Shown here: positions 1-64,000 of the stretch, piece by piece
How positions within the stretch are numbered: position 1 is the stretch's first letter
Layout of the letters: the number at the start of each line of letters is the position of its first letter
Source: an uncultured delta proteobacterium
Lineage (GTDB): Bacteria; Desulfobacterota; Binatia; Binatales; Binataceae
Direction: 5' to 3'
Length of the DNA stretch: 64,000 bases
Assembly: GCA_963793115.1 (NCBI GenBank)
Contig: CAWBYV010000010.1
Location: 576,755-640,754 of the forward strand
Program-made: the position numbers and the translations under genes
Notes under the pieces: generated by a model
What the model saw: only the letters and a program-made list of their open reading frames with translations
Database searches by the model: none
Told to the model about the DNA's origin: nothing

Positions 1-2
1 AT

Positions 3-488
3 TTCACCTACACCGACCTGATAATTCACGCTGTAGCGCGCGCCCTCACGCAGCATCCGAGGATGAACGCCCGGATGGCGGAAAGCGAAATCCGGTTGAG
101 CGAGCGGGTGAACGTCGGGATGGCGGTGGCGCTGGACGAGGGCCTGATCGTCCCGGTGATTTTCGGCGCCGACCGAAAGAGCCTGCTCGAGATCGCCGCC
201 GAGACCAAGGCGCTGGGCGAAAAAGCGCGGGCCGGAACGCTCAGGCTCGAGGACGTCACCGGCGGCACATTCACCGTGACCAATCTCGGGCTGTGGGGCG
301 TGGACGCCTTCACGCCGATTCTCAATCCGGGTGAGACCGGCATACTCGGGGTTGGAAGAATCGTGGAAAAGCCTGCAATCCACCGCGGAGAGATCGTGCG
401 CCGCTCGATGATGGCGCTGTCACTCACGTTCGACCATCGTGCGATCGACGGGGCGCCTGGCGGCGCGTTTTCTAATGACCGTAACTGA
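3..488 (+). CDS. 2-oxoacid dehydrogenase E2 (dihydrolipoamide acyltransferase), C-terminal catalytic domain, 5'-partial
   Basis: The frame is open from the window edge (FTYTDLIIHAVARAL..). It contains the catalytic motif DHRAIDG. The C-terminus reads more canonically after a shift near 459 (..DGAPAARFLMTVTE....P.., stop 511-513), so the stop at 488 is probably an indel artefact. Confidence 0.85.
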   Translation, partial: FTYTDLIIHAVARALTQHPRMNARMAESEIRLSERVNVGMAVALDEGLIVPVIFGADRKSLLEIAAETKALGEKARAGTLRLEDVTGGTFTVTNLGLWGVDAFTPILNPGETGILGVGRIVEKPAIHRGEIVRRSMMALSLTFDHRAIDGAPGGAFSNDRN

Positions 489-887
489 GTCTTCAACCGT
501 CCCGAGAGTCTGACACGCCCCGACCGTGAGCAACTTGCTGCAATTGCCGTGATTCTGCTGTTCCCTTGTGGCTCCTACGGCCCGTACAGGCCGCAGCCGC
601 TGCTTATGGGCGGGGTGGCTCTCGATGTCGTTATCTCGGTGGCGGCTTTACGGTCGGTCGCGATCTGCGCGCGAAAGATAGAACGTTTCTGGCCGCCGGC
701 GCGAGGAGAGAGCCGGCGAGAAACTCAGGGCGGCGAAATCAAATCGCGCGAGATTACAGACAGCAGGTCGGAAGTTGGGTGTGTATCAAGGCTATGGTCA
801 TGACGGTAACTCCGGTCCGCGAATTGGTTAAATCTGGGGTTGGCCAACTAAGGCGAAAAGGGACCAAAATGCAACAGCGCTCGCCCT

Positions 888-1628
888 TTATCCGTCAATC
901 CACCACCTGGGAGGGTATGGTAAAAGCGTGGGATCCATGGCGTCAACGGCTGTAGCTATGGTAACGGCAACATCTGCGATCCACTCCACGCGGAAATGGA
1001 TCAGGCGACTACGTATGGCCTCATTGTTGGAATAGATGACCTTATTGTGGTAGGAGACCGGAGCTTCTTGGACGTTCAAGGGCCACGATTCAGCGCGCTT
1101 TCCCGGAGAGTATGCGTGGGCGTAGCCACACCGAATTTCTTCATACAACAAGTTTGCGTAGCTAAACTGCCGTATTTCTTTGGGTTTCAGGCGCGGGCAT
1201 AAGCGGGCAATTTCCTGCTCGCTCTTATCCACTTCGTCGCCCGTGAGCACCTGAGTTGGGTCGAAGTTGAGGAACGCAGTTCCCAAGGTGTCTGCGACTT
1301 CCAAGGTGTCTGCAACTTTGGAATCTGGCCCCCGTAGGAATGCTACCAACAGCGGGATGCTTATGCGTGTCGTACCTAGCCCACGAGCTAAGGCGGTTAG
1401 GGCCTCTACAAATTTCCTTCGGTCGTTCTTGTCATTGTTTTGGCGGGGCCAAACGTCCGCAGCCAGTGCGCTAATCGCAGCGCACAGAATGATGACTGCA
1501 TCGCCGTAGGAGCCTGCACATTCCCCAGATGCGAGCCGCAGCGCCATACTCTGTTTTGTCCTCGTGAAAGTGCTTCGCCGATTCCCCATGTTCTTGCCCT
1601 CAGAGCTTGATGCACTCGATCTCGTCAA
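888..1628 (-). CDS. hypothetical protein (possible HEPN-like R-x4-H motif)
   Basis: 246-codon ORF in an AT-richer islet. TTG start at 1628, alternative ATG at 1589. No family recognised. It contains EEIRCGYAHAY (R-x4-H spacing) and an in-frame 6-aa tandem duplication. Confidence 0.5.
   Translation of the reverse strand: MTRSSASSSEGKNMGNRRSTFTRTKQSMALRLASGECAGSYGDAVIILCAAISALAADVWPRQNNDKNDRRKFVEALTALARGLGTTRISIPLLVAFLRGPDSKVADTLEVADTLGTAFLNFDPTQVLTGDEVDKSEQEIARLCPRLKPKEIRQFSYANLLYEEIRCGYAHAYSPGKRAESWPLNVQEAPVSYHNKVIYSNNEAIRSRLIHFRVEWIADVAVTIATAVDAMDPTLLPYPPRWWIDG
1283..1318. repeat. 18-bp tandem duplication (17/18 identical) inside the CDS
   Basis: ccaaggtgtctgcgactt followed by ccaaggtgtctgcaactt. 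On the minus strand it encodes the in-frame duplication (VADTLE VADTLG). Confidence 0.9.
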
Positions 1629-1675
1629 GCGTAAGGCGTTTTGAAAACCCGCTCAGCGGAACAGATTGATCGGGG

Positions 1676-2440
1676 TCAATCCTTGGGGGACTGCTGTCCA
1701 AGGGCACGCAAAGCTTCTCGGACTAGGAGCACGTCCTCAGCTTCGTGAGCCTCTTTGCCGTTGCCGGTTAGGAGCACGACCTGAAAATTCGTCGGTGCAA
1801 CCCACCTTTCAAATATGTACCTGCACTGGTTGGCGGCCTGCCGCGCGTCGTTCTGATGTCCGGCAATTACGAGGAGTAGTTTGCGCGGGTATGGGTGGAA
1901 AATCAGGTCCAAGACTGCACCCCTGATCTGTTTGGGGGTGCGAGATTCCACCTCTACGGCGACTGTGTCGCCAACGACTCCATCGATGCGTGCCCGTGCC
2001 GCATCGTCCCCGAAGGCGACGATGCAAGCTGGACCGCCGTCCGCGAATGCTTCACCGGCGGCTTTCCGCATGATGAGCCTGCCGTAGGCATCGTGGACCA
2101 GTCCCCTTCCTGCAGCCTCGGGCTCCCGCAGTGATTCCGCATCGTTCGCAAGCGGCCGGTCGGGGAGGGTTGGAGGCTCTGCCCCTTGCTGCGAAGCACG
2201 GGGTAAAACGTAGCGCACGGTCTGGCGGGGCCCCTGGCCGCTCGGCGGTCCGTTGACCACGCGGTCTTCAGGATGACTCATGAGCCTTTTCATAACTTGG
2301 CAGACTTGCGGCACTCGCCCTGTGCCCCCAAGCTGGCGATGAATGTCGCCCGCACGAATATCGACGTGTGGGACCCTCTTCGCTAGAGCTTCCTCCCACT
2401 GGCGTCGAATCTCCTCCTCGACGTTGTGTGCGCTGAACAT
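1676..2440 (-). CDS. hypothetical protein, weak PD-(D/E)xK nuclease-like C-terminal region
   Basis: The ORF is open to 2620. The ATG at 2440 is preceded by AAGGAG with an 11 nt spacer. The C-terminal stretch IDGVVGDTVAVEVESRTPKQIRG resembles a restriction-endonuclease-fold core. It lies directly upstream of, and on the same strand as, the 888-1628 gene. Confidence 0.5.
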   Translation of the reverse strand: MFSAHNVEEEIRRQWEEALAKRVPHVDIRAGDIHRQLGGTGRVPQVCQVMKRLMSHPEDRVVNGPPSGQGPRQTVRYVLPRASQQGAEPPTLPDRPLANDAESLREPEAAGRGLVHDAYGRLIMRKAAGEAFADGGPACIVAFGDDAARARIDGVVGDTVAVEVESRTPKQIRGAVLDLIFHPYPRKLLLVIAGHQNDARQAANQCRYIFERWVAPTNFQVVLLTGNGKEAHEAEDVLLVREALRALGQQSPKD

Positions 2441-2791
2441 TTTGCGTCGGGCTCCTTTACTTGGACGCCTAATTTTCGTTAGCCACCGCTCCTTAGCGCC
2501 CGGTTGGCACGGAGTTTCGCACAAGCGACGGCCGACAATCCATCGGGCCGCGTGTGCCATTTTCGCCCCCGCCGCGATGGCGCCCCGAAGTGAGACCGTT
2601 CCCTCGAGGGGGGCCGGCAAACGCGCGCGGTCGATCTGCGGCTCGACGATGTGACGTCGAAACTCGGTTAGGGCCGCTGCTCACCAATTCGTCCAGACCG
2701 GATCGCGTCGCGATGCGCAATGGCAGGCATACGTAAAGCCGCCTGGCTTCGCCGTGCTTGACAGGTCTTCTGGTCGGTATTAGGTAACACC

Positions 2792-3673
2792 TTGTACATG
2801 GAAGCGGACGGAGCACGGCCAGAGCGAGCCCGAGAGCTTGCGGGCAGGCGCCTGACGATTCGGCAAATCGTCCGGCAAGCCGGAGTCACATCGCCAACGG
2901 TCCATCACTACATAGCGATGGGCCTGCTTCCCACTCCCGAGCGGCCTCATCGCAGGATGGCGTTTTACGATCCGGCGTGCGTCGAGCGGATCGCCCGGAT
3001 CAAGGCGCTTCAAAAGCGGTTCCTGCCTCTGAGCGTGATCAAGAAGCTGCTTGACAGCGGCGGCGCCCCCGGCTTGCGGGAAGCAGACGCGAGATTGCTG
3101 GAACAGATGGATCTCGCCGATGTGCGGGAGACGCGGGAAGAAGTATTGCGGCGCTATCCCGTCGGCGAGCAGACATTTGCGCAGTTGGTGAAGCAGGGCC
3201 TTGTCAGCGCAGCCGCGAGGCTTTCGGCGGACGAGGTCGCGATCGTGGCGGCGGTTCATGCGATGAGGGAAGCCGGCCTCGATGAGCGGATGGGTTTTTC
3301 TCCCGAACAGCTCGGCTTCTACCGCCGGATTCTCGACGAGTTGATCGACGCTGAATTCGCCACCTTCAATGAAAAGGTGCTGGGGCGGGTGCCCCCGGAA
3401 GAACAGGTCCGCCTCGCGACCGCGTCCATCGAGGCATCCACCAAGCTGATGACAGCGCTCCACAGGCGAATGGTCAGAGAGCGGCTCGCCGAGATTCTCG
3501 GCGCCGGCTGGGATCGTCTCGCAGGCAAACGCACAGACCGTCACGCACGAGGAAAAGAAGATGAAGGACAGCTACGACGTTCTGATCGTCGGCGCAGGCA
3601 TCAACGGACTCGCGTGCGGAGCGTACCTGGCCAAGGCAGGGCTCGAAGTGGCGGTGGTCGAGAAGCGAAATGA
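2792..3673 (+). CDS. MerR family transcriptional regulator
   Basis: N-terminal helix-turn-helix LTIRQIVRQAGVTSPTVHHYIAMGLLP. The Arg-rich tail overlaps the next gene by 113 nt, so the true 3' end is uncertain. Confidence 0.75.
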   Translation: MYMEADGARPERARELAGRRLTIRQIVRQAGVTSPTVHHYIAMGLLPTPERPHRRMAFYDPACVERIARIKALQKRFLPLSVIKKLLDSGGAPGLREADARLLEQMDLADVRETREEVLRRYPVGEQTFAQLVKQGLVSAAARLSADEVAIVAAVHAMREAGLDERMGFSPEQLGFYRRILDELIDAEFATFNEKVLGRVPPEEQVRLATASIEASTKLMTALHRRMVRERLAEILGAGWDRLAGKRTDRHARGKEDEGQLRRSDRRRRHQRTRVRSVPGQGRARSGGGREAK

Positions 3674-5195
3674 GTGCGGCCCCTTCGCCCTCACCGAGGA
3701 CATTTTCGGTGCGGGCGTGCCGGTCGATACGCACGCCGGCGTTTGTTTCCTGCCGATGAGCCCGGTGTGGGGCGATCTGGAGCTTGGAAAATTCGGCCTC
3801 GAGATCTTGTTCCCTGAAGTCGGCGGCGGAACGGTGTGGGCGGACAAGAACCTCATGTACTACTCGTCCAACCGCGACAAGACTGCCGAAGCAATCGCTC
3901 AGTTCTCGCCCAAGGACGCGAAGACCTTCCTCCATCTGGCCAACCAATTTGCGCCCCGCGCGGTCGAGATCGCGGAGCGCGCCGTCTTCAGCCCGCCCAC
4001 CGCGGAGGGCGAGGATTACCTGTTCTCACTTGGAGAACTGGTCGGCTTCAAAGCCCATGACTTGCGGACCATGAACGGCATGGAGTTCCTCGAACTGCTG
4101 TACGAGAACGAATTCGTGCGCACCAGCCTGCTTGGGATGGCCAATATCGGTGTGTTCGGAGATCCCTCGGAGAAAGGCGAAGGAGCCGTGATGACGTTGC
4201 TCGGCTGGATCGAAGCGATCGGAGTGCCGCGCGGCGGGATGCACAACCTTGTGCACGCTCTGGTCCGATGCTTTCGTCATCACGGTGGCACGCTCCTGCT
4301 CAATTCACCGGTGGATAAGGTGACCTGGGGTGCGGGCAGGCCCGAAGGAGTCGTTCTGGCGGAAGAATCGGTTTTCGGCGCCCGCGAGCTGAAGGCGCGC
4401 AAGGCGGTCGTGATGCACACCAGCCCGCCGATCGCGCTGAAACTGCTGGGCGGCGACGAAGTCGCCCGTCACGACCCGGAACTCCAGCGCAAGATGAAGA
4501 ACTGGGACATGACCGGTCACTGCGCGTTCACCTCGTACTTTCTTCTCAAGGAACCTCCGCGATGGGGCTCCGCATCGTGGAATCCGGACGTGCAGAAATG
4601 CCCCTACCCGGTCAGGGCATGGGACTCATGGGACCATGCCGCGCGCTCGTTCCAGTTCACGAAGAATGAAGAGCTGTTCGCAGTAGCCGGCGATGTCGGC
4701 GAGATGTACAACCTTTCGGTGGTCGATCCGAGCCGCCGTTCGCCCGACGGAAAATGCGCGATGGTGTTCGAGATCGAATACCCGGTCAACCTCAGACGTT
4801 ACGGCGGAATCAAGGCCTGGGACAATCGCGAGCTTACGGACAATTTGCACGAGGACCATGTCAGGCAGCTCGAAGCGCTTGCGCCCGGCTTCAGAGACAG
4901 GGTCCTTGCCAGCAGCTATTCGACCCCGATCGACAATTGGCGGCGTAATCCCTCCGCGATCTACGGGCACGAACTCGGCGGCGACGTTAGTGGCGCGCAG
5001 TGGTACATGGGCCGGATGCCGAATCGCAGCCGAATCTCCGGACTCTATTTCAGTAACGGAGTCTGGCCGGCCTCTCTGACGCACCTGGGCAACGGATATG
5101 TCACGGCAGGGTGTGTCGCCGAGGACTTGGGGGTGCGGAACCAGGATTGGTGGCACCATCATCCATACGAAATGCTGCTGGCGCGGGCTGCCTGA
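3561..5195 (+). CDS. FAD-dependent oxidoreductase, phytoene desaturase (CrtI)-like family
   Basis: N-terminal dinucleotide fold DVLIVGAGINGLACGAYLAKAGLEVAVVEKR. About 540 aa, typical of the family. A purine-rich RBS precedes the ATG. Confidence 0.85.
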   Translation: MKDSYDVLIVGAGINGLACGAYLAKAGLEVAVVEKRNECGPFALTEDIFGAGVPVDTHAGVCFLPMSPVWGDLELGKFGLEILFPEVGGGTVWADKNLMYYSSNRDKTAEAIAQFSPKDAKTFLHLANQFAPRAVEIAERAVFSPPTAEGEDYLFSLGELVGFKAHDLRTMNGMEFLELLYENEFVRTSLLGMANIGVFGDPSEKGEGAVMTLLGWIEAIGVPRGGMHNLVHALVRCFRHHGGTLLLNSPVDKVTWGAGRPEGVVLAEESVFGARELKARKAVVMHTSPPIALKLLGGDEVARHDPELQRKMKNWDMTGHCAFTSYFLLKEPPRWGSASWNPDVQKCPYPVRAWDSWDHAARSFQFTKNEELFAVAGDVGEMYNLSVVDPSRRSPDGKCAMVFEIEYPVNLRRYGGIKAWDNRELTDNLHEDHVRQLEALAPGFRDRVLASSYSTPIDNWRRNPSAIYGHELGGDVSGAQWYMGRMPNRSRISGLYFSNGVWPASLTHLGNGYVTAGCVAEDLGVRNQDWWHHHPYEMLLARAA

Positions 5196-5208
5196 CCCGG
5201 CGGAAGCC

Positions 5209-6831
5209 ATGGAGAGATTCGACGTAGTGGTGCTGGGTGCGGGCCCCAATGGGCTGGCCTGCGCTGCCTATCTGGCGCGCGCGGGCGCGCGAGTGACCGT
5301 CGTGGAGCGCAACGTGGAAACCGGCGGTGGGCTCGTGACGCAGGAGATCTCCGGTTTCAAGATGAACTTCCACGCCACCTACATGATGCTCGGTGAGCTG
5401 ATGCCTCCGTATGCCGATCTGGATCTCGGTGCGGAAGGCGTGCGCTTCATATATCCCGAAGCACAGGTGTCGTTCCTTTTTTCGGACCGGAAGTCATTTA
5501 CACTTTTCACCGATCCGAAGCGCTCCACGGAGAGCATCGGAGCACTCAGCGCGGACGACGCGAAGCGCTACGCCGCGCTGCGCGACGAAGTGGACCGCCT
5601 GTGCGATGCAATACTAATCCCGGCGACTTTCGTCCCGCCGGTCGAGCCCATCGAGCAGATGATCTTGTTCCGGGAGTCGGGGCCGCTGGGGGAGCGGATG
5701 GCCGAGATCTCGGAGCTGACGCCGCTTGAGTATCTCGATTCCTTCGGTTTCCAGGATCCGCGGGTCAAGGCGGGGTTGCTCTATCTGATCGCGATGTTTG
5801 GGCTCGAGCCGGACGAAGGCGGTATGGGCTTCATGGCTCCCATCTACCTGTCGCGGCTCACGCACAGCGCGTTGGTGCGTGGCGGCTCGCATCAGCTCTC
5901 TTCGGTGTTGCGGCGCCGAATCGAGGAAGCCGGCGGCCGCGTCGTGGTCGCCAGAAGTGCGCGCCGTCTGGTTTTCCGCGATAACCGCGTAAGCGGAGTC
6001 GAGCTCGAAGACGGGACTGTACTTGAAGCGCAGGCAGTGGTGAGCACCCTAAATCCCGAGCAGACGTTCCTGGAGCTTCTCAAGGGACAACCGATCGCTC
6101 CTGAATTGCGCGAAGGAGCCGAGAACTACGAATGGGAGAAGCGCAGCCTGTTTGTCGCCAACTGGGGCGTGCTCGGAGCGCCACCGCGTTACGAAGGCTA
6201 CCCCGAGCTGGTGGACCAATCGCTCATGGTCGTGATGGGCTACGAGACGGCCGACGACGTGCTGGCTCACATCCGCGAGGTTCACGCGGGAGATTTTTCC
6301 CGAATCGCGGGGCACGGAACCGTTTGCTCGTTGCATGACCCGCTGGCCGCGCCCCGTCACGTCACATTTGGCACGCCGCACACTCTGCGATGGGAGTCAT
6401 GGGCGCCGTTCGACGCTCCCTGGGACAAGGAACGCGAATCCTACGCGGCCAAGGCGCTCGAACTTTGGACCCGTTACGCGCCCAATCTGAAGGAGGCAAA
6501 TATTCGAGTCGCCATCGCCTGGTCGCCAAAAGACATCGAGGCGCAACTCCCGACTATGAAGCGGGGCTCGATCAAGCACGGCGCCTATACCTCTCTTCAG
6601 ATGGGCTACAACCGGCCGTTCCCTGAATGCTCGAGTTATCGGACGCCGATCCAAGGGCTTTATCTTGGCGGCTCGAGCGTTCATCCGGGAGGGATGGTGC
6701 TGATGGGTCCAGGCTACAACGCGGCGCGAGCGGTCGCCGAAGACCTCGGTCTCGAGGTCTGGTGGCAGGAGCCTAACTTCGTGACCGGCGCCCGCCGGGC
6801 GGGATACCTGCCAAATATCGCGCCGTCCTAG
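5209..6831 (+). CDS. FAD-dependent oxidoreductase, CrtI-like, tandem paralog
   Basis: MERFDVVVLGAGPNGLACAAYLARAGARVTVVERN at the ATG at 5209. The track ORF starts upstream at 5098 but the Rossmann motif fixes the start. The C-terminal motif GLYLGGSSVHPGGMV parallels GLYFSNGVWP in the upstream paralog. Confidence 0.85.
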   Translation: MERFDVVVLGAGPNGLACAAYLARAGARVTVVERNVETGGGLVTQEISGFKMNFHATYMMLGELMPPYADLDLGAEGVRFIYPEAQVSFLFSDRKSFTLFTDPKRSTESIGALSADDAKRYAALRDEVDRLCDAILIPATFVPPVEPIEQMILFRESGPLGERMAEISELTPLEYLDSFGFQDPRVKAGLLYLIAMFGLEPDEGGMGFMAPIYLSRLTHSALVRGGSHQLSSVLRRRIEEAGGRVVVARSARRLVFRDNRVSGVELEDGTVLEAQAVVSTLNPEQTFLELLKGQPIAPELREGAENYEWEKRSLFVANWGVLGAPPRYEGYPELVDQSLMVVMGYETADDVLAHIREVHAGDFSRIAGHGTVCSLHDPLAAPRHVTFGTPHTLRWESWAPFDAPWDKERESYAAKALELWTRYAPNLKEANIRVAIAWSPKDIEAQLPTMKRGSIKHGAYTSLQMGYNRPFPECSSYRTPIQGLYLGGSSVHPGGMVLMGPGYNAARAVAEDLGLEVWWQEPNFVTGARRAGYLPNIAPS

Positions 6832-6843
6832 TGGCGCATCTTC

Positions 6844-7207
6844 ATGAAACTAGCGTCAAAAGGCCTGGGTAAGATCGCGTTGCCCTTCCGCTTTACCGAA
6901 GCGCGCCTCAGCGAAGCCCCTGACTGCCTCGTCCTCGAAGGCATCATCAAGGAAAAGAAAGTCAATTGGACTTATCGAGCAGAGTTGGAGGACTCGGACC
7001 TCATCAAGCTTTCTGATCCTCGCGCGCAACCCGGCGATCGTTTCGTACCTGGCCGATCGCCTCGGGCTGGCGCTCTTCGGCCGGTTCTTGCGGTCAGCCT
7101 TGACGCTTGTGCTCGATCTTTTCCGGACCTCCCGGATCGCCGAGTCGCGGAGCAGTGATGCGGGCCCCGGCGAGCCGGGCGTGAGAACCGAAGCAGGTGA
7201 ATCATGA
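6844..7207 (+). CDS. small hypothetical protein, frame-disrupted paralog of 7204-7548
   Basis: The N-terminus MKLASKGLGK.. matches MRFWSKGLGK.. of the next gene. After a T3 run at 7010-7012 the homology continues in the +1 frame (LILARNPAIVSYLADRLGLALF versus VELALNPTTVRYLMRRRRLVLAL). That frame ends in a TGA that overlaps the next ATG (ATGA at 7204-7207). Confidence 0.55.
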
Positions 7208-7548
7208 GGTTCTGGTCGAAGGGCTTGGGCAAGCGCTGCCTTTCGATGGATTGCGGCAAGGAGTCGGCGCGCGTCGAAGGCTCGACCGTAGTGCTGGCCG
7301 GAACCGTGAGACCGCCGCTGGGATGGGCTTACACGATCACGATGGACGAAGCGGACTGGCTCGATTTTGTCGAGCTGGCGCTTAATCCGACGACGGTCCG
7401 TTATCTGATGCGGAGACGGAGGCTCGTTCTGGCGCTCCGCGCCGGCTGGCATCTCGGATTGCTGTTCGCCGCGTGCGCGGTCCGCTTGCCGGCAATCTGG
7501 ATACGGCGCGCTGTTGGCGCCTTCGATCGCTCGCCGGCTCAGACCTGA
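7204..7548 (+). CDS. small hypothetical protein with hydrophobic C-terminal segment
   Basis: 114-codon ORF, paralogous to 6844-7207 and more distantly to 29784-30056. Its start is coupled to the upstream frame through ATGA. Confidence 0.6.
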   Translation: MRFWSKGLGKRCLSMDCGKESARVEGSTVVLAGTVRPPLGWAYTITMDEADWLDFVELALNPTTVRYLMRRRRLVLALRAGWHLGLLFAACAVRLPAIWIRRAVGAFDRSPAQT

Positions 7549-7702
7549 CGTGCCCTCCAGAGTTCGGTGCGAAGCAGAGGGGAGGCGCGCGAGAATTCCC
7601 GAAGCGTTCGCGAACTGAATGGACGGTCTTCCCTCGCGGCCTCACGCAATGACAGACTTTCACTAACTGGTTCCTCTTCCAGCGTAGCGAAGGGGCCAGG
7701 GG

Positions 7703-8957
7703 TTAGGTCCCAGCGGATTCCCGTTCGAGCATTCGGACCGTCGGCCAGAGCGCGGCGGCAGCCACGAACGGGCCGCACGCTCCGATTACCAACGTGAATC
7801 TGAGACCCAAGAGCTGGCCAATCGCGCCCCCGGCGATCGAGCCGGCCAGCGCGCTCACCAGTCCGATAAATCTCAGGCTCGCGCTCACCCGCCCCAGGAT
7901 GTGCGGCGGAGCGATCATCTGGCGCAGGCTGGTGGCGTTGATGAAGTAGATCGTCGCGCCGCCGTCGCCGATCAATTGCTGCGCCACGAGCAGTGCACCC
8001 GCCAGCAGCGTCGCCCCGTGCGCGAGCGGCACCAGGATCGAGCCGACACCCCATATCACCAGCCCGAACACCATCGAGCGTCCGGCGCCGAAGCGCCGCG
8101 CGGCGTGGGTCGCGACCATCGCGCCGCCGAGCGAACTCACTCCTCCGACCGAAAAGATCATGCCGAGCAGGCCGGGCTTGAAGCCCAGCGTGTTCACGGC
8201 GAACAGCATGTACACGATCGAGGTGACGGCATACGAAAAGCTCGTCGCGACGGCGCTGAGCAACAGCGCGCGAAGCATCGGATGCTCCCATACGAAGCGC
8301 GCACCTTCGGCGATCTCGCGCGTGACTGGCAAGCGGCGTGCGGCCGGCGCGGGCGCAGGCTCGGGGCGCCGTATGTTCATCACGCAGAGCGCCGAGAACG
8401 CGAACGATACCGCGTCGATCAGGATCGCGAACGGCGCGGTCAGCCATTGCACCAGCCATCCCGCCATCGCGAACGCGCCCACTTCCGCGGCCGACGAGCT
8501 TGCGCTGAGCTTGCTGTTGGCTTCGACCAGATCGTCGCGCTCGACGATCGATGGAAGATACGAGCGGTATGCGACGTTCGAAAAACGAGCTCAGGAGCCC
8601 GGCGGCGAACGTGACCGCATACAGGTGCGCCAGTTTCAGCACGCCGGCGAGCGCCGCGATCGGTATCGTCGCGAGCAGTATCGCCTGGCCGAGGTCGGTC
8701 GCGATCAGAATCGGGCGGCGTCGCAGCCGATCGACCCACACTCCCACGAACAGCACCGTGAGGATTCCGGCCCCGATGCCGGCCGAGCGCAGCAGCGCCA
8801 TCTGGAACGGCGCCGCGTCCAGCGTCAGGATCGCAGCGAACGGTATCGCTACGCCGCTGATCAGCGATCCGAAATCCGAGACCGTCTCTCCGCTCCAGAG
8901 TTTCAGGAAGTCACGGTTGCGCCACAGTCGCGCCGATCGGGGCTGTGAATCAGACAT
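7703..8957 (-). CDS. MFS transporter (frame-disrupted)
   Basis: N-terminal MFS helices sit in ORF 7539-8957 up to ..AAGLLSSFF. The remainder sits in ORF 7703-8482. The connecting frame reads SNVAYRSYLPSIVERDDLVEANSKLSASSSAAEVGAFAMAGW. The shift maps to the A5 run at 8581-8585. Confidence 0.8.
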
Positions 8958-9042
8958 CGGAGGGCTTCGGAGATCCTGGTTGAGTGTAAAGCGGGTCGCG
9001 TTTGTTGCTGACAGGGCTCAGGACGATGACGAGGCAGTTCTG

Positions 9043-9597
9043 TCACCTGTGGCGGGAAGCGCGTGCGCGAGACGCTCGAGTGGCAGGGCGGCGTCGAAGC
9101 GCCTCAGGCATGCCGTCATGGGGTCCCATGCGCCGCTTCGGAACATCTTCCCACCATGCGCTCCATGGCATGTCGTTGCGGCGTTTAGGGTGCAGCGGAT
9201 AGTAGATCCGGCTGTCGCGCCTTGAAGCCTCGCCTCCCACTAGTAACACGGCCTCGTGCTCGCCGTTGTTTATGAAGCAATGGCAAATGCCGGTACCCGC
9301 AGGAAAAGCCGCAAAGTCTCCGGGCCGCATCGCGTGAAGAAAGCCGTCTACCCACGCGTCCACCTCACCCTCAAGAACGTACACAAACTCTTCTTCTTTC
9401 TCCTCGGCGTGGGGCCAGGAACTCCGCTCTCCCGGCGGCAATCGCATCAGGTTCACGCCGATCTTGAGGAGGCCAGCAGCTTTGCCGATGCTCCGTTGAT
9501 AGCCGATGTATTCGTCGCTGTTCGGATACTGGTGGCGCGTCTCGAGACACGACGCGGCAGCAATGATGAATGGTGGTCGTTGGTGGCGATTGCTCAT
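9043..9597 (-). CDS. cupin domain protein
   Basis: Cupin-like core ..SSWPHAEEKEEEFVYVLEGEVDAWVDG..MRPGDFAAFPAGTGICHCFINNG. The ATG at 9597 (MSNRHQ..) is preferred over the upstream track start. Confidence 0.7.
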   Translation of the reverse strand: MSNRHQRPPFIIAAASCLETRHQYPNSDEYIGYQRSIGKAAGLLKIGVNLMRLPPGERSSWPHAEEKEEEFVYVLEGEVDAWVDGFLHAMRPGDFAAFPAGTGICHCFINNGEHEAVLLVGGEASRRDSRIYYPLHPKRRNDMPWSAWWEDVPKRRMGPHDGMPEALRRRPATRASRARASRHR

Positions 9598-9978
9598 GCC
9601 GTCCTGTAACACAGCCGGAGAGCAGAGTGTAGACAACTGTGCGGTGTCCTTTAGGCATTTCCTTTTGCGGGAGCGATTGGAGAAGGGAGTGCGGTATGAC
9701 TTTTTGGGGGATATGTTCCTTCGCAAGTCCATCTGTTACGGCTTTTGATTGACTCCTGCACGGTGTGCGCGCGCACCGGAGTGTGAGCCTTTGAGTTCGG
9801 CGGCCTCGCGATCGCGGGCGCGAGGCGCGAGGCGTGCGGTTGCGCGGGCGCTGGTTCCAGAGCAAGCTGCAACGAGGCCCGTCTCACTTTGCGACCTTCG
9901 CCAGCGGCTGGACAAGCACATCCTTGCATTCTTCGGGAAAACCCGTTCACCTATTGCGCCGATGGAAGGAGAACGAAA

Positions 9979-10668
9979 ATGATTGACCTCTACTATTGGC
10001 CTACGCCGAACGGACACAAGATCACGATCTTTCTCGAGGAAACCGGGCTGGAATACCGTATCGTTCCGGTCAACATCCGCGAGGGCGATCAGTTCAAGCC
10101 CGAGTTCCTGAAGATCAGTCCCAACAACCGGATGCCCGCGATCGTCGATTCCGACGGACCCGGCGGCAAGCCGATTTCGCTATTCGAGTCGGGCGCGATC
10201 CTGCTCTATCTTGGCGAGAAGACCGGCAAGCTCCTGCCGTCCGAAATGCGCGCGCGTTATGAAGTTGTTCAGTGGCTGATGTTCCAAATGGCGAACGTCG
10301 GTCCCATGTTCGGCCAGCGCGGCCATTTTCTGCGTGCGGCACCCGAGAAGATTCCGTACGCGATCGAACGCTACACCAACGAGTCGCGGCGGCTGCTCGA
10401 TGTGATGGACCGGCGCCTTGGCCAGTCCGCATACCTGGCGGGCGATTACTCGATCGCCGACATCGCAACCTACCCGTGGGTAGCCGGAGTCCGGCGTGAA
10501 CCGGAACAGCTCGAGAGCCGGCCCAATTTCAAGCGCTGGCTCGATGCGATTTCAGAGCGTCCCGCGGTAAAGCGCGGCCTCGCGGTGATGGCCGGCCTGC
10601 CGCAACAGCCGCTCGACGACAAGGCGCGATCGATACTGTACGGCGCCAAGCAGTTCGAGCGCCGCTGA
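9979..10668 (+). CDS. yfcG: glutathione S-transferase, YfcG-like (Nu class)
   Basis: MIDLYYWPTPNGHKITIFLEETGLEYRIVPVNIREGDQFKPEFLKISPNNRMPAIVD closely resembles the E. coli YfcG N-terminus as I recall it. GGAAGGAG RBS upstream of the ATG at 9979. Confidence 0.8.
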   Translation: MIDLYYWPTPNGHKITIFLEETGLEYRIVPVNIREGDQFKPEFLKISPNNRMPAIVDSDGPGGKPISLFESGAILLYLGEKTGKLLPSEMRARYEVVQWLMFQMANVGPMFGQRGHFLRAAPEKIPYAIERYTNESRRLLDVMDRRLGQSAYLAGDYSIADIATYPWVAGVRREPEQLESRPNFKRWLDAISERPAVKRGLAVMAGLPQQPLDDKARSILYGAKQFERR

Positions 10669-10760
10669 TTATCACCGGGTCGCGGCAGCGTGCCATCGGC
10701 TCTCCAGTTGACTATCGAGCGGCGTCGTGTCTTCACTCTGAGACCGCAGGAGCTGTCTCG

Positions 10761-11198
10761 ATGAGCGGCACAACAAAAGGGGGAGGCTTGCCAATGGAAC
10801 AATCCCGCGGCCCGGTGCTCACGGTCTTCGCGGTCCTGTTCGTCGTCCTAGCAATCTCGAATTTTCTGAAACCGCTCCATCTCGGCGATCCCAGCTCCGG
10901 CCTGGTTATTTTCGGGATCAAGACGGTCGGGCTGGCGAACGCGATCCTCGCACCGCTGTTCGGAATTTTCCTGATCGTCTATGCGGTCGGGATCTGGCGG
11001 ATGCGGCGATGGGCGCTGCCGATCGCGTACGCTTATGCGGGATATGTGATCTTGAACATGATCCTCTTCAGCGTGTTCAGCGCGGGAGCCTCCAACCGGC
11101 CCTCAATCGCCTTCATCGTTTTGTCTCTCGTCGCCGGAATTGGTGTTCCGGCCGCAACTGCGATTCTGCTTTCGCGCCGCAAGGCGCAACTGACCTGA
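10761..11198 (+). CDS. small integral membrane protein (about 4 TM)
   Basis: Four hydrophobic stretches (VLTVFAVLFVVLAI, ILAPLFGIFLIVYAV, LPIAYAYAGYVILNMILF, IAFIVLSLVAGIGVPAATAILL). No family recognised. Confidence 0.6.
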   Translation: MSGTTKGGGLPMEQSRGPVLTVFAVLFVVLAISNFLKPLHLGDPSSGLVIFGIKTVGLANAILAPLFGIFLIVYAVGIWRMRRWALPIAYAYAGYVILNMILFSVFSAGASNRPSIAFIVLSLVAGIGVPAATAILLSRRKAQLT

Positions 11199-11257
11199 CC
11201 CTCCGCGATCGTTCGCACATCTGCGATCCCGCACGAGGCGCGAGGCTGAGAGGCGAA

Positions 11258-12862
11258 ATGAAAGTCGACGATTTTCTAAGAGCAGTGGAATGCCTCACCG
11301 GCAGCAAACTCAAGCAGGTCAGCCAAGCCGACAAAGACTGTCTTCGCGACCTGTTAGCGAATGACGATGCGCGCATAGACTGTTCCCAGTTCAACGAACT
11401 TTTACTTCTAGTCAACAAGGATAGGCTCGAGCTGCCGTTCTTTCTGTACTTCTTCACGCAGAAGTGCCGGGTCAAGGGCATAGCTGCAGCAGTCAGCCGG
11501 TTTCAACAGGCCGCGATGCTCAGGTACGGCAATTTCATTTGGGCGTATCGAACTCTTTCCCGCATCAAGGAGCGATCGGCCCTTATGCTCGAATTAGGCG
11601 AGTTCGGGCTCCAGCCGAACGCGGAACTCAAGAGACTGAAGAGCCGACGCTCCAAACTTTTAGAAATCGATTCTGTGGATCGAGAACAGACAGTTCTCCT
11701 CGGCTATCTGTCCTCGGTAGATATCGCCGCCGATAAAGAGAGAAGCGAGTTCTTGAAACGAGTTGAAGCCGTTCTTGGCCCAAAGGCGACGCTTGGCTCG
11801 TTGAGATCAGCGGTAGCGAAATTTGCTAGGCCGGACGCGCGAGCAGATCTACTCGGATTGGTGGCCAAGTTCGCAAGGATAAGGAATACTAACTCGATGG
11901 AGCGTTTTCGCGACTTTCTAGACGAATCGGCCGTGAGGATTGAAGCTAACCGGGCAACGTTGGAATCGGTTCAATCGAGAGGTAGGCGCAACCAAGAGAT
12001 TTACCTCACTTGGGATCATATGGATATCTACTTCGCCACGTCGATGCGAAAACCATGGGAGTTTCGTGATCTTTATGACTTCATTAAACAGCTAATGTCT
12101 ACGAGGAGATTGAAGCAACTGAAATTACGCCATTTCGATCCAACACAAAGTTTCACGCCTCACAGGATTAACAAGGGCCTGCTCGAAGCTTTGATGCTAA
12201 AAAGGGCGAAATGCACAGTCTACTCTGTCCAAGATGCTGATACCCTGGGCAAGGATTCGGAGTTGGCGGCAACGCTGGCGCAGGGAAAGCCGGTAGTCGC
12301 ATACGTGCCCGAAGTCCACGTCCAAAAGAGGTCGATCGAGTTGTCGAAGGAGGAGCCAACAACGATTCTCGAGCGTCTGAAGTTCGTACTATACGCTGAC
12401 GAATCTTTCAGTCGTAATGTGAGCTCCGCCGACTACGAGTTTGTGAGGGGGCTCGATGAGGAGAAATTGGCCGACTCAAGAATCTGGAGGTCTGTTCCGG
12501 ACTCTGACGCCACGAGCGAAATCCGCCGGAGGTTTCGGCAAGAGATCAGGCGGCTTTGCGACATAATTGCGTCCGCCGAGAAGAGAATTTATGATGTGAG
12601 AGCAGGGACGCTACGACAGTTCCATCCATTGGCGCTTCAGGTTAATCTCGACACCGGCGTCGCCAACGGTGTTCTCGTGGTCAGAGAAGTCGAACAGTGC
12701 TCAAGGCTCCTGTGGAACATCGTGACCAGGACGATGGATTTCGAGCTTGAGGAGGATGGGGATCTCTGGTACCTTCGCGAGCGCATCAGCAATTGCGTTT
12801 ACCGCGTTGTTACGAAAGACCGGAAGTTGAGCAATTGCTTCTGGAACTTCTACCTGCGTTGA
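11258..12862 (+). CDS. hypothetical 534-aa protein with central nucleoside 2-deoxyribosyltransferase-like (Rossmann) module
   Basis: Markedly AT-richer than its flanks. The start is MKVDDFL.. at 11258. The centre, DIYFATSMR ... FDPT ... VQDADTLGKDSELAATLAQGKPVVAY, resembles the sugar-nucleotide-binding D-x-G-(T)-x-x-E-x-G-x-A-x-x-x-GKPV signature of that fold. Confidence 0.65.
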   Translation: MKVDDFLRAVECLTGSKLKQVSQADKDCLRDLLANDDARIDCSQFNELLLLVNKDRLELPFFLYFFTQKCRVKGIAAAVSRFQQAAMLRYGNFIWAYRTLSRIKERSALMLELGEFGLQPNAELKRLKSRRSKLLEIDSVDREQTVLLGYLSSVDIAADKERSEFLKRVEAVLGPKATLGSLRSAVAKFARPDARADLLGLVAKFARIRNTNSMERFRDFLDESAVRIEANRATLESVQSRGRRNQEIYLTWDHMDIYFATSMRKPWEFRDLYDFIKQLMSTRRLKQLKLRHFDPTQSFTPHRINKGLLEALMLKRAKCTVYSVQDADTLGKDSELAATLAQGKPVVAYVPEVHVQKRSIELSKEEPTTILERLKFVLYADESFSRNVSSADYEFVRGLDEEKLADSRIWRSVPDSDATSEIRRRFRQEIRRLCDIIASAEKRIYDVRAGTLRQFHPLALQVNLDTGVANGVLVVREVEQCSRLLWNIVTRTMDFELEEDGDLWYLRERISNCVYRVVTKDRKLSNCFWNFYLR

Positions 12863-12890
12863 TGGATGAAGATGAAGAGGAGGATGACCT

Positions 12891-13070
12891 GTGGCTCGTG
12901 ACAGCAAACTGATGCTTCGCCGGCAGGTTCGCCAAGATTTTTTGAGCTTTGACGAGCGCGCATCATATGATCTTGACCAGATTCGTGCGGAATTTCGCAA
13001 GAAGATCTATTCGCGCGAAGGACTACGCCTCGTCAAGCAGCCAGGGAGCAAGTCAAAGAAGCGCGGTTGA
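12891..13070 (+). CDS. possible small basic protein (59 aa)
   Basis: GTG at 12891 preceded by GAGGAGG with a 7-8 nt spacer. Reads (M)ARDSKLMLRRQVRQDFLSFDERASYDLDQIRAEFRKKIYSREGLRLVKQPGSKSKKRG. Below the ORF-track cutoff. It has the same AT-rich composition as the upstream gene. Confidence 0.3.
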   Translation: MARDSKLMLRRQVRQDFLSFDERASYDLDQIRAEFRKKIYSREGLRLVKQPGSKSKKRG

Positions 13071-13336
13071 ATACGGGCAGTTTCCAGAACCAAGATAGAA
13101 CCCGCTGCTCCGCGGTTCGCCTCGTCCTCTTCTGATCTCAGCTTCCTACCTGGGAGAATGGTCTCGTGATCTGCTGTATCGGTGGCCCTATCTGTGCCGG
13201 TCGTGAAAATCCCGCTTTCGACACCGACAACGATAACCCCTTGGGTCGCCCCCCAAATCTGTTACCCGTGACGGCGCCGGATGCGATACGCTGTGTGGCG
13301 GGAGCACGACTATGGCCAAGCAAGGACGTTTGAATC

Positions 13337-14056
13337 TTGACCGATGCGGCTATTCGATGCCCGGCGGATGCGCCGGCGTATCAACGGCCGCCATTCTACT
13401 ATCGCGGCGCGCGCTCGATCGCAGTCGCCTTCGAGACCGACGTCGATGCTGCGTTGGAGGTGCTTCCGTCGCCGCTTGCTCTGAGCGAGCCGGCGATCGC
13501 GGCGCTATCGTTCTACGAATATCCCTGGAGCACCTTCGGCCCGTACGACGAAGCGATTCTGTCGCTGATGGTTGAGCACCAGGGCCGGCCTTTGCTCTAT
13601 ATCCAGCAGATCGCCGTGACGACGGAGCCGCCGATGCTGGGCGGACGCGAGATCTGGGGCTTCCCCAAAAAGCTCGCGGCAATCGAGTTCAAGTCCGAAC
13701 GCGACATGCTCTTCGGCACGCTGGAGCGGCCGGCGGGACTGCGACTGGCAAGCGCCGTCGTCCGTCCCGAGCGGCCGGCCTCGCAGTCCCTCAGCGCGCC
13801 ACGTTCGGCCGTCAGCTTGCGGCTCATCCCGTCGCCCGAACAGCGTGCCGAGCGGCCGTCATGCGCCGAACTGGTCGAATGCGAAGCCGAGCAGAAAATC
13901 ATCGAGGCGTGGGAGGGCGAGGGTTCGATTTCATTTGCCGAACACTCCTCGCTCGATCCGTGGGACCGCTTCCCCGTCAAGCGCGTGCTCTCGGCGAGCT
14001 ATCTGGTCTACGACATGACGCTCGGCTTCGGCAAAGTGATCGCCCAACTGCGCTAG
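13337..14056 (+). CDS. acetoacetate decarboxylase family protein
   Basis: Contains PPFYYRGARSI.. and ..EPPMLGGREIWGFPKKLAAIEF, typical of the ADC family. TTG start as in the track. Confidence 0.75.
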   Translation: MTDAAIRCPADAPAYQRPPFYYRGARSIAVAFETDVDAALEVLPSPLALSEPAIAALSFYEYPWSTFGPYDEAILSLMVEHQGRPLLYIQQIAVTTEPPMLGGREIWGFPKKLAAIEFKSERDMLFGTLERPAGLRLASAVVRPERPASQSLSAPRSAVSLRLIPSPEQRAERPSCAELVECEAEQKIIEAWEGEGSISFAEHSSLDPWDRFPVKRVLSASYLVYDMTLGFGKVIAQLR

Positions 14057-15099
14057 ACCTTGAACCGGACGTGGATGATGTCTCCGTCCTGCATCACGTA
14101 GTCCTTGCCCTCGAGCCTGAACTTGCCGGCCTCTTTGACCTTCGCCTCCGAGCCCGCCGCAACAAAGTCGTCGTAGCCCATCACCTCGCATCGGATGAAC
14201 CCGCGCGCGATGTCGCTGTGGATCTCGGCGGCGGCTTCCAGCGCGGTCGCGCCGCGCCGCAGCGGCCAGGCATGGGCTTCGGGCTCGCCGACGGTGTAGA
14301 ACGTGATCAACCCGAGATGGCGGTACAGGGCGGCGATCAGGCGCTCGCGCGCCTGCTGCTCAAGGCCGGCTTCTTTCAGCAATTCGTGCTGCGCGCCGGG
14401 ATCGAGCTCCCATAGCTCGGACTCGAAGGCAGCCGCGAGCCTGAAAACGTCGAGCTGATGAGTGCTCAGGGCTGCGCGCTCGGCCTCGCTCAGCTCCGCG
14501 GTCGCATTCTCTGGGTCGCAGTTGACGGCCACCATCGCGGGCTTGCGCGAGATAAAGCCGAAGCTCGAAAAGGCCTGCAGCTCCTGCGCCGTCATCTCGA
14601 GCATCCTGAGCGCCTTTCCGGTCTCCAGCCACTTGAGGCATCGCTCGAGCGCGGCGCGCTCGAAGTCGCTGGTGCCCTTTTCCTTCTTGAGCCGCTCGTG
14701 ACGCCGCTCGGCCTGCTCGAAGTCGGCGAACACCAATTCCGCCGCGATCGCCTCGACCGCGGGAGCAAGCGCGACCTGATTGCCCGCGAACTGCGGAATT
14801 ACGATCAGCAACGCATCGAGATCGCGAATCAGCGGAATGAGGCTCAAGTCGAGCGCCGCGCCTTCCTTCTGTTCCTTGGGATTGGGCGCGAAGTCGAGCA
14901 TCGTCAGTTCCGCGGGGACGAGTTTCTTCGAGCGATGGGCGACCGAGAGGAAATCGAGCCGCGGATCGGAAACCTTGATCTGCCCCAGCCGCGCGCGATT
15001 TTTCTGGTCGCCCTGCCCAGGCAGCGGCGCAAGGCCCGTCAGCGCGTGAAATACTGTTGACTTGCCGGCGCCGCGCGCGCCGATGATTCCAGACTTCAA
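14053..15099 (-). CDS. ychF: redox-regulated ATPase YchF
   Basis: N-terminal P-loop GIIGARGAGKSTVFHALTG. C-terminal GKDYVMQDGDIIHVRFKV matches the YchF tail. TTG start. Its stop overlaps the convergent ADC stop within CTAG at 14053-14056. Confidence 0.8.
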   Translation of the reverse strand: MKSGIIGARGAGKSTVFHALTGLAPLPGQGDQKNRARLGQIKVSDPRLDFLSVAHRSKKLVPAELTMLDFAPNPKEQKEGAALDLSLIPLIRDLDALLIVIPQFAGNQVALAPAVEAIAAELVFADFEQAERRHERLKKEKGTSDFERAALERCLKWLETGKALRMLEMTAQELQAFSSFGFISRKPAMVAVNCDPENATAELSEAERAALSTHQLDVFRLAAAFESELWELDPGAQHELLKEAGLEQQARERLIAALYRHLGLITFYTVGEPEAHAWPLRRGATALEAAAEIHSDIARGFIRCEVMGYDDFVAAGSEAKVKEAGKFRLEGKDYVMQDGDIIHVRFKV

Positions 15100-15322
15100 G
15101 GCCGATGCTCCAAAGCCTCAGAGCGTGCCACATCGCGCGCTGGCGAGAAAGCGATCGCCGGGCGCGGTACTGGCCGGTTCCGGCCAATCGCCCCCGCCCA
15201 AATCCAAAACCAGCCAATCGCGCCGGAATCGAGCGGGATTCATCGCGTGCCCGCTGGCGGTCCTGTTGTGGCTTCTATTGGGGGCAGTTGCGGTTGATTG
15301 CACTGTCGCAAGACACTCGCCG

Positions 15323-16204
15323 TCAGGGATCGGAACTCGTGCTATTGCCTTCGTTGGAAGGGTGCAACCAGTAATTGGGGTCGGTTTGACCCGCTCTCGG
15401 ATCGAGTTCGTAATTAAAGCGGGTGCGGTACCACTGGTCGTCGCCCCCCGCATAGTCGAAACAGCCACGCAGATCGAAAACCGAATCGGGCGGGGCGGTC
15501 GGCATTGGCGATGGCACGGGCGATTTCAACAGTTGTCGGAAGTAAGTAATCGTCTTTGGGTCTACGGGGGGGTCGCTCGTCTTCCTCGACAAATAGGGCA
15601 CTCCCGGCAGCAGCACGAACCCACTCTTTTCGTGGAGCGGCTTGCCTTCACAATTCTCTCTGGCTTTATTGTCAGCTGGAGAATTCTTCGGATTGAACTC
15701 CATGTATACACTCAAAACATAATTTGCGGGCGAGTGACCGCCATTTTGGATCAGAACCCCTACACCCACGTGGTCATTATCTACCAACGGTCGCAGCACG
15801 GCCTGAATGACGCCGACCCAAGGCCGCTCGACAGCCTCCGTCAATCTGTACTGCCAATAGGCCACGAGAAAGAGGGCGAACGTCGCGAACGCGAGTGCAA
15901 CACTCCAGAATTCTATCGCATTCTTTGGCCAGTACCGGCGAACGCAATTCCAGGGCCAGAGGAAACACTTCATTGGGTCACAGTCGGCTTGTCGATCATT
16001 AGCATTTGGGTCGGCGTCCTTTCGGTTGCGCGGGAGGAAAGGGTCGAACTGGCCACCCTCGCCGTTATCGTCGGCGGGTTGCTGCTCCTCTGGTCTCTGG
16101 GGTGATGGGACATTGTATTTTATCAGAACGCAGATTAGCGCTCCCAGGGCGTCGAGTGGCGGGATCGCACAGACGATCAACCAAATGATCACGGGCCATT
16201 GCAT
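15323..16204 (-). CDS. hypothetical membrane protein
   Basis: AT-richer islet. Two hydrophobic helices (VIIWLIVCAIPPLDALGALICVLI, FWSVALAFATFALFLVAYW). Its composition is more protein-like than the Arg-rich antisense ORF 15062-16105. Confidence 0.45.
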   Translation of the reverse strand: MQWPVIIWLIVCAIPPLDALGALICVLIKYNVPSPQRPEEQQPADDNGEGGQFDPFLPRNRKDADPNANDRQADCDPMKCFLWPWNCVRRYWPKNAIEFWSVALAFATFALFLVAYWQYRLTEAVERPWVGVIQAVLRPLVDNDHVGVGVLIQNGGHSPANYVLSVYMEFNPKNSPADNKARENCEGKPLHEKSGFVLLPGVPYLSRKTSDPPVDPKTITYFRQLLKSPVPSPMPTAPPDSVFDLRGCFDYAGGDDQWYRTRFNYELDPRAGQTDPNYWLHPSNEGNSTSSDP

Positions 16205-16497
16205 CTCTCCGGGTCGCCCCCTTTCCTGCGTAATACGTACATCACAATCAACCTCGGCTGCTAACGCTTTGGTCGTAGCTTCCCGCCCAATATCACGGGC
16301 GGCTTGAACGGCGTGTATCCGGGCCGCAGTGTCGTCGGCTGCGTCGGTCTCGGAGGCGGCGGCACTTCTGACGGCTCAAGTGCGGCCTGCACAAGCTCCG
16401 CGATGCTCCAGATATGATCCGTCACGCTCCACCGTGTTTACGATCGCCAGCGACCGCGTGCCTGGAGTAAGAGAATTGGGGTAAGGGAGAAACCCAT

Positions 16498-16947
16498 ATG
16501 CCTTCAGGACTGATCTCGACTGATAACGATCCCGCAGTCGCGATCGTGCGCATCGTTTTGGGAGCGGTAATTCTGGCGCACGGGTCGCAGAAAATGCTCG
16601 GCTGGTTCGGCGGCGACGGGTTCAGCGCCACCATGGGCTTCTTCACGAAGGTGATGCACATTCCGGCGCCGCTCGCGTTGCTGGCCATCTGCGCGGAGTT
16701 CTTCGGCGGCCTGGGGCTGATTGTGGGGTTGCTCGCGCGCGTCGCCGCGCTCGGTATTGCGGCCAACATGGTGGTGGCGATCGCCACCGTGCATTATCAG
16801 TTCGGTTTCTTCATGAACTGGTTTGGCAAGCAGAAGGGCGAAGGTTTCGAGTATCACCTGCTCGCAATCGCGATGGCGGTGCTTGTGGTGATGAGCGGCG
16901 CGGGAGCCTTTTCGCTGGACCGCTGGCTGTCGAATGTCGCGGGCTAG
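16498..16947 (+). CDS. DoxX family membrane protein
   Basis: IVRIVLGAVILAHGSQKMLGWFGG.. and FFGGLGLIVGLLARVAALGIAANMVVA are typical of DoxX. GGGAGAAACCC precedes the ATG. Confidence 0.85.
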   Translation: MPSGLISTDNDPAVAIVRIVLGAVILAHGSQKMLGWFGGDGFSATMGFFTKVMHIPAPLALLAICAEFFGGLGLIVGLLARVAALGIAANMVVAIATVHYQFGFFMNWFGKQKGEGFEYHLLAIAMAVLVVMSGAGAFSLDRWLSNVAG

Positions 16948-16972
16948 AATGCGATAGCCATTTAGGGACCAT

Positions 16973-16990
16973 CCCGTTGGACCATCCGGA
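16973..16990 (+). promoter_or_regulatory. 18-nt motif CCCGTTGGACCATCCGGA, copy 1 (31 nt upstream of the 17021 start)
   Basis: Exact repeat of 17615-17632. Preceded by a partial extra copy, GGACCATCC. Confidence 0.4.
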
Positions 16991-17020
16991 TTGGGAATTC
17001 ACCGCATGGAGAGAAACCTG

Positions 17021-17548
17021 ATGCGAAAGTTAGTTGCCGTGACCACGATGCTGCTGATTGTCAGCGCTGCACCGAACGCGCGCGCCGCCGACGCGATAAA
17101 ACTCTACCAGGCGCTGCTCAACAAGCAGCCGGAGCAGATGCCCAAGGGATTTTCCTCCGCGGCCTTGGGCTCGATCAATCTAAATGCAGCGTCCCAGCGA
17201 GCCGGGATGGTTGGGATCGCCAAAATCACTTTTGCGGGCAAGAACTCGAGCGGCGAAGTACGATATGCGGTGTTTTCCACCAAGGAAGATTTTGAAAGCT
17301 ATGTCAGGGATTTCAGCATGCCAGGGAATCCGATATTTTTCCCCTACTTTCCGGAAGCGAAGTGCACCTCTCATGGCAACCAGCAGGCGTGCGAAGTTGA
17401 AGATGGCACCGTCATGATCATCGCGATCACCCGCGACCTGACGCAGGGGGTTCACGGAACGACCGCGGGTATTTTGGGGAACGCCGCGCTCGATCATCTC
17501 CGGAGCGTCAGGCAATCGATTGGGCAAGCCGCGCCGCCGCCGGAGTGA
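17021..17548 (+). CDS. secreted hypothetical protein
   Basis: Signal peptide MRKLVAVTTMLLIVSAAPNARA-AD. No family recognised. Confidence 0.6.
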   Translation: MRKLVAVTTMLLIVSAAPNARAADAIKLYQALLNKQPEQMPKGFSSAALGSINLNAASQRAGMVGIAKITFAGKNSSGEVRYAVFSTKEDFESYVRDFSMPGNPIFFPYFPEAKCTSHGNQQACEVEDGTVMIIAITRDLTQGVHGTTAGILGNAALDHLRSVRQSIGQAAPPPE

Positions 17549-17614
17549 GCGGATCGCCGCCCGGCGCGAACGGATCGGTGCTATTAGTTGCGCGGTTGGC
17601 TCTGGAGCGACCAG

Positions 17615-17632
17615 CCCGTTGGACCATCCGGA
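17615..17632 (+). promoter_or_regulatory. 18-nt motif CCCGTTGGACCATCCGGA, copy 2 (37 nt upstream of the 17669 start)
   Basis: Exact repeat of 16973-16990. Confidence 0.4.
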
Positions 17633-17668
17633 GCGAGAGAAGTCATCGACCGCCAAGGAGTCCCCGCG

Positions 17669-18940
17669 ATGCCGCAAGCGCCTGCCGATTACCAGCTTCG
17701 CTACCCGATCGATTTCGGCGATATCGATTCGGGCGTGATCCAGAAAGTCGTGCAGCTTTACCCCGCCGACGGCGGCAAGTCGAAGGGAATCCTTTACAGG
17801 CCCGCGCGCGGCACGCCCAGGACGGCCGTGATCATGGCGCATCCGCGCGCCGACTTCGCGCATCATTACTCGATCCCGTTCTGGGTCGAGGCCGGTTTCG
17901 CCGCGTTCGGACAGAACACGCGCTACCTGAACAACGACTCGACGATGCTCCACGAAAACCTGCTGCTCGACCTGGCCGCGGGAATCAGGTACCTGCGCGA
18001 GGAGGAGGGTTTCCTAAACCTCGTGATGCTCGGCAACTCGGGCGGCGGATCGCTGTTCGCCTACTACGATTGGCAGGCGCGCCTGCCCAAGGGTGAGCGC
18101 GTCGCGTCGCCACCGGGCGGCGGTGCGCCCGATCTGAACAACTTCGAGCTGCCGGTGGCCGATGGATTCATCGCGCTCGCGGCGCATCCGGGACAAGGGA
18201 TGGTTCTGATGGGCTCGCTCGACGCCGCGGTGGTTGACGAGAGCGATCCGTTTGCGACCGATCCCGCCTTCGATATGTACGATCAGCGCAACGGCTTTCG
18301 GACGCCGCCTGAGTCCAGCCGCTACGAAACCGGATGGCTCGCGCGCTATCGCGAGGCGCAACGCGCGCGCGCCGCGCGAATCGACGTCGTCGCGCGCCGC
18401 CATATCGCGGAGGCCAGAATCGCCAAAGAAGCCGCGCGCGCCAAGGATCTCGCCGCCGCCCATCGGGATCACTTCATGCGCCGTGCGATGGCGCCGCGCG
18501 TGATGGTCGTCTACCGCACGCAGGCCAATCCGAACTACCTGGACTTGAGCCTCGATCCCTCGGAGCGCGCGCCCGGATCGATCTTCGCGCCGCGCCCCGA
18601 TCTGTTCAACTATCATGTGTTCGGACTCGGCCGGGTCGTCACTCCCGATGCGTGGCTGTCGACCTGGTCGGGCATCTCGTCACACGCTAATTTGTTACGC
18701 AATATCGCCAAGGTGACGGTGCCGACGCTGGTGGTCGGCGCGATGGGCGACCAGGACATCTTCGTCTCCGACGTGCGCGCCGAGTTCGCAGCCTCGGGCG
18801 CGGCCGACAAACGAATCGAGTTCATCTCGGGCGCCGATCATTTCATGCGCGCAGGCGGGGTCAAATCCGATCAGGGCGACCCCCGTCCGCGCCTGATGAG
18901 CATGCTCGCGCAATGGACGCGCGAACGCTTCGCGCCGTAA
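17669..18940 (+). CDS. alpha/beta hydrolase
   Basis: AAGGAG RBS before the ATG at 17669. Nucleophile elbow MLGNSGGGSL. Late D/H region ..GAMGDQD.. ..GADHF... Confidence 0.7.
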   Translation: MPQAPADYQLRYPIDFGDIDSGVIQKVVQLYPADGGKSKGILYRPARGTPRTAVIMAHPRADFAHHYSIPFWVEAGFAAFGQNTRYLNNDSTMLHENLLLDLAAGIRYLREEEGFLNLVMLGNSGGGSLFAYYDWQARLPKGERVASPPGGGAPDLNNFELPVADGFIALAAHPGQGMVLMGSLDAAVVDESDPFATDPAFDMYDQRNGFRTPPESSRYETGWLARYREAQRARAARIDVVARRHIAEARIAKEAARAKDLAAAHRDHFMRRAMAPRVMVVYRTQANPNYLDLSLDPSERAPGSIFAPRPDLFNYHVFGLGRVVTPDAWLSTWSGISSHANLLRNIAKVTVPTLVVGAMGDQDIFVSDVRAEFAASGAADKRIEFISGADHFMRAGGVKSDQGDPRPRLMSMLAQWTRERFAP

Positions 18941-18949
18941 GCCGGCGCC

Positions 18950-19766
18950 TCAGTAGATTCGCGCGCGCAGGATCGCGCAATCGCCGGCGGCGGCGTGATC
19001 GCTCTCGAAGCTCGCACGAATGCCGGCGAACCGTCCCGACCGAAGATCCCCGGCGAGCGCGGCCAGCCCGCGTTCCACGGCCCGCGCGCCAAGCCGGCGG
19101 AAACCCGAGGTCGCCTCGCGGAAGCCCGCGTCGAACAGCAACTCGGGACGGCTCGACGCCGACTCGAAGGTGAGATCGCCGCGGCCCGAATAGAGCACCG
19201 GCGCGGCCGTCACCGAGTCGAACCCTGCGCGCAGAAACGCGCCAATCAACGCCCCAAGCGGCGGATGCAGCGGCATCAGGACACGGTCCATCTCGGGAAA
19301 GTAATGCCGGTACCAGAGCGTCGCGAGATTCTCGCGCACCACGGCTTGCAGCACCGCTCCGGCCCGCACCACCCGTCTGCAGCTCGGCCAGCGCCGCGCC
19401 GGGCTCGCCAAGATGATGCAGCACGTTCACGCCCACTGCGGCATCGAAGCAGGCGTCCCGAAGTGGAAGCTCAAGCGCGTCGAAGATCATCCATCGAGCG
19501 GCGCGGGCCTTCGCCCGCCCGCGATCGATCATTGGCGCGGAGTGATCGCCCGCGACTATTTGAAGGCCGTGCTGGAAGCCGCGCGCCGCGATCGCGGCAG
19601 TGTAGTTGCCGGTGCCGGCGCCGATCTCGAGCACGGTCCGGGCGCGGATCGCGTCGAGCGCGTCGCATAACGCAGCCGCGATAGCCGGTTCGGCCCGCCG
19701 TGAGCGATCGTAGTTCTCCGCGACTGTGGCGTAATCGATCCCGGCTTGCGGCGTAAGCGCGGTCAT
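18950..19766 (-). CDS. class I SAM-dependent methyltransferase (frame-disrupted)
   Basis: Motif I VLEIGAGTGNYT and ..VNVLHHLGEPGAALAEL sit in ORF 18861-19766. The sequence continues in ORF 18950-19411 (RRVVRAGAVLQAVVRENLATLWYRHYFPEMD..). The shift is near 19380. Confidence 0.75.
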
Positions 19767-19793
19767 TGTTGGGCAGGTTTCAGGGCGCAGGTT

Positions 19794-20138
19794 TCAGGCC
19801 GGTGCGGCGTAATGCTCTTCGAGCAGGTACTTAACGTCGGGACGGCCGAGCACCTCGATAAAGCAAATCTCGTCGGCCGCGTTGAGGTCGATAATCAGGA
19901 AGCCTTCCATCGCCTGCAGCTCGACCACGCGGCTCACCTTCACCTCGGGCGCGGTCGCGAAGCTTGCGCAGTTCTCGTCGCCGCAATCGCAGATCGATTC
20001 GATTCTGAGCGCGCGCAGTTGCTCCTCGAGCCCGGCCGCGTCGGTCTGCCGCACGACAAAGATGATCTCTTCGAGCAAATCGGGCAGGATTTCGCTGATC
20101 AGTGGGGCAGCCATCGTGGACGAGCCAATACTATCCAA
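19794..20138 (-). CDS. small acidic hypothetical protein
   Basis: 114-codon ORF with plausible composition. Alternative start MAAPLISE.. at 20114. No family recognised. Confidence 0.4.
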   Translation of the reverse strand: MDSIGSSTMAAPLISEILPDLLEEIIFVVRQTDAAGLEEQLRALRIESICDCGDENCASFATAPEVKVSRVVELQAMEGFLIIDLNAADEICFIEVLGRPDVKYLLEEHYAAPA

Positions 20139-20269
20139 CGCAACTCGGTAATCTAACCATAACGATGTGAAGCGACCAAGTCGCGAGGTCGATTCGGCAG
20201 TGGGTCCGTCTGACGGGCGGAGCCGTCTTGCGCCGATTCAACTCATCGTATGTCCGAAGCCTCGCTGGT

Positions 20270-20497
20270 GTCATTCTCGCGCGTGGCTGCCGCGCGAAGA
20301 ATCCCGGATTCCGGTTGCGGCTTTTGCTACTCCTCGCGCAAGTCCTTGCGCCCGAAAACGCAGCGCTCAAGGTCGTTGGTGGCGCGCACGCGAAAGGCTG
20401 CTCACAATGTATTACGCAGAAGGTCCAGTCGTGCATGAAAGCACTTCAGCGGAGCAGATCCGGGATTCTTCGCGCGGCAGCCACGCGCGAGAATGAC
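20270..20497. repeat. MITE-like element with perfect 40-bp terminal inverted repeats
   Basis: 20270-20309 (gtcattctcgcgcgtggctgccgcgcgaagaatcccggat) is the exact reverse complement of 20458-20497. The spacer is 148 bp. Each arm also contains its own CGCGCG..CGCGCG hairpin. Confidence 0.85.
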
Positions 20498-20557
20498 AAT
20501 CGTGAAGGCCCCTTTTACGAGCGGATTAAAATAACCCACTACCGTCAATTCGGCGCT

Positions 20558-21223
20558 TCACACGCCGCGGGCGCCGGGCGGCCATATGTGCTTGTGGATC
20601 TGAAGCTGCAAGCGCGCCGGAATACGATCTTCGAGTATCCAGGCGGCGAGCCGCGCCGGCTCCAACCGCCCGAACGCGCAACTGAAGAGTATCGCGCTAA
20701 CGCGTTCAGCAAGCGCGCGGCTTCGGACCACGTCGCGCGCCCATTCGTAGTCGGCGCGATCGCCGATCACGAACTTGACCTCGTCGTGCGCGCTTAGATG
20801 GCCGAGGTTGCTCCACAGATTTTTTCCGCACTCGCCGCTGCCGGGACATTTGAGGTCCATGATCTTGATGACGCGCGGATCGATCCGGCTCACGTCGCTC
20901 GCGCCGGAGGTCTCGATCATCACGCTGAGTCCGCGCCCGAGCAGCGCGAGCATCAGCGGATGGACTGCGTCCTGCAACAGCGGCTCGCCGCCGGTTATCT
21001 CGACCAGCGGACAGCGATGCGCCTCCACCTGCGCGACGATCTCGGCGACGGTCATCCGGCGCCCCTCGCTGAAGGCGTATTCGGTGTCGCACCAGTCGCA
21101 GCGCAGATTACACCCGGTCAGCCGCACGAACACGCACGGGCGCCCGGCATGCGTCGACTCGCCCTGGATACTGTAGAAGATCTCGTTGACGAGCAGCGTC
21201 GCGGCCTGGTTGGTTTCAGCCAA
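20558..21223 (-). CDS. queE: 7-carboxy-7-deazaguanine synthase (radical SAM)
   Basis: LVNEIFYSIQGESTHAGRPCVFVRLTGCNLRCDWCDTEYAF is the QueE signature, including the CX3CX2C cluster. Confidence 0.9.
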   Translation of the reverse strand: MAETNQAATLLVNEIFYSIQGESTHAGRPCVFVRLTGCNLRCDWCDTEYAFSEGRRMTVAEIVAQVEAHRCPLVEITGGEPLLQDAVHPLMLALLGRGLSVMIETSGASDVSRIDPRVIKIMDLKCPGSGECGKNLWSNLGHLSAHDEVKFVIGDRADYEWARDVVRSRALAERVSAILFSCAFGRLEPARLAAWILEDRIPARLQLQIHKHIWPPGARGV

Positions 21224-22391
21224 GCTGCTTGCGCGCCGCCGCGAGCGCGTCCTCCATCACCCGGCGAAGCGGCACGCGATGCGCCAGCGCGGCGCGGCGG
21301 CAATCTTCGTACTCGGGCGCGAGCGTCGCGGGTGCGCCGCCGTCGGGGCCGGAAACCTTGACCCGTATTTCACCCCATCGGGTCGCCAGCTTGACGATCT
21401 CGCGATTGAGCTTGAGGCGCGCCACCGGATGGAACCGGATTCCGATCGTCGAAGTCTCGGCGAACAGCACGCCGGCGAGCCGCTCGCGGATCGCGGCCTC
21501 GGCGATCAGCGCGAGCGTCACGCCCGGCCTGCCCTTTTTCATGATCGTCGGCGTAATCGTCACGTCGCGCGCGCCTGCGGCGAACAGCCGCTCCGCCAGG
21601 TGCTCGTAGATCTGCGGGTTGAGGTCGTCGATATTGGCCGCGATCTCGACCATCTCGTCGGACGCGAAGGCCTGCCGCTCCTGGCCGATTATCATGCGCA
21701 ATACGTTAGGCCGATCGCTGAATTCCTTGGTGCCGGCGCCGTAGCCCACTTTTTCGATCTCGAAGGCGCAGGGCACTGGAGCGGGACGCGCGAGCGCCTT
21801 GATGACCGCGGCGCCGGTCGGGGTGACCATCTCGGACGATCCGTCGCCGAGCCGCACTGCGAAGCCGGCCAGCAGCTCGGCGGTGGCGGGCGCCGGAGCC
21901 GGAATCACCCCGTGCGCGGAACTGACGAAGCCCGATCCCATCGGGATCGGCGACACCAGGATCTGACCGACGCCGAGCTGGTCGAAACCCCACGCCGACG
22001 CGATCACGTCCACGATCGAATCGACGGCTCCGAGCTCGTGAAAGTGGACCTCTTCGGCGCTGGTATGATGGATTTTCGCCTCGGCGTCAGCGAGCACGCC
22101 GAAGATCGCGTTCGCGTCGCGCTTGACTGAATCGGGCAGGTCGCCTGCGTCGATCATCGCGCGAATCTCGCCGAGCTGGCGCTCGGGCTGCGGCTCGAGC
22201 ACCTCAACGTCGAACTTGGTCGCCGAGATTCCGCTTACGATTTTGCGGCGGGCCGCAACCCGATAGCCGCGTAGCGGCATCGAATCGAGCGCGCGCTTTA
22301 ACTCGGCGAGCTCCCCGCCGCAATCCAGCAGCGCGCCGGCGATCATATCGCCGCTCAGCCCCGAGAACGCGTCGAGATAGGCGGTTTTCAT
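21216..22391 (-). CDS. larC: nickel insertion protein LarC (DUF111 family)
   Basis: N-terminus MKTAYLDAFSGLSGDMIAGALLDCG and about 390 aa. Overlaps the queE start by 8 nt. Confidence 0.85.
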   Translation of the reverse strand: MKTAYLDAFSGLSGDMIAGALLDCGGELAELKRALDSMPLRGYRVAARRKIVSGISATKFDVEVLEPQPERQLGEIRAMIDAGDLPDSVKRDANAIFGVLADAEAKIHHTSAEEVHFHELGAVDSIVDVIASAWGFDQLGVGQILVSPIPMGSGFVSSAHGVIPAPAPATAELLAGFAVRLGDGSSEMVTPTGAAVIKALARPAPVPCAFEIEKVGYGAGTKEFSDRPNVLRMIIGQERQAFASDEMVEIAANIDDLNPQIYEHLAERLFAAGARDVTITPTIMKKGRPGVTLALIAEAAIRERLAGVLFAETSTIGIRFHPVARLKLNREIVKLATRWGEIRVKVSGPDGGAPATLAPEYEDCRRAALAHRVPLRRVMEDALAAARKQLG

Positions 22392-22459
22392 AGTCTCTTC
22401 TTTACACGAGAGTATGCCACAAGTTAGGATCGAAGACCCGGTGGGATTCCGGCTTACAC

Positions 22460-22828
22460 ATGAGGCAAAGGGAGCAGGAACTCTTCCGCCGCCTGCTGGA
22501 AACGCGCAGGCGCGAAATCCTGAGCGAGGCCGAGCGGGCGGTGGGCTCCATGAACAGCAAGCCGGAAGAGGCGTTCGCCGATCCGGCCGACCGGGCCACG
22601 CTCGAGTCCGATCGCAACTTCCAGCTTCGGCTGCGCGATCGCGAACGCAAGCTGCTGGCCAAGATCGACGGGGCGGTGGACCGAATCGGCGACGGCAGCT
22701 ACGGCCGATGCGAGGAATGCGGCGGCGAGATCGGAATCGAGCGGCTCAAGGCGCGGCCCGTGACCACGTTCTGTATCGGATGCAAGTCCGACCAGGAAGC
22801 GCGCGAGCAAAAGCGAATCGCCCGCTAG
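22460..22828 (+). CDS. dksA: DksA/TraR family C4 zinc-finger regulator
   Basis: Coiled-coil N-terminus and CEECGGEIGIERLKARPVTTFCIGC zinc finger. Confidence 0.85.
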   Translation: MRQREQELFRRLLETRRREILSEAERAVGSMNSKPEEAFADPADRATLESDRNFQLRLRDRERKLLAKIDGAVDRIGDGSYGRCEECGGEIGIERLKARPVTTFCIGCKSDQEAREQKRIAR

Positions 22829-22850
22829 CCAGCGCCAACCCGGGAACACG

Positions 22851-23717
22851 ATGAAGGTTCGTAAGGCCGTTATCGTCGCGGCCGGCTTTGGCACTCGCAT
22901 GTTGCCGGCCTCGCGGGTGATACCCAAGGAGCTGCTGCCGGTGGTGGACACTCCGGCGATCCAGCTAATCGTCGAGGAAATCACGTCCTCCGGAATCGAC
23001 GACATCGCAATCGTGATCAGCCCCGGGCGCACGCTGGCGCTGGATCAGTTTCGTCCCGCGCCCGAACTGGAGCAGTATCTCGAAGAGCGCGGCAAGGGCG
23101 ACTTGCTCGCGATAGTCAGGGCCAGCTCCAAACTCGCGCGAATCACGCCGATCGAACAGCCCGCGCCGCTCGGGCTCGGCCACGCGGTGATGCAGGCGCG
23201 CGATTTCGCCGCCGGCGAGCCGATTGCGGTAATCCTGCCCGACGATATCGTTGACGCGCCGCGGCCGTGCCTGAGACAGATCCTCGAGGTTGCCGAGTAT
23301 CGCAACGCGCCGGCACTTTCGTTGCTCAGGGTTCCCGAGAGCGAGCTTTCCAAGTACGGCATTGTCGAGGTGAATCGGGTCGAGGGTCGGCTCTACCGGC
23401 TGACCGGGATGGTCGAGAAGCCGCGGCCCGGCGATGCGCCGAGCGACTTCGCGATCATCGGGCGCTACGTACTGATGCCGGAAATCTTCGACCTGTTGCG
23501 CGACACACCACCCGGAGCCGGCGGCGAGATTCAGCTCACCGACGCATTGCTCAAACTCTGCAAGCGCCGCGAGGTTTATGGCTACGAATTCGAGGGCACT
23601 CGCTACGACCTGGGCGATCGGGCGGGCTTTGTGATCGCGCAAATCGGTCTCGGCTTGAAACGGCCCGATCTCGCTGATAGGTTGCGGGCTTATCTGAGGT
23701 CGATCAGCAACTCGTAG
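22851..23717 (+). CDS. galU: UTP--glucose-1-phosphate uridylyltransferase
   Basis: KAVIVAAGFGTRMLPASRVIPKELLPVVDTPAIQ is the GalU N-terminal signature. 288 aa. Confidence 0.9.
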   Translation: MKVRKAVIVAAGFGTRMLPASRVIPKELLPVVDTPAIQLIVEEITSSGIDDIAIVISPGRTLALDQFRPAPELEQYLEERGKGDLLAIVRASSKLARITPIEQPAPLGLGHAVMQARDFAAGEPIAVILPDDIVDAPRPCLRQILEVAEYRNAPALSLLRVPESELSKYGIVEVNRVEGRLYRLTGMVEKPRPGDAPSDFAIIGRYVLMPEIFDLLRDTPPGAGGEIQLTDALLKLCKRREVYGYEFEGTRYDLGDRAGFVIAQIGLGLKRPDLADRLRAYLRSISNS

Positions 23718-23735
23718 AGTTTTCCCTCATTCGGT

Positions 23736-23811
23736 GGGGCAGTAGCTCAGCTGGGAGAGCACCACGTTCGCAACGTGGGGGTCGAGGGTTCAAATCCCTT
23801 CTGCTCCACCA
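23736..23811 (+). tRNA. tRNA-Ala (anticodon CGC), CCA encoded
   Basis: Cloverleaf read by eye. Acceptor stem GGGGCAG/CTGCTCC with the G3:U70 Ala identity pair. D arm AGCTCAGCTGGGAGAGC. Anticodon stem-loop CCACG-TTCGCAA-CGTGG. T arm GGGTTCAAATCCC. 3' ACCA followed by a T run. Confidence 0.9.
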
Positions 23812-24054
23812 TTTTTCTCGATTTCGGCGGTGTTCACCCGAGTACGCTTACGGTAGTGGGTCATTTGCTGAATCGGCGCCAGACGCCTCCGCTCATCAAA
23901 CTGACCCACTACCCGCCGCTGCATTTCGCTTGACAAGTTCCGCGGAAAGCGCTTTTTGAGGCTGTCGCGAAGCAGGGCGTCCCGGAAATCGCGGCCACGA
24001 TTCCGGGCTACGTTACCCCGCGCACCGTAACACGAGAAACACGGAGATAAATCG

Positions 24055-24843
24055 ATGGAATACAAGGAACTCATCGGCAGCCGGCGATCGATCCGCTTCT
24101 TCCAGTCGTGGCGTCCCGTCGAGCGCGAGAAGGTCCAGATAATGCTGGAGGCGGCACGGATCGCGTCTTGCGCGGTGAATGCCAGCTTCTTTCGCGCCAT
24201 CGTCGTCTTCCGCGACGACCTCGATCGCGCCACGCTCGACGCGCTCAAAACGCCGGTGTCGGGGCTCAACATCGAGCTGGCTCCCGTGCACATCTACTGT
24301 TTCGTGGACATGGGCGCCTACAAGGGCGCGCAAGCGCGGCTCAAGCAACTGGTTGACGTGGGCGCGCTGAACGCGACTCACGGCTGGAGCCACAAGTTCG
24401 TCGATGACTTCGTCTGGCCGAACATCCTGAAGCCGCTGGCCGACAACGCCGGTCAGGCGCAAGTGGCCGCCGCAGCCGCCTCCGATGCGGGAATCGCGGT
24501 CTGCCAGGCGATGCTCGCCGGAGTCGATGAGGGACTCGGCGTCTGCCTGTCGGCCTTCGTGTACGAGCCGATCAGAAAGATCCTCAACCCGCCCCCGGAA
24601 TGGCTGCCCCTGTTCGTGCTGCTGGCCGGATATCCGGCGGAATCGCCCAAGGCCGGCGGGCAGCGGCCGCGGCCGCCGCTCGAACAGCTTTACTTCGAGG
24701 GCAAGTACGGCAATCCGTTCAAGTCCGACCCCAAAGTTACCGAGCAGTTGCGCGCGAAGAAGATGTTCCAGGCGCCTGCGCCGCTGCCTTGGCGCAAGGA
24801 GGAGATCAAGGCGCTGGCGCGCATGTTCGGACTGCCCGAATGA
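24055..24843 (+). CDS. nitroreductase-fold protein (module A)
   Basis: MEYKELIGSRRSIRFFQSWRPVEREKVQIMLEAARIASCAVN is a nitroreductase-type N-terminus. Paralog of 39747-40530. Confidence 0.75.
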   Translation: MEYKELIGSRRSIRFFQSWRPVEREKVQIMLEAARIASCAVNASFFRAIVVFRDDLDRATLDALKTPVSGLNIELAPVHIYCFVDMGAYKGAQARLKQLVDVGALNATHGWSHKFVDDFVWPNILKPLADNAGQAQVAAAAASDAGIAVCQAMLAGVDEGLGVCLSAFVYEPIRKILNPPPEWLPLFVLLAGYPAESPKAGGQRPRPPLEQLYFEGKYGNPFKSDPKVTEQLRAKKMFQAPAPLPWRKEEIKALARMFGLPE

Positions 24844-25199
24844 CTGCTCCGGCCAAGCCGCTCGCCGACTACGAATCGGTGCAAACCTGGTTCCGGGGAC
24901 TCACCGAGCAGTCGGGCGTCGATCCGCAGGCCGATCCGTCGAGGCTCGAGTTGCTGGGCGAGTTTTGCGCCCTGGTCGAGCTCGATCCTGACGAGATCGT
25001 GACCGCCTGCCTGCTGCACAAGGAGGGAGCCGAGACCAAGATCAGCATCAAGGGACGACGCCGGATGGCTGACAAAATCGCCGAGTTTCAGGCGCAGGAC
25101 GTGAGCGGCAGCTCGCGCGATCGTGCGCGGCGCGGCAACACGATTCGAAGTTTCCTCATTCACAACGGTATCCTGTTACAGTCCGGAATCCAGGCTTAG
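24840..25199 (+). CDS. small hypothetical protein coupled to nitroreductase-fold gene (module A)
   Basis: The ATG overlaps the upstream TGA (ATGA at 24840-24843). Starts MTAPAKPLADYESVQTWF.. and ends ..SFLIHNGILLQ. Paralog of 39403-39741. Confidence 0.6.
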   Translation: MTAPAKPLADYESVQTWFRGLTEQSGVDPQADPSRLELLGEFCALVELDPDEIVTACLLHKEGAETKISIKGRRRMADKIAEFQAQDVSGSSRDRARRGNTIRSFLIHNGILLQSGIQA

Positions 25200-25220
25200 A
25201 TCGATCGGGAATTTATTCTG

Positions 25221-26546
25221 ATGGCGGAACGTTTCGACGTAGCGATCGTGGGCGCCGGACCGGGCGCGTCGATGGCCGCATATATCCTCGCCAAGGCCGG
25301 CCTCCGGGTGATCGTGTTCGAACGCGGCGACTTCCCCGGCTCGAAGGCGATGTTCGGCGGCGTGCTCTACACGACCGTCCTGAGCAAATTCTTTCCGGAC
25401 TTTACCGGCCAGGGATGCGTCGAGCGGCACGTGGTCGAGAAGCGTTTCTCGATGCTGTCGCGGGACGACGAGCTCGCGCTGTCGTTCAAGTTCCTCGGTT
25501 TCGAGCCGCCGTACTACAACCATTCTTTTACCGCGTTGCGCGCGCACTTCGACCGCTATCTGGCGCAGCAGGCCGAGAACGCCGGCGCGATGTTCGTCAC
25601 GCAGACCGTGGTGGACCAGGTCCTTATGAAGGATGGACGGGTGACCGGCGTGCGTGCGCGCCGCGAGGGCGGCGAGGTCGAGGCCAACGTCGTGATCGCG
25701 GCGGACGGGGCCAATTCGCTGATCGCTCAGTCGGCCGGGTTGCGCGGCGAGCTGCCGCTTTCGGTGATTCTCGGCATCAAGGAGATCGTCTCGCTGCCGC
25801 GGGCGATTATCGAAGACCGCTTTTCGCTGGAAGGCGACGAGGGCGCCGCCTACGAGTACATCGGGGGCGAGGCCGTAAAGGGCGCGATGGGCGCGGGCTT
25901 TCTCTACACCAATCGCGACACGATCTCGGTCGGGCTGGGCGTGTCGCTGAGCGCGCTCCAGACGCTGGGCATTCAGCCCGACGAATTGCTCAACCAATTC
26001 AAGATGCATCCGGTCGTGCGCAGGCTGCTGCGCGGCACCACACCCGAGGAATACTCCGCGCACCTGATCCCCGAGATGGCGCCGCAGCATCTGCCGCGCT
26101 TCGTCGGCGACGGCATCATCGTGATCGGCGGCGCTGCCGGTCTGGTGAATGCCAACCCGATGTTCCATGAGGGAACCAACATGGCGATGGCTTCGGGCGT
26201 GCTGGCCGCCCAGACGATCATCGAGGCCCACAAGGCGGCCGATTACAGCGCGCAAGCGCTGGCTCCGTACGTCACCCGGTTGCGGCAGAGCTTCGCCTGG
26301 AAGGATTACGAGCGCTACGAGCGGTTGACCCGGATGGCGGAAACGCACCCCCAGCTCTTCAACAAGTATCCGTACGAATTTACCGCCATGGCGCGCAAGC
26401 TCTTTTCCGTGCTACCCGGAGAAGATGGTATGCAAGTACCCAAGCGCAAGCTCGAGCTGGCGGTGGCTGACCATCTACTGGCCGAGCTCGGCCTGATGAC
26501 GTTCGCGACTGACCTGCTCGATATCGCCAAGGCCGCCGTGATGTGA
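25221..26546 (+). CDS. fixC: FAD-dependent oxidoreductase FixC-like (ETF-quinone oxidoreductase family)
   Basis: RFDVAIVGAGPGASMAAYILAKAGLRVIVFERGDFPGSKAMFGGVLY. About 440 aa, the FixC family layout. Confidence 0.8.
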   Translation: MAERFDVAIVGAGPGASMAAYILAKAGLRVIVFERGDFPGSKAMFGGVLYTTVLSKFFPDFTGQGCVERHVVEKRFSMLSRDDELALSFKFLGFEPPYYNHSFTALRAHFDRYLAQQAENAGAMFVTQTVVDQVLMKDGRVTGVRARREGGEVEANVVIAADGANSLIAQSAGLRGELPLSVILGIKEIVSLPRAIIEDRFSLEGDEGAAYEYIGGEAVKGAMGAGFLYTNRDTISVGLGVSLSALQTLGIQPDELLNQFKMHPVVRRLLRGTTPEEYSAHLIPEMAPQHLPRFVGDGIIVIGGAAGLVNANPMFHEGTNMAMASGVLAAQTIIEAHKAADYSAQALAPYVTRLRQSFAWKDYERYERLTRMAETHPQLFNKYPYEFTAMARKLFSVLPGEDGMQVPKRKLELAVADHLLAELGLMTFATDLLDIAKAAVM

Positions 26547-26767
26547 GCGTTGCGTGGGCGCGAGACGCGAAGCCGGCCCCTCCCGGCGCTGCGGGAAGCG
26601 CCTTGCACTCAAAACCGGGCTTGAATTTTCCGTTTGCCGATCACCTGATGCCGGTGCTAGTCCGAATCAGGATTCAAAATGGAAATTCCGGCTTCAAGCT
26701 GGCGACCGGGGTCTCGCTCAGGTGAGGCGGCAGAGGGCTGTCGCTTGGGGATGCGGAGGGGTTTCCG

Positions 26768-28813
26768 ATGACGCGGCCAATAACGATAGAGTGCAGGCGC
26801 CTCCGGTCCGGCGCGGCGCGACCCCTGTTCCTTGTCGCGATGGTGGTGGTGCTGGCGCCCGTTTGCGTAATGCTGGTTCAGTCAGCCCCGAAGGCAAGCG
26901 GCCCGATAATCGTCAACACGCTCGGCGACGCGAGCACCTCCGGCGACGGCCTTTGCAGCCTCCGCGAAGCGATCAACAACGCGAACAGCCCTGAGACCGA
27001 CACCACGGGCGGTGACTGCGTAGTCGGCACCGGCGCGGACACCGTCAACTTCAGCGTCAGCGGCACGATCACCCTGAGCGACGTTCTTCCTACTATCCGG
27101 CACTCTCTGGCGATTGATGGGAACGGGCAAACCGTCACCGTTGACGGCGCGGGCAGTCACCAAGTGCTGGTGCTAAACTTTAACGCCACAGTCAGCCTGA
27201 ACAATCTGACTATTGCCCACGGCGCCGGCGGAAACGGGGGAGCCATCAACGTCGGCAATGGGGCAACTCTGACCGTCACGAACACCACCTTCTCCGGAAA
27301 CAACGCGGGCGGTTACGGCGGCGCTATCCTTTTTGCCTATGGCTTTCCGCTGGTCGTCAGGAACAGCAGCTTCTCCGGCAACAGCGCGGGCATCGGAGGC
27401 GGAGCCGTCTTTTTTAACGGAAGTGGCTTCCTCGTCAGCAACAGCAGCTTCTCCGGCAACAGCGCGAGCTTCGGCGGAGCGATCGCCAGCGGACAAAGCA
27501 TATTCTATGATGGAAGTGCCTCGCTGACTGTCGTCGGCAGCACCTTCTCCGGCAACAGCGCGGGCAGCGGCGGAGCCATAAGCAACGCAAACACGCTAAC
27601 GATCAGCAAATCCATCCTAGCTAGCAGCTTCGGTGGAAACTGCTTCCCCGAGCCGCCCAGCCCGACTGCCAACGGCGGCGACAATATCTCCGACGATGCG
27701 TCATGCGGGTTTGGCAGCAGCACGGGTGCCAATGGAAAAGCCATAGGAGACAGCGTCAATCCTTTGCTCGACCCCAATGGGTTGCAGAACAACGGCGGAC
27801 CTACTGAGACGATCGCGCTTCAATCAACGAGTCCGGCAATCGATGCCATCCCGGCCGCTCAGTGCCCGAGCGGGAGTACCGACCAAAGGGGCTTTGGCCG
27901 GCCTGCTCCCGGACACAGCGCCTGCGACATTGGCTCGTTCGAGTTCGGCGCCGTTGCTCCAACGCCGACACCGACTCCATCGCCGAGTCCAACGCCGACG
28001 CCGACTCCGACCCCGACACCTACCCGGACGCCGACACCAACTCCGACCCTGACTCCCACTCCGACTCCTTCGCCGACGCCTACGCCTACCCCGACACCTA
28101 CTCCGACTCCTACACCTACTCCTACACCGACCCCGACGCCTACGCCAACCGCCGCGCCGACCTTCGCCGCCGGCGGCAGGCTCTCTTTGTCGGCGAGCGT
28201 GATCGCATTCGGGAACGTCGGCACCGGCACCACCGCGAATCGCACCCTCAAGATCACGAACAGCGGCAAGGGCACTCTTTTGGGCAACGTCGATATCAGC
28301 GGGCTGCCGAATCCTCCTTTCACCGTGACGGCCGGATCCGGCCCGTTCAGCTTGGCCCACACTCATGTGAAGTCGGTGACGATCGTCTTTGCGCCCGGCG
28401 CGCAGGCCAGCCCGACCGTGGATTTCTCCGGCCAGATCGTGGTCACCAGCGGCGACAGCCACCATCCGACGGAGTCCGTCGCGGTAAGCGCTACGGGCGA
28501 AACCGGCACGCTCTCGGTCCGGGCCGCAATCAGCCTGACCGTGCATCACGGCAAGAAGAAGAGCGTGAACCTGGTAATCAGGAACACGGGTCTGGGTGTG
28601 CTGCATGTCAGCGCAGACTTCAGCGGGCTCGGCCCGCTATTCAGCGCGGCACCCACGACGAACCCATTCACGCTGGCCCATAACAAAACCCACACGCTGA
28701 AGGTGAAGTTCGCACCGCCGGCGGCCGGGTCGTTCAATGGCACGATCACGTTCACTGCCGATGACCCCGCTCATCCTTCGGTCACCGTGATGGTGACGGG
28801 CACCGCGACTTAG
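26768..28813 (+). CDS. secreted beta-helix repeat protein with Pro-Thr linker and C-terminal Ig-like (choice-of-anchor-D-like) domains
   Basis: N-terminal signal/anchor, then the [11 protein letters not shown] motif. Repeated (T/S)FSGNxA..GGAI units typical of Pmp-type parallel beta-helix repeats. A linker rich in T and P follows, then [24 protein letters not shown]-type domains. Confidence 0.8.
27959..28150 (+). repeat. low-complexity (ACN CCN)n tract encoding the Pro-Thr/Ser linker
   Basis: Encodes [60 protein letters not shown]. Confidence 0.9.
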
Positions 28814-29225
28814 CCCACAGGCATCGGGCGGGACGATCGTGCGCCGGCTGCGCTCCGGTTTCGCTTCCGCAGCCTCGGAGGCTTGGAGGCAGGTAGTGCC
28901 TCAGTTTGAAATTGGGGGACGCCCGGACGAGACGAATCGCTCCGCGTAGATTCCTCGCGGAGTTTACCCTGAGAGTTTGTGAGCTTTCGTCGTTGCAAAC
29001 ATCAGCACCCTCACCAGTCGCCCACGGCGCGCGCTCGCGCGCGCCGGGAGCGACGCCCTCTCCCGCAACCAAGCGGGAGAGGCGCTGAAAGAGGCGCGGA
29101 GCGCCCCGAAACACTTCTCCCGCTCTTTCGCGGGAGAAGAGGCGCGGGCCGTTCGGCCCGTGCGGATGAGGGTGCCTGCCTCCAGTAGACACGGCTGAAA
29201 AAATCACAAACTCTGAGCGAAGGCG

Positions 29226-29288
29226 AAGGGCTCGGAATGACGGGGAGGGTGCGGCCCTTTTGTCATCCTGAGCCGCAGGCGAAGGATC
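29226..29288. repeat. GAATGAC / GTCATCCTGAGC..GCGAAGGATC repeat unit pair (REP-like family)
   Basis: ggaatgac-(20 nt)-gtcatcctgagccgcaggcgaaggatc. Same family as 20270-20497, 33615-33709 and 63718-63800. The surrounding intergenic region 28880-29290 also holds CTCTCCC..GGGAGAG hairpins. Confidence 0.7.
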
Positions 29289-29399
29289 AACGCGGAGCGA
29301 TTTTTTCAAACTGATGCACCGCCTGGCGGCGATCACCCTTGACTTGGAAAATGGAAATCCGGGATAAAGCCTCGATGACCATGTGCAACGCGAAATCAC

Positions 29400-29750
29400 A
29401 TGACTTTATCGCAGGCCCAGGAAGGTTCGATGGCGATTGATCCGGCTGACTTTCTGGCGCCGCCCAGACTTCTGAATCGGGACGACAAGCTCGCGACGCT
29501 CTCGATCAAGGTCAACGAGGCTGACCCGCACCTCAAGATCATCGACCAGCAGGTCTGTCTCAAGTGCACGGCGAAGCCTTGCACCGTAACCTGTCCGGTC
29601 GAGAACTACCGGACGGAGGCCGACGGCCGCACGACTATCTACTGGAGCAACTGCATCGAGTGCGGAACCTGCCGGGTGATCTGCCCGTACCAGAACATCT
29701 CGTGGAAGTACCCCGCAGGCGGTTTTGGCGTAAGCTATCGCTACGGATGA
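29400..29750 (+). CDS. fixX: ferredoxin-like protein FixX
   Basis: ..CLKCTAKPCTVTCPVENY.. ..CIECGTCRVICPYQNISWKYPAGGFGVSYRYG. Ends in the FixX-type ..YP.GGFGV.(Y/F)RYG tail. Confidence 0.85.
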   Translation: MTLSQAQEGSMAIDPADFLAPPRLLNRDDKLATLSIKVNEADPHLKIIDQQVCLKCTAKPCTVTCPVENYRTEADGRTTIYWSNCIECGTCRVICPYQNISWKYPAGGFGVSYRYG

Positions 29751-29783
29751 ACGCGCGCGGAATCAGGCTGGAGGAGTTATTCG

Positions 29784-30056
29784 ATGCGAATCAGGTCGCG
29801 GGCAGGCAACTTCAACATGACGATCGAGGACGTGGGCGTCGAAGACGGCAATCTGGTCATGACGGGCAAGATGGGCGTCTGGTCGGCCAAGACCCTGCTG
29901 AGCGTGGACGAGTTGCAGGAAATGCTGAAGACGATGAAGATCAGCGCAACGGTGGTGGATTTTCTGGCGCTGTTCGCTTTTCGCTACGCGGTCAATCTGG
30001 TCGAGCAGGATCGCGCTCGGCGCGAGCAAGGGTCGTTGACCGGCACGCCTCGATGA
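29784..30056 (+). CDS. small hypothetical protein, distant relative of 6844/7204 small proteins
   Basis: GGAGGAG RBS 8 nt before the ATG. MRIRSRAGNFNMTIEDVGVEDGNLVMTGKMGVWSAKTLLSVDELQEML.. follows the pattern MR..S+.G....VEG..+V+.G....W......DE...+ seen in 7204-7548. Confidence 0.5.
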   Translation: MRIRSRAGNFNMTIEDVGVEDGNLVMTGKMGVWSAKTLLSVDELQEMLKTMKISATVVDFLALFAFRYAVNLVEQDRARREQGSLTGTPR

Positions 30057-30105
30057 TGGAAGAACTCACATATGCTGCGACGGGCGCATGCAGGAGGTTA
30101 CGCAA

Positions 30106-31458
30106 ATGAGTGACGAGATCAAAATCTCCGAGCTGGAAGAAGTGGACGAGGCCTGGAACTTCCCCCTTCTCGAAGCGATCTTCAACCGCCGTTCGCGGCG
30201 GTTCGGCTGGGGCATGGAGATCAAGCAGGGCCCCAACAAACACAAATCGCTCCATCCGCCGATGCCGCTGGACGAGATCGAAGAGGCGTTGCTGCTGGGC
30301 GCCGCAACCGGAATCTCGGGCCTGAACCTGGCTGACATGCCGCACACTCCGCGTCCCGAAAGGGCCGACCAGCTCGCCGAATGGGATGGAATGTGCAACA
30401 CGATGGTGGAGCATGTTGGCCGTACCTGGTCGAGCCCCTGCGGAAATCACGGCACGGAACTGTTCTATACCAACGACGACGGCGTCTACATGCTCAAGCT
30501 GCGCGAGGCGCAGCCGGTCAAGTTGCAGGACTTCGCCGCCAAAAGCGATCGCGACAAGCTCATCGATTTCGTGCGGCTCAACCGAGTCAAGCTTTCCGAC
30601 GGCCGGCTCGATCTGCCGCGCAACACCGGCGCGATCATGTCGTTCAACCTGTGGAACGCGAACATGCCGGGTACCACGATGTTCATGCCGGTCACCGATA
30701 TGACCGAAGAGATGATCAACGCGATCATGCTCAACGCCGATCTTGGCGCCTATCTGGCCGACGATCGCGCGGGAATGCGGCCCTGCATAAGCGAAAAGTG
30801 GATCAAGGAAGGATGGGTCGAAACTCCGATGCCGATCAGCATGTTCGAGATTGCGATCATGAATGCGGTGGGCGCGGAGGCGGCCTTTATCGCACACAAC
30901 ATCGTGCTCGCCGAGCAGGCCATGGGCCTGGGCGGCTGGATGTTCGGCGGAGTCACGGGCTTCGTGGCGCTGGGCGGCACGCCGATGGCCAAGGGGTTGG
31001 GATTCCGGTTCGAGTCGAATGCGAAGAACCCGGCCGCCTTTCCGGCGCCGCTTGGAATCGACGGGACCTTCGAGACCTTTCGGCCGCCGTACTACAAGGA
31101 CATGGACGCCGCCGTCGATGCGATCGTGGACAAGAAGTTCGGACCCAACGGCACCTTCAACGCTTTCAGCAAGAAGCCGGCGCCGTACAAGAACCGGGCT
31201 GATTTTCTGCAACAGGTGCCGCGCACTCCCGAGAAGACGATCCAGATCTGCAAGGAAACCTGCCGCTACATCTGGGAGAATTACGGAACCTTTCCGGCCC
31301 TGGTGCATCCGATGGTGCTCTATCTCTACATCCAGGCGCAGCACATCGAGACCGAGTTCTATGACAAGTTCTACCAGCCCGGCGCCTATCTGAAGTCGCA
31401 CAAAGAGCACATGAGCAAGTGGCACAAGAAGTCGGGTGCGATGCGGAAGGTGGCCTGA
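30106..31458 (+). CDS. large nitroreductase-superfamily protein (about 450 aa)
   Basis: AGGAGG sits 8 nt upstream of the ATG at 30106 (the track ORF starts at 30088). LLEAIFNRRSRRFG is a nitroreductase-type N-terminal motif. Also AAFIAHNIVLAEQAMGLGGWMFGG. Confidence 0.7.
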   Translation: MSDEIKISELEEVDEAWNFPLLEAIFNRRSRRFGWGMEIKQGPNKHKSLHPPMPLDEIEEALLLGAATGISGLNLADMPHTPRPERADQLAEWDGMCNTMVEHVGRTWSSPCGNHGTELFYTNDDGVYMLKLREAQPVKLQDFAAKSDRDKLIDFVRLNRVKLSDGRLDLPRNTGAIMSFNLWNANMPGTTMFMPVTDMTEEMINAIMLNADLGAYLADDRAGMRPCISEKWIKEGWVETPMPISMFEIAIMNAVGAEAAFIAHNIVLAEQAMGLGGWMFGGVTGFVALGGTPMAKGLGFRFESNAKNPAAFPAPLGIDGTFETFRPPYYKDMDAAVDAIVDKKFGPNGTFNAFSKKPAPYKNRADFLQQVPRTPEKTIQICKETCRYIWENYGTFPALVHPMVLYLYIQAQHIETEFYDKFYQPGAYLKSHKEHMSKWHKKSGAMRKVA

Positions 31459-31477
31459 GCCAAACGCGCGCGCGTCC

Positions 31478-31704
31478 ATAGCAGGGTGTTGAGAGAAGTG
31501 GCGAGCAACCAAAGTGGATTTCATGGCTCTAAACACGCTGCCTGAAAACCGGCTCTGGCTCCCCTTCCCGTCTTTAGGGAAGGGGCCGGGGGTTAGGTTG
31601 CCCATCCCACGCTTCTCCCCCTGTCCAGGGGGAGATAAGCATGTCCTGAGCGAAGCCGAAGGAAGAGAGGGAGCAGGCTGTTGAGGCTTTCCTCAACGGC
31701 CTGC
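31478..31704. repeat. composite intergenic repeat (TAGCAGGGTGTTGA.. family), copy 1
   Basis: Shares ccatagcagggtgttga, cttctcc(c)c..gggagataag and gagggagcaggctgttga..tcaac.gcctgc blocks with 57246-57400 and 63662-63705. Also contains ggaaggggccgggggttaggt, which recurs at about 7684-7702. Confidence 0.75.
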
Positions 31705-31723
31705 CAAGAGGTATCTGCCCCAA

Positions 31724-32695
31724 ATGCGCATCCTCGAAGAGGGTAAAGGCGAGTATCTGAAAGTCGACCCGGACGGCCACCGGGCCTATGTCCGCGATTC
31801 CAAGCCGCATCAGATGGTTTCAAAGCTGATGAGCGAGAAGGACGCGGTCGAGCGCTTCGTCCGCGACGGTGACTATCTGGCCTACGACTGCAACTACTTC
31901 CAGCGCGGGCCATCGTCGCTGATTCGCGAGATCATGCGGCAGCGCAGGAAGCGACTCTGGGTCTGCGGCAAGTTTACCTACGTGGCCTGCGCGTTGATGG
32001 TCGAAGCCGGATGCGCTAACCGTATAGATCTCGCGTTCATCGGCTTCGGCCCCTGGATCGCGCGCGCAGTCAAGGAAAAGAAATGCGCGATCTACGAGTA
32101 CTCCAACGCGATCCTGACGCTCAGGCTGAAGGCTGGGGCGATGGGCTTGCCGTTCCTGCCGGCGCGCAGCTTCGGCGGCACCAGCGGCTTTGCATACTCG
32201 GGATGCAAGCTGGTCGAAGACCCTTACACGGGCCGTCCGGTAATGCTCGTGCCGGCGCTCAATCCCGACGCCGCGATAATCCACGTGCATCAGGCGGATG
32301 AGTTCGGCAACGCGCGCGTCTTCGGCACCGGCATCGCGCATCAGGAGTGCGCGCTCGCTTCGCGCCGCGTGATCGTCTCCGCCGAGGAAATCGTTTCGAC
32401 CGACGAGATCCGGCGCGATCCGGCCCGCACCTCGATTCCGCACTTCGCCGTTGACGCCGTCGTTCACGCTCCCTTCGGCGCCTATCCGGGAACCGTCCAG
32501 GGCTATTATGCCTCCGACCCGGCTGGCGTAATCGAAGCGATGGGCGCGATGTTCCGCGGCGATTTCCGCGAGTACCTCAACAAGCATGTCTATTCGGTCG
32601 CGTCGCACGACGAGTACCTCGAAAAAGTGGTCGGGACGAAAAAGCTCGCCGAGCTCCGCCGCCGCGAAACGATCCGGGAGGGTTACGGCCCATGA
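31724..32695 (+). CDS. CoA-transferase subunit A (glutaconate CoA-transferase-like)
   Basis: ..KLMSEKDAVERFVRDGDYLAYD.. ..ILTLRLKAGAMGLPFLPARSFGGTS.. is the family III/GctA-like layout. Its stop overlaps the subunit B start. Confidence 0.8.
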   Translation: MRILEEGKGEYLKVDPDGHRAYVRDSKPHQMVSKLMSEKDAVERFVRDGDYLAYDCNYFQRGPSSLIREIMRQRRKRLWVCGKFTYVACALMVEAGCANRIDLAFIGFGPWIARAVKEKKCAIYEYSNAILTLRLKAGAMGLPFLPARSFGGTSGFAYSGCKLVEDPYTGRPVMLVPALNPDAAIIHVHQADEFGNARVFGTGIAHQECALASRRVIVSAEEIVSTDEIRRDPARTSIPHFAVDAVVHAPFGAYPGTVQGYYASDPAGVIEAMGAMFRGDFREYLNKHVYSVASHDEYLEKVVGTKKLAELRRRETIREGYGP

Positions 32696-33528
32696 GCACA
32701 CCGGCCGCGAATTTCAACGAGCGCGAATTCGTCATCTGCCAGATCGCGCGCCTGGTCGAGGACAAGTATGTCTACTGGGTCGGCGGCGGCGGCGAGCCGC
32801 TGAGCGCGGCGTTGCTGGCCAAGCGCACGACTGCGCCCAATCTGCAGTATGTAACCGAAGATGGAGTCGTCGGCCCCGAGGCAATCGTGCCTTTCGACCC
32901 GTTGATGAATATGATCAGCTCGCGCGCCAACTATCGCGCGCTCCAGTGGGGGACGATGAACTACGCGGCCGACCTGGCGCATCTTGGCTACGTGGACTGC
33001 GGGATCCTCAATACGCTCCAGGTCGACCGCTACGGAAACATCAACTCGACGGTGGTCGGCAAATATGAAGGCGGAGAAGGGCGGCGCTTTGGCGGGCCGG
33101 GCGGCGCCGACAGCATCGCCGCGCTCGCTTGGCGCACGATTCTCGTTACCGATCAGCAGAAGCGCAAGTTTGTCGAGAAGGTGGACTTCATTTCTTCGCC
33201 CGGTTTCCTTGACGGACCGGGCGCCCGCGAAAAACACGGCCTCCCTCCGAACACCGGCCCCTGGAGGGTCTACACGCCGTGGGCGATGTACGGCTACGCC
33301 GAGAATTGCCAACTGATGCTGCAGGCGATCGCGCCGTACGTCACGGTCGAGCAGGTGCTCGCCGAGATGAGCTTCAAGCCCGCGATGGCGCCGAAGATTT
33401 CCGTCCTCGACGTTCCCACCGAGGAGGAGCTGCTGATCCTGCGCACGCAGATCGACGTGGCCGGACAAGTCACCGACCGCGGGCGATGGATCGAACTAAA
33501 GGACGGCAAGTACCGCTTCGCTGAGTGA
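32692..33528 (+). CDS. CoA-transferase subunit B
   Basis: ..FVICQIARLVEDKYVYWVGGGGEPLSAALLAKRT.. ..NSTVVGKYEGGEGRRFGGPGGA.. 4-nt overlap with subunit A. Confidence 0.8.
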   Translation: MSTPAANFNEREFVICQIARLVEDKYVYWVGGGGEPLSAALLAKRTTAPNLQYVTEDGVVGPEAIVPFDPLMNMISSRANYRALQWGTMNYAADLAHLGYVDCGILNTLQVDRYGNINSTVVGKYEGGEGRRFGGPGGADSIAALAWRTILVTDQQKRKFVEKVDFISSPGFLDGPGAREKHGLPPNTGPWRVYTPWAMYGYAENCQLMLQAIAPYVTVEQVLAEMSFKPAMAPKISVLDVPTEEELLILRTQIDVAGQVTDRGRWIELKDGKYRFAE

Positions 33529-33614
33529 CAGCGCGCTCGGGAATGCAGGTCAGGGGAGGGTAAGAAAAGGGGAGTAGGTCGCTTTGGTTTGGGCGCAAAA
33601 GGGCCTTTACGATC

Positions 33615-33709
33615 GTCATTCCCGCGCGCGTGGTTGCCGCGCGCGAGGAATCCCGGATTCGGAGATCGGGATTCTTCGCGCGCCAGGCAGACAGACGCGC
33701 GAGAATGAC
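33615..33709. repeat. inverted pair of GTCATTC-CGCGCG..-GAAGAATCCCGGAT units (REP-like), between convergent operons
   Basis: 33615-33658 and 33665-33709 are imperfect reverse complements and belong to the 20270-20497 family. The position suggests a bidirectional terminator-like hairpin. Confidence 0.75.
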
Positions 33710-33937
33710 ATCAGCGAGGCTTCGGACACACAACCGTGTGTTGTGCTAAATCGGCACCCTCGCGGCCCCGGTGAGCGAACGGCCTGTTCAGTCTGCGGCA
33801 GCAGAGCACGGACTGGAACATAGGGCAGCAGCCAGCCCTCACCGCTCGCACCGCCCGCCGCCTCTCCCTGGCTAGGGAGAGGCCGGACCGTCTTCGGGCC
33901 GGGTGAGGTTTCCGGCCGTCGGCGGCGCCCTTCGCGG

Positions 33938-35192
33938 TTACACGCCGAGGATGTGGATCGACAGGGCGGCCGCCTCGTTGCGGACCATGCCGCCGCCGTT
34001 CTCGGTGAGCCCGATCTTCGGATTGGAGACTTGGCGCTTTCCGGCCTCGCCGCGCAATTGCCAGAAGATTTCGCAGATCTGCGCCACTCCCGTCGCTCCG
34101 ACCGGATGGCCCTTTGCGAGCAGGCCGCCGGAGGTGTTCACCGGTATGCGTCCGTTGATCTCGGTGATCCCCTCGTCGATCAGCCTGCCGCCCTCGCCCG
34201 GCTTGCACAACCCTAACTCTTCGTAGGTCATCAGCTCGGCGGGCGCAGAGGCGTCGTGCAGTTCGATAACGTTTAGGTTTTCGGGACCGACGCCGGCCCG
34301 TTCGTAAGCTTGTTTGGCCGCGCGCGTCACGACGCCAGGCTCGTCGGCATTGTGATCGCTTCCCGAGGCCAGCACGGAGGCCATCACTCTAACCGGCTTG
34401 GCGCCGAAACGGGGCGCGATCGAGGACGCGCATAGAATCGTCGCCGCCGCGCCGTCGCCGATCGGCGAGCACATCAGCCGGGTAAGCGGCTCGGCGACCA
34501 CCGGAGAACTCAGAATGTCCTCCAGCGTGTACACCTCCTGGTATTGCGCATGCGGGTTGAGACTGCCGTTGCGATGGTTCTTGACCGCGATCCGCCCGAA
34601 CTGTTCCTTGGTCGTGCCGTATCGGTTCATGTGGGCGCGCGCCCCGGCGGCGTACAAGTCCATGAACATCGAGCGCGACTCGCCCGCGCCGCCAGCAGCT
34701 GGCTTGGGTTGCTCACCCCTTGCCGCTCGCTCGGCGCGCAGCCTCTCCTGCTGCGCGTTCATCTGGGCGACGATCTGTTGCATCAACTCCACGTCCACGG
34801 CCGAGCCGATCGCGGCGAAAGATTTCCTTTTGTCGGCGTGGTACAGCTTCTCCATCCCGAGCGCGAGCACCACGTCGTACATTCCCGATGCGACGTAGAG
34901 CCATGCGATGTGAAACGCGGTCGCGGAGCTGGCGCACGCATTCTCACAGTTGATGATCGGGATGCCGCCGAAGCCCATGTCGCGCAGGACGACCTGGCCG
35001 CGTATACACTCCTGCCCGGTGATCAGGCCGGCCATTGCGTTGCCGACCACCGCCGCTTGAATACCAGGCAGGCTCGACTCGCGCGTTGCCCATCGCGTTT
35101 TGCACCGCGTCACGGGCCAGGACCTTCATGCTCGTGTCGATGTATTTGCCGAACTTGACCATTCCGGCGCCGATTATCGATACCTCTCGCAT
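33938..35192 (-). CDS. thiolase-like protein (SCP-x/acetyl-CoA acetyltransferase family), frame-disrupted
   Basis: AAGGAG RBS, then MREVSIIGAGMVKFGKY.. (ORF 34944-35192). It continues in ORF 33938-35113 (..LPGIQAAVVGNAMAGLITGQE..NCENACASSATAFH..). The shift is near 35080. Paralog of 40566-41783. Confidence 0.8.
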
Positions 35193-35340
35193 CGTGGGTT
35201 CTCCTTGGTGGGATGGCGGCAGGCCCCGTCAATGCAACCATACCCCGCTCTTGTCCTGACAGGCAAGTTCGCCGCCGCAAGCCGGCATTAGTTCATTAGC
35301 TCAGTAGGAGCGACGCTGGTCCGCTCCCGAAATCCCGGTC

Positions 35341-35817
35341 TCAGCCGTGGCGCTGGTAGGTGCCCATGAGCGTGGCCTGCGCGAGGATATGGCCCTCCAT
35401 CGCCTTCTCGAGCTTCGCTTTGGTCGGCCGCCCGAGGTCCGGCACCGCACCGCCCAGAGCGTACAGTTTGAAGAAATAGCGATGGCGTCCGATCGGCGGG
35501 CATGGGCCGCCGTATCCGGTGCGCTTCCAGTCGTTAAGCCCCTCGCATGTGCCCGGCGGCAGAGAGTGGGGTTTCACCGCTCCGGGAAGGCCGGTCGCGG
35601 TGGCCGGGATGTTGTAAAGGACCCAGTGAACCCAGGTCATGCGCGGTGCCGCCGGATCGGGCGCGTCCGGGTCGTCCATGATGAGCGCCAGGCTTTGCGC
35701 CGCCCTTGGCACGCCCGACCATTCGAGCGCAGGCGAGGCGTCGGTCTCGTCGCATGTGTAAAGCTTCGGGATTTCGCCGCCGTCAGCAAAAGCCGGGGAT
35801 GTTAGCTTCAATGCCAT
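35341..35817 (-). CDS. YbhB/YbcL (PEBP) family protein
   Basis: MALKLTSPAFADGGEIP.., IMDDPDAPDP, GGPCPPIGRHRYFFKLYAL. Confidence 0.85.
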   Translation of the reverse strand: MALKLTSPAFADGGEIPKLYTCDETDASPALEWSGVPRAAQSLALIMDDPDAPDPAAPRMTWVHWVLYNIPATATGLPGAVKPHSLPPGTCEGLNDWKRTGYGGPCPPIGRHRYFFKLYALGGAVPDLGRPTKAKLEKAMEGHILAQATLMGTYQRHG

Positions 35818-35989
35818 AAGCTTGTATGCCCTCCCTGCGGCCGCAACCATGGCCGCATCATTTGCACGAATTACTGTTGCGCCAGTACTAAGCAAAATTG
35901 AAAAGCAGCTACTCCCATCAGCATCTTCGCGCAAAACCTCCCTTCTTTAGGCGCAGTTGGCTAGCACCGAGGGATTTTCTATCCGCCGC

Positions 35990-37603
35990 CTACAAGGAAG
36001 AAATCCACGGGCCTGTGCCCTCGGTGTCGGCGCTGCCAGGCCTTTGGTCGGCGCCGTACCGCTGGTGATAAGGAGCGATCAGGCATATCGCTTCCGCCTT
36101 CCCTACTGGCGAGCCTGTCTCCTGGTAAACGGTCGCGATGCAGCGTGGGCACGCAGATGCGAGGGAACAGCCCTGACAGCCTTTGAACGATCCATTACGG
36201 AGACTGCGAATGTAGCTCACCTGCTTGTTCGAATCCGCGAGAATTTCACGAAGTGGTTGCTCTCGGACGTTACCGAGCTCCCATGGGAAGGCGACGCATG
36301 GCCGCACGTTGCCACGCGCATCGATGGCCACGACAGTGCGGGCAGCGCCACAGACACTGGAGTCTGGATCGTCAATCGGACACCGCGAGAGTCCGTATCT
36401 TGCCCCGTTGGGCTTTCGGATCTGGGCCGAGCCTCGGAAGATAATGTCGGCCATGATGCCATGTCGATCGAGCCATTTCAGGTCGTCAGGGAGAAGGCGC
36501 TCCTCGAGGGAGCCTAAGGAGCCGTCTAGCTGCCGTGTCACGAGCAGGTCGAAACCAATTGGGGCATCGATGCTACGGGCAAAATCTACCAAGCCGTCAA
36601 GGTGATGGAAATTTGAACGCATGACAACACAAGACAGACGGCAGCGCTGACCCGCACTGTGGCAGCGCTTGAGCGCGTCAAGTGTCTTCGCGTGGCTCCC
36701 GCTCCGCCGCACGATGGCATCGTGCACGGACGGATCCATGCTATAGAGGCTGACTTGGACCTCGGTTATGTGCATGCGTCTAAACGCGGCGAGAACCGCG
36801 TCGTTTAACAAGGTTGCGTTCGTCTTGATGATGACCGAGAAGCGGAGGCGCCGTGCATACTCACAAATGCTGAGCAACCGCCGTTGAACAAGCGGCTCCC
36901 CGCCAGTGAAGATCAACTCCAGGCAACCGATTTCTCGAAGCTCGTCCAGGAGGCTCCAAAACGCGCGAACGTAGCCCCGGTAGCCTGATGCCTTCGTGGC
37001 CGGGAGATAGCAGTGCGTGCAACGCAGGTTGCACGCTGCCGTCATTTCGATGTAGGCCTGGAACGGGACCGCTGCCTTCGTGCAATAGGACTTGATAGAT
37101 TCACGCAGATCTGTGTCGCTCTGTGCTGGCCGCTCGCGAGGGAGTTCGTTTACCCGGAGAGCCCCTTGGCCCCGCACGAGGAGCCCGAGGGTAAGAAACG
37201 ATGATCGAAGGAAGGCATAGTCGCGTTCGGCCGTGACGCTATCAATGCCGTACCGCCGACACATCTCTCTGGGAACGTCGCGGTCCGCTACACCGCGATC
37301 GAGGGCTTCAACGATTTCGCCGGCGGTCTCGTTGAGAAAGACCATGCGACCGCCGTCCGTCAGGACGACGAGGTAAGTATCGGCAAATCGCTGGTAAGCG
37401 ATCGCGTCGTTCAGCCTCGCATCGCTAAACCCGACCGACTCTTCGAGGCATGTCCGCGGTGCAAATTCCTTCGCCATACCCGAGTTTCTCATGAGACGGT
37501 AGCCATCTCCCTTGCGACAGTCTGCAGCCCAGAGTGCTCGGGGCCCCGAATCCAACGCCTCGCGGTTGACAAAACGGGATGCGCGACGGAAGAGGTGCAA
37601 CAA
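35990..37603 (-). CDS. radical SAM/SPASM peptide maturase with N-terminal PqqD-like RiPP recognition element
   Basis: The start is uncertain (alternative ATGs at 37492 and 37477). The N-terminus VVLTDGGRMVFLNETAGEIVEALDRG..DYAFLRSSFLTLGLLV is PqqD-like. The core has AACNLRCTHCY (CX3CX2C). The C-terminus has CX12GX4C ... CX2CX5CX2C ... C, a SPASM-type auxiliary cluster pattern. Confidence 0.8.
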   Translation of the reverse strand: MLHLFRRASRFVNREALDSGPRALWAADCRKGDGYRLMRNSGMAKEFAPRTCLEESVGFSDARLNDAIAYQRFADTYLVVLTDGGRMVFLNETAGEIVEALDRGVADRDVPREMCRRYGIDSVTAERDYAFLRSSFLTLGLLVRGQGALRVNELPRERPAQSDTDLRESIKSYCTKAAVPFQAYIEMTAACNLRCTHCYLPATKASGYRGYVRAFWSLLDELREIGCLELIFTGGEPLVQRRLLSICEYARRLRFSVIIKTNATLLNDAVLAAFRRMHITEVQVSLYSMDPSVHDAIVRRSGSHAKTLDALKRCHSAGQRCRLSCVVMRSNFHHLDGLVDFARSIDAPIGFDLLVTRQLDGSLGSLEERLLPDDLKWLDRHGIMADIIFRGSAQIRKPNGARYGLSRCPIDDPDSSVCGAARTVVAIDARGNVRPCVAFPWELGNVREQPLREILADSNKQVSYIRSLRNGSFKGCQGCSLASACPRCIATVYQETGSPVGKAEAICLIAPYHQRYGADQRPGSADTEGTGPWISSL

Positions 37604-37719
37604 CCTCAGACTTCATTGCACGCGTGGCAGCCGCCGGGTGCGATTTTGGAAACCACCGCTTCCTTACTGACGAGCCTTCCTCACCAGGGCTATAGACGAG
37701 CCGGACACGGCTAGGGGAG

Positions 37720-37896
37720 CTAGCACTTGCACGTAATCTGCTGCCAATGGAAGTTAGTGGGGCAGGCTGCGCCAGACATGGAGACTTTGGCGGTAGTGCC
37801 ACGGATTTCAGGAGCCTTGTACTGGAGCCTTTCTTCGACCGTGGTCTCCCGGGTGTTCCTTTTCTTCTGGAGTTCCCTCACCACCATCTTCTTCAT
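37720..37896 (-). CDS. candidate RiPP precursor peptide (58 aa)
   Basis: Not in the ORF track (under 60 aa). GAGGAG sits about 7 nt upstream of the ATG at 37896. Reads MKKMVVRELQKKRNTRETTVEERLQYKAPEIRGTTAKVSMSGAACPTNFHWQQITCKC, stop TAG at 37720-37722. The leader is charged and the C-terminal tail has 3 Cys. It lies directly upstream of the maturase on the same strand. Confidence 0.55.
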   Translation of the reverse strand: MKKMVVRELQKKRNTRETTVEERLQYKAPEIRGTTAKVSMSGAACPTNFHWQQITCKC

Positions 37897-38244
37897 CGTA
37901 TACTCCTCTTCGCGTGATGGGTTAGAGACCGAGCGCGGTCATATGCGGCTTGGCGGCGTGAGCGCATCATGCTTGGTAATCATGTTCCGGTCGACCTACC
38001 CGAGTTTGCCAGGGTTTGCCTGAGACCCCGCATTTTCCATGCAAGGCCCGTACCCGCCCGCTACGAGGCGCTCCAAATGATTTCGGCGTGTTCGGATGGC
38101 CCGTTACGCACCAGTTGCGTCCTACGGAGACACGACTAGGCGGTGGCAAGGATCCCGAAACGGCGTACACCCCGTGGACTTCTCTTGAAAAGGGCACCGG
38201 CGCTCGCTGCCGACCGCAGCGGGCGGCGCTTCGCCCCTGCCAAA

Positions 38245-39153
38245 CTATATATCCAGCTTTTCCCAACGACCCTGTGTCTTACGAAACACGATACCGCCTA
38301 CACGGTTACCCCCTTGAGCCGGTTCAGAGTCGAAGAGTGAAAGAACGAAGTCATTTCCATTGCCCCAACCCAATATGCCAAACGCGATATGCGTATTTCC
38401 TTTGCTGGTCACAAAAAATTCCCCGAGAGCCGCGAGATCGCTTCTAGAAAAAAAGTCGGAGTTTCCTTTTTCAAGCGCGGACAATATGACCGGCGCTAAG
38501 AACAAAGCACCCGCCTTGGCCAGATACTTCAGCTTGATCCTGCCAAGCAGCTTCTGAACACTCCCGGGTCTGCTCTCCTCCAGCAAGTCTGCGACGGCAT
38601 CGAGGCAGGAACTTGTGAGATCCGCACACTCGTCGGGAATGTAACTCTTCAGGACAGTGCGCGTTTTCGTTCGCCGCGCGGTTTGAGCTTGTCGAAAAAA
38701 TCGTGCGGGTCGAATTTCAACGTCCTCCTCGTACGTTTCCGACTCCTCGAAACGTGCCTTTTCGCACGCCAACCGATATTCGGTTAGCGATTTCTCGGCC
38801 GCTGCCAGTGCGTCGCCATCCTTGCCTACACCGCCGGCCCTCTTTTTCACGACATTGGCGTGCGCGACGAAGTAAAGGAAGTGCGGGATCCAGCGCACAC
38901 TTTCCGGCGCCTTGGGATCATTCGCGGCCCGCGCCAGCAAGTCAATTTGTGGAAGTGCCTTCGCCGGATCCTCCAAGGACTGCCGCAACAACTCTGTGAT
39001 CTTGGCGCTGAGCCATTGCCCCGATTGCTCCTCTTTCAGATCCGAACCATCGCTTGGAAGTCGCGTCCCGCATTTGCCACAAAACATCGCATCTAACCGA
39101 ATGCCCCGACGGCCGCATCCTGGGCACGATCGTTCGCCGGCTGTCGTTGGCAT
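38245..39153 (-). CDS. zinc-ribbon domain hypothetical protein
   Basis: N-terminal CPGCG-x14-CGKCG zinc ribbon; the rest is helical or unknown. AT-richer composition shared with the RiPP genes downstream. Confidence 0.6.
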   Translation of the reverse strand: MPTTAGERSCPGCGRRGIRLDAMFCGKCGTRLPSDGSDLKEEQSGQWLSAKITELLRQSLEDPAKALPQIDLLARAANDPKAPESVRWIPHFLYFVAHANVVKKRAGGVGKDGDALAAAEKSLTEYRLACEKARFEESETYEEDVEIRPARFFRQAQTARRTKTRTVLKSYIPDECADLTSSCLDAVADLLEESRPGSVQKLLGRIKLKYLAKAGALFLAPVILSALEKGNSDFFSRSDLAALGEFFVTSKGNTHIAFGILGWGNGNDFVLSLFDSEPAQGGNRVGGIVFRKTQGRWEKLDI

Positions 39154-39402
39154 GTCCCAACTACTCCGCTTTCGCCATCCGCGCCATCACGCGGGGCCCT
39201 CCAGAGCTGCTAACCACGGGCTACGCCACCCGGCCAAACTCCACACCTGTCGAAGAACGGGCACCCTCCGCGAAGATCGTGGACCCGGCATTGCGGACAC
39301 CTGGGGGTGCCAGATGCCGGGCCATCTTGACACGCGTCCACACCTATGGAGCTTACCGCCCTCCCTGCGACCACAACGATGGCCGCGTCACGCAATTCGT
39401 GC

Positions 39403-39741
39403 TTATACCTGCAGCATCACGCCGTTGTGTATGAGAAATCCCATCACCGCCGCGGCGCTTCGTCGCGGCTCGGGCTGATGGTCGCGATCGCGAAACTCCT
39501 TGATCTTCTCCGCATAGAAGGAGCGCCATTTCGCACTGATTACCCGTTCGCCATCCGACTTTCGAATCCTGAAGCAGTGCTCGACAATCACATCTGGGTC
39601 TTCGCCGATGAATTGGCAGAATTGCTGAAGTGCAATGAGTTTCGCGGGATCTTCGGCGAACGGATCGCCACCCCATTCCCGGCTCAGCGCGCTCCTCCAG
39701 GTGCGAACGGATTCATATTCCTCCAGCGGCCGCATCGTCAC
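39403..39741 (-). CDS. small hypothetical protein (module B partner)
   Basis: MTMRPLEEYESVRTWRS.. ..GFLIHNGVMLQV. Paralog of 24840-25199. Starts 5 nt after the stop of the nitroreductase-fold gene. Confidence 0.6.
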   Translation of the reverse strand: MTMRPLEEYESVRTWRSALSREWGGDPFAEDPAKLIALQQFCQFIGEDPDVIVEHCFRIRKSDGERVISAKWRSFYAEKIKEFRDRDHQPEPRRSAAAVMGFLIHNGVMLQV

Positions 39742-39746
39742 GGTTA

Positions 39747-40530
39747 CTACTCCGGAAGGCCCAATTGCCTCGCCAGCCGCCGAATTTCCTCTTTGCGGCC
39801 GGGCTGCGGCGCCGCAGCCTGGATCAACCTGGATTGGCGCAATTCCTCGACGACTTTCGGGTCGCGCGGGAAAGGTTTGCCGTACTGGCCAAGGAAGTAT
39901 TGCTCCTCGAAAGGGGGACGCGGCCGTTGCCCGCCCGCCTCGCGCGATTCAAGCGAATAACCGACGTTCAGCACGTAGAGCGGCAGCCAATCCTGAGGCG
40001 GCTTGACGATTTCATTGACCACCGGCGCAAGGAACGCGGTCAGGCACGCGCCCAGTCCCAGCTCGAACGCCATCAGCAATCCCTGGCAAGCGGCCACTCC
40101 ACAATCGAAGGCCGCCATCACAGGATAGTGCGGAGTCTGGGTCATCGGCTTCAGGAGATGCGGATAGACGATCTCGTCAACGAACTTGTGGCTCCATCCG
40201 TGACTGGCTGCCACGACGTTGGCGTCGTAGAGTCTCCTTGAGCCGCGCGCCCTGCACGCGGTTCACCACGCCGAGGTCGGCATAGAGATAGATATGCACC
40301 GGAGCCAGTTCGATCACGACCGCCTGCACGGGGGTCTTCATCTTTTCGAGCTCGGCCTTGGGTATCTCGTCGCGCTTGACCACCACGGCGCGCAGCCAGT
40401 GGGCGTTGACCGCGCAGGACGCCCGCAGGAAGGCCTCGAGAATCTTCTGGATCTTCTCCTGCTCGACGGGCCGCTTGGGATCGAAAAAGCGAATCGAGCG
40501 CCGCGTTCCGACCAATTCTTGGAATTCCAT
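39747..40530 (-). CDS. nitroreductase-fold protein (module B), frame-disrupted
   Basis: MEFQELVGTRRSIRFFDPKRPVEQEKIQKILEAFLRASCAVN (ORF 40177-40530) continues in ORF 39747-40214 (..ASHGWSHKFVDEIVYPHLLKP..). The junction ARLKE/LYDANVVAASHGW needs removal of one base near 40233. Collinear with 24055-24843. Confidence 0.75.
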
Positions 40531-40565
40531 CGTGCCTCCTCAGAGCGGGAAAATGTGCACCGACA

Positions 40566-41783
40566 TCAGAGCGACAAAATGTGCACCGACATCGCGGCCG
40601 CGTCTCTGCCGAGGAAGCCGCCGCCGTTTTCCGTAAGTCCGACCCGCGCGCCGTTCACCTGCCGCGCGCCGGCACGTCCGCGCAGATGATCGACGATCTC
40701 GAAAATCTGCGCGATACCGGTCGCGCCGACCGGATGCCCCTTGGAAAGCAATCCGCCGCTGGGATTGACGACGTGCCTGCCGCCAAGTTGAGTGGCTCCA
40801 CTGGCGAGCAGCGCCGGTCCTTCCCCTCTTCCGCACAGTCCCAGTTCCTCGCAAGCGATCAGTTCCGCCGGCGCGGCCGCATCATGGACTTCGATCACGT
40901 CCAGATCCGCCGGGCCGATCCCCGAGACTTCATATGCGCGCTTGACTGCCCGGTCGAGAACGTCGGGCTCGCCGGGTTCGCGGTCGCGGCCGGAGAGTAC
41001 CACCGACGCGCGAATCCGCACGGGCTGCTGGATCGCCCGTTGCCGAGCCATCTTTTCCGACATGAGCACCGCGGCCGCCGCACCATCGCCGATCGGCGAG
41101 CACATCAGGAGCGTCAGCGGCGGCGAGATCTCGCGTGAATTCAGGACCTGCTCGCGGGTTACGGGATCGCGGTATTGCGCTTTCGGATTCAAGGCCGCAA
41201 ACGCATGGCTCTTGACCGCCACGTCGGCGAAGGTCTCGGCGGTCGCGCCGCTGATCTTCATGTACTCGCGCGTCGCCGCGGCATAGATGTCCATGAAGAG
41301 CGACTTGGTTGGACCGGCGCCGTGCCCGGCGGCTTCTCCGCTTCCGCAGCTCGTGATTTCCCGCAGCTCCTCCAAATCAACCGCCGCGGCAGTGGCGCGA
41401 AAGGCGCGGGTTTTATCCTCGGACGTCATCTTTTCGGCGCCGACCGCGAGCGCGATGTCATACATGCCCGCGACGATGGACATGTACGCGAGGTGGAAGG
41501 CGGACGACCCGGAGGCGCATGCATTCTCGACATTGAAGAGCGGGATGCCGAGGAGTCCGGTTTTGCGAAGCGCGACCTGGCCGCGAATCATCTCCTGTCC
41601 GGTGATCAACCCGGCGGCCGCATTCGAAAAGAAGACGATCTCGACATCCTTTGGCGCGATCGCCGCGTCGCCGAGCGCATCGTGCACGGCCTCCTCGGCC
41701 AGCGAGCGCATCCCGCGATCGGAGTATTTGCCGAAGCGGGTCATTCCCACTCCGGCGACGACTACCTGGCCTGCGTTCGACAT
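40566..41783 (-). CDS. thiolase-like protein (SCP-x/acetyl-CoA acetyltransferase family)
   Basis: ..VVVAGVGMTRFGKYSDRG.. ..NVENACASGSSAFH.. ..GHPVGATGIAQIFE... Confidence 0.85.
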   Translation of the reverse strand: MSNAGQVVVAGVGMTRFGKYSDRGMRSLAEEAVHDALGDAAIAPKDVEIVFFSNAAAGLITGQEMIRGQVALRKTGLLGIPLFNVENACASGSSAFHLAYMSIVAGMYDIALAVGAEKMTSEDKTRAFRATAAAVDLEELREITSCGSGEAAGHGAGPTKSLFMDIYAAATREYMKISGATAETFADVAVKSHAFAALNPKAQYRDPVTREQVLNSREISPPLTLLMCSPIGDGAAAAVLMSEKMARQRAIQQPVRIRASVVLSGRDREPGEPDVLDRAVKRAYEVSGIGPADLDVIEVHDAAAPAELIACEELGLCGRGEGPALLASGATQLGGRHVVNPSGGLLSKGHPVGATGIAQIFEIVDHLRGRAGARQVNGARVGLTENGGGFLGRDAAAMSVHILSL

Positions 41784-41798
41784 CGGGAAACCTCCTGC

Positions 41799-43358
41799 TC
41801 AGGCGCGCGCGACCTTCACGCCGGCCTTCTCGCGATCCCAGGCACGGCCGGCGCCACGCTCCTTGAGCGCCGCGTACTGGATGCGTTGCGTGCCGGTCTT
41901 GGGAAGCTCATCGACGAACTCGACGTAGCGCGGCACTGCATAATACGCCATCCGCCCGCGACAGAACTCGATCAGCTCCTCGGGAAGCAGCGCTGCGCCC
42001 GGCTTCAGAACGACGGCGACCATGACTTCATCTTCACCGAGTTCGGATGGCACGGCGAAGGCCGCCGACTCGAGAACCGCTGGATGCAGATCAATAGTGG
42101 TTTCGATCTCCCAGGCAGAGATGTTCTCGCCGCGCCTGCGGATCGATGCCTTCTTGCGGCCGCAGAAGTAGAAAAAGCCTTCCTCGTCGGTTTTCGCGAG
42201 GTCGCCCGAGTGAAACCATCCGCCACGGTAGGCCTCGGCGGTCGCGTCGGGAAGTTTGTGATATTGGCTCAGTTGCCCCTTGGGGTGGCGGAAGACCAGT
42301 TCCCCGATCTTGCCTGGCGGGAGCGCGTTGTCGTGATCGTCGACGACGCGGAACTCGACTTCACCGACCGGCTTGCCCATCGATCCGACCTTGCCGACAT
42401 CGTTGATCAGGAAGCCGGGCGAATCGACCATCGCGTAGCCTTCGATGATCCGTACACCGAAGCGCTCTTCGAACTCGCGCCAGGCGGCGGGAGGACAGGC
42501 CGCGGAAAACACCGCGCGCACATGATGGTCGCGGTCGTCGGGACGGGGCGGCTGCTTGAGCAGCATCGAGATCATCGCGCCGAGCGTGTTGAACTCGACC
42601 GCGTCGTACTTGCGGCAATCGTCCCACAGCCGCGACGCGCTGAACCGCTCTGCGACCGCGATTTTCGCGTCGAGGAGAATCGAGCTAAAGCACGAGAGCA
42701 TCAGCGCGTTGCCATGGAAGAGCGGAAGCGCGGTGTACATCGTCTCGCCGGGCTTGATCTTCAGCGCGCCCAGGATCGCGAAAAGCGCGGAACTGTCGGA
42801 GCCTTTGGGGACCACTCCTTTGGGAGGGCCGGTGGTGCCCGAGGTATACATCATGGCGCCGCCGCCGGCGTTGTCGCCGATATCGGCCTCCGGTTCGCGG
42901 TCGGGATGATCGAGGAGACGCTCCAGCGTCCAATCCACGCCGTGCCCCGCTTCGCCATCGGCGACCACTGTCGCCCTGAGCGTCGGCACCCTGCTCTTGA
43001 CCGCCAACACGGCAGGCCTCAGCGGCTCTTCGAAGATCGCGGCAACCGAGTCGGAATCGCCAAGGATGTGTTGCAGCGTCGCGCCCCGTTGCGAAGTGTT
43101 CACGGGTACGCTCACGGCGCCGATGAAACCGATCGCAAAGTGAATCCAGAGAAACTCGGGACGATTGCCCATCATGATCGCGACCCGCTCGCCGGGCCGA
43201 ATCCCGAGGTCGAGCAAGCCGTTCGCTGCGCGCTGGATGTTGGCCAGCACCTGATCCCAGGCGAATTCCGAATCCTTAAACTTGAGCCAAACCTGGCGCG
43301 GATGCTGGGCCACCCGCTGCCGAATGAGTTGTTCAATCGCTCCTTGGACTCGTGCCAT
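41799..43358 (-). CDS. AMP-dependent acyl-CoA synthetase/ligase
   Basis: AMP-binding motif MMYTSGTTGPPKGV, ..GYAMVDSPG.., ..WFHSGDLAK.DEEGFFYFCGRKK... Confidence 0.9.
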   Translation of the reverse strand: MARVQGAIEQLIRQRVAQHPRQVWLKFKDSEFAWDQVLANIQRAANGLLDLGIRPGERVAIMMGNRPEFLWIHFAIGFIGAVSVPVNTSQRGATLQHILGDSDSVAAIFEEPLRPAVLAVKSRVPTLRATVVADGEAGHGVDWTLERLLDHPDREPEADIGDNAGGGAMMYTSGTTGPPKGVVPKGSDSSALFAILGALKIKPGETMYTALPLFHGNALMLSCFSSILLDAKIAVAERFSASRLWDDCRKYDAVEFNTLGAMISMLLKQPPRPDDRDHHVRAVFSAACPPAAWREFEERFGVRIIEGYAMVDSPGFLINDVGKVGSMGKPVGEVEFRVVDDHDNALPPGKIGELVFRHPKGQLSQYHKLPDATAEAYRGGWFHSGDLAKTDEEGFFYFCGRKKASIRRRGENISAWEIETTIDLHPAVLESAAFAVPSELGEDEVMVAVVLKPGAALLPEELIEFCRGRMAYYAVPRYVEFVDELPKTGTQRIQYAALKERGAGRAWDREKAGVKVARA

Positions 43359-43394
43359 CGCCGCTCCTCTGCCCGGTTCTCTGTTGGTGGCGTG

Positions 43395-44613
43395 CTAGGC
43401 CACGGCGCGTGACCCGTTGGCCGCTTTGGCGAGGATGTGACGAGCGCCGGCCAGGCTCAGGACCTCGTTGGTGCCGTCCTCGATCAGTGATGCGCGCGCG
43501 TCGCGAAACATCTTCTCGACCGGGTATTCCCGGCTGAGCCCATTGCCGCCGAAGACCTGGAGGGCGTCGCTGGCAACCTCGAACGCCGCTTGCGTACAGA
43601 AGGTTTTCGCGGCGATCGCATGTTCCAGCGTGGGAGTCAGCGAGTCATGATTGTAAATCGCCACCGCCCGTGAAAGCGCCCGGCACGCCTCGACCTTCGT
43701 GAACATCTCGAACAGCCGCTTCTGCACGAGCTGGTGCTCGCAGATAGACACGTCCACCCTGCACGCGCTCGCGCGAATAATCGAGCGCGGCTTCGAATGC
43801 GGCGCGAGCCAGTCCGGTGAAGGCCGTGGCCATTCCGCCATTGGCGCCGGTGAGGGTCCGCGTCACATAGAACTCGTACTGGTCGCTGCCCACCACCATG
43901 TAACTGCGCGGGATGCGGACATTGTCGAAGAAGATCTCGCCTTGATTCAGGCCGCGCTGGCCGAGCTTGTTCAGCGGCTTGCCCTTCGAAACGCCGGGCA
44001 GGTTGAGCGGCACCACCGCCACTCCGCCACCGGCCATACCCATCTGGCGCGAAGCCTCAATCGATAGATAAAGCGCGGCGTGAGTCGCGATTGTCCCGTT
44101 GGAAACCCAAGCCGACTTCTGGCCGTTGATTACGTAAGAATCCCCGTCGGCGCGGGCAACCACCTCGCCGGTGACTTTGGGGTTGTTATATTCGGGCGTA
44201 CCGAGGGCTAGGTAATCGGACCCGTGGTTCGGCTCCGTTATCGCCCAGCATCCGATGAAGGTGCCCTCGCGATCCTGAATGTATGGCTTGACGAAGGCCT
44301 CGTACAGTTCAGGGTTCCCGGCGCTCGCAGCCGCGAAGGTGGGAAACCCGGAGCATCCGATACTCAGGGCGAGGTCCACCGCTCCCCACGCCAACTCTTC
44401 GTGAAAGATATGCATCCCGAGCGCATCCAGCCCCAGACCGCCAAGCTCCGAGGGGAGCCCTGCGACATGATACCCCAGCTCGTAGGCTTTTTTGAGCACC
44501 TTTCTCAGCGGTGAGCCTGCGGCGATGACATCGTTTGGATCCGCCATCCGGTCCAGCGCCATCGCCGCTGGCCGCATGACCTCCGCTGCGAAACGATGGA
44601 CCGTCTCTTTCAT
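43395..44613 (-). CDS. acyl-CoA dehydrogenase (frame-disrupted)
   Basis: ORF 43645-44613 (..GCWAITEPNHGSD.. ..YVINGQKSAWVSNG..) and ORF 43395-43841 (..CEHQLVQKRLFEMF.. ..ALQVFGGNGLSREYPVEKMFRDA..) join at ERVQGG/VSICEHQ near 43752. Confidence 0.85.
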
Positions 44614-45117
44614 TGATTGAAGCTCTTTCGGGAGGCCGGGAGTCAGCTCTCTGGTATGTATCCATCGCTCGTTCCTTTATGAATCTGAAGCTCGGAGAAT
44701 CCCTCGCATATTCGATGCCAGCAAAACTCTGCGGAGGCGATTTGCTCGGCCTTCGCGCAATGCCGCGAACGGATGCAGTTGATCCCCTTCGCTCCAGCGA
44801 GTCTCCTGCTGTCCTACTTCCACCGGCCGAGGAACTTGGTCGTAACCTGCTAATACTCATAATGCTCAGCGGCTCGCAGATGACGCTGATTTCGTTGTCG
44901 GTCATTCGCTCCGGGTTCCTTCGACTCGCGCAGCGCTCGCTCAGGATGAAAGGGAGAGAGCTGCGCTCATTCCCCTGGAGGCAACTCCGCGGGGCGCCGC
45001 TTGAGCTGCGCGCGGTCCAGATTATCGCCGCGCGCCAGCGCCCACGCCATCGCGGTAAACCAAAAGTGCGGCGTGGCTATCGGGCAGGGCCGGCAGGGAT
45101 GCCGGCCTGCTCTGGTG

Positions 45118-47256
45118 TCACTGCAACGCGGCGGTGCAACTCACGCCACCTGCGCAGTCGGTCGTCTGGCACGACACTCCGAAGCTGAAGGAACTGTTCC
45201 CCGCCTGGGCCGAGCATCCGTCGTTGCAACCTACCGCGAGGCCGACCGAGGCGATGCTCGAGCACAGTTGCGATTCGAAAGAGGAAGTCGAGGTTCCGCC
45301 CGGCACCTGGATGTCGGTCGAAGACACCGGCACGCTAACCGTCTGGCATCCTGTATCCGGGTTGCAGCATGTCTCGCTCGCCGAGCAGCTTATGGCATAT
45401 GTGCCGGGCGTGACCTGGCCCGGCGTGGACTTCGGCGTAGGCGTTGCTTGCGGCGTCGGAGTCGGCGAAGGCGGCGCCGGGGGCGCCGGCGGTGCCGGAG
45501 GAGGCGGCGGCGGGAAGACCGGCGGCGTGGGAGGAGCCGGCGCCGTAGCGCCGAAGGCGTCGAGAACCTGCTTCGTGCCGTCGAAGAGATCCTTGAGATT
45601 CAGCGCCGTGCTAAAGTTCTCGATCTCAGGCAAGACCCCCTCTAACAGCCCTTGGAACGCGCCGTTGAGTTGCGCCAGTCCGGTCTCGATGATCGCGATC
45701 GCGCCGGGGTCGGTCGGCTGCTGCGTGCCGCCCACCAGAATCAGTCCGCCGCCGAGCTCGAGTCCAAGCGCGATGAGCGCCGCAGCCGGCAGCGCCAAGA
45801 CATAGGCCGGCGCTCCTGCCAAGGCGAGCAGCGCGATTGCGATCCCGCCGGCTCCGAGCACGACTCCGGCGGCGGTGTCGGCGGCTTGTGCGACCTGGCA
45901 GTTCGTCGAACTGGCGGACGCAGAGAAAGCCTGCGCTATGCCTGCCGAGAAGAGCGATGCGTCGCCGGTGTTTTGCAACGCACTCGAAGCCTCGGCGGAC
46001 ATGCATCCGGCGCTTTGCGCAAACGCCATCGACGGTCCCAGATAGGGCCACAAGCCGCCGGACTCGGTCAGCAGCGTAGGCGAAGCGTTGGCCAGCGAGC
46101 TCAGCGCCGCGATCAGCATCTGATCCGACTCGGCCAAATTCTGACTGGTCACGGTCACCGGCGTGCCGCTCACGCTGCCGAGCGTCACGCTCGCCTCGCT
46201 GCCGTCTTGCACTGGCTGGAGCAGCGCTATCAGGTCGTCGATCGAGGTCGCCTGTCCGGCGAGTGCGTCCGAAATTTGCGGCTCCTGCGCCGAGGAGATC
46301 TGTCCTTGAAACTGGCTGTTGACCTGCGCCAGCGCCTGCAGGTACGCAAGCGTCAGGCTCCCGGGCGCAACGCCGGCGGGGAGGGCGGGAAGCGCGCCGA
46401 CCTTTAACACCGCCGCGTTCGAAAGCGCGCTGCCTCCGCCGGGAAGTGTCTCGACCAGCCGGACGTTGAACTTTCCGGCGCCGGCGCTTCCGGTCCTCCG
46501 CAGGATAAACGGCGGCACCGAGACCCTCACCGTCTGCGAGTCGGCCTGCAAAGCGGGAACCTGTATCGGCGGCGATCCGGCGGCAGCGAAGTTCACCGAG
46601 ATTGCCGCGCTGGGCGATAATCTGGTTGCGCTGATGCTCAAGACGTCGAAAGGCGCCGCTGAGCGCACGCCGAGGCTGTTGAGCTTCGGAGCAACGCCCG
46701 TGCCGGTCAGGTGCGCGATTACCCGCTGGCCGGTGTCGGTGGCAACAATCAACGATCCTTTTCGCGTACCCGCGGCCGAGGGCGCGAATATCAGGTTGAA
46801 GTTGCACTTGGATTTCGGTGGTAAGTTTAGACCGCCGTTAGGACAAAGGCCCGTGGCCTGGAAGTCTCCGGTGGTCGAGGTCGAGGTGATGGAAACCGGC
46901 CTCTTTCCTGTGATCTGATAGGTGAACAGGCGAACGCCGCTGGCAGTGCCGACCGCCTGATTGCCGAAGGCCAGCGTCGCGGTGCTCGCGGTCTGGGCCG
47001 AATCGCGCGGCTCCGCGAGCAGCGGATCGAAGCGCCCGGCCAAGGCCGCCACGGCCACGGCGAGAGCGACAACGATCGGCAGGACTCTTACGATTATGCG
47101 GCCGCGGCGGCTGCTGAAAATTGACACGAAGCGACGGCGGCTAGCTGCAAACTGTTCCCACCCCACTCGACCCTCCATCACGGCGCCCTTTGGCGCGCTG
47201 CAACTGCTGCGTCGCAATCTTAACTTCATTATCTGTTCAAGCGAGTTTGCCCGCAA
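45118..47256 (-). CDS. large secreted/membrane protein: Ig-like (choice-of-anchor-D-like) domain, internal TM bundle, poly-Pro linker, Cys-rich C-terminal domain
   Basis: N-terminal anchor VLPIVVALAVAVAALAG. FGNQAVGTASGVRLFTYQITG.. is the Ig-like domain. Hydrophobic block VVLGAGGIAIALLALAGAPAYVLALPAAALIALGLELGGGLILVGG. Linker PPPPPPAPPAPPAPPSPTPTP. The last ~110 residues contain about 12 Cys. Confidence 0.65.
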   Translation of the reverse strand: MRANSLEQIMKLRLRRSSCSAPKGAVMEGRVGWEQFAASRRRFVSIFSSRRGRIIVRVLPIVVALAVAVAALAGRFDPLLAEPRDSAQTASTATLAFGNQAVGTASGVRLFTYQITGKRPVSITSTSTTGDFQATGLCPNGGLNLPPKSKCNFNLIFAPSAAGTRKGSLIVATDTGQRVIAHLTGTGVAPKLNSLGVRSAAPFDVLSISATRLSPSAAISVNFAAAGSPPIQVPALQADSQTVRVSVPPFILRRTGSAGAGKFNVRLVETLPGGGSALSNAAVLKVGALPALPAGVAPGSLTLAYLQALAQVNSQFQGQISSAQEPQISDALAGQATSIDDLIALLQPVQDGSEASVTLGSVSGTPVTVTSQNLAESDQMLIAALSSLANASPTLLTESGGLWPYLGPSMAFAQSAGCMSAEASSALQNTGDASLFSAGIAQAFSASASSTNCQVAQAADTAAGVVLGAGGIAIALLALAGAPAYVLALPAAALIALGLELGGGLILVGGTQQPTDPGAIAIIETGLAQLNGAFQGLLEGVLPEIENFSTALNLKDLFDGTKQVLDAFGATAPAPPTPPVFPPPPPPAPPAPPAPPSPTPTPQATPTPKSTPGQVTPGTYAISCSASETCCNPDTGCQTVSVPVSSTDIQVPGGTSTSSFESQLCSSIASVGLAVGCNDGCSAQAGNSSFSFGVSCQTTDCAGGVSCTAALQ

Positions 47257-47461
47257 ATGGAGCTGTTGGCACTGCGACCGGCGATCCGCGCCTCAAGGGC
47301 AACCATGACAGCTCGCGTTTCAAGTTAGGCCCGATGGTCGAGTTGGTGCAAGGACCTTTGAAGCTGAGGCGGGCTAGGGCTTCGATCAACCCCAAGCCGT
47401 CGGGCCACTATGAATACGGCCTGGTGAATCAGGGCACTAAGGTCCTCGCTCAGCGTACCTT

Positions 47462-48103
47462 TCACCGATTTGCCTTATCGTCCAAACCGAGTTCGCGAAG
47501 CACCTTGAACAGGTACCCGCGCATCTCCCGGGCGGTGCGCTCACCCGGCCGGATCAGCAAATGATACATAATCGCCCCGCCGATCAGGTCGAGCAGAATC
47601 TCCGGGTCGGAGTCTTCGCGGAGTAAGACTTGGGCACGCGCTCTCTCCAGAAGCCCGCGGACCATTTTGCGGCGCGGGACCAGATAGTTATTCCAGTAGG
47701 CCCGCATCAGGTCCGGACAGCTTGGGACGGAACCAGCCAGTCTAGCCATCAGCTTGCGGTAGTCGGGCGCGGCGACGGTCTCTGCCAGTGCATCCACCAG
47801 CCGCCGCGCCAAGCCGCGCAACGCGACCCGATTCGCCATCGCTTTCTGCTCAGGAGCGCCCCTTGCCACTGCGATTGCCTGCGCGAGCAGCGCTTCCTTG
47901 GAGGACCAGCGCCGATATACCGTGGTCCGCGCGACTCCGGCGCTCTCGGCGATCTGCTCGATGCTCGCGCCATCGACGCCGTGCTCGATGAACAGTTTCA
48001 ATGCAGCCTGCAGGATCGCCCGATCCGCGGCTGGGCTCCTCGGCCGCCCCGGACCGTTCGCTCTCGGATCATTCGAGCATTTAGCGCCGCGTGGCTGCTG
48101 CAT
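47462..48103 (-). CDS. TetR/AcrR family transcriptional regulator
   Basis: ..AILQAALKLFIEHGVDGASIEQIAESAGVARTTVYRRWSSKEALL.. is the TetR HTH. Confidence 0.85.
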   Translation of the reverse strand: MQQPRGAKCSNDPRANGPGRPRSPAADRAILQAALKLFIEHGVDGASIEQIAESAGVARTTVYRRWSSKEALLAQAIAVARGAPEQKAMANRVALRGLARRLVDALAETVAAPDYRKLMARLAGSVPSCPDLMRAYWNNYLVPRRKMVRGLLERARAQVLLREDSDPEILLDLIGGAIMYHLLIRPGERTAREMRGYLFKVLRELGLDDKANR

Positions 48104-48157
48104 CAGAGTGGATGGGGGAAAGTTTATCGTTCGACCGCGTGGTAATTGCTGACGCGC

Positions 48158-48838
48158 CTACCAGAGAAACGGAATCAAACGGTATCTTACTTTCTCGGAG
48201 TACGTATCGTACCCTTGCAACTCGCGGCGCAGAAACCGTTCTTCAAAAAGGATCCGCAAACCTATCGTTCCAATCGGAACGATGGTGAGCAGGGCCGCCG
48301 CATACGATCCCAGCCAGATCGACGCGCCGATCCAGCCGAGTGAACCGCCCGCATACAGCGGATGCCGCACGAGGCCGTAGACTCCGCTCGCGACCACCAC
48401 CTGCTGTCTTTCTTTCTGATGCCTCACCACCGATGCGGCGAAAGCATTCTCCTTGAAGGAGAGATACATGACCCACCAACCCACAACGACCAGCATCAGT
48501 CCCAGAAGCGAGGCGAGGAATGCGGGCGTGTGGAGCAAATGAAACCGGAATACGTCGAGTGGAATGAAGACCATCAAGCCGCCCCAAGTGGCGAGACACA
48601 GGAGCAGGATGATTTTGTCCGCCAGCGGCTGGCCCTTCTGGAGAGGAGACTTAAGGCGTTGGTCAAGCAGGCCCTCACTATGGGCCAAGACGTTAACGGC
48701 CATGGCAAACACGGCGACAAAAACCACAGCTATGAACACCCATGCGCGCCACCATTCTATAGTGCCTGGCACGAACAGCATCAGGCCGAAGATGCCTACG
48801 TTGAATACGATCCAGGCGAGTAATTTGAAGACCCGCAT
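48158..48838 (-). CDS. isoprenylcysteine carboxyl methyltransferase (ICMT/PEMT) family membrane protein
   Basis: Multiple TM helices and C-terminal ..VVASGVYGLVRHPLYAGGSLGWIG.. ..EERFLRRELQGYDTYSEKVRYRLIP... Confidence 0.8.
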   Translation of the reverse strand: MRVFKLLAWIVFNVGIFGLMLFVPGTIEWWRAWVFIAVVFVAVFAMAVNVLAHSEGLLDQRLKSPLQKGQPLADKIILLLCLATWGGLMVFIPLDVFRFHLLHTPAFLASLLGLMLVVVGWWVMYLSFKENAFAASVVRHQKERQQVVVASGVYGLVRHPLYAGGSLGWIGASIWLGSYAAALLTIVPIGTIGLRILFEERFLRRELQGYDTYSEKVRYRLIPFLW

Positions 48839-49036
48839 GGATAAATACGATACGCTAATGTAGCGATAATGTAAACGGTCCTACAGAGCGTTGCCTGCTG
48901 TCACTGCCTCAACGTCTGATCCGCAAAATCCCGAAGCCCGTGCGACTGATGAATTGGCACGACGCGCCGGTCCGCAATCCGGTGCTACTCGGGCGTATTG
49001 GGGGCTCGTAGGCCAGGTCAGACAAGCTCTCGCGCG

Positions 49037-51528
49037 TCAATGCCGATGTGACCTGAAAAGTTCGGCGGTATTGAGCGTGCCTTCGGCCTGCTCTCCGCCG
49101 ACGATCAACACGGCGCCGACGAGCGGTCCGGATACGACGCTGGGATCGAGAAGTGTGGCGGTATGAAGCACGCGGCCGATCGTCATACTCGCGGTCGCCG
49201 TGAAGCTTCCGATGCCGCCGTTGCCCTCCGGATTAAAGAGTTCCGCGCTGTTCTCGGGAAACAACTCGCTTCTGGCGGTGAAGAGCGAGCCTCCAGCTAT
49301 CAGCACGTCGCCGCTGTCCAGCAGCGTAGCGGTAGCTATGCAGCGAACCTGCGTCATCGAGGAGTTGCATCCGGACCCGCTAGGGCCCGCTCCCCCGACG
49401 CACGAGAAAATTCCGGTTGACGGGTCGTAGACCTCGGCGCTCGAGTCGAACGATCCGCCGGCGATCAGCACCCCGCCGGCGAGTGGCCCAGCGGCCGAGT
49501 TCGGCTTCAGATAGGTGGCCGTATGGGCGGCGCGCGGAGTATTCATCTGAAGCGGGTTCATATTCGGACCTGTCGCGGTGAACGCCCCCTGGCCGCCGTC
49601 CGCCGCGGGATCGAAGCGTTCGGCGCTGGCCAGGACCTTGCTGCTGTTGTCGAGACCGCCGGTAAGCAGCACGGTGCCGTCCGGAAGCAGCGTCGCCGAG
49701 TGAAGCACCCGCGGGGTCGTCATGCTCGAATTGCACGCCGGCGGATTGCCGCTCTCACCGCCCACGCAACTGAATGTCTGCACGGCCGGATCGTAAATTT
49801 CCGCACTGGCCAGCACCGCGACGGGTTTGCCCTGGCTGTCAACCTGCTCGCCGCCCGCGATTAGCACACGTCCGTCGCTGAGCGCCGTCGCGGAAGCCGC
49901 GTCTCGCGCCGTAATCAATGACCCGGTGTCGCTGAAGGTCTTACGCGCCGGGTCGTAGAGTTCGGCCGCGGCGAGATCGACAACGTCGGTCTGGTTGGCG
50001 GCCAAGCCGATACCTCCGGCGAGCAAGACCTGCCCGTCGGGGCATCCGCCGGTTGCGCAGTTCAGCAATGTCGCGGTGTGCGAGGAGCGCTGAGTATTCA
50101 TGAAGATAGGCAGCCCCGAGAAACTCCGCTTCGCCGGACTATAGATCTCACGGTCTGGATCGCAGGCGTCTGGTCCGTATCCTCTCCTCCCACGATCAGG
50201 ACGCGTCCATCCTGCAGCAGCGTCGCGGTGTGCAGAGCGCGTGGCTGGATCATTCCTCCCGGGACGGCAGCGAACGCCTGGCCGGGGGTTTTTGAGCCGA
50301 ACGCGGGTTTCGGGTTGAATACCTCGGCCGATTCGAAACCGTATGGCCGGGAAGCCGGCTCCTGCGGATTGCCACAACATTCAGTTCCTCCCGCGAGCAG
50401 AACCTTGCCGTTCTGAAGCAAGCTCGCGGTCAGGAAGTTGCGGGGCTCGTTGGTCAATGCCGGAATCGTCACGAATGCGCCGCTGAAGGTCTTGGTCGCG
50501 GGGTCGTAGATCTCCGCGTGGCGGTTGAAATTGGGATCCTGCTGATTCGCCGCGATCCCGCCGGTGATCACCACCCGGCCGTCTTTTAGTATGCTGGCGG
50601 CGTGAAAGGCGCGCGGATACGTCATCGGCCCAGTTGCGGTGAAGGTCCCGGTCTTCGGGTCGTAAATGTCGGCGCTGTCGAGCAGGTTGTTGTTCTGATC
50701 CAGTCCGCCGGCGATTAGCACGGTGCCGTTCTTCAGCCGGGTTGCGGTGTGGCCATATCGCGCCGATTGCATCGAGTTGCCGGTCGCTATGAACAGCCCG
50801 CTGCTGGCGTCATAGAGCTCGGCCGAAGATTCGACGCCGCCCTGCAAGTTGACGCCTCCCGCGATCAGAACCGCCTTGCCGTGGTCGATCGCCGTCGCCG
50901 TATGCATCGCGCGCGCGACCAGCATCAGGAAGAGTCCGACGCTGAACTTGTGTTTCGATGGAATGAAGAGCTCGACGGTGTCGAGCGGCGAGAGCGGAGA
51001 ACCAATTCCGGAACTGCCTCCGGCGATCAGAACGCTGCCGCTTTTGAGCAGCGTCGCGGTATGAAAGGTGCGCGGCACCGCCAGACCGCCGACCGGGCCG
51101 AAGAGTCCGCTTGCCGGATCGAAAACTTCGCCGGTTGCCGTCACCGCCTGACCGTCGTCGCCTCCCGCGACGAGCACCTTGCCGTCGCCAAGGATGGTCG
51201 CGGTGTGATCCTTACGCGCCTGTTTCAATGGCCCCGAGCGCGCGAACGCATTGGAGGCGGGGTTGTAGATCTCGGACCGGCTCAGCACCACAGGCCTCTT
51301 CTGACCTCCGGCGACCAGCACGGTACCGTCGGGAAGAAGAGTGGCGCTGTGCCCCGCCCGCTCATACACCATCGATCCGGTACTTACGAAGTGCGCCCGA
51401 TGAGCCGGGTCACGCGCAGAGCCGGCAAGCGCGCGCCCGCCCCATGCTCCGAAGACGCCCGCGGCGCACAATACTGCTGTCAGTACGATGCGAGGTCCCG
51501 CGCCCGGTTTGCGATCTACTGTGCGCAT
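49037..51528 (-). CDS. Kelch-type beta-propeller repeat protein, about 830 aa, secreted (frame-disrupted)
   Basis: Signal MRTVDRKPGAGPRIVLTAVLCAAGVFGAWG. Repeats of R..HTATLL.DG.VL(I/V)AGG ... (S/T)AE(I/L)(Y/F)(D/N)P. ORFs 50098-51528 and 49037-50380 join at ..PAIQTV/EIYSPAKRSF.. near 50148. Confidence 0.75.
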
Positions 51529-54015
51529 GCCGTGCAGGTTGTCGGCGAGTCCGAAAGCATGAACAGCTCGGTCCCCGCCAGCGTCGAGTTTGTCGAGGCT
51601 CCCCCGGTGACCAGCACGTCTCCCGAATCGAGCAGCGTCGCGGTCTGCAAGGCCCGCGCGCTGATCATCTCGTTCGCGAGCACGAAAGTTCCGGAAGGGG
51701 GATCGAAGATCTCCGCGATCGGCTCGGCGACGAAGCCGGCGCCGTCGAGCAGCGCGAAGAAGTTATTCGAGCCTCCGCCTGCGATTAACACTCTTCCGTT
51801 CCGGAGCAGGGTGGCCGTATGAAACGAATGGACCGACTTCATATTCGACGTCAGCAGGGTGAACGTGCCGGAGCCCGGATCGTAAGTCTCGGCGCTTAAA
51901 TCATCCGTGCCGCCGGCGATCAACACCTTGCCCGCGAGCGAGCCGGTGACAAACTTCGGGTCGAGAAATGTTGCGCTGTGTCCGGCGCGGGCCTCGTGCA
52001 TCGGTCCGGCGGTCGGCGCGAACGATCCCTTCTGCGGATCGAAGATTTCGGCGCTCGTGGTGCTGGTGGTCGAGCCGTTGGAGTTGACCACGAACCCGCC
52101 GGTGAGGAGGACCGTGCCGTCGGCCAGGGCGGTCGCGGCGTGAAGCGCACGCGCGGCGCTCATGCTCGAGTTGCACGAGGGCGGATTTCCGCTGGTACCT
52201 CCTACGCAGTTAAACATCCCCTCGATCGGATCGTAGATCTCGGCGCTGTCCAGCGCCGAGAGCGATTGCGTGCCGCGGTCCGCGGTCTGGACCTGCAGGC
52301 CCCCCGCTACGAGCACCCGTCCGCCCGCCAGAGCGGCCGCGGTGGCCGAGAATCGCGCGGTCGTCAAAGCGCCGGTCGCGCTGAAACTGCGGACCGCCGG
52401 GTCTGGATTATAGAGTTCGGCGCTCGCGAGACTGCCGAGTGCCTCCATACTGAATATGAATCCGCCTATAAGTAATACTTGGCCGTCGGGACATCCTGCA
52501 ACGCCGGGGCAGTTCAACACGGTCGCGGTATCGAGCGCGCGCGCCTGATTCATCGCGCCGGTACCGGAAAACGTCCCACTTTGAGGATCGTAAAGCTGTG
52601 CGTCGCCGTTTGTCATTCCGGGAGGATTGAGACTCTTGCCGCCGGCGATCAGCACCATGCCGGACAGCGGCCCCTGAACGAAATTTGGATCGAGAAAAGT
52701 CGCCGTATGATAGGCCCGCGCAGTCACCATCGATCCCGTCGCCAGGAAGGAACTGCTGGTGGTGTTGACCAGCTCAGCTTGCGGGCTTGTAGGCTCGACG
52801 TTCGAGCGGCTGATCGGACGGCGAGAGCAACTGGAAACCTCCGGCTACCAGGACGTCGCTTCCGCCGAGCGAAGTCGCCGTCGCCGAGAGCCGTTGGGTG
52901 CCCGGCCCCGCGATCAGCGTGAAAGTCTGACTTGCCGGATCGTAGATCTCCGCGCTGTCGTCGCCGCTGCCTGCCGCGATCAGAACGCGGCCGTCGCTGA
53001 GCATCGTGGTTGCGGGCGACTGGCGCGGCTCGTTCATCGCGTTGCTCGTCAAGGTGAAGGTCTTGCGGGCCGGGTTGTAGATCTCCGCCGACGCGAGCAC
53101 GTTGTGCGCCCCGTCCACTCCTCCGACGATCAGCACAGTGCCGTCCGGCAGCAGGATCGAGCCGTGGAAGAAGCGCTCGCTGTTCATTACTCCGGCTGGA
53201 GCGAAGCGAACCGACGGGCTTCTGAAGATCTCCGCCGAGGCCTGGACGAGTCCCTGCTGGTTGACTCCGCCGGTAATCAGGACGGTCTTATCCGCAAGCA
53301 GAACCGCGGCCTGTCCGCTGCGCGCGACGTTCATCTGGAAAGGCAGTTGCTCGAACTGGCCGCCGCTCCGCGGATCGAAAAGTTCCGCGCTGGCCAGCGA
53401 GCCGGTGAAGACCCCCGTGGTCGGATCGAACGAAGGGCTCCCGCCGGCGATAAGCACGCGGCCGGGAGCATCGTCAAGTTGGGTGGCCGTATGACCGGTG
53501 CGCGGCGCGATCATCACCGCCGCAAGCTTGACGAACGCGCCGGTTGAGCCCATTGCGGGATTGAACAGCTCGGCGGTTTCCAGCGCGTCAAGTCCATCGT
53601 CGCCGCCCGCAATCAGTACCTGGCCGCTGTTCAGAAGCGTCGCGGTGTGCGATTGACGCGGCTGGACCATCGCAGGACCGGCGACGAACTGGCCCGTGGA
53701 CGGGTTGTAAATCTCCGCGAGGTCCACCGTGGCGCTATTGGTTACAGCGCCGGCCAGACCTCCGGCGATCAGCACTGTGCCGTCCGCGAGAAGCGAAGCG
53801 CTCTGGCCGAATCGCGGCGCGGCCATCGATTCGGCGGAGGTGAATGAGCCGGTCGGAATTCCAGTCGTGTTCGTCTGGCATGATGGGCACGGGTCGCATC
53901 CGGTATTCAGCAGCGCACCCGCAATCGACAGGGACAATACTATGGCAAGTGCGAAGAGCTCGCCGAGGAGCTTGCGACGACTAGTCAATCGAAATCGGGA
54001 GCGCGCAATGAACAT
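51516..54015 (-). CDS. Kelch-type beta-propeller repeat protein, about 830 aa, secreted (frame-disrupted)
   Basis: N-terminal anchor LLGELFALAIVLSLSIAGALL. Same repeat signature as the downstream paralog. ORFs 52774-54015 and 51516-52730 are bridged in the third frame by ..VEPTSPQAELVNTTSSSFLATGSMVTARAYHTATFL.. (shift near 52800). The stop overlaps the start of the next Kelch gene by 13 nt. Confidence 0.75.
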
Positions 54016-54283
54016 TGCAGCGTGCGGTTGGTGTGGTGCAAACCTTCTGTCACCGGACTGAGTAGCCTCGTTGCATTGCCCACATTGCTACTAGGATCGC
54101 GATGAAACCGCAAGACTGCCGGAGCGTAGACTGCCGGGGCGCAGCGGAGAGCTCTGGAACTTGACCATTCCCGGTCCAGTGCTATAACTCACGTTGCGCT
54201 ACGGACTGAACCGCCGAAATGCTGCGCCCGATGTTGCCGGGAGCAGCTTTGGCACGGAGTAAAACTTGAGTCGTCGTCTGCGC

Positions 54284-56431
54284 ATGTTGCAGCGGCCCAT
54301 CCCGGTGGGACTCGCCGCGCTGTTTCTCACCTTCCTGGGCATCTCGGGCTGTCCTTCCGTATTCAAACGGTTCGAACTTCAAGTGCAGGACCTGCAGGTT
54401 TATGCGTACGGGCGCCGCGTGCCCAAACCGTTGGGCAAGGTCGTCATTGCCGCGATCGACGACTATAGCGTCGACGATAGCGAACTCGGGCGCTTTCCCT
54501 GGCCACGACGCGTCGAAGCAGATCTGATCACGGCGCTCACTGACTACTACCACGCCTCGGTCATCGGCCTGGACCTGATTCTTACTGAGTCCGACCGGGG
54601 CACGAGCGCAGACGCGCACGGTCAGAGCATGACCAACGATGCGCGCCTGGCAGACGCCATCAGACGGCACGGCAACGTATACGTCGGCCTTCAGTTTGCC
54701 AGTTCGCAGCAACGCCAGGCCGCGCTCGACCACCCTGATCACTTCACGAAAACCATCGCGATGCCGGCACCATCGACCTTTTCGAGAGTAGACATGGATC
54801 CTCATGCGGCCCCGCTGAGCGATTCGGATGATGAGTACAAGCCGCCGGTGCCGATAATAAACTCCGCGGCAAGGGGAAGCGGCTTCGTGAATATTGAACC
54901 CGACCCCGACAACGTTTACCGCACCGTCCTGCTGGTCAAAACGTTCGATCACATGTATTTCCCTTCCCTCAACCTGCTGCTGGTGGGTGCCTATATGCAG
55001 CAGCCGTTGGAACTGCATCTCGCCGAGTACGGTGTCGCATACATCTCCGTGGGTAACAAAGATATACCAGTCGACGAGACTGGTCATATGCTGATTCATT
55101 TCCGAGGCCCCAGCGGCACTTTTCCAACCTACTCAATCGCGAAAATCCTCAAGCACCAGTACGCTCGCGGCGCGCTGGACGGAAAGATCGTGATGGTCGG
55201 AGCAACCGCGACCGGTCTGGGCGACAAGCCTGCGGTGCCCGGCTACTCCGATCTTTACGGGGTCGAAATTCACGCCAATATCATTGACAACATCCTGCAG
55301 GGCGACGTCACCCGCCGTTCGCAGGTGACCGGCTTCGAGGAGCTGGTCGCCTCGATTCTGCTCGGCCTGGGCGCGATCGCGGCCGCCTCGCTGCTGCAGG
55401 GAATATGGGCCATCGTATCGGTGTTGCCACTCGTGGCCGGCTACATCGTCTACGCCCAGCATCGTCTCGACGAAGACCAGATCCTGCTCGGCATGTTGGT
55501 GCCGCTGGCCAGCGTCGCGGTGCCTTATCTGGCCGTGGTCGCGTATCGATACGTCGGTGAGCGCGCGGAGAAGAGCCGGGTGCGTTCGGCTTTCGAACAG
55601 TTGGTGGATCCCAGCGTGGTCAGGACGGCGCTCGACGAACCCACCGGGTTGAAGCTCGGCGGTCAACTGCGTCACGCGAGTATTCTCTTTGCGGACATAG
55701 TCAATTTCACTTCGCGCGCGGAGAACACAGCGCCCGAGACCCTCGGCGAGCTGATCAATACCTTTCTGGGCGCGATGACTAACGTCATCCACAACAGCGG
55801 CGGCGTGGTCAACAAGTTCATCGGCGACAAGGTGATGGTCTACTGGTTGTGGCGCGACGATGGCCCCAACGCCGCCAAGGCCGCGATCGATTGCGGGTTG
55901 GGGATGCTGGCGGCGCTCGAGCGGCTGCGCCGCACCGACCCGCGCTTTGCCGACCTCTACATCGGGGTTGGCGTGCACGACGGTCAGGCCGTCGCGGGGA
56001 ATTTCGGCGGAGCGAGCCGCTTCAACTTCTCACTGATCGGCGACGCGGTGAACTTCGCCTCCCGGCTGCAGGGACTTGCCCGCCAGTTCAGGGTCAAAAT
56101 GCTGGTCAGCCGGCAGGCCTATGACGCGGCGCACGGCGATTATGTCGCGCGCCCGATCGGGTTGGTGAGGGTCAAGGGCAAGACCGAACGTCTGCCGATC
56201 GTCGAAGTTGCGGGCCACGCCAACGACGGCGTCAACCCGACCTTCTGCCGGCGCTTCTCGAAGGCGGTGGCGTGCCTGCAAAGTGGCGAGGCCGGGACAG
56301 CGCGCGCGGCGCTGCGCGAGTTGCACAAGGAACGGCCCGATGACTACGTGACGGAGCTCTGCCTGGCGAAGCTGGAGTCGCCCGACGCGGGCGCGATCCG
56401 CGAACTGGTGTTCGAGTTCGAAACCAAGTAG
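54284..56431 (+). CDS. CHASE2-domain adenylate/guanylate cyclase
   Basis: ATG at 54284 (the track ORF starts at TTG 54266). Signal/TM, a periplasmic region, then three TM helices (..LVASILLGLGAIAAASLL.. etc.). C-terminal class III cyclase motifs ASILFADIVNFTSRAE, FIGDKVMVYW and FSLIGDAVNFASRLQ. Confidence 0.85.
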   Translation: MLQRPIPVGLAALFLTFLGISGCPSVFKRFELQVQDLQVYAYGRRVPKPLGKVVIAAIDDYSVDDSELGRFPWPRRVEADLITALTDYYHASVIGLDLILTESDRGTSADAHGQSMTNDARLADAIRRHGNVYVGLQFASSQQRQAALDHPDHFTKTIAMPAPSTFSRVDMDPHAAPLSDSDDEYKPPVPIINSAARGSGFVNIEPDPDNVYRTVLLVKTFDHMYFPSLNLLLVGAYMQQPLELHLAEYGVAYISVGNKDIPVDETGHMLIHFRGPSGTFPTYSIAKILKHQYARGALDGKIVMVGATATGLGDKPAVPGYSDLYGVEIHANIIDNILQGDVTRRSQVTGFEELVASILLGLGAIAAASLLQGIWAIVSVLPLVAGYIVYAQHRLDEDQILLGMLVPLASVAVPYLAVVAYRYVGERAEKSRVRSAFEQLVDPSVVRTALDEPTGLKLGGQLRHASILFADIVNFTSRAENTAPETLGELINTFLGAMTNVIHNSGGVVNKFIGDKVMVYWLWRDDGPNAAKAAIDCGLGMLAALERLRRTDPRFADLYIGVGVHDGQAVAGNFGGASRFNFSLIGDAVNFASRLQGLARQFRVKMLVSRQAYDAAHGDYVARPIGLVRVKGKTERLPIVEVAGHANDGVNPTFCRRFSKAVACLQSGEAGTARAALRELHKERPDDYVTELCLAKLESPDAGAIRELVFEFETK

Positions 56432-56531
56432 GTTTGTCGCGGCCAATCGAGCCGCGGCCCCACGGGCGGCTCAAGTCATTGGCCTGCCACCGGCGGGCAC
56501 CGCGCTGGCGCCGGGTTGACGCCGAGACGAC

Positions 56532-57248
56532 ATGAGCAAATATTGCGCGCTCCTGCTTGTAGCAATTGCATACTTGGGCGCCGCCGGGCTGGCGATGGCC
56601 CAGGTGCCGATCGGTGAAGTCTCCGAGATGCGCGGGCAAGCGGAGTTGAAGAGAGGGTCGGTCATCAGTCCGATCGCGGTCAAAACCCGGATCGAGTTGC
56701 ACGACCAGATCACCCTGATGGCGAACTCGTATCTGACGATCGCGCTGGTCAACGGCCGGCAGATTCAGTACGAAGGCGCTTCCACCCAGGTCCTTGACGA
56801 AGCCTCGATCGGTCCCTCCGGGACCATCACTACACTCGTGAGTCGGCTATTCAGCGGCCGCGTCCGCGCGATCGTATCATCCGCGCTGGGGGGTGTTTTT
56901 GACTACCAGGTCCATACCTCCAACGCGATAATCGCCGTGCGCGGCACCAACTTCGAGGTCGCGTTCAGCGCCGGCGCCGCGCGGCCGGGCTTCGCGGGCT
57001 GCGGCGTGTTTACCGATGTGAGCGTCTACACCGGCGTCGTCGCGGTCGCCAACGCCGCGGATCCTTCGCGAACCGTGATGGTCGACGGAGGCTACGCGAC
57101 CACCGTCCCCTGCCTGGGTGCGCCGCTCTCGCCGGGACCGCTGGGTCTGGCTGGCAACGGCGCCCAACCGGCGCATGCGGCCGCCCTGATCGGGGCGCCG
57201 CCACCGCAATGCCCACCGTGTACGATGTCGGGCGGGTCGCATCACTAG
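56532..57248 (+). CDS. FecR domain protein (secreted)
   Basis: Signal peptide ..AIAYLGAAGLAMA-QV. FecR-like ..GQAELKRGSV.. ..VHTSNAIIAVRGTNFEV... Confidence 0.75.
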   Translation: MSKYCALLLVAIAYLGAAGLAMAQVPIGEVSEMRGQAELKRGSVISPIAVKTRIELHDQITLMANSYLTIALVNGRQIQYEGASTQVLDEASIGPSGTITTLVSRLFSGRVRAIVSSALGGVFDYQVHTSNAIIAVRGTNFEVAFSAGAARPGFAGCGVFTDVSVYTGVVAVANAADPSRTVMVDGGYATTVPCLGAPLSPGPLGLAGNGAQPAHAAALIGAPPPQCPPCTMSGGSHH

Positions 57249-57400
57249 CAGGGTGTTGAAAAGGTAAGATTGGGTGAGTTGGAGAAATGTACACTCTCAA
57301 CACCATGCATGAAAACTGGCTTCCTTCCTTAATCTTCTCTCCCTCTGGGAGAGATAAGAGTGAGGGAGCAGGCTGTGAAAATCCTTTTTCAACAGCCTGC
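57246..57400. repeat. composite intergenic repeat (TAGCAGGGTGTTGA.. family), copy 2
   Basis: Its first three bases are the FecR stop codon. It contains stems ggtgttga/tcaacacc, tctctcc/ggagaga and gcaggctgt/acagcctgc. Confidence 0.8.
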
Positions 57401-57427
57401 TAGACGCTTTCATCCGGGTAATGACCA

Positions 57428-58188
57428 ATGAGAGTGAAGCCGCTCCCGCTCCTGATCGCGATCCTGTCAATAGCGGGGCTCGGAACCGCTCGCGCGCAGA
57501 CCACTTCGCAGACTGTGGCTCCGGCCTATGCCGACTTCCTTACTATCCAGCGGCCGGGCGAGTTGAGCGTGAATCTTTTCGGCGGCGGATTCGGAAGCGA
57601 CACGTACGGCACGACGGACCAGGGTATCGAGCTCGACCAGAGTATAACGCCCTATATCGGCACGGTCGGACGAGTGACTGGATATCAGCTTTATGTGGGC
57701 GGCGGATTCGACAATCCGCTCGATCCCGGCACCGGCCACAACGCGCGGTTTAATTTTGTGCGCCTGCAGGGTGGTTTCGATGTCCAGCCCTATCCGCTTT
57801 GCCATCTTTATCTGCTCGGCGGTTCGACGCCGGCGACAGCAGCGCCGCGGTGGTCGAGGCTGACTTTTCCGCCTGGGTGAAGACTTACTCGCGGCATCCG
57901 GTCAATCTCTCGGGCGACGTCAGTTACGACTACGAAAACCACGTCACCAACAGTGAGGTCGATCTGCGCGCGGTCGTCCTGTCGCGCGAGAAGTACATGC
58001 TTTTCGCCGGCGCGGGTGGATCGATCTTCGGCGGCGGAAATCTCGCGGGCATCCAGGGACAGGGCGGCCCGGAGCTCGGCGGCTATTTTCGCCCGCTTCA
58101 GGCCGGTCTCGATGTGGTTGCCGGTTACGGAACTTCGGGCGCCTTCATCCAGGCAAATCTCCTGAAAGTGTTCGGCTTCCGGGAGTAG
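57428..58188 (+). CDS. secreted, possibly outer-membrane beta-barrel, hypothetical protein (frame-disrupted)
   Basis: Signal MRVKPLPLLIAILSIAGLGTARA-QT. The sequence is rich in Gly and aromatic residues. ORFs 57428-57880 and 57799-58188 join at ..LYLLGG/FDAGDSSAAVVEADFSAW.. at TT 57823-57824. Confidence 0.55.
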
Positions 58189-58340
58189 CGTCAGGACGCC
58201 GGTCTGTCTGCTACGCTCGCAAGCTCAGCTTCTGATGAAACAAGCGCAGACAAAATCGCCGAAGGTGCGGCGCCGCGACCGACTCATGACCGCGGCGGCC
58301 GCGACTGCCGCAACCGAGCCTCGCGCAGGAGAACAAAGCT

Positions 58341-59954
58341 ATGCGGAAAGAGTCGGCGGATTATAGTGCTGGTAGCAGCGACCTACCGCAAATCACCAGG
58401 ATCATTGACACGACCAGCGGTCCGGTGCGGGGCCTGATCAACGACGGCGTGCATACCTTCAAGGGTATCCGGTACGGCGCGCCGCCGGTGGGTCCGATCC
58501 GCTGGATGCCGCCGCAAAGGCAGGCGCCCTCCAAAGTCGTGCTGGACTGCTCCGACTACGGAGCGCCCGCGATGCAGATGGCGTCGGGCGCGACCGCAGC
58601 TCCGGCCGGCGATTACGGCATGTTGATGGCCCGTGTGTTCACGACCCCATCGGAGCTGAAAATCCAGAACGAGGATTGCCTATTCCTGAACGTGTGGACG
58701 CCTGCAACCGACAATAAGAAGCGGCCCGTGATGTTCTGGATTCACGGTGGCATCTTCGCCTACGGCTCGGGCGGGCAGCCGATCTACTGCATGGAAGACC
58801 TCGCCCGCGATCACGACGTCGTGGCCGTCAACGTGAACCATCGCCTCAACGTTTTCGGCTATCTCCATCTCGGCGACCTGATGGGCGAGGCCTACAAATC
58901 GTCCGGCACGGCCGGCATGCAGGATCTGGTGCTCGCCTTGCAATGGGTGAGAGACAACATCGCGAATTTCGGCGGCGACCCCGGCAACGTAACCATCATG
59001 GGCCAGTCGGGCGGTGGTGCGAAAGTCGCGATTCTGATGTCGATGGATTCGGCGAAGGGACTATTCCACAAGGCGTCGATTCAGTCGGGTCCGGGCCTGA
59101 CGGTCGGCCGTAGAGAGCCCGCCACCGCAGCCGCCGAGTCGCTCCTCGCGGAACTCGGCATCCAGCCGGGCGACATCAAGTCGCTCCAGGGAGTGCCCGC
59201 CCAGACGATCATTGCCGCCGCCTTCGCCGCGGATGCGAAGAACACCGCCGGGCCGCGCGTACCCGGCATGCGCCGCCCTGGTGGTTTTGGCTACGGACCG
59301 ATCATCGACGATGTCGCGATCACGCGCGATCCATTCACGCCCGATGCGCCTGCGGTGTCCCGCGATGTTCCGGTGCTGGTCGGCTACGTGAAAGACGAGG
59401 TCACCATCTTCACCGCGGGTGAGCCGTGGTTCCGAACCATGACCGAAGCCGAGCTCGAACAGCGTATCGCGATGCTCGGCCCCAAGGGTAAGCCGCTGGT
59501 TGACGCATGGCGCAAGATCAGGCCCGACTACTCGCCGACCTATCTATTCACCGCGGCAATAAGCTCGATGTTCGCGATGGGCGGATCGATCGCGCTCGCC
59601 GAGCGCAAGGCCGCGCAAGGTGGCGCGCCGGCATACATGTGGTATCTGACCTGGGAAACTCCGGCCGCAAACGGGATGTTCAAGACCCCGCATACCATGG
59701 AGATTCCATTCATGCTCGATTCCTATCGCCGGGTGCGCGCCTTCGCCGGTCCGGACCCCGGAGCCGCGCGGATGGAACAGCAGTTAGCGGGCGCATGGGT
59801 GGCGTTTGCCCGCACCGGCAAGCCCGACTGTCCTGAAATTCCGCACTGGCCGCCCTACGATGCCGTCCAGCGGTCCACGATGGTGTTCAATCTTGAAAGC
59901 CAGGTCGTGAATGATCCGAATTCCGACGTACGAAAGATAATTCAGGGCGCGTGA
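58341..59954 (+). CDS. carboxylesterase/lipase type B (para-nitrobenzyl esterase-like)
   Basis: ..FKGIRYGAPPVGPIRW.., EDCLFLNVWTP, FWIHGGIFAYGSG, GGDPGNVTIMGQSGGGAKV (GxSxG). Confidence 0.9.
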   Translation: MRKESADYSAGSSDLPQITRIIDTTSGPVRGLINDGVHTFKGIRYGAPPVGPIRWMPPQRQAPSKVVLDCSDYGAPAMQMASGATAAPAGDYGMLMARVFTTPSELKIQNEDCLFLNVWTPATDNKKRPVMFWIHGGIFAYGSGGQPIYCMEDLARDHDVVAVNVNHRLNVFGYLHLGDLMGEAYKSSGTAGMQDLVLALQWVRDNIANFGGDPGNVTIMGQSGGGAKVAILMSMDSAKGLFHKASIQSGPGLTVGRREPATAAAESLLAELGIQPGDIKSLQGVPAQTIIAAAFAADAKNTAGPRVPGMRRPGGFGYGPIIDDVAITRDPFTPDAPAVSRDVPVLVGYVKDEVTIFTAGEPWFRTMTEAELEQRIAMLGPKGKPLVDAWRKIRPDYSPTYLFTAAISSMFAMGGSIALAERKAAQGGAPAYMWYLTWETPAANGMFKTPHTMEIPFMLDSYRRVRAFAGPDPGAARMEQQLAGAWVAFARTGKPDCPEIPHWPPYDAVQRSTMVFNLESQVVNDPNSDVRKIIQGA

Positions 59955-60055
59955 TAGTTGCCGCTTTTTCCGTTTGCAATTGTCAACTCGTTGCGGTAGC
60001 GTGCGGCACCTTTCAGATAACGCCTAACAAATCGTCGAGGGGGCTGCGGCCAGAT

Positions 60056-63000
60056 ATGATATTCCGCACCAGCGTTCGGATCGCGATGGCGGCCGCGTTC
60101 GCCGCGATGCTGCTATGGCCGCGATTGGCTTTGTGCGCCACCGAAAGCTCAATCGTCGCGCCGGAAACCCTGAGTTTTCCCAACCAGGTGATCGGAGTCT
60201 TCGGCTCCACGAGTGCTCCGAAGCACCTGAAGATTTCTATCCGCAAGCACAGTGCCGGAGCGGTCACGATTCAGAGTGTATCGGTCGGCGGGCGCAATTC
60301 GGGCGATTTCACGGTTGAGCAACCTAACGGCTGTATCGGCGCGACAAGCTGCACGGTCGAAGTGACTTTCACACCCAGCGCGATGGGTCGGCGGACCGCG
60401 ACGCTGACCGTCAGCGACGGCTCCGGCGACAGCCGGACGGTCGCGCTCTCCGGCCGCGCCCTGAAAGGCCTGCTGCGGCTGAGGCCGCGCGATCTTTCGT
60501 TCGGGCGCGTGCGGATTGGCGGCTCCAGGAGTTCGACCACCGTAACCGTGAGGAACGACAACCCCGTGCCGCTGAACATCAGCGCGATCAGTGTCGCCGG
60601 CCGCGGCTTCACCGCCAGCCAGAACTGCTTGGGCGAGCTGGCCGGCGGCGGTGGCTCGTGCCGGATTTCGGTCGGCGTATCGCCGGCCGCCGCAAAGCGG
60701 CGGAAGGGAACGCCAGTCAGCGGGATGCTCGAAATCGCCGACGATGCGGCGGGCAGCCCGCACAAGGTGAAACTCTCTGCGATCGTGGTCGCGGCGGACG
60801 ATCCGGCGCCCGCTCCAACGCCGACACCCGCGCCGGCTCCGGCGGATCCCCTGGCGGCCCAGATTCTGGTCACGAACTCCGCGTGCAACACCGTGACGAG
60901 CTACGCCATCGGTGCGGCCGGCAACGCCGCGCCGATCGTTGCGCAGGCCGGGCTGTGTAATCCCACTGCGATCGCGGTCGGCTCAACGGGGAGCATCTAC
61001 GTCACCAACGTCGGCAATAGTAACGAGCCGAGCTACTCGATCGCGATTTATCCGCCAGGAGCCGGCGGCAGCACCCCGCCCAGCGCCATTATCAGCGGGT
61101 CCAACACCGGGCTTGTGAATCCCAGTGCTATCGCGGTGGACGGGAGCGGGAACGTCTACGTAGCCAACAACGGCAGCAACGCCGGTGGGATCGACACGGT
61201 GACGGTCTATCCGGCGGGGAACACCGGCAACGTCGCGCCGAGCACGACCATCGCCGGGGACAACACCCGCCTCAACGCTCCTTCAGCCATCGCTGTGGAC
61301 AGCAGCCTCAACATCTACGTGGCGAACAAGGGCAGCAGCACGGTGACGGTCTATGCGCCGGCGAGCAGCGGCAACGCCGCGCCCAGCAAGACGATCGGCG
61401 GCTACGACACCGGCCTGAGCGCCCTCTCATCCATCACGGTGGACAGCAGCGGGAACATCTACGTCACCAATGAGGGCAGCCTTGACGGTGGCAGCGACAC
61501 GGTGACGGTCTATCCGGCCGGAAGCAGCGGCGACGCCACGCCGAGCGCCACCATCAGCGGTCCCGATACCTTGCTGGGCTCGCCCGTCGGCATTGCGGTA
61601 GACGGCAGCGGAAAGATTTACGTCGCGAACGAGAATACCTCCGACGGGTTTGGCGATTTCTTCGGCCCGGCCGTGACGGTCTATCCGGCCGGCAGCGACG
61701 GCAACGTCGCGCCGAGTTCCACCATCGACAACTCTTTCTTTCCTACGGGGATTGTCGCTCCCATCGGCCTCGCGCTGGACAGCAGCGCGAAAATCTACGT
61801 CGCGAACGAGGCTGGTTACGACCCCAACACAGGTAATTTCAGCGCCGCCAACGTGACGGTTTATCCGGCGGGGAGCAACAGCGACATCTCGCCAAGCTCG
61901 ACTATAGATGGCTCCAATACGGGTCTCAACGATCCCTACGGCATCGCGGTGGACAGCAGCGGGAAGATCTACGTCGCGAACAAGAACAACAACACGGTGA
62001 CGGTCTATCCGGCCGGGAGCAGCCCCGGCACTCTGAACGAGTCTCCCACCGCTACCATCGGCGGTTCCAATACCGGCTTGAGCGAGCCCGTGCACATCGC
62101 GCTGGACGGCAGCGGGAACATCTACGTAACCAACCAGGGCTACGACTATGCTACCGGCTCTTACTACTTCGTGACGGTCTATCCGCCAGTGGGGAGCAGC
62201 ACCGGCACTCTGAACGAGTCTCCCACCGCCACCATCGGCGGTTCCAATACCGGCTTGAGCGAGCCCGGGGGCATCGCCTTCGACGGCAGCGGGAACATCT
62301 ACGTAAGCAACTACAACAACAACACGGTGACGGTCTATCCGCCAGTGGGGAGCAGCACCGGCACTCTGAACGAATCTCCCACCGCCGCCATCAGCGGTTC
62401 CAATACGGGCCTGGAGGGTCCCGCGCGCATCGCCTTCGACGGCAGCGGGAACATCTACGTCACGAACCTCAACAACGGCACGGTGACGGTCTATCCGCCA
62501 TTGGGGAGCAGCACCGGCACGCTGAACGAGTCTCCCACCGCCGCCATCGGGGGTTCCAACACCGGCCTGAGTTATCCCACCGGCATCGCGCTGGACGCCA
62601 GCGGGAACATCTACGTCACGAACTTCTACAACGGCACGGTGACGGTCTATCCGCCATTGGGGAGCAGTACCGGCACGCTGAACGAGTCTCCCAGCGCCGC
62701 CATCGCGGGTACCAATAGCGGCCTGAGCGGTCCCAGCGGCATCGCGCTGGACGCCAGCAGGAACATCTACGTAGCCAACGAGGGCTACAACGGTAAGACC
62801 AGCACGTACGGGTCCGTGACGGTCTATCCGGCCGGGAGCAACGACTTGCTGTTGCCGCTGGCCACCATCGGCAGTCTCGATACCGGCCTGAGCGCTCCTG
62901 TCGGCATCGCGCTGGACAGCAGCGGGAACATCATTGTCACCAACGACGGCGGCAACAATGGAGGCGGCGACTCAGTGACGGTCTACGCGCCCGGGAGCGA

Positions 63001-63664
63001 CGCCAGCGGCGCGCCGCTGGCCGTTTTCAATACCGGCCTCATCACCCTCGTTGGTATCGCCGTGGACGGCAGCGGAAACTTCTACTTCGCCGACCAGAGT
63101 GACGACTTGGTGGCGGTCTTTCCGCCGGGGGGCAGCGGCACGCCAGTCGCGCTCGCTGTCATCCGCGGAGACAACACCGGCCTGAATGCTCCCACCGGCA
63201 TTGCCCTGGACGGGGCCGGGAACATCTACGTCACTAACGAGGCCACCAACACGGTGACGGAATACCCGGCCGAGAGCGGCGGCAATGTCGCGCCGATCGC
63301 CACTATCGCGGGATCGAACACCGGGCTGGGCTATCCGTCCGGCGTCGCGATTGACGGGGCCGGGAACATCTACGTCGCGAACAAGGCCACCGACACGGTG
63401 ACGATTTATCCGCCTGGGAGTAATGGCAACGCCGCGCCGAGCGCCACTATCGGCGGGTCCAACACCGGGATGGACACGCGGGCTGGAATCGCCCTGGATG
63501 CGAGCGGGAACATCTACGTTACGAACGAAGGCGGCTTCGAGGGCGACAACGCCAGCGTGACGGTCTATCCGCCCGGGAGCACCGGCAACGCCGCGCCGGG
63601 CGTGACTATCGCCGGACCGGCCACGCAACTTGCCCGGCCGCAGGGCATCGCGCTTGTTCCATAG
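60056..63664 (+). CDS. giant secreted NHL-repeat protein with N-terminal Ig-like (choice-of-anchor-D-like) domains
   Basis: Start at the ATG at 60056 gives the signal MIFRTSVRIAMAAAFAAMLLWPRLALCA. Two FPNQVIGV../FGRVRIGG.. Ig-like domains and a PAPAPTPTPAPAP linker. Then roughly two dozen units of P.GIA(V/L)D.SGNIYV(A/T)N...(N)TVTVYP. Confidence 0.85.
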   Translation: MIFRTSVRIAMAAAFAAMLLWPRLALCATESSIVAPETLSFPNQVIGVFGSTSAPKHLKISIRKHSAGAVTIQSVSVGGRNSGDFTVEQPNGCIGATSCTVEVTFTPSAMGRRTATLTVSDGSGDSRTVALSGRALKGLLRLRPRDLSFGRVRIGGSRSSTTVTVRNDNPVPLNISAISVAGRGFTASQNCLGELAGGGGSCRISVGVSPAAAKRRKGTPVSGMLEIADDAAGSPHKVKLSAIVVAADDPAPAPTPTPAPAPADPLAAQILVTNSACNTVTSYAIGAAGNAAPIVAQAGLCNPTAIAVGSTGSIYVTNVGNSNEPSYSIAIYPPGAGGSTPPSAIISGSNTGLVNPSAIAVDGSGNVYVANNGSNAGGIDTVTVYPAGNTGNVAPSTTIAGDNTRLNAPSAIAVDSSLNIYVANKGSSTVTVYAPASSGNAAPSKTIGGYDTGLSALSSITVDSSGNIYVTNEGSLDGGSDTVTVYPAGSSGDATPSATISGPDTLLGSPVGIAVDGSGKIYVANENTSDGFGDFFGPAVTVYPAGSDGNVAPSSTIDNSFFPTGIVAPIGLALDSSAKIYVANEAGYDPNTGNFSAANVTVYPAGSNSDISPSSTIDGSNTGLNDPYGIAVDSSGKIYVANKNNNTVTVYPAGSSPGTLNESPTATIGGSNTGLSEPVHIALDGSGNIYVTNQGYDYATGSYYFVTVYPPVGSSTGTLNESPTATIGGSNTGLSEPGGIAFDGSGNIYVSNYNNNTVTVYPPVGSSTGTLNESPTAAISGSNTGLEGPARIAFDGSGNIYVTNLNNGTVTVYPPLGSSTGTLNESPTAAIGGSNTGLSYPTGIALDASGNIYVTNFYNGTVTVYPPLGSSTGTLNESPSAAIAGTNSGLSGPSGIALDASRNIYVANEGYNGKTSTYGSVTVYPAGSNDLLLPLATIGSLDTGLSAPVGIALDSSGNIIVTNDGGNNGGGDSVTVYAPGSDASGAPLAVFNTGLITLVGIAVDGSGNFYFADQSDDLVAVFPPGGSGTPVALAVIRGDNTGLNAPTGIALDGAGNIYVTNEATNTVTEYPAESGGNVAPIATIAGSNTGLGYPSGVAIDGAGNIYVANKATDTVTIYPPGSNGNAAPSATIGGSNTGMDTRAGIALDASGNIYVTNEGGFEGDNASVTVYPPGSTGNAAPGVTIAGPATQLARPQGIALVP
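61997..62815 (+). repeat. near-identical tandem coding repeats (three exact 156-bp periods flanked by 174/177-bp variants)
   Basis: gtgacggtctatccgcc recurs at 61997, 62171, 62327, 62483, 62639 and 62816. The units encode VTVYPP(V/L)GSSTGTLNESPTA(A/T)I(G/S)GSNTGLS.P.GIA(F/L)D(G/A)SGNIYV(T/S)N. Confidence 0.85.
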
Positions 63665-63800
63665 CAGGGTGTTGACAAAGTAAGACCGAGTGAGTTGGAG
63701 AAATGATGCTAGTGCATGAGATTCTTCGCTCCGGCAGCCTCCGCTCAGAATGACAATAAAACCGGCCATTTCCGTCATTCTGAGCGAAGCGAAGAATCTC
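63662..63800. repeat. composite repeat copy 3 (TAGCAGGGTGTTGA..) fused to a GAGATTCTTCGC../GTCATTCTGAGCGAAGCGAAGAATCTC inverted pair
   Basis: 63662-63705 aligns with 57246-57290 (about 40 of 45 nt by eye), and its TAG is the stop of the NHL gene. 63718-63754 and 63774-63800 are inverted units of the GTCATTCT family. Confidence 0.8.
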
Positions 63801-63889
63801 ATTCCACGCCAGGACGTTCCTCAAGTTATTTGCGCGACACCACACTTGGGGGGCGCGAGATGCAGCCGATAGCGGGAAGGAGTCTTCCG

Positions 63890-64000
63890 GTGACGAAAAG
63901 AGTTTTGGGCTTGGCAGTGTTTGCCGCCGCGATCGCGTTGGCCTCGGCAAATGCCAACGCCCAGCAGAGCCTGAACCAGGGTCAGAGCGCGGTCTACCTG
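63890..64000 (+). CDS. secreted protein, 3'-partial (runs off the window)
   Basis: GGAAGGAG 7 nt upstream of the GTG at 63890 (in-frame ATG at 63860). Reads (M)TKRVLGLAVFAAAIALASANANA-QQ, a signal peptide. Confidence 0.45.
   Translation, partial: MTKRVLGLAVFAAAIALASANANAQQSLNQGQSAVYL

Follow-up and report, generated by a model that had tools for sequence, protein, structure and literature searches.

Closest described systems

The closest described counterparts of the locus analysed here, which lies in a 64-kb stretch of DNA (the window in what follows), are peptide maturases that combine an RRE, a radical SAM core and a SPASM domain; the top full-length matches, both by Foldseek and by comparison with PDB sequences, are SuiB, TigE, SkfB and CteB. 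The best of them by sequence profile (E 5e-21) as well as by structure (Foldseek E 6e-15, TM 0.53-0.59) is the streptide enzyme SuiB/StrB (PDB 5v1q/5v1t), which shares the N-terminal position of the RRE and is likewise encoded beside a small precursor gene. Identity amounts to ~16%, however, the SPASM domain of the window enzyme has CX2C in place of CX3C, and streptide contains no Cys cross-link, whereas the cores of the family described here are rich in Cys and do not conserve Trp. The score against the Lys-Trp model WgkB is 70.2 bits (cutoff 650), and within the family the L102 precursor has no Trp, while that of L103 has it at a different position.

A second group of counterparts consists of RRE-rSAM-SPASM enzymes that, like the window enzyme, are paired with Cys-containing cores, namely SkfB (6efn), CteB (5why), AlbA, StsB and PapB. 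SkfB is the second-best PDB match and StsB gives a full-length NCBIfam alignment. Scores against the sactipeptide synthase models lie below the cutoffs (StsB 103.9 vs 625, AlbA 70.1 vs 850), as do the SkfB-model scores of the family relatives (75-80 vs 300). The same holds for the ranthipeptide synthase PapB (76.6 vs 340); the window core has neither Cys-X3-Asp/Glu nor a six-Cys SCIFF arrangement, and the Asp/Glu acceptors of the PapB type are missing. SKF has a Cys-Met thioether, of which the invariant Met and Cys in the core are reminiscent. The cyclopropylglycine synthase TigE (PDB 8vpo; PMC10878394; Foldseek rank 6) aligns over its full length including the RRE, but its targets are the methyl groups of Val residues in repeat peptides, and a conserved Val repeat is missing from the family core. 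The RREs of lasso peptide systems, TbiB1 (5v1u, E 3e-6) and TfuB1 (6jx3, E 4e-4), match the N-terminal domain of the window enzyme, and the leader of the window peptide has the motif of these systems; neither a lasso cyclase nor a protease is present, however, and the RRE is fused to the radical SAM enzyme.

Against the models of the cofactor maturases PqqE and MftC the enzyme scores 91.1 (cutoff 381) and 96 (cutoff 265), and the precursor lacks both the Glu-X3-Tyr of PqqA and the C-terminal Val-Tyr of MftA, ending in Cys-Lys-Cys. Anaerobic sulfatase maturases (anSME) are outside the top 25 NCBIfam matches, rank 21st or lower in Foldseek and match in sequence in the SPASM part only; unlike them, the window has an RRE and a cognate peptide. 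A sequence-only reading of this DNA had named clustering with sulfatase maturases or cofactor-biosynthesis enzymes as evidence against a peptide maturase. No such clustering is found: NCBIfam scores reach 92-115 bits at best, where the cutoffs are 265-650, and the best structural matches are peptide maturases. PADLOC additionally reports pVip matches to the enzyme, which we attribute to generic similarity of the radical SAM core, since viperins lack RRE and SPASM domains.

Two described systems resemble relatives of the window enzyme in gene content. YcaO and TfuA, known from McrA thioglycine formation, thioamitides and thiovarsolins, occur in most members of the family but are absent in the window. 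The SynChlorMet layout (ScmC, PqqD, rSAM/SPASM and small peptides) is found in the next-closest clade (P0010 and P0011, ~33% identical), whose peptides have in common with the window family a leader of the form YxxP[EQ][VI]R. In SynChlorMet, however, the RRE is a separate protein, whereas it is fused in the window enzyme, and ScmC has a P-loop, with no counterpart detected in the window; ScmC (PF27840) gives no Pfam match in the flanking ORFs scanned and is found only in the next clade. The SynChlorMet enzymes score 71.9 (ScmE) and 65 bits (ScmF) against a cutoff of 400.

The precursor gene and its peptide

The locus consists of a small precursor gene followed by the maturase gene, both on the minus strand (Table 1). 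The two ORFs are present at the positions given by the sequence-only reading, and they contain all the motifs that it quoted.

Table 1. Features of the locus and its surroundings (window coordinates)
Feature	Position	Strand	Basis or remark
YbhB/PEBP-family gene	35341-35934		neighbour of cassette
Direct repeat, left copy, 33 nt	35828..35860	.	~11 nt upstream of likely PEBP start codon
RRE-radical SAM-SPASM peptide maturase, 495-aa form (probable)	35990..37477	-	Pfam, homologue alignment, public call P0001
SPASM auxiliary-cluster domain	36083..36352	-	PF13186 37.1 bits vs GA 21.5; seven invariant Cys
Radical SAM core	36581..37051	-	PF04055 83.7 bits vs GA 29.5
CX3CX2C (C149/C153/C156), CNLRCTHC	37010-37033	-	Cys invariant in family alignment
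N-terminal PqqD-like RRE, residues ~20-97	37187..37420	-	PF05402 26.2 bits vs GA 23.4; AF2; lasso-RRE match
Precursor peptide gene, 58 aa	37720..37896	-	ORF; homologues adjoin family enzymes; public gene call P0121
Shine-Dalgarno GAGGAG	37903..37908	-	6 nt 5' of precursor ATG; direct sequence read
Zinc-ribbon ORF (N-terminal), 302 aa	38245..39153	-	third gene of inserted segment
Direct repeat, right copy, 33 nt	39358..39390	.	13 nt past stop codon of 112-aa host gene

The 58-aa peptide starts with MKKMVV and has the terminal part GAACPTNFHWQQITCKC. Its leader comprises approximately residues 1-37 and contains Y26-K-A-P29-E-I31. This is an instance of [Y/W]xxPx[L/V/I/F/A], the leader motif bound by PqqD-type RREs (PMC13381572), which the peptides of the next enzyme clade carry as well. 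The putative core, approximately residues 38-58, is VSMSGAACPTNFHWQQITCKC; it has three Cys (Cys45, Cys56 and Cys58), two of them at the extreme C-terminus, and no Asp or Glu. The small ORF had been taken for an unannotated one. As its homologues show, it is a true gene, and one already called in a public protein collection (Table 1).

A homologous small peptide is encoded beside each family enzyme whose contig extends far enough, in more than 12 independent loci and with 10 distinct homologous precursors. This co-conservation places the pairing of precursor and enzyme far beyond chance and bears out the precursor-plus-maturase arrangement originally proposed. In the alignment, the homologous peptides share the leader YxxPx[IV] and the core [ST]M[SA]GA[GA]CP…C[KR]C-stop, and [ST]M[SA]GA[GA]CP and C[KR]C are the only core residues invariant in both operon architectures described below. 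Between the full-operon loci compared, the core codons have 9-12 synonymous and 0 non-synonymous differences, which points to strong purifying selection on the core.

No core in the family diverges more than that of the window, which differs from an otherwise invariant 21-mer by 6 substitutions and the deletion of one residue. The changes include G44A and H48N; Gly44 is invariant in all full-operon precursors. All residues invariant across both architectures are kept, as are Trp51, Lys57 and WQQ, the latter being otherwise specific to the full-operon clade. The spacing within the core is one residue shorter, the same as in the L103 precursor. The divergence could reflect decay rather than adaptation.

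The maturase

The enzyme comprises the three parts that had been read from the sequence, and all three Pfam domains score above their gathering thresholds (Table 1). It contains the quoted N-terminal motifs MVFLNETAGEIVEALDRG. In the AF2 model, which is of moderate quality overall (pLDDT 67.5) and poorly resolved in the SPASM region, the RRE region forms beta-strands followed by three helices (pLDDT 76-90). The Cys pattern of the SPASM domain is C376-X12-G389-X4-C394, C434-X2-C437-X5-C443-X2-C446, C465 (495-aa numbering). The replacement of the canonical CX3C by CX2C, noticed at the outset, is conserved family-wide.

The 537-codon ORF first described exists as the maximal ORF (35990-37603, starting from TTG), but the real enzyme is probably the 495-aa form from ATG 37477 (M43), with ATG 37492 (M38) as the other possible start. 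Either start is suggested by the N-termini of homologues together with the public gene call of 495 aa. The 495-aa form begins ~240 nt downstream of the precursor gene, and no clear Shine-Dalgarno sequence precedes its start codon. No terminator or promoter consensus is found in the intergenic stretch, and the stability of its RNA does not exceed that of shuffled sequences (z +1.6), which rejects an attenuator or terminator.

Of the 129 alignment columns in which the 8 other members do not vary, the window enzyme preserves 125 (97%), a value within the range of these members. All 10 cluster-binding Cys are retained and its branch is not lengthened; by these sequence measures the enzyme is not decayed.

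A rare family with two operon architectures

The family is very rare: among 1.84 billion proteins, 3 representatives (clustered at 50% identity) exceed 500 bits. Window enzyme and precursor each form a one-member cluster, whereas 8-19 close relatives exist for housekeeping proteins encoded nearby, a contrast that favours the insertion described below. No family member reaches any NCBIfam cutoff. As the second-tier relatives (250-330 bits) are all below these cutoffs too, the family has no named nearest family. A contig scan with the enzyme alignment, which captures generic radical SAM motifs, returned nothing from the family, the best among the matches listed being 29% identical. In the literature, no description was found of the precursor, the enzyme clade, the core motif or the gene combination, and the suggestion of an undescribed system is in line with this.

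In most members the operon consists of the precursor, a ~260-aa protein denoted U, the enzyme, a second radical SAM enzyme, an Amidohydro_2 protein, in some cases ThiF/ThiS, and YcaO and TfuA; a full example is found in Ca. Thiodictyon syntrophicum (CP020371; L002, coordinates 2407-12572). YcaO, which scores 208 bits against the McrA-Gly thioamidation model, and TfuA, with 170 bits, are encoded downstream of the enzyme. YcaO and TfuA are present in the full-operon relatives wherever the contig reaches far enough, and the partners are contiguous with the enzyme where the contig suffices, short or truncated contigs offering no exception. The surveys of thioamidated RiPP clusters that we consulted do not describe the combination of an rSAM-SPASM enzyme with a second radical SAM enzyme and Amidohydro_2. 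Protein U matches no Pfam model, ScmC PF27840 included, and has no P-loop; a relation to ScmC as a divergent form, judged by eye, is unsupported.

The window enzyme lies inside the full-operon crown (189 of 200 bootstraps), as sister to P0002 and P0003, both of which have full operons. Homologues of U, the second radical SAM enzyme, Amidohydro_2, YcaO and TfuA are nevertheless absent from the 64-kb window (tblastn), and near the locus nothing credible was found that could be a remnant of lost partner genes (tblastn to E 10). Since the enzyme is nested within the full-operon clade yet has no partners in 64 kb, we read the minimal two-gene state as derived, five to seven partner genes having been lost. 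It is the single lineage in the databases with a two-gene arrangement inside this clade. A separate clade, L102-L105, also consists of precursor and enzyme only, and hence the pair can stand alone.

A repeat-flanked segment

The cassette is enclosed by two copies of the direct repeat GCCCTCCCTGCGNCCNCAACNATGGCCGC, which agree at 29 of 33 positions (maximum 24 in 60 shuffles) and of which the window contains no further copy; by chance, 0 would be expected. The 3,497 bp between them have a GC content of 0.585 vs 0.628 in the flanks. The cassette thus looks like part of a ~3.5-kb repeat-flanked insert, likely in a Binatales genome, as judged from a YchF cluster at ≥90%.

The third gene of the segment encodes a 302-aa protein whose zinc-ribbon Pfam matches are sub-threshold only and which has no match in NCBIfam, PADLOC or PDB. 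Its GC3 is 0.59 vs 0.78-0.85 in the flanking genes. The same gene order including this ORF is found in an independent Logan contig (L099). We considered the ORF as a recurring partner of the family and rejected this, as it shows no similarity to the zinc-ribbon protein of L102 and has no family match. The immediate neighbours of the cassette are this ORF and the YbhB/PEBP gene; as initially remarked, no adjacent protease, transporter or exporter, or recognisable immunity gene is found. We note that nearby thiolase and nitroreductase genes look frameshifted, which hints at assembly indels or local gene decay.

Proposed chemistry and history

We consider it probable, at roughly 60%, that precursor and enzyme make up a true RiPP module of two genes, belonging to a family not yet characterised, and that this module came from a larger operon, lost its partners and now resides on the 3.5-kb insert. 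In the ancestral operon the precursor would also have been processed by the second radical SAM enzyme, Amidohydro_2, U and a thioamide-forming YcaO/TfuA pair; the remaining precursor and enzyme lie on the insert together with the zinc-ribbon ORF. In the present module, the 58-aa peptide would be translated and its leader bound at Y26-x-x-P29-x-I31 by the PqqD-like RRE of the enzyme. The cluster at C149/C153/C156 would cleave SAM to yield a 5'-deoxyadenosyl radical, this radical would abstract a hydrogen from the core, and the SPASM auxiliary clusters would help to make one to three intramolecular cross-links. These are most probably thioethers from Cys45, Cys56 and Cys58 to carbons in or near the invariant S/T-M-S/A-G-A, with a predicted loss of 2 Da per cross-link.

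Fold and homology cannot assign the chemistry, because the nearest solved relatives carry out four different reactions: a Lys-Trp C-C bond, a cyclopropane, an S-C-alpha thioether and an S-C-gamma thioether. Our best guess of Cys-dependent thioether cross-linking follows from the core instead, as a Cys-based chemistry is favoured by the two invariant core motifs and by the peptides of the minimal clade, which lack the Trp or have it elsewhere. A functional enzyme might alternatively form a C-C or C-O cross-link in the manner of SuiB, PqqE or MftC, epimerise residues or modify the C-terminal Cys-Lys-Cys, in which case the Cys of the product would bind a metal or pair in disulfides. We hold this to be somewhat unlikely. 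The Lys-Trp cross-linker SuiB is the best match in sequence and structure, MftC and PqqE are among the higher-scoring full-length NCBIfam matches, both Trp51 and Lys57 are at hand, and the C-X-C terminus, taken with the Cys-Pro-x-His of the relatives, resembles a metal site. Yet the minimal clade does not conserve the Trp, the PqqA and MftA hallmarks are missing from the precursor, every equivalog score falls far short of its cutoff, and what the family does conserve is SMSGA along with three Cys.

The remaining alternatives concern the missing partners. That the locus is a non-functional relic, left from a YcaO/TfuA-rSAM hybrid cluster by deletion or partial transfer and with ORFs still intact as the loss was recent, appears unlikely to us. 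Such a reading would agree with the derived loss of the partner genes, the strongly diverged core with its changed G44, the restriction of the arrangement to one lineage inside the full-operon clade and the apparent frameshifts in the thiolase and nitroreductase neighbours. It sits poorly with two intact ORFs and a strong Shine-Dalgarno sequence before the precursor, with an enzyme that retains nearly all family-invariant positions and every cluster-binding Cys on a branch of ordinary length, and with a peptide that still has the residues invariant across architectures and a shortened spacing known from the L103 precursor; moreover, an independent clade lives with the identical two-gene layout. 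Still less probable, and in our view distinctly so, is that the second radical SAM enzyme, Amidohydro_2, U and YcaO/TfuA act in trans from elsewhere in the genome, such that the window peptide is thioamidated and processed like those of its relatives. There is room for them, as the contig from which the 64 kb were taken measures 705 kb or more, and the peptide has retained the WQQ of the full-operon clade. Against this stand the contiguity of the partners with the enzyme in the relatives, their absence from the 64 kb searched, the seemingly self-contained 3.5-kb insert, and the altered core, in which G44A, H48N and the missing residue fit a constraint lost with the missing enzymes.

We return to the two-gene module to consider its possible novelty. 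An undescribed type or topology of cross-link on [ST]-M-[SA]-G-A-[GA]-C-P … C-[KR]-C-terminus would make the family a RiPP class of its own, existing in nature in two grades, an extension that we put forward tentatively and regard as rather doubtful. If true, the grades would be a bare cyclised peptide (window and L102-L105) and a thioamidated, further tailored one (full operons), the latter possibly binding metal through Cys, His and thioamide. The window would then represent a natural knock-out, telling which core positions (Gly44, His48 and the extra residue) serve the steps of YcaO/TfuA, the second radical SAM enzyme, Amidohydro_2 and U.

Significance

The locus adds a very rare, uncurated family of precursor and enzyme to the radical SAM/SPASM RiPPs. 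Nearly all that is known of the phylum Binatota comes from metagenomes, and the repeat-flanked segment would document in it a RiPP module that travels as a small insert. Loci with this precursor and first enzyme exist both with and without the branch of thioamidation, second radical SAM enzyme and amidohydrolase, which amounts to a natural experimental dissection: the window offers a two-gene cassette of ~1.9 kb, and the full operons provide the comparison for the remaining steps.

A precursor gene and its maturase

The two ORFs of the sequence-only reading, a small precursor gene and a radical SAM enzyme downstream of it (gap about 240 nt), are both found on the minus strand. The 537-codon ORF exists as a maximal form, but the gene is probably shorter, with a start at ATG 37477 or 37492 according to the N-termini of homologues and to the public call (P0001, 495 aa); the N-terminal 42 residues specific to the longer ORF have a counterpart in no homologue. 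All three parts ascribed to the polypeptide exceed their Pfam gathering thresholds, namely PqqD (26.2 vs 23.4 bits; residues 80-130 of the 537-aa ORF), Radical_SAM (83.7 vs 29.5 bits) and SPASM (37.1 vs 21.5 bits). The N-terminal domain gives matches to two lasso RREs, TbiB1 and TfuB1, and its model consists of strands followed by three helices (pLDDT 76-90). The motifs had been read correctly: CNLRCTHC is the CX3CX2C site, and the auxiliary-cluster cysteines at the C-terminus (C-X12-G-X4-C … C-X2-C-X5-C-X2-C … C) are invariant among relatives (7/7).

The small ORF has the strong Shine-Dalgarno sequence claimed for it (GAGGAG, 6 nt ahead of the ATG); it was called unannotated, but a called gene (P0121) exists in the public collection. 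In all homologous loci with enough contig a member of this peptide family is encoded, which supports the pairing of precursor and maturase. Ten distinct precursors align with a leader consensus Y-x-x-P-x-[IV] … G-K and a core consensus [ST]-M-[SA]-G-A-[GA]-C-P, 10-11 residues, C-[KR]-C-stop. The leader shares with lasso peptides the motif [Y/W]xxPx[L/V/I/F/A], which PqqD-type RREs bind in these and in another RiPP class (PMC13381572).

Coordinates of features in the window and at related loci
Locus	Positions	Strand	Feature
Window	24055-25181	+	intact paralogous pair: 262-aa nitroreductase and a small ORF 42% identical to its counterpart
Window	33938-35192	-	thiolase-like gene, apparently split by frameshift
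Window	34944-35192		82-aa ORF, its N-terminus (MREVSIIGAGMVKFGKY…)
Window	33938-35113		391-aa ORF, its remainder
Window	35828-35860		33-nt direct repeat, left copy
Window	35990-37603	-	maturase ORF, maximal form, 537 codons from TTG
Window	37720-37896	-	precursor ORF, 58 codons
Window	38245-39153	-	302-aa ORF, N-terminal CxxC…CxxC zinc ribbon
Window	39358-39390		33-nt direct repeat, right copy
Window	39403-39741		112-aa host gene
Window	39747-40530	-	nitroreductase, split in two (117-aa and 155-aa ORFs that overlap)
L001	5207-6001		U
L002	2407-3204		U
L002	3734-5826		IS66 transposase with TnpB
L004	1632-3406	-	second RiPP-like unit
L005	5238-6217		ThiF and ThiS
L008	1272-2054		U
L097	1-702		three tandem precursor copies
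L097	937-1701		U
L098	8550-9392		U
L100	4884-7690		ScmC-type unit
L101	4135-7089		ScmC-type unit
L103	6045-6518		serine resolvase

Relatives of the enzyme

Among 5.8 billion proteins, a word-indexed search returned only nine close enzyme relatives (47-61% identical) before a drop to 33%, and a profile search added five. When 1.84 billion representatives at 50% identity are scanned exhaustively with HMMER, only three exceed 500 bits; the family is thus very rare. Window enzyme and precursor each form a single-member cluster; housekeeping proteins of the window cluster at 90% or more with 8-19 further sequences, among them one labelled "Candidatus Binatales bacterium".

Most family members reside in a conserved multi-gene operon. 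This full operon consists of the precursor (one to three copies, upstream or after tfuA), a ~260-aa protein assigned to no family (U), the RRE-rSAM-SPASM enzyme, a second radical SAM protein whose C-terminal region resembles PqqD, an Amidohydro_2 protein, in one subclade also ThiF and ThiS, a YcaO nearest to the McrA-glycine thioamidation type (208 bits), and TfuA. Together these make up a hybrid rSAM and thioamidation RiPP cluster. No curated NCBIfam model was found for the operon-specific components, and no description of the cluster in the literature searched. Full-operon loci, with enzymes that differ by 40-50%, almost always share one and the same 21-residue core, SMSGAGCPTHTVQWQQVSCKC. 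Core codons of three such loci show 9-12 differences, all synonymous (amino-acid changes 0), which is direct evidence for translation and strong purifying selection.

In full operons the conserved protein U, placed between precursor and maturase, matches nothing in Pfam or NCBIfam; the motifs KLEVFxNNECxxFGxxCxxHYRxNS and FxCPN are conserved in it, a possible metal or Fe-S site. The AT-rich subclade L005-L007 has ThiF and ThiS between Amidohydro_2 and YcaO and an extra 143-aa ORF after the maturase, an arrangement that would fit a sulfur relay dedicated to thioamidation. The tandem precursors of L097 (…GKASMSGAGCPEKIVQWQQVSCKC) precede U and maturase. Adjoining the YcaO operon of L004 is a unit in which a radical SAM protein of 461 aa (Fer4_12) is accompanied by a tandem pair of small peptides (65 and 55 aa; MNxVQQxADYTLDxxISD… with a C-terminal Cys). 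The next-closest clade (L100, L101) has a SynChlorMet-type layout of ScmC (PF27840), standalone PqqD and rSAM/SPASM enzyme, with three peptides downstream in L100 and one upstream in L101 (…YEKPEVRTEEVFETLALTC…); the leader motif YxxPx[VI]R is common to these peptides and the precursor of the window.

Likely reaction

By sequence profile and Foldseek, the closest solved structures are SuiB, TigE, SkfB, CteB and PqqE, whose reactions include formation of a Lys-Trp C-C bond, cyclopropylglycine (PMC10878394) and S-C thioethers. Since these span several reactions, homology identifies the enzyme as an RRE-guided rSAM-SPASM peptide maturase but does not settle which reaction it carries out. The window enzyme approaches none of the NCBIfam equivalog cutoffs (highest scores/cutoffs: NirJ2 115/500, StsB 104/625, MftC 96/265, PqqE 91/381), and none of its second-tier relatives reaches one. 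Three Cys and the S/T-M-S/A-G-A segment are conserved in the substrates and Trp is not conserved in minimal-clade precursors, which favours Cys-dependent thioether cross-linking as the maturase step (about 45-50%). A different cross-link or modification is less likely.

A derived two-gene state

None of the full-operon partner genes occurs within the 64-kb window, nor do remnants near the locus. Neighbour-joining trees place the window enzyme inside the crown formed by the full-operon enzymes (188/200 and 189/200 bootstraps). Its sisters there are P0002 and P0003 (179/200), which both come from full operons, so that the two-gene arrangement of the window is a derived one. A distinct clade at or near the family base (P0124 and P0125, loci L102 and L103-L105; monophyletic in 200/200 bootstraps) has only a 38-39-aa precursor, MSKKIYVKPKILGSAGKASMAGAGCPTKSVPCNMNSCKC or MTKKPYVKPKILGSTGKVTMAGAGCPASAGTNMNWCRC, about 150 nt upstream of the enzyme. 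The two-gene unit is thus a module viable in evolution, and the window is a second and independent case of it.

No core in the family diverges more than that of the window, VSMSGAACPTN-FHWQQITCKC, with six substitutions and one deleted residue. It retains all residues invariant across both architectures, and its shortened Cys-to-Cys spacing equals that in L103; G44A is the only column invariant in all full-operon precursors yet altered here. We infer relaxed constraint at positions serving the lost enzymes. With partners missing and the core divergent, the pair might be a non-functional relic, which we consider improbable: of 129 columns that do not vary in the eight other members the enzyme keeps 125, within the 91-100% that those members show, and its branch length is unremarkable. 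That partner genes act in trans is more improbable still. The module is likely functional in its present host.

Genomic setting

Genes on either side code for thiolase-like proteins, CoA-transferases, an acyl-CoA ligase, a nitroreductase and a YbhB/PEBP protein, and their GC3 is 0.72-0.85 (0.78-0.85 without the PEBP gene, 0.72); the maturase ORF has 0.68 and the upstream zinc-ribbon ORF 0.59. An imperfect direct repeat (29/33 positions identical; best of 60 shuffles, 24), present only twice in the window, brackets 3,497 bp (GC 0.585 vs 0.628 in flanks) containing exactly zinc-ribbon ORF, precursor and enzyme. On the right, the repeat follows the stop of the 112-aa gene by 13 nt; on the left, it precedes the likely start codon of the PEBP gene by about 11 nt. 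The arrangement looks like an insertion into a tight gene junction, the repeats being a candidate insertion scar or att-like site. The segment contains no recombinase; mobile-element neighbours occur in relatives, namely IS66 immediately upstream of the maturase in L002 (Ca. Thiodictyon syntrophicum) and a serine resolvase about 1 kb downstream in L103-L105. The independent Logan contig L099 reproduces the window gene order.

The zinc-ribbon ORF, which accompanies the pair in L099 in identical order, has no match in Pfam above GA, NCBIfam, PADLOC or PDB; an unrelated zinc-ribbon membrane protein lies upstream of the precursor in L102. The 112-aa gene and adjoining split nitroreductase have a paralogous pair at 24-25 kb. 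The apparent split of the thiolase-like gene marks a pseudogene or else comes from an assembly indel.

Significance

The sequence-only reading is borne out, in what it saw and in how it interpreted the locus: the window pair is a genuine, uncharacterised precursor and RRE-rSAM/SPASM module. It belongs to a well-known kind of system, not a new one, and many orphan rSAM RiPP families exist. Its value lies in its rarity, in its kinship to an undescribed rSAM plus YcaO/TfuA hybrid cluster, and in the compact natural form that the window offers, limited to the first step and easily tested.

Follow-up and report, generated by a model that had tools for sequence, protein, structure and literature searches.

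The locus analysed here lies on the minus strand of a 64-kb stretch of DNA, hereafter the window, and comprises a small gene followed by a large one. The small gene (37720..37896, minus strand) has 58 codons and a TAG stop. Its start context on the minus strand reads ...cgaaGAGGAGtatacgATG, with the ATG at 37896-37894, and inspection of the sequence reveals a Shine-Dalgarno element, GAGGAG (37903..37908, minus strand), separated from the ATG by a 6-nt spacer. An earlier note on this DNA had proposed the ORF, running on the minus strand from the ATG at 37896 to the TAG at 37720-37722, and had read its product as a charged leader followed by a cysteine-bearing core. Retranslation returns the identical peptide, MKKMVVRELQKKRNTRETTVEERLQYKAPEIRGTTAKVSMSGAACPTNFHWQQITCKC, of 58 residues, and bears out the composition: K, R and E make up 16 of the first 38 residues, and all of the cysteines (C45, C56 and C58), together with H50 and W51, are confined to the last 17. 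Downstream, across a spacer of 242 nt (37478..37719), the same strand encodes a 495-aa protein (35990..37477) with an N-terminal RRE of the PqqD-like type, a radical SAM (rSAM) core and a SPASM domain as recognized by Pfam, which is treated below as the maturase. Further, a gene at 38245..39153, also on the minus strand, codes for a protein of 302 aa, the N-terminus of which carries a zinc ribbon as judged from weak Zn-ribbon Pfam matches only; the gene has a GC content of 0.55 and a GC3 of 0.59.

The size of the 58-codon ORF is by itself not above chance in the window, as 16 kb of its 62% GC DNA contain 142 ORFs of 40 aa or longer. The earlier note had called the ORF missed, and it is indeed absent from the ORF track, the listing threshold of which (60 aa) lies just above its length. 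However, the exact peptide is already a called protein in public data (P0001 in NCBI/ENA/Logan, on a 704,968-bp contig), without a name, and the exact maturase is on record as P0002; the sequence also occurs in run ERR11593882. A word search with the single peptide recovered only itself, and an alignment of the family was required to retrieve its relatives. Given the abundance of short ORFs in the GC-rich window, and a peptide with no match in Pfam or NCBIfam at E<=1, one might suspect a chance ORF, part of a 5' UTR, or an upstream ORF that regulates the rSAM gene. The comparative data presented below already refute this reading, and we regard its probability as negligible. What raises the ORF above the chance background is the combination of its homology, the purifying selection acting on it, a Shine-Dalgarno element common to nearly all relatives and its linkage to the maturase.

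Small ORFs homologous to the window peptide adjoin orthologues of the maturase in unrelated metagenomes spanning 28-63% GC, as well as on a Thiodictyon plasmid. The homology reaches 6.9e-12 with tblastn, and the family HMM matches the window peptide at 1.4e-20 among 1.84 billion proteins. The homologues, for example MKKILNEVANVENCESMDKPVYEAPQILGATGKVSMSGAGCPTHTVQWQQVSCKC, come from the contigs L001/L006/L013, L004, L008, L009/L010 and L014, the last of which carries three tandem copies, and additionally from L020, L025/L026, L027 and L028. When 5.8 billion clusters were searched with a profile, 13 precursor clusters emerged, and an HMM run exhaustively against 1.84 billion representatives gave 14 matches, including distant members such as ...YIKPQIIATTNKSSISGSGCPTGSHKSQITCRC; the family is rare, with about 20 sequence clusters among about 15 billion proteins.

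The reading frame, the loss of which in relatives the earlier note had named as one refutation, is kept in every relative along with the three cysteines and the terminal C-[K/R]-C. Length differences among the relatives always amount to whole codons, so that no indel breaks the frame. By the Nei-Gojobori method (NG86), the last 34 codons show a pS of 0.54-1.0, i.e., near saturation, with a pN of only 0.06-0.27 and a pN/pS of 0.06-0.32, and the first 25 codons are almost unconstrained, with a pN/pS of 0.4-1.1. The two full copies in L014 differ by five synonymous and zero non-synonymous changes, and the core is almost identical between organisms of 28% and 63% GC. Further, an AGGAG or GGAGG element occurs 5-9 nt before the start in eight of the ten family members examined. 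These comparisons establish the 58-codon ORF as a conserved coding gene under purifying selection. Amino acids conserved over saturated synonymous sites speak directly against a chance ORF or an untranslated element, as do the tandem copies of L014. Additionally, the gene is found not only before the rSAM gene but also after the gene for TfuA in L009, L021 and Thiodictyon, and after the rSAM gene on the contigs of P0140 and P0137, a variability of position that excludes a purely cis-regulatory role. The same comparison settles the status of a 98-codon ORF on the opposite strand (37727..38023, plus strand; 98 aa from a TTG start), which the earlier note had suspected of being a shadow. The matching frame is interrupted by one to four stops in L004, L001, L009, L014, L020, L028, L025 and L027, with a single exception among the relatives examined, and the ORF is therefore a shadow rather than a gene.

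Inspection of an alignment of 23 precursor sequences shows that the family is defined by the signature Y-x2-P-x-[IVA]-x13-C-P-x6/7-[QM]-x2-C-[K/R]-C-stop. In the numbering of the window peptide, the only residues invariant family-wide are Y26, P29, C45, P46, C56 and C58. The distance from the tyrosine to the first cysteine is a constant 19 residues, and all 23 members end in C-[K/R]-C directly followed by the stop. The peptide can be divided into four segments on the basis of the alignments and the pN/pS values. Residues 1-25 (37822..37896, minus strand) form a variable, hydrophilic leader N-terminus of which only the MK start is conserved. They are followed by YKAPEI, residues 26-31 (37804..37821, minus strand), which carries the invariant YxxPx[I/V] motif and would be the RRE-binding site. 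Residues 32-44, RGTTAKVSMSGAA (37765..37803, minus strand), constitute a conserved stretch, either a linker or the end of the leader, with the consensus TTGKxSMSGAG in the family; an alanine in place of the glycine before Cys45 is seen in the window peptide only. Finally, residues 45-58, CPTNFHWQQITCKC (37723..37764, minus strand), form the putative core, with the invariant C-P...C-[K/R]-C at the very C-terminus; the boundary between leader and core would lie before C45.

Thus, the leader-core architecture proposed in the earlier note is right in outline, but its expectation of a conserved leader and a variable core is reversed, as it is residues 1-25 that vary and residues 26-58 that are conserved. 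Similarly, the charged N-terminus does belong to the leader half, but the charge is not the recognition feature, a role that probably falls to the invariant Y26-x-x-P29-x-I31. The 13 close members of the family share the near-unchanged stretch K-x-SMSGAGCP-xx-x-VQWQQVSCKC, with W51 and K57 invariant among them. In the distant members P0135, P0136, P0138, P0140 and P0143, the tryptophan is absent or moved and Lys57 is replaced by arginine, while the three cysteines remain constant. The window peptide retains every invariant residue of the family but differs more than any other member of the close group, with the substitutions G44A, V54I and S55T and a one-residue deletion between C45 and W51. 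Its core therefore lacks one codon relative to that of the main group, CPTHTVQWQQVSCKC, and its ten-residue spacing between C45 and C56 is common to P0136, P0139 and L028.

In the maturase, the Pfam models PqqD (PF05402; 26.2 bits against a gathering threshold of 23.4), Radical_SAM (2e-23) and SPASM (4e-9) are all matched. The RRE domain corresponds approximately to residues 20-97 (37187..37420, minus strand), which AlphaFold2 models as a unit of three strands and three helices. This block is modelled with a pLDDT of about 85-92, and the SPASM part of the model is of low confidence. The radical SAM core carries the CxxxCxxC cluster motif as CNLRCTHC (37010..37033, minus strand; C149, C153 and C156), invariant in 12 orthologues. 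In the SPASM region (36083..36352, minus strand), the orthologue alignment and Pfam identify seven invariant cysteines, C376, C394, C434, C437, C443, C446 and C465, and the alignment has no conserved eighth SPASM cysteine just upstream of C376. By analogy with CteB, such a seven-cysteine SPASM domain would be in keeping with an iron site left open for a thiolate of the substrate. However, three further invariant cysteines of the maturase (C132, C185 and C283) could supply the missing cluster ligand.

The orthologous group of the maturase (P0003-P0013) shows 45-61% identity over more than 90% coverage, beyond which there is a gap to generic rSAM proteins at no more than 33% identity. Pattern-based scans of the GTDB species representatives, whether queried with one sequence or with an alignment, returned no maturase relative and missed Thiodictyon too. 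In NCBIfam, dozens of rSAM-SPASM models are matched (StsB, MftC, PqqE, GeoRSP, PapB, WgkB, AlbA and others), all far under their cutoffs. The most complete of these alignments is with StsB (103.9 against a cutoff of 625), and the scores reach 96 against 265 for MftC (2e-27), 91.1 against 381 for PqqE, 76.6 against 340 for PapB, 70.2 against 650 for WgkB and 70.1 against 850 for AlbA, with the GeoRSP rSAM model matched at 4e-25. Falling below every equivalog cutoff, the maturase belongs to no curated equivalog family. Its nearest structures by both sequence and fold are SuiB, SkfB, CteB and TigE, which we take to be RiPP maturases with N-terminal peptide-binding domains. The best PDB match is SuiB (1e-22 by sequence and 5e-14 by fold), with 15-17% identity in the structural alignment. 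TigE is the cyclopropylglycine-forming member of this set (8VPO; PMC10878394). Another rSAM gene of the window, at 20558-21223, was considered as a related enzyme and set aside, its translation being QueE-like by its motifs and unrelated to the maturase.

The earlier note had paired the precursor with the PqqD-rSAM-SPASM enzyme downstream of it, and the conservation of this linkage across lineages upholds the pairing. A gene of the maturase type (henceforth rSAM1) adjoins the precursor in every relative with readable context, with the exception of the 1-kb contigs L025 and L026, on which there is no rSAM gene. Four general hallmarks of an RRE-rSAM-SPASM RiPP system are in place at the locus, namely an adjoining, co-oriented precursor, a CxxxCxxC motif together with a seven-cysteine SPASM domain, a PqqD-like RRE and co-occurrence of the two genes.

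The [Y/W]xxPx[L/V/I/F/A] pattern, to which the conserved precursor motif conforms, is the leader motif bound by the RREs of lasso-peptide systems and of a recently described second RiPP family (PMC13381572). The first 86 positions of the maturase family profile match two lasso B1 proteins, TbiB1 (5v1u, 4.6e-6) and TfuB1 (6jx3, 4.4e-5). These observations help to frame a mechanism for the whole system, in which the 58-codon ORF most probably encodes the precursor of a RiPP modified by the neighbouring RRE-rSAM-SPASM protein, the only dedicated tailoring enzyme at the window locus. The PqqD-like winged helix of the RRE would bind the leader through Y26-x-x-P29-x-I31, in the manner in which the lasso B1 proteins bind YxxPxL. 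The fixed 19-residue spacer between Tyr26 and Cys45 might then act as a ruler, by which the core CPTNFHWQQITCKC would be delivered to the radical-SAM active site. There, 5'-deoxyadenosyl-radical chemistry could install at least one intramolecular crosslink centred on the three invariant cysteines, the likeliest form of which would be a thioether of the sacti-/ranthipeptide type.

With regard to the nature of the reaction, neither homology nor fold served as a guide. The maturase is about equidistant from enzymes that form carbon-carbon bonds (SuiB, PqqE and MftC), thioethers (SkfB, CteB, StsB and PapB) and cyclopropanes (TigE); SuiB, SkfB, CteB and TigE stand at roughly the same remove in the structural comparison, for which the SPASM model is of low confidence. 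The pattern of conservation in the precursor is more telling. As the three cysteines and the C-[K/R]-C ending are fixed family-wide while Trp51 and Lys57 are replaceable, a cysteine-centred chemistry is tentatively favoured, if with less than even confidence, and thioether crosslinks would be its simplest form. An alternative is that the enzyme crosslinks an aromatic side chain through a carbon-carbon bond in the manner of streptide, tryglysin or darobactin, e.g., Trp51 to Lys57. That the best match in the PDB is SuiB, which crosslinks Lys and Trp, would fit such a reaction, as would the weak WgkB match and the invariance of W51 and K57 in the 13 close members. However, SuiB is only marginally ahead of SkfB and CteB, the WgkB score is a mere 70 where 650 is the cutoff, and it is the tryptophan and the lysine that are lost, moved or replaced in the distant members, whereas the cysteines never change. 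Hence, we consider a carbon-carbon crosslink improbable.

The uniform C-[K/R]-C ending of the 23 members could also be taken to suggest that a free C-terminus matters, and that the enzyme acts on the C-terminal cysteine itself, by oxidative decarboxylation or by heterocycle formation. Among known enzymes, MftC acts on a C-terminal tyrosine by oxidative decarboxylation, and SbtM (model TIGR04082) forms a thio(seleno)oxazole. MftC, PqqE and the GeoRSP rSAM protein are indeed among the better full-length NCBIfam matches of the maturase; nevertheless, their scores lie far under the respective cutoffs, and homology is no discriminator between the reactions, so that an MftC- or SbtM-like reaction appears very doubtful.

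Comparison of the gene neighbourhoods reveals a nested series of architectures. The most elaborate is a seven-gene cluster encoding the precursor, a 264-aa protein, rSAM1, a second rSAM protein with a C-terminal PqqD-like tail (rSAM2), an amidohydrolase (Amidohydro_2), YcaO and TfuA. It is present in L001/L006, L004, L009/L010, L021-L024 and on plasmid pTs417 of Thiodictyon syntrophicum, and the partial contigs L007 and L014 follow the same order. The 264-aa protein has no match in Pfam or NCBIfam, and the best model for the YcaO proteins of the relatives is that of the McrA-glycine thioamidation type. Four-gene clusters, comprising the precursor, rSAM1, YcaO and TfuA, occur in L028-L031. Two-gene cassettes of precursor and rSAM1 are seen in the window and on the contig of P0140, where both flanking genes lie on the opposite strand. 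Additionally, L020 has a precursor gene immediately in front of its rSAM gene, soon after which the contig stops. YcaO and TfuA are added in most relatives, many of which also possess the second rSAM protein, the amidohydrolase and the 264-aa protein. The precursor and rSAM1 are the common denominator of all of these architectures, which is consistent with rSAM1 performing the class-defining step.

Some incidental features of these neighbourhoods may be recorded here. The Thiodictyon plasmid encodes a precursor at a place where the gene table, which may be incomplete, shows no CDS. There are signs of a mobile context, as the Thiodictyon cluster is interrupted by an IS66 element and has toxin-antitoxin genes next to it. 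Toxin-antitoxin genes are also neighbours of the L021 cluster, along with a faint match to Abi_2.

Within the 64 kb of the window, tblastn detects none of the five accessory genes (those for the 264-aa protein, rSAM2, the amidohydrolase, YcaO and TfuA), and the window locus is thus the minimal two-gene form of the precursor/rSAM family. In the relatives, the gene for the 264-aa protein holds the position of the 242-nt spacer. No remnant of that gene was found in the spacer by tblastn, and the spacer has no terminator-like site, no Rfam match and an RNA fold no better than that of its shuffles (z = +1.29). The 302-aa zinc-ribbon protein was also considered as a counterpart of the 264-aa protein and discarded, the two sharing no similarity.

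The surroundings of the cassette indicate how it may have come to its present location. A neighbouring protein falls into a cluster, at 90% identity or more, with one from 'Candidatus Binatus sp.', so that the host probably belongs to the Binatia. In blastn comparisons, the contig L032, from a relative at about 95% nucleotide identity, matches the gene order of the window from 44802 to 39401, after which the two diverge completely. This breakpoint forms the right edge of a low-GC accessory islet (35900..39401, with no strand assigned), across which the GC content is 0.54-0.60 (39.2-35.9 kb) as compared with 0.64-0.66 on both sides. At third codon positions, the rSAM gene (GC3 0.68) and the 302-aa gene (0.59) fall below the neighbouring genes (0.71-0.82), and the precursor (0.75) is not distinguishable from them. 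The cassette and the zinc-ribbon gene therefore probably constitute an islet of about 3.3 kb that was acquired horizontally. No protease or exporter gene was seen in the islet.

Such a setting raises the question of whether the gene pair is instead a decaying remnant of a seven-gene cluster, brought in on a fragment and making no product. Several observations are in line with decay: the closest relatives of the rSAM protein (60% identity) are all encoded in seven-gene clusters, the five accessory genes are missing from the window, and the window core deviates at positions that hardly vary within the close group. Moreover, the peptide and the enzyme are singletons at 90% identity, the neighbouring genes having many close relatives, and the apparent truncation of the 264-aa gene in L008 indicates that erosion does happen. 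Against this, both ORFs are intact and the Shine-Dalgarno element is strong; the enzyme keeps all of its 10 Fe-S cysteines, and the peptide each of the 18 residues counted as family-invariant. The ten-residue spacing of C45 and C56 also recurs in P0136, L028 and P0139, and the recurrence of two- and four-gene architectures in other lineages suggests that the precursor and rSAM1 form a self-sufficient module. Taken together, there is only a slim chance that the pair is such a remnant, and it is interpreted here as a probably functional precursor-maturase system in minimal form.

The system may be compared with the known classes of RiPPs. Parallels exist with the sactipeptides and ranthipeptides (subtilosin/AlbA, SKF/SkfB, thermocellin-SCIFF/CteB, freyrasin/PapB and streptosactin/StsB), in which, as in the window, a short precursor adjoins a single RRE-bearing rSAM maturase with a SPASM (or Twitch) domain. 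The invariant core residues are cysteines, and the window enzyme has SkfB and CteB among its leading structural neighbours. However, the curated scores for StsB and AlbA, like that for PapB (76.6 against 340), are far under the cutoffs for either class, and the precursor falls in no curated precursor model, be it of the SCIFF or CxxxD type or any other. Further, the core of the present family is not hypervariable but near-invariant between phyla, its last residues are strictly C-[K/R]-C, and most members are accompanied by YcaO and TfuA. The streptide system (SuiA-SuiB) resembles the window in its minimal operon of a precursor and a maturase with RRE, radical SAM and SPASM domains, but the window precursor has neither the KxxxW motif nor the WGK motif of the tryglysins, its tryptophan and lysine are not conserved in distant members, its maturase stays below the respective cutoffs, and no dedicated exporter or protease gene accompanies it.

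With the lasso peptides, the family shares the YxxPx[I/V] motif of the leader and the profile matches of the RRE to TbiB1 and TfuB1. In contrast to them, it has no lasso cyclase or B2 protease, and its RRE, the leader binding of which is a prediction, is fused to the rSAM enzyme. The YcaO-TfuA thioamidated RiPPs (thioamitides and thiovarsolins; cf. McrA thioglycine) are approached by those relatives that encode YcaO and TfuA beside the precursor, whereas the window has neither within its 64 kb. A survey of thioamidated RiPP clusters mentions rSAM-containing clusters only in Burkholderia and some actinomycetes and does not mention the family of the window (PMC8120280). Finally, the PQQ (PqqA/PqqD/PqqE) and mycofactocin (MftA/MftB/MftC) systems are similar in their near-invariant C-terminal residues, in a PqqD-type RRE that guides an rSAM-SPASM enzyme and in modification at or near the C-terminus. 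They differ in that the window precursor has no Glu/Tyr or Val-Tyr motif and neither the PqqA nor the MftA pattern, that the scores for MftC and PqqE remain under the cutoffs, that the other genes of these pathways are absent, and that the present family has the patchy occurrence of accessory rather than metabolic genes.

A search of the literature for core strings such as WQQVSCKC returned no searchable paper, and combinations of YcaO, TfuA, SPASM and PqqD led to general surveys only. On the basis of these comparisons, we assign the locus to an undescribed family of precursor and maturase within the rSAM-SPASM RiPPs, of which it is the minimal form. Many rSAM RiPP families await characterisation, and rSAM-SPASM maturases keep giving new peptide chemistries. 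The unusual aspects of this family are its rarity, the near-identity of its core between organisms of very different GC content, the combination of a lasso-type YxxP leader motif with an RRE fused to an rSAM enzyme and the nesting of its two-, four- and seven-gene architectures. It is conceivable, if rather unlikely, that the precursor family gives rise to a constrained small molecule of the cofactor, signal or metal-binding type, based on the three invariant cysteines, instead of a RiPP used as a weapon, and that its rSAM reaction is of an undescribed type. If so, the reaction might be, e.g., a crosslink or a heterocycle that needs a free C-terminal C-[K/R]-C, thioamides would be added in most lineages, and the two-gene version of the window would expose the first, core-defining step alone.

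The locus also holds a lesson for annotation, in that a 58-aa gene under a 60-aa threshold can explain an adjoining "radical SAM protein". With one peptide and one enzyme, the window cassette offers the simplest construct for studying the function of the rSAM protein, and Thiodictyon syntrophicum Cad16T provides a cultured host for the full pathway. Each new rSAM-SPASM precursor family is a candidate for new chemistry, and that of the window is unusually constrained, modular and tractable.

The precursor gene (58 codons, window 37720-37896, minus strand) and the rSAM gene for the 495-aa maturase share a low-GC islet (window 35900-39401; GC 0.54-0.60 as against 0.64-0.66 in the flanks) with the gene for an orphan 302-aa protein (38245-39153, minus strand). 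This protein carries an N-terminal C-x2-C...C-x2-C zinc ribbon, beyond which it has no family match, and it is unrelated to the 264-aa protein encoded in the clusters of relatives. The 302-aa gene accompanies the cassette on the Logan contig L005 as it does in the islet. Synteny with L032, a relative of about 95% identity, breaks off exactly at window 39401, just beyond the stop codon of a conserved 112-aa ORF.

Within the collinear region, a nitroreductase gene (39750-40530, minus strand) lies in two reading frames, comprising the pieces 40530-40234 and 40253-39750, with the break near window 40240, while the L032 counterpart is intact (260 aa, L032 12216-12998); the split is either an assembly error or the mark of a frameshift pseudogene. 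At about 24055-25181 on the plus strand lies a paralogous pair of nitroreductase and 112-aa genes.

Elsewhere in the window, two large proteins are probably secreted or surface-associated: in that encoded at 26768-28813 (plus strand) a long PTPTPT linker joins a Gly/Asn/Ser-rich repeat region to a C-terminal domain, and that at 45118-47256 (minus strand) combines a PPPAPP-rich stretch with a Cys-rich C-terminus. The minus strand further encodes a probable QueE (20558-21223), recognized from sequence motifs only, and the LarC nickel chelatase (21216-22391), and the plus strand a UTP-glucose-1-phosphate uridylyltransferase (22851-23717) and tRNA-Ala(CGC) (23736-23811), the sole match of Rfam and ARAGORN across the window.

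Among the precursor relatives, the version from plasmid pTs417 of Thiodictyon syntrophicum Cad16T (NZ_CP020371.1), MKKIADKVDALKQGAVVKKAVYKAPEVRATTGKASMSGAGCPTHTVQWQQVSCKC, is encoded about 330 nt past tfuA (L033 13339-13506), a position at which the plasmid's gene table, which may be incomplete, has no CDS; in this cluster an IS66 element separates the 264-aa gene from rSAM1. The layout on L025 (748-1377), a contig too short for interpretation, is different: the distant family member P0139 is preceded by an amidohydrolase-like fragment and followed not by an rSAM gene but by one for a protein with a GGCFIATCVYGS motif. On L014, a contig of 28% GC, the 264-aa gene is preceded by three tandem precursor copies (L014 1-702), of which the first is truncated where the contig stops; five synonymous changes are the sole difference between the two full copies. 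In L008, a relative of 63% GC, the 264-aa gene is situated between the precursor and rSAM genes (L008 1639-2408), and its match is limited to residues 141-259 in an ORF of 125 aa; this shortened version may represent a stage on the way to losing the gene altogether.
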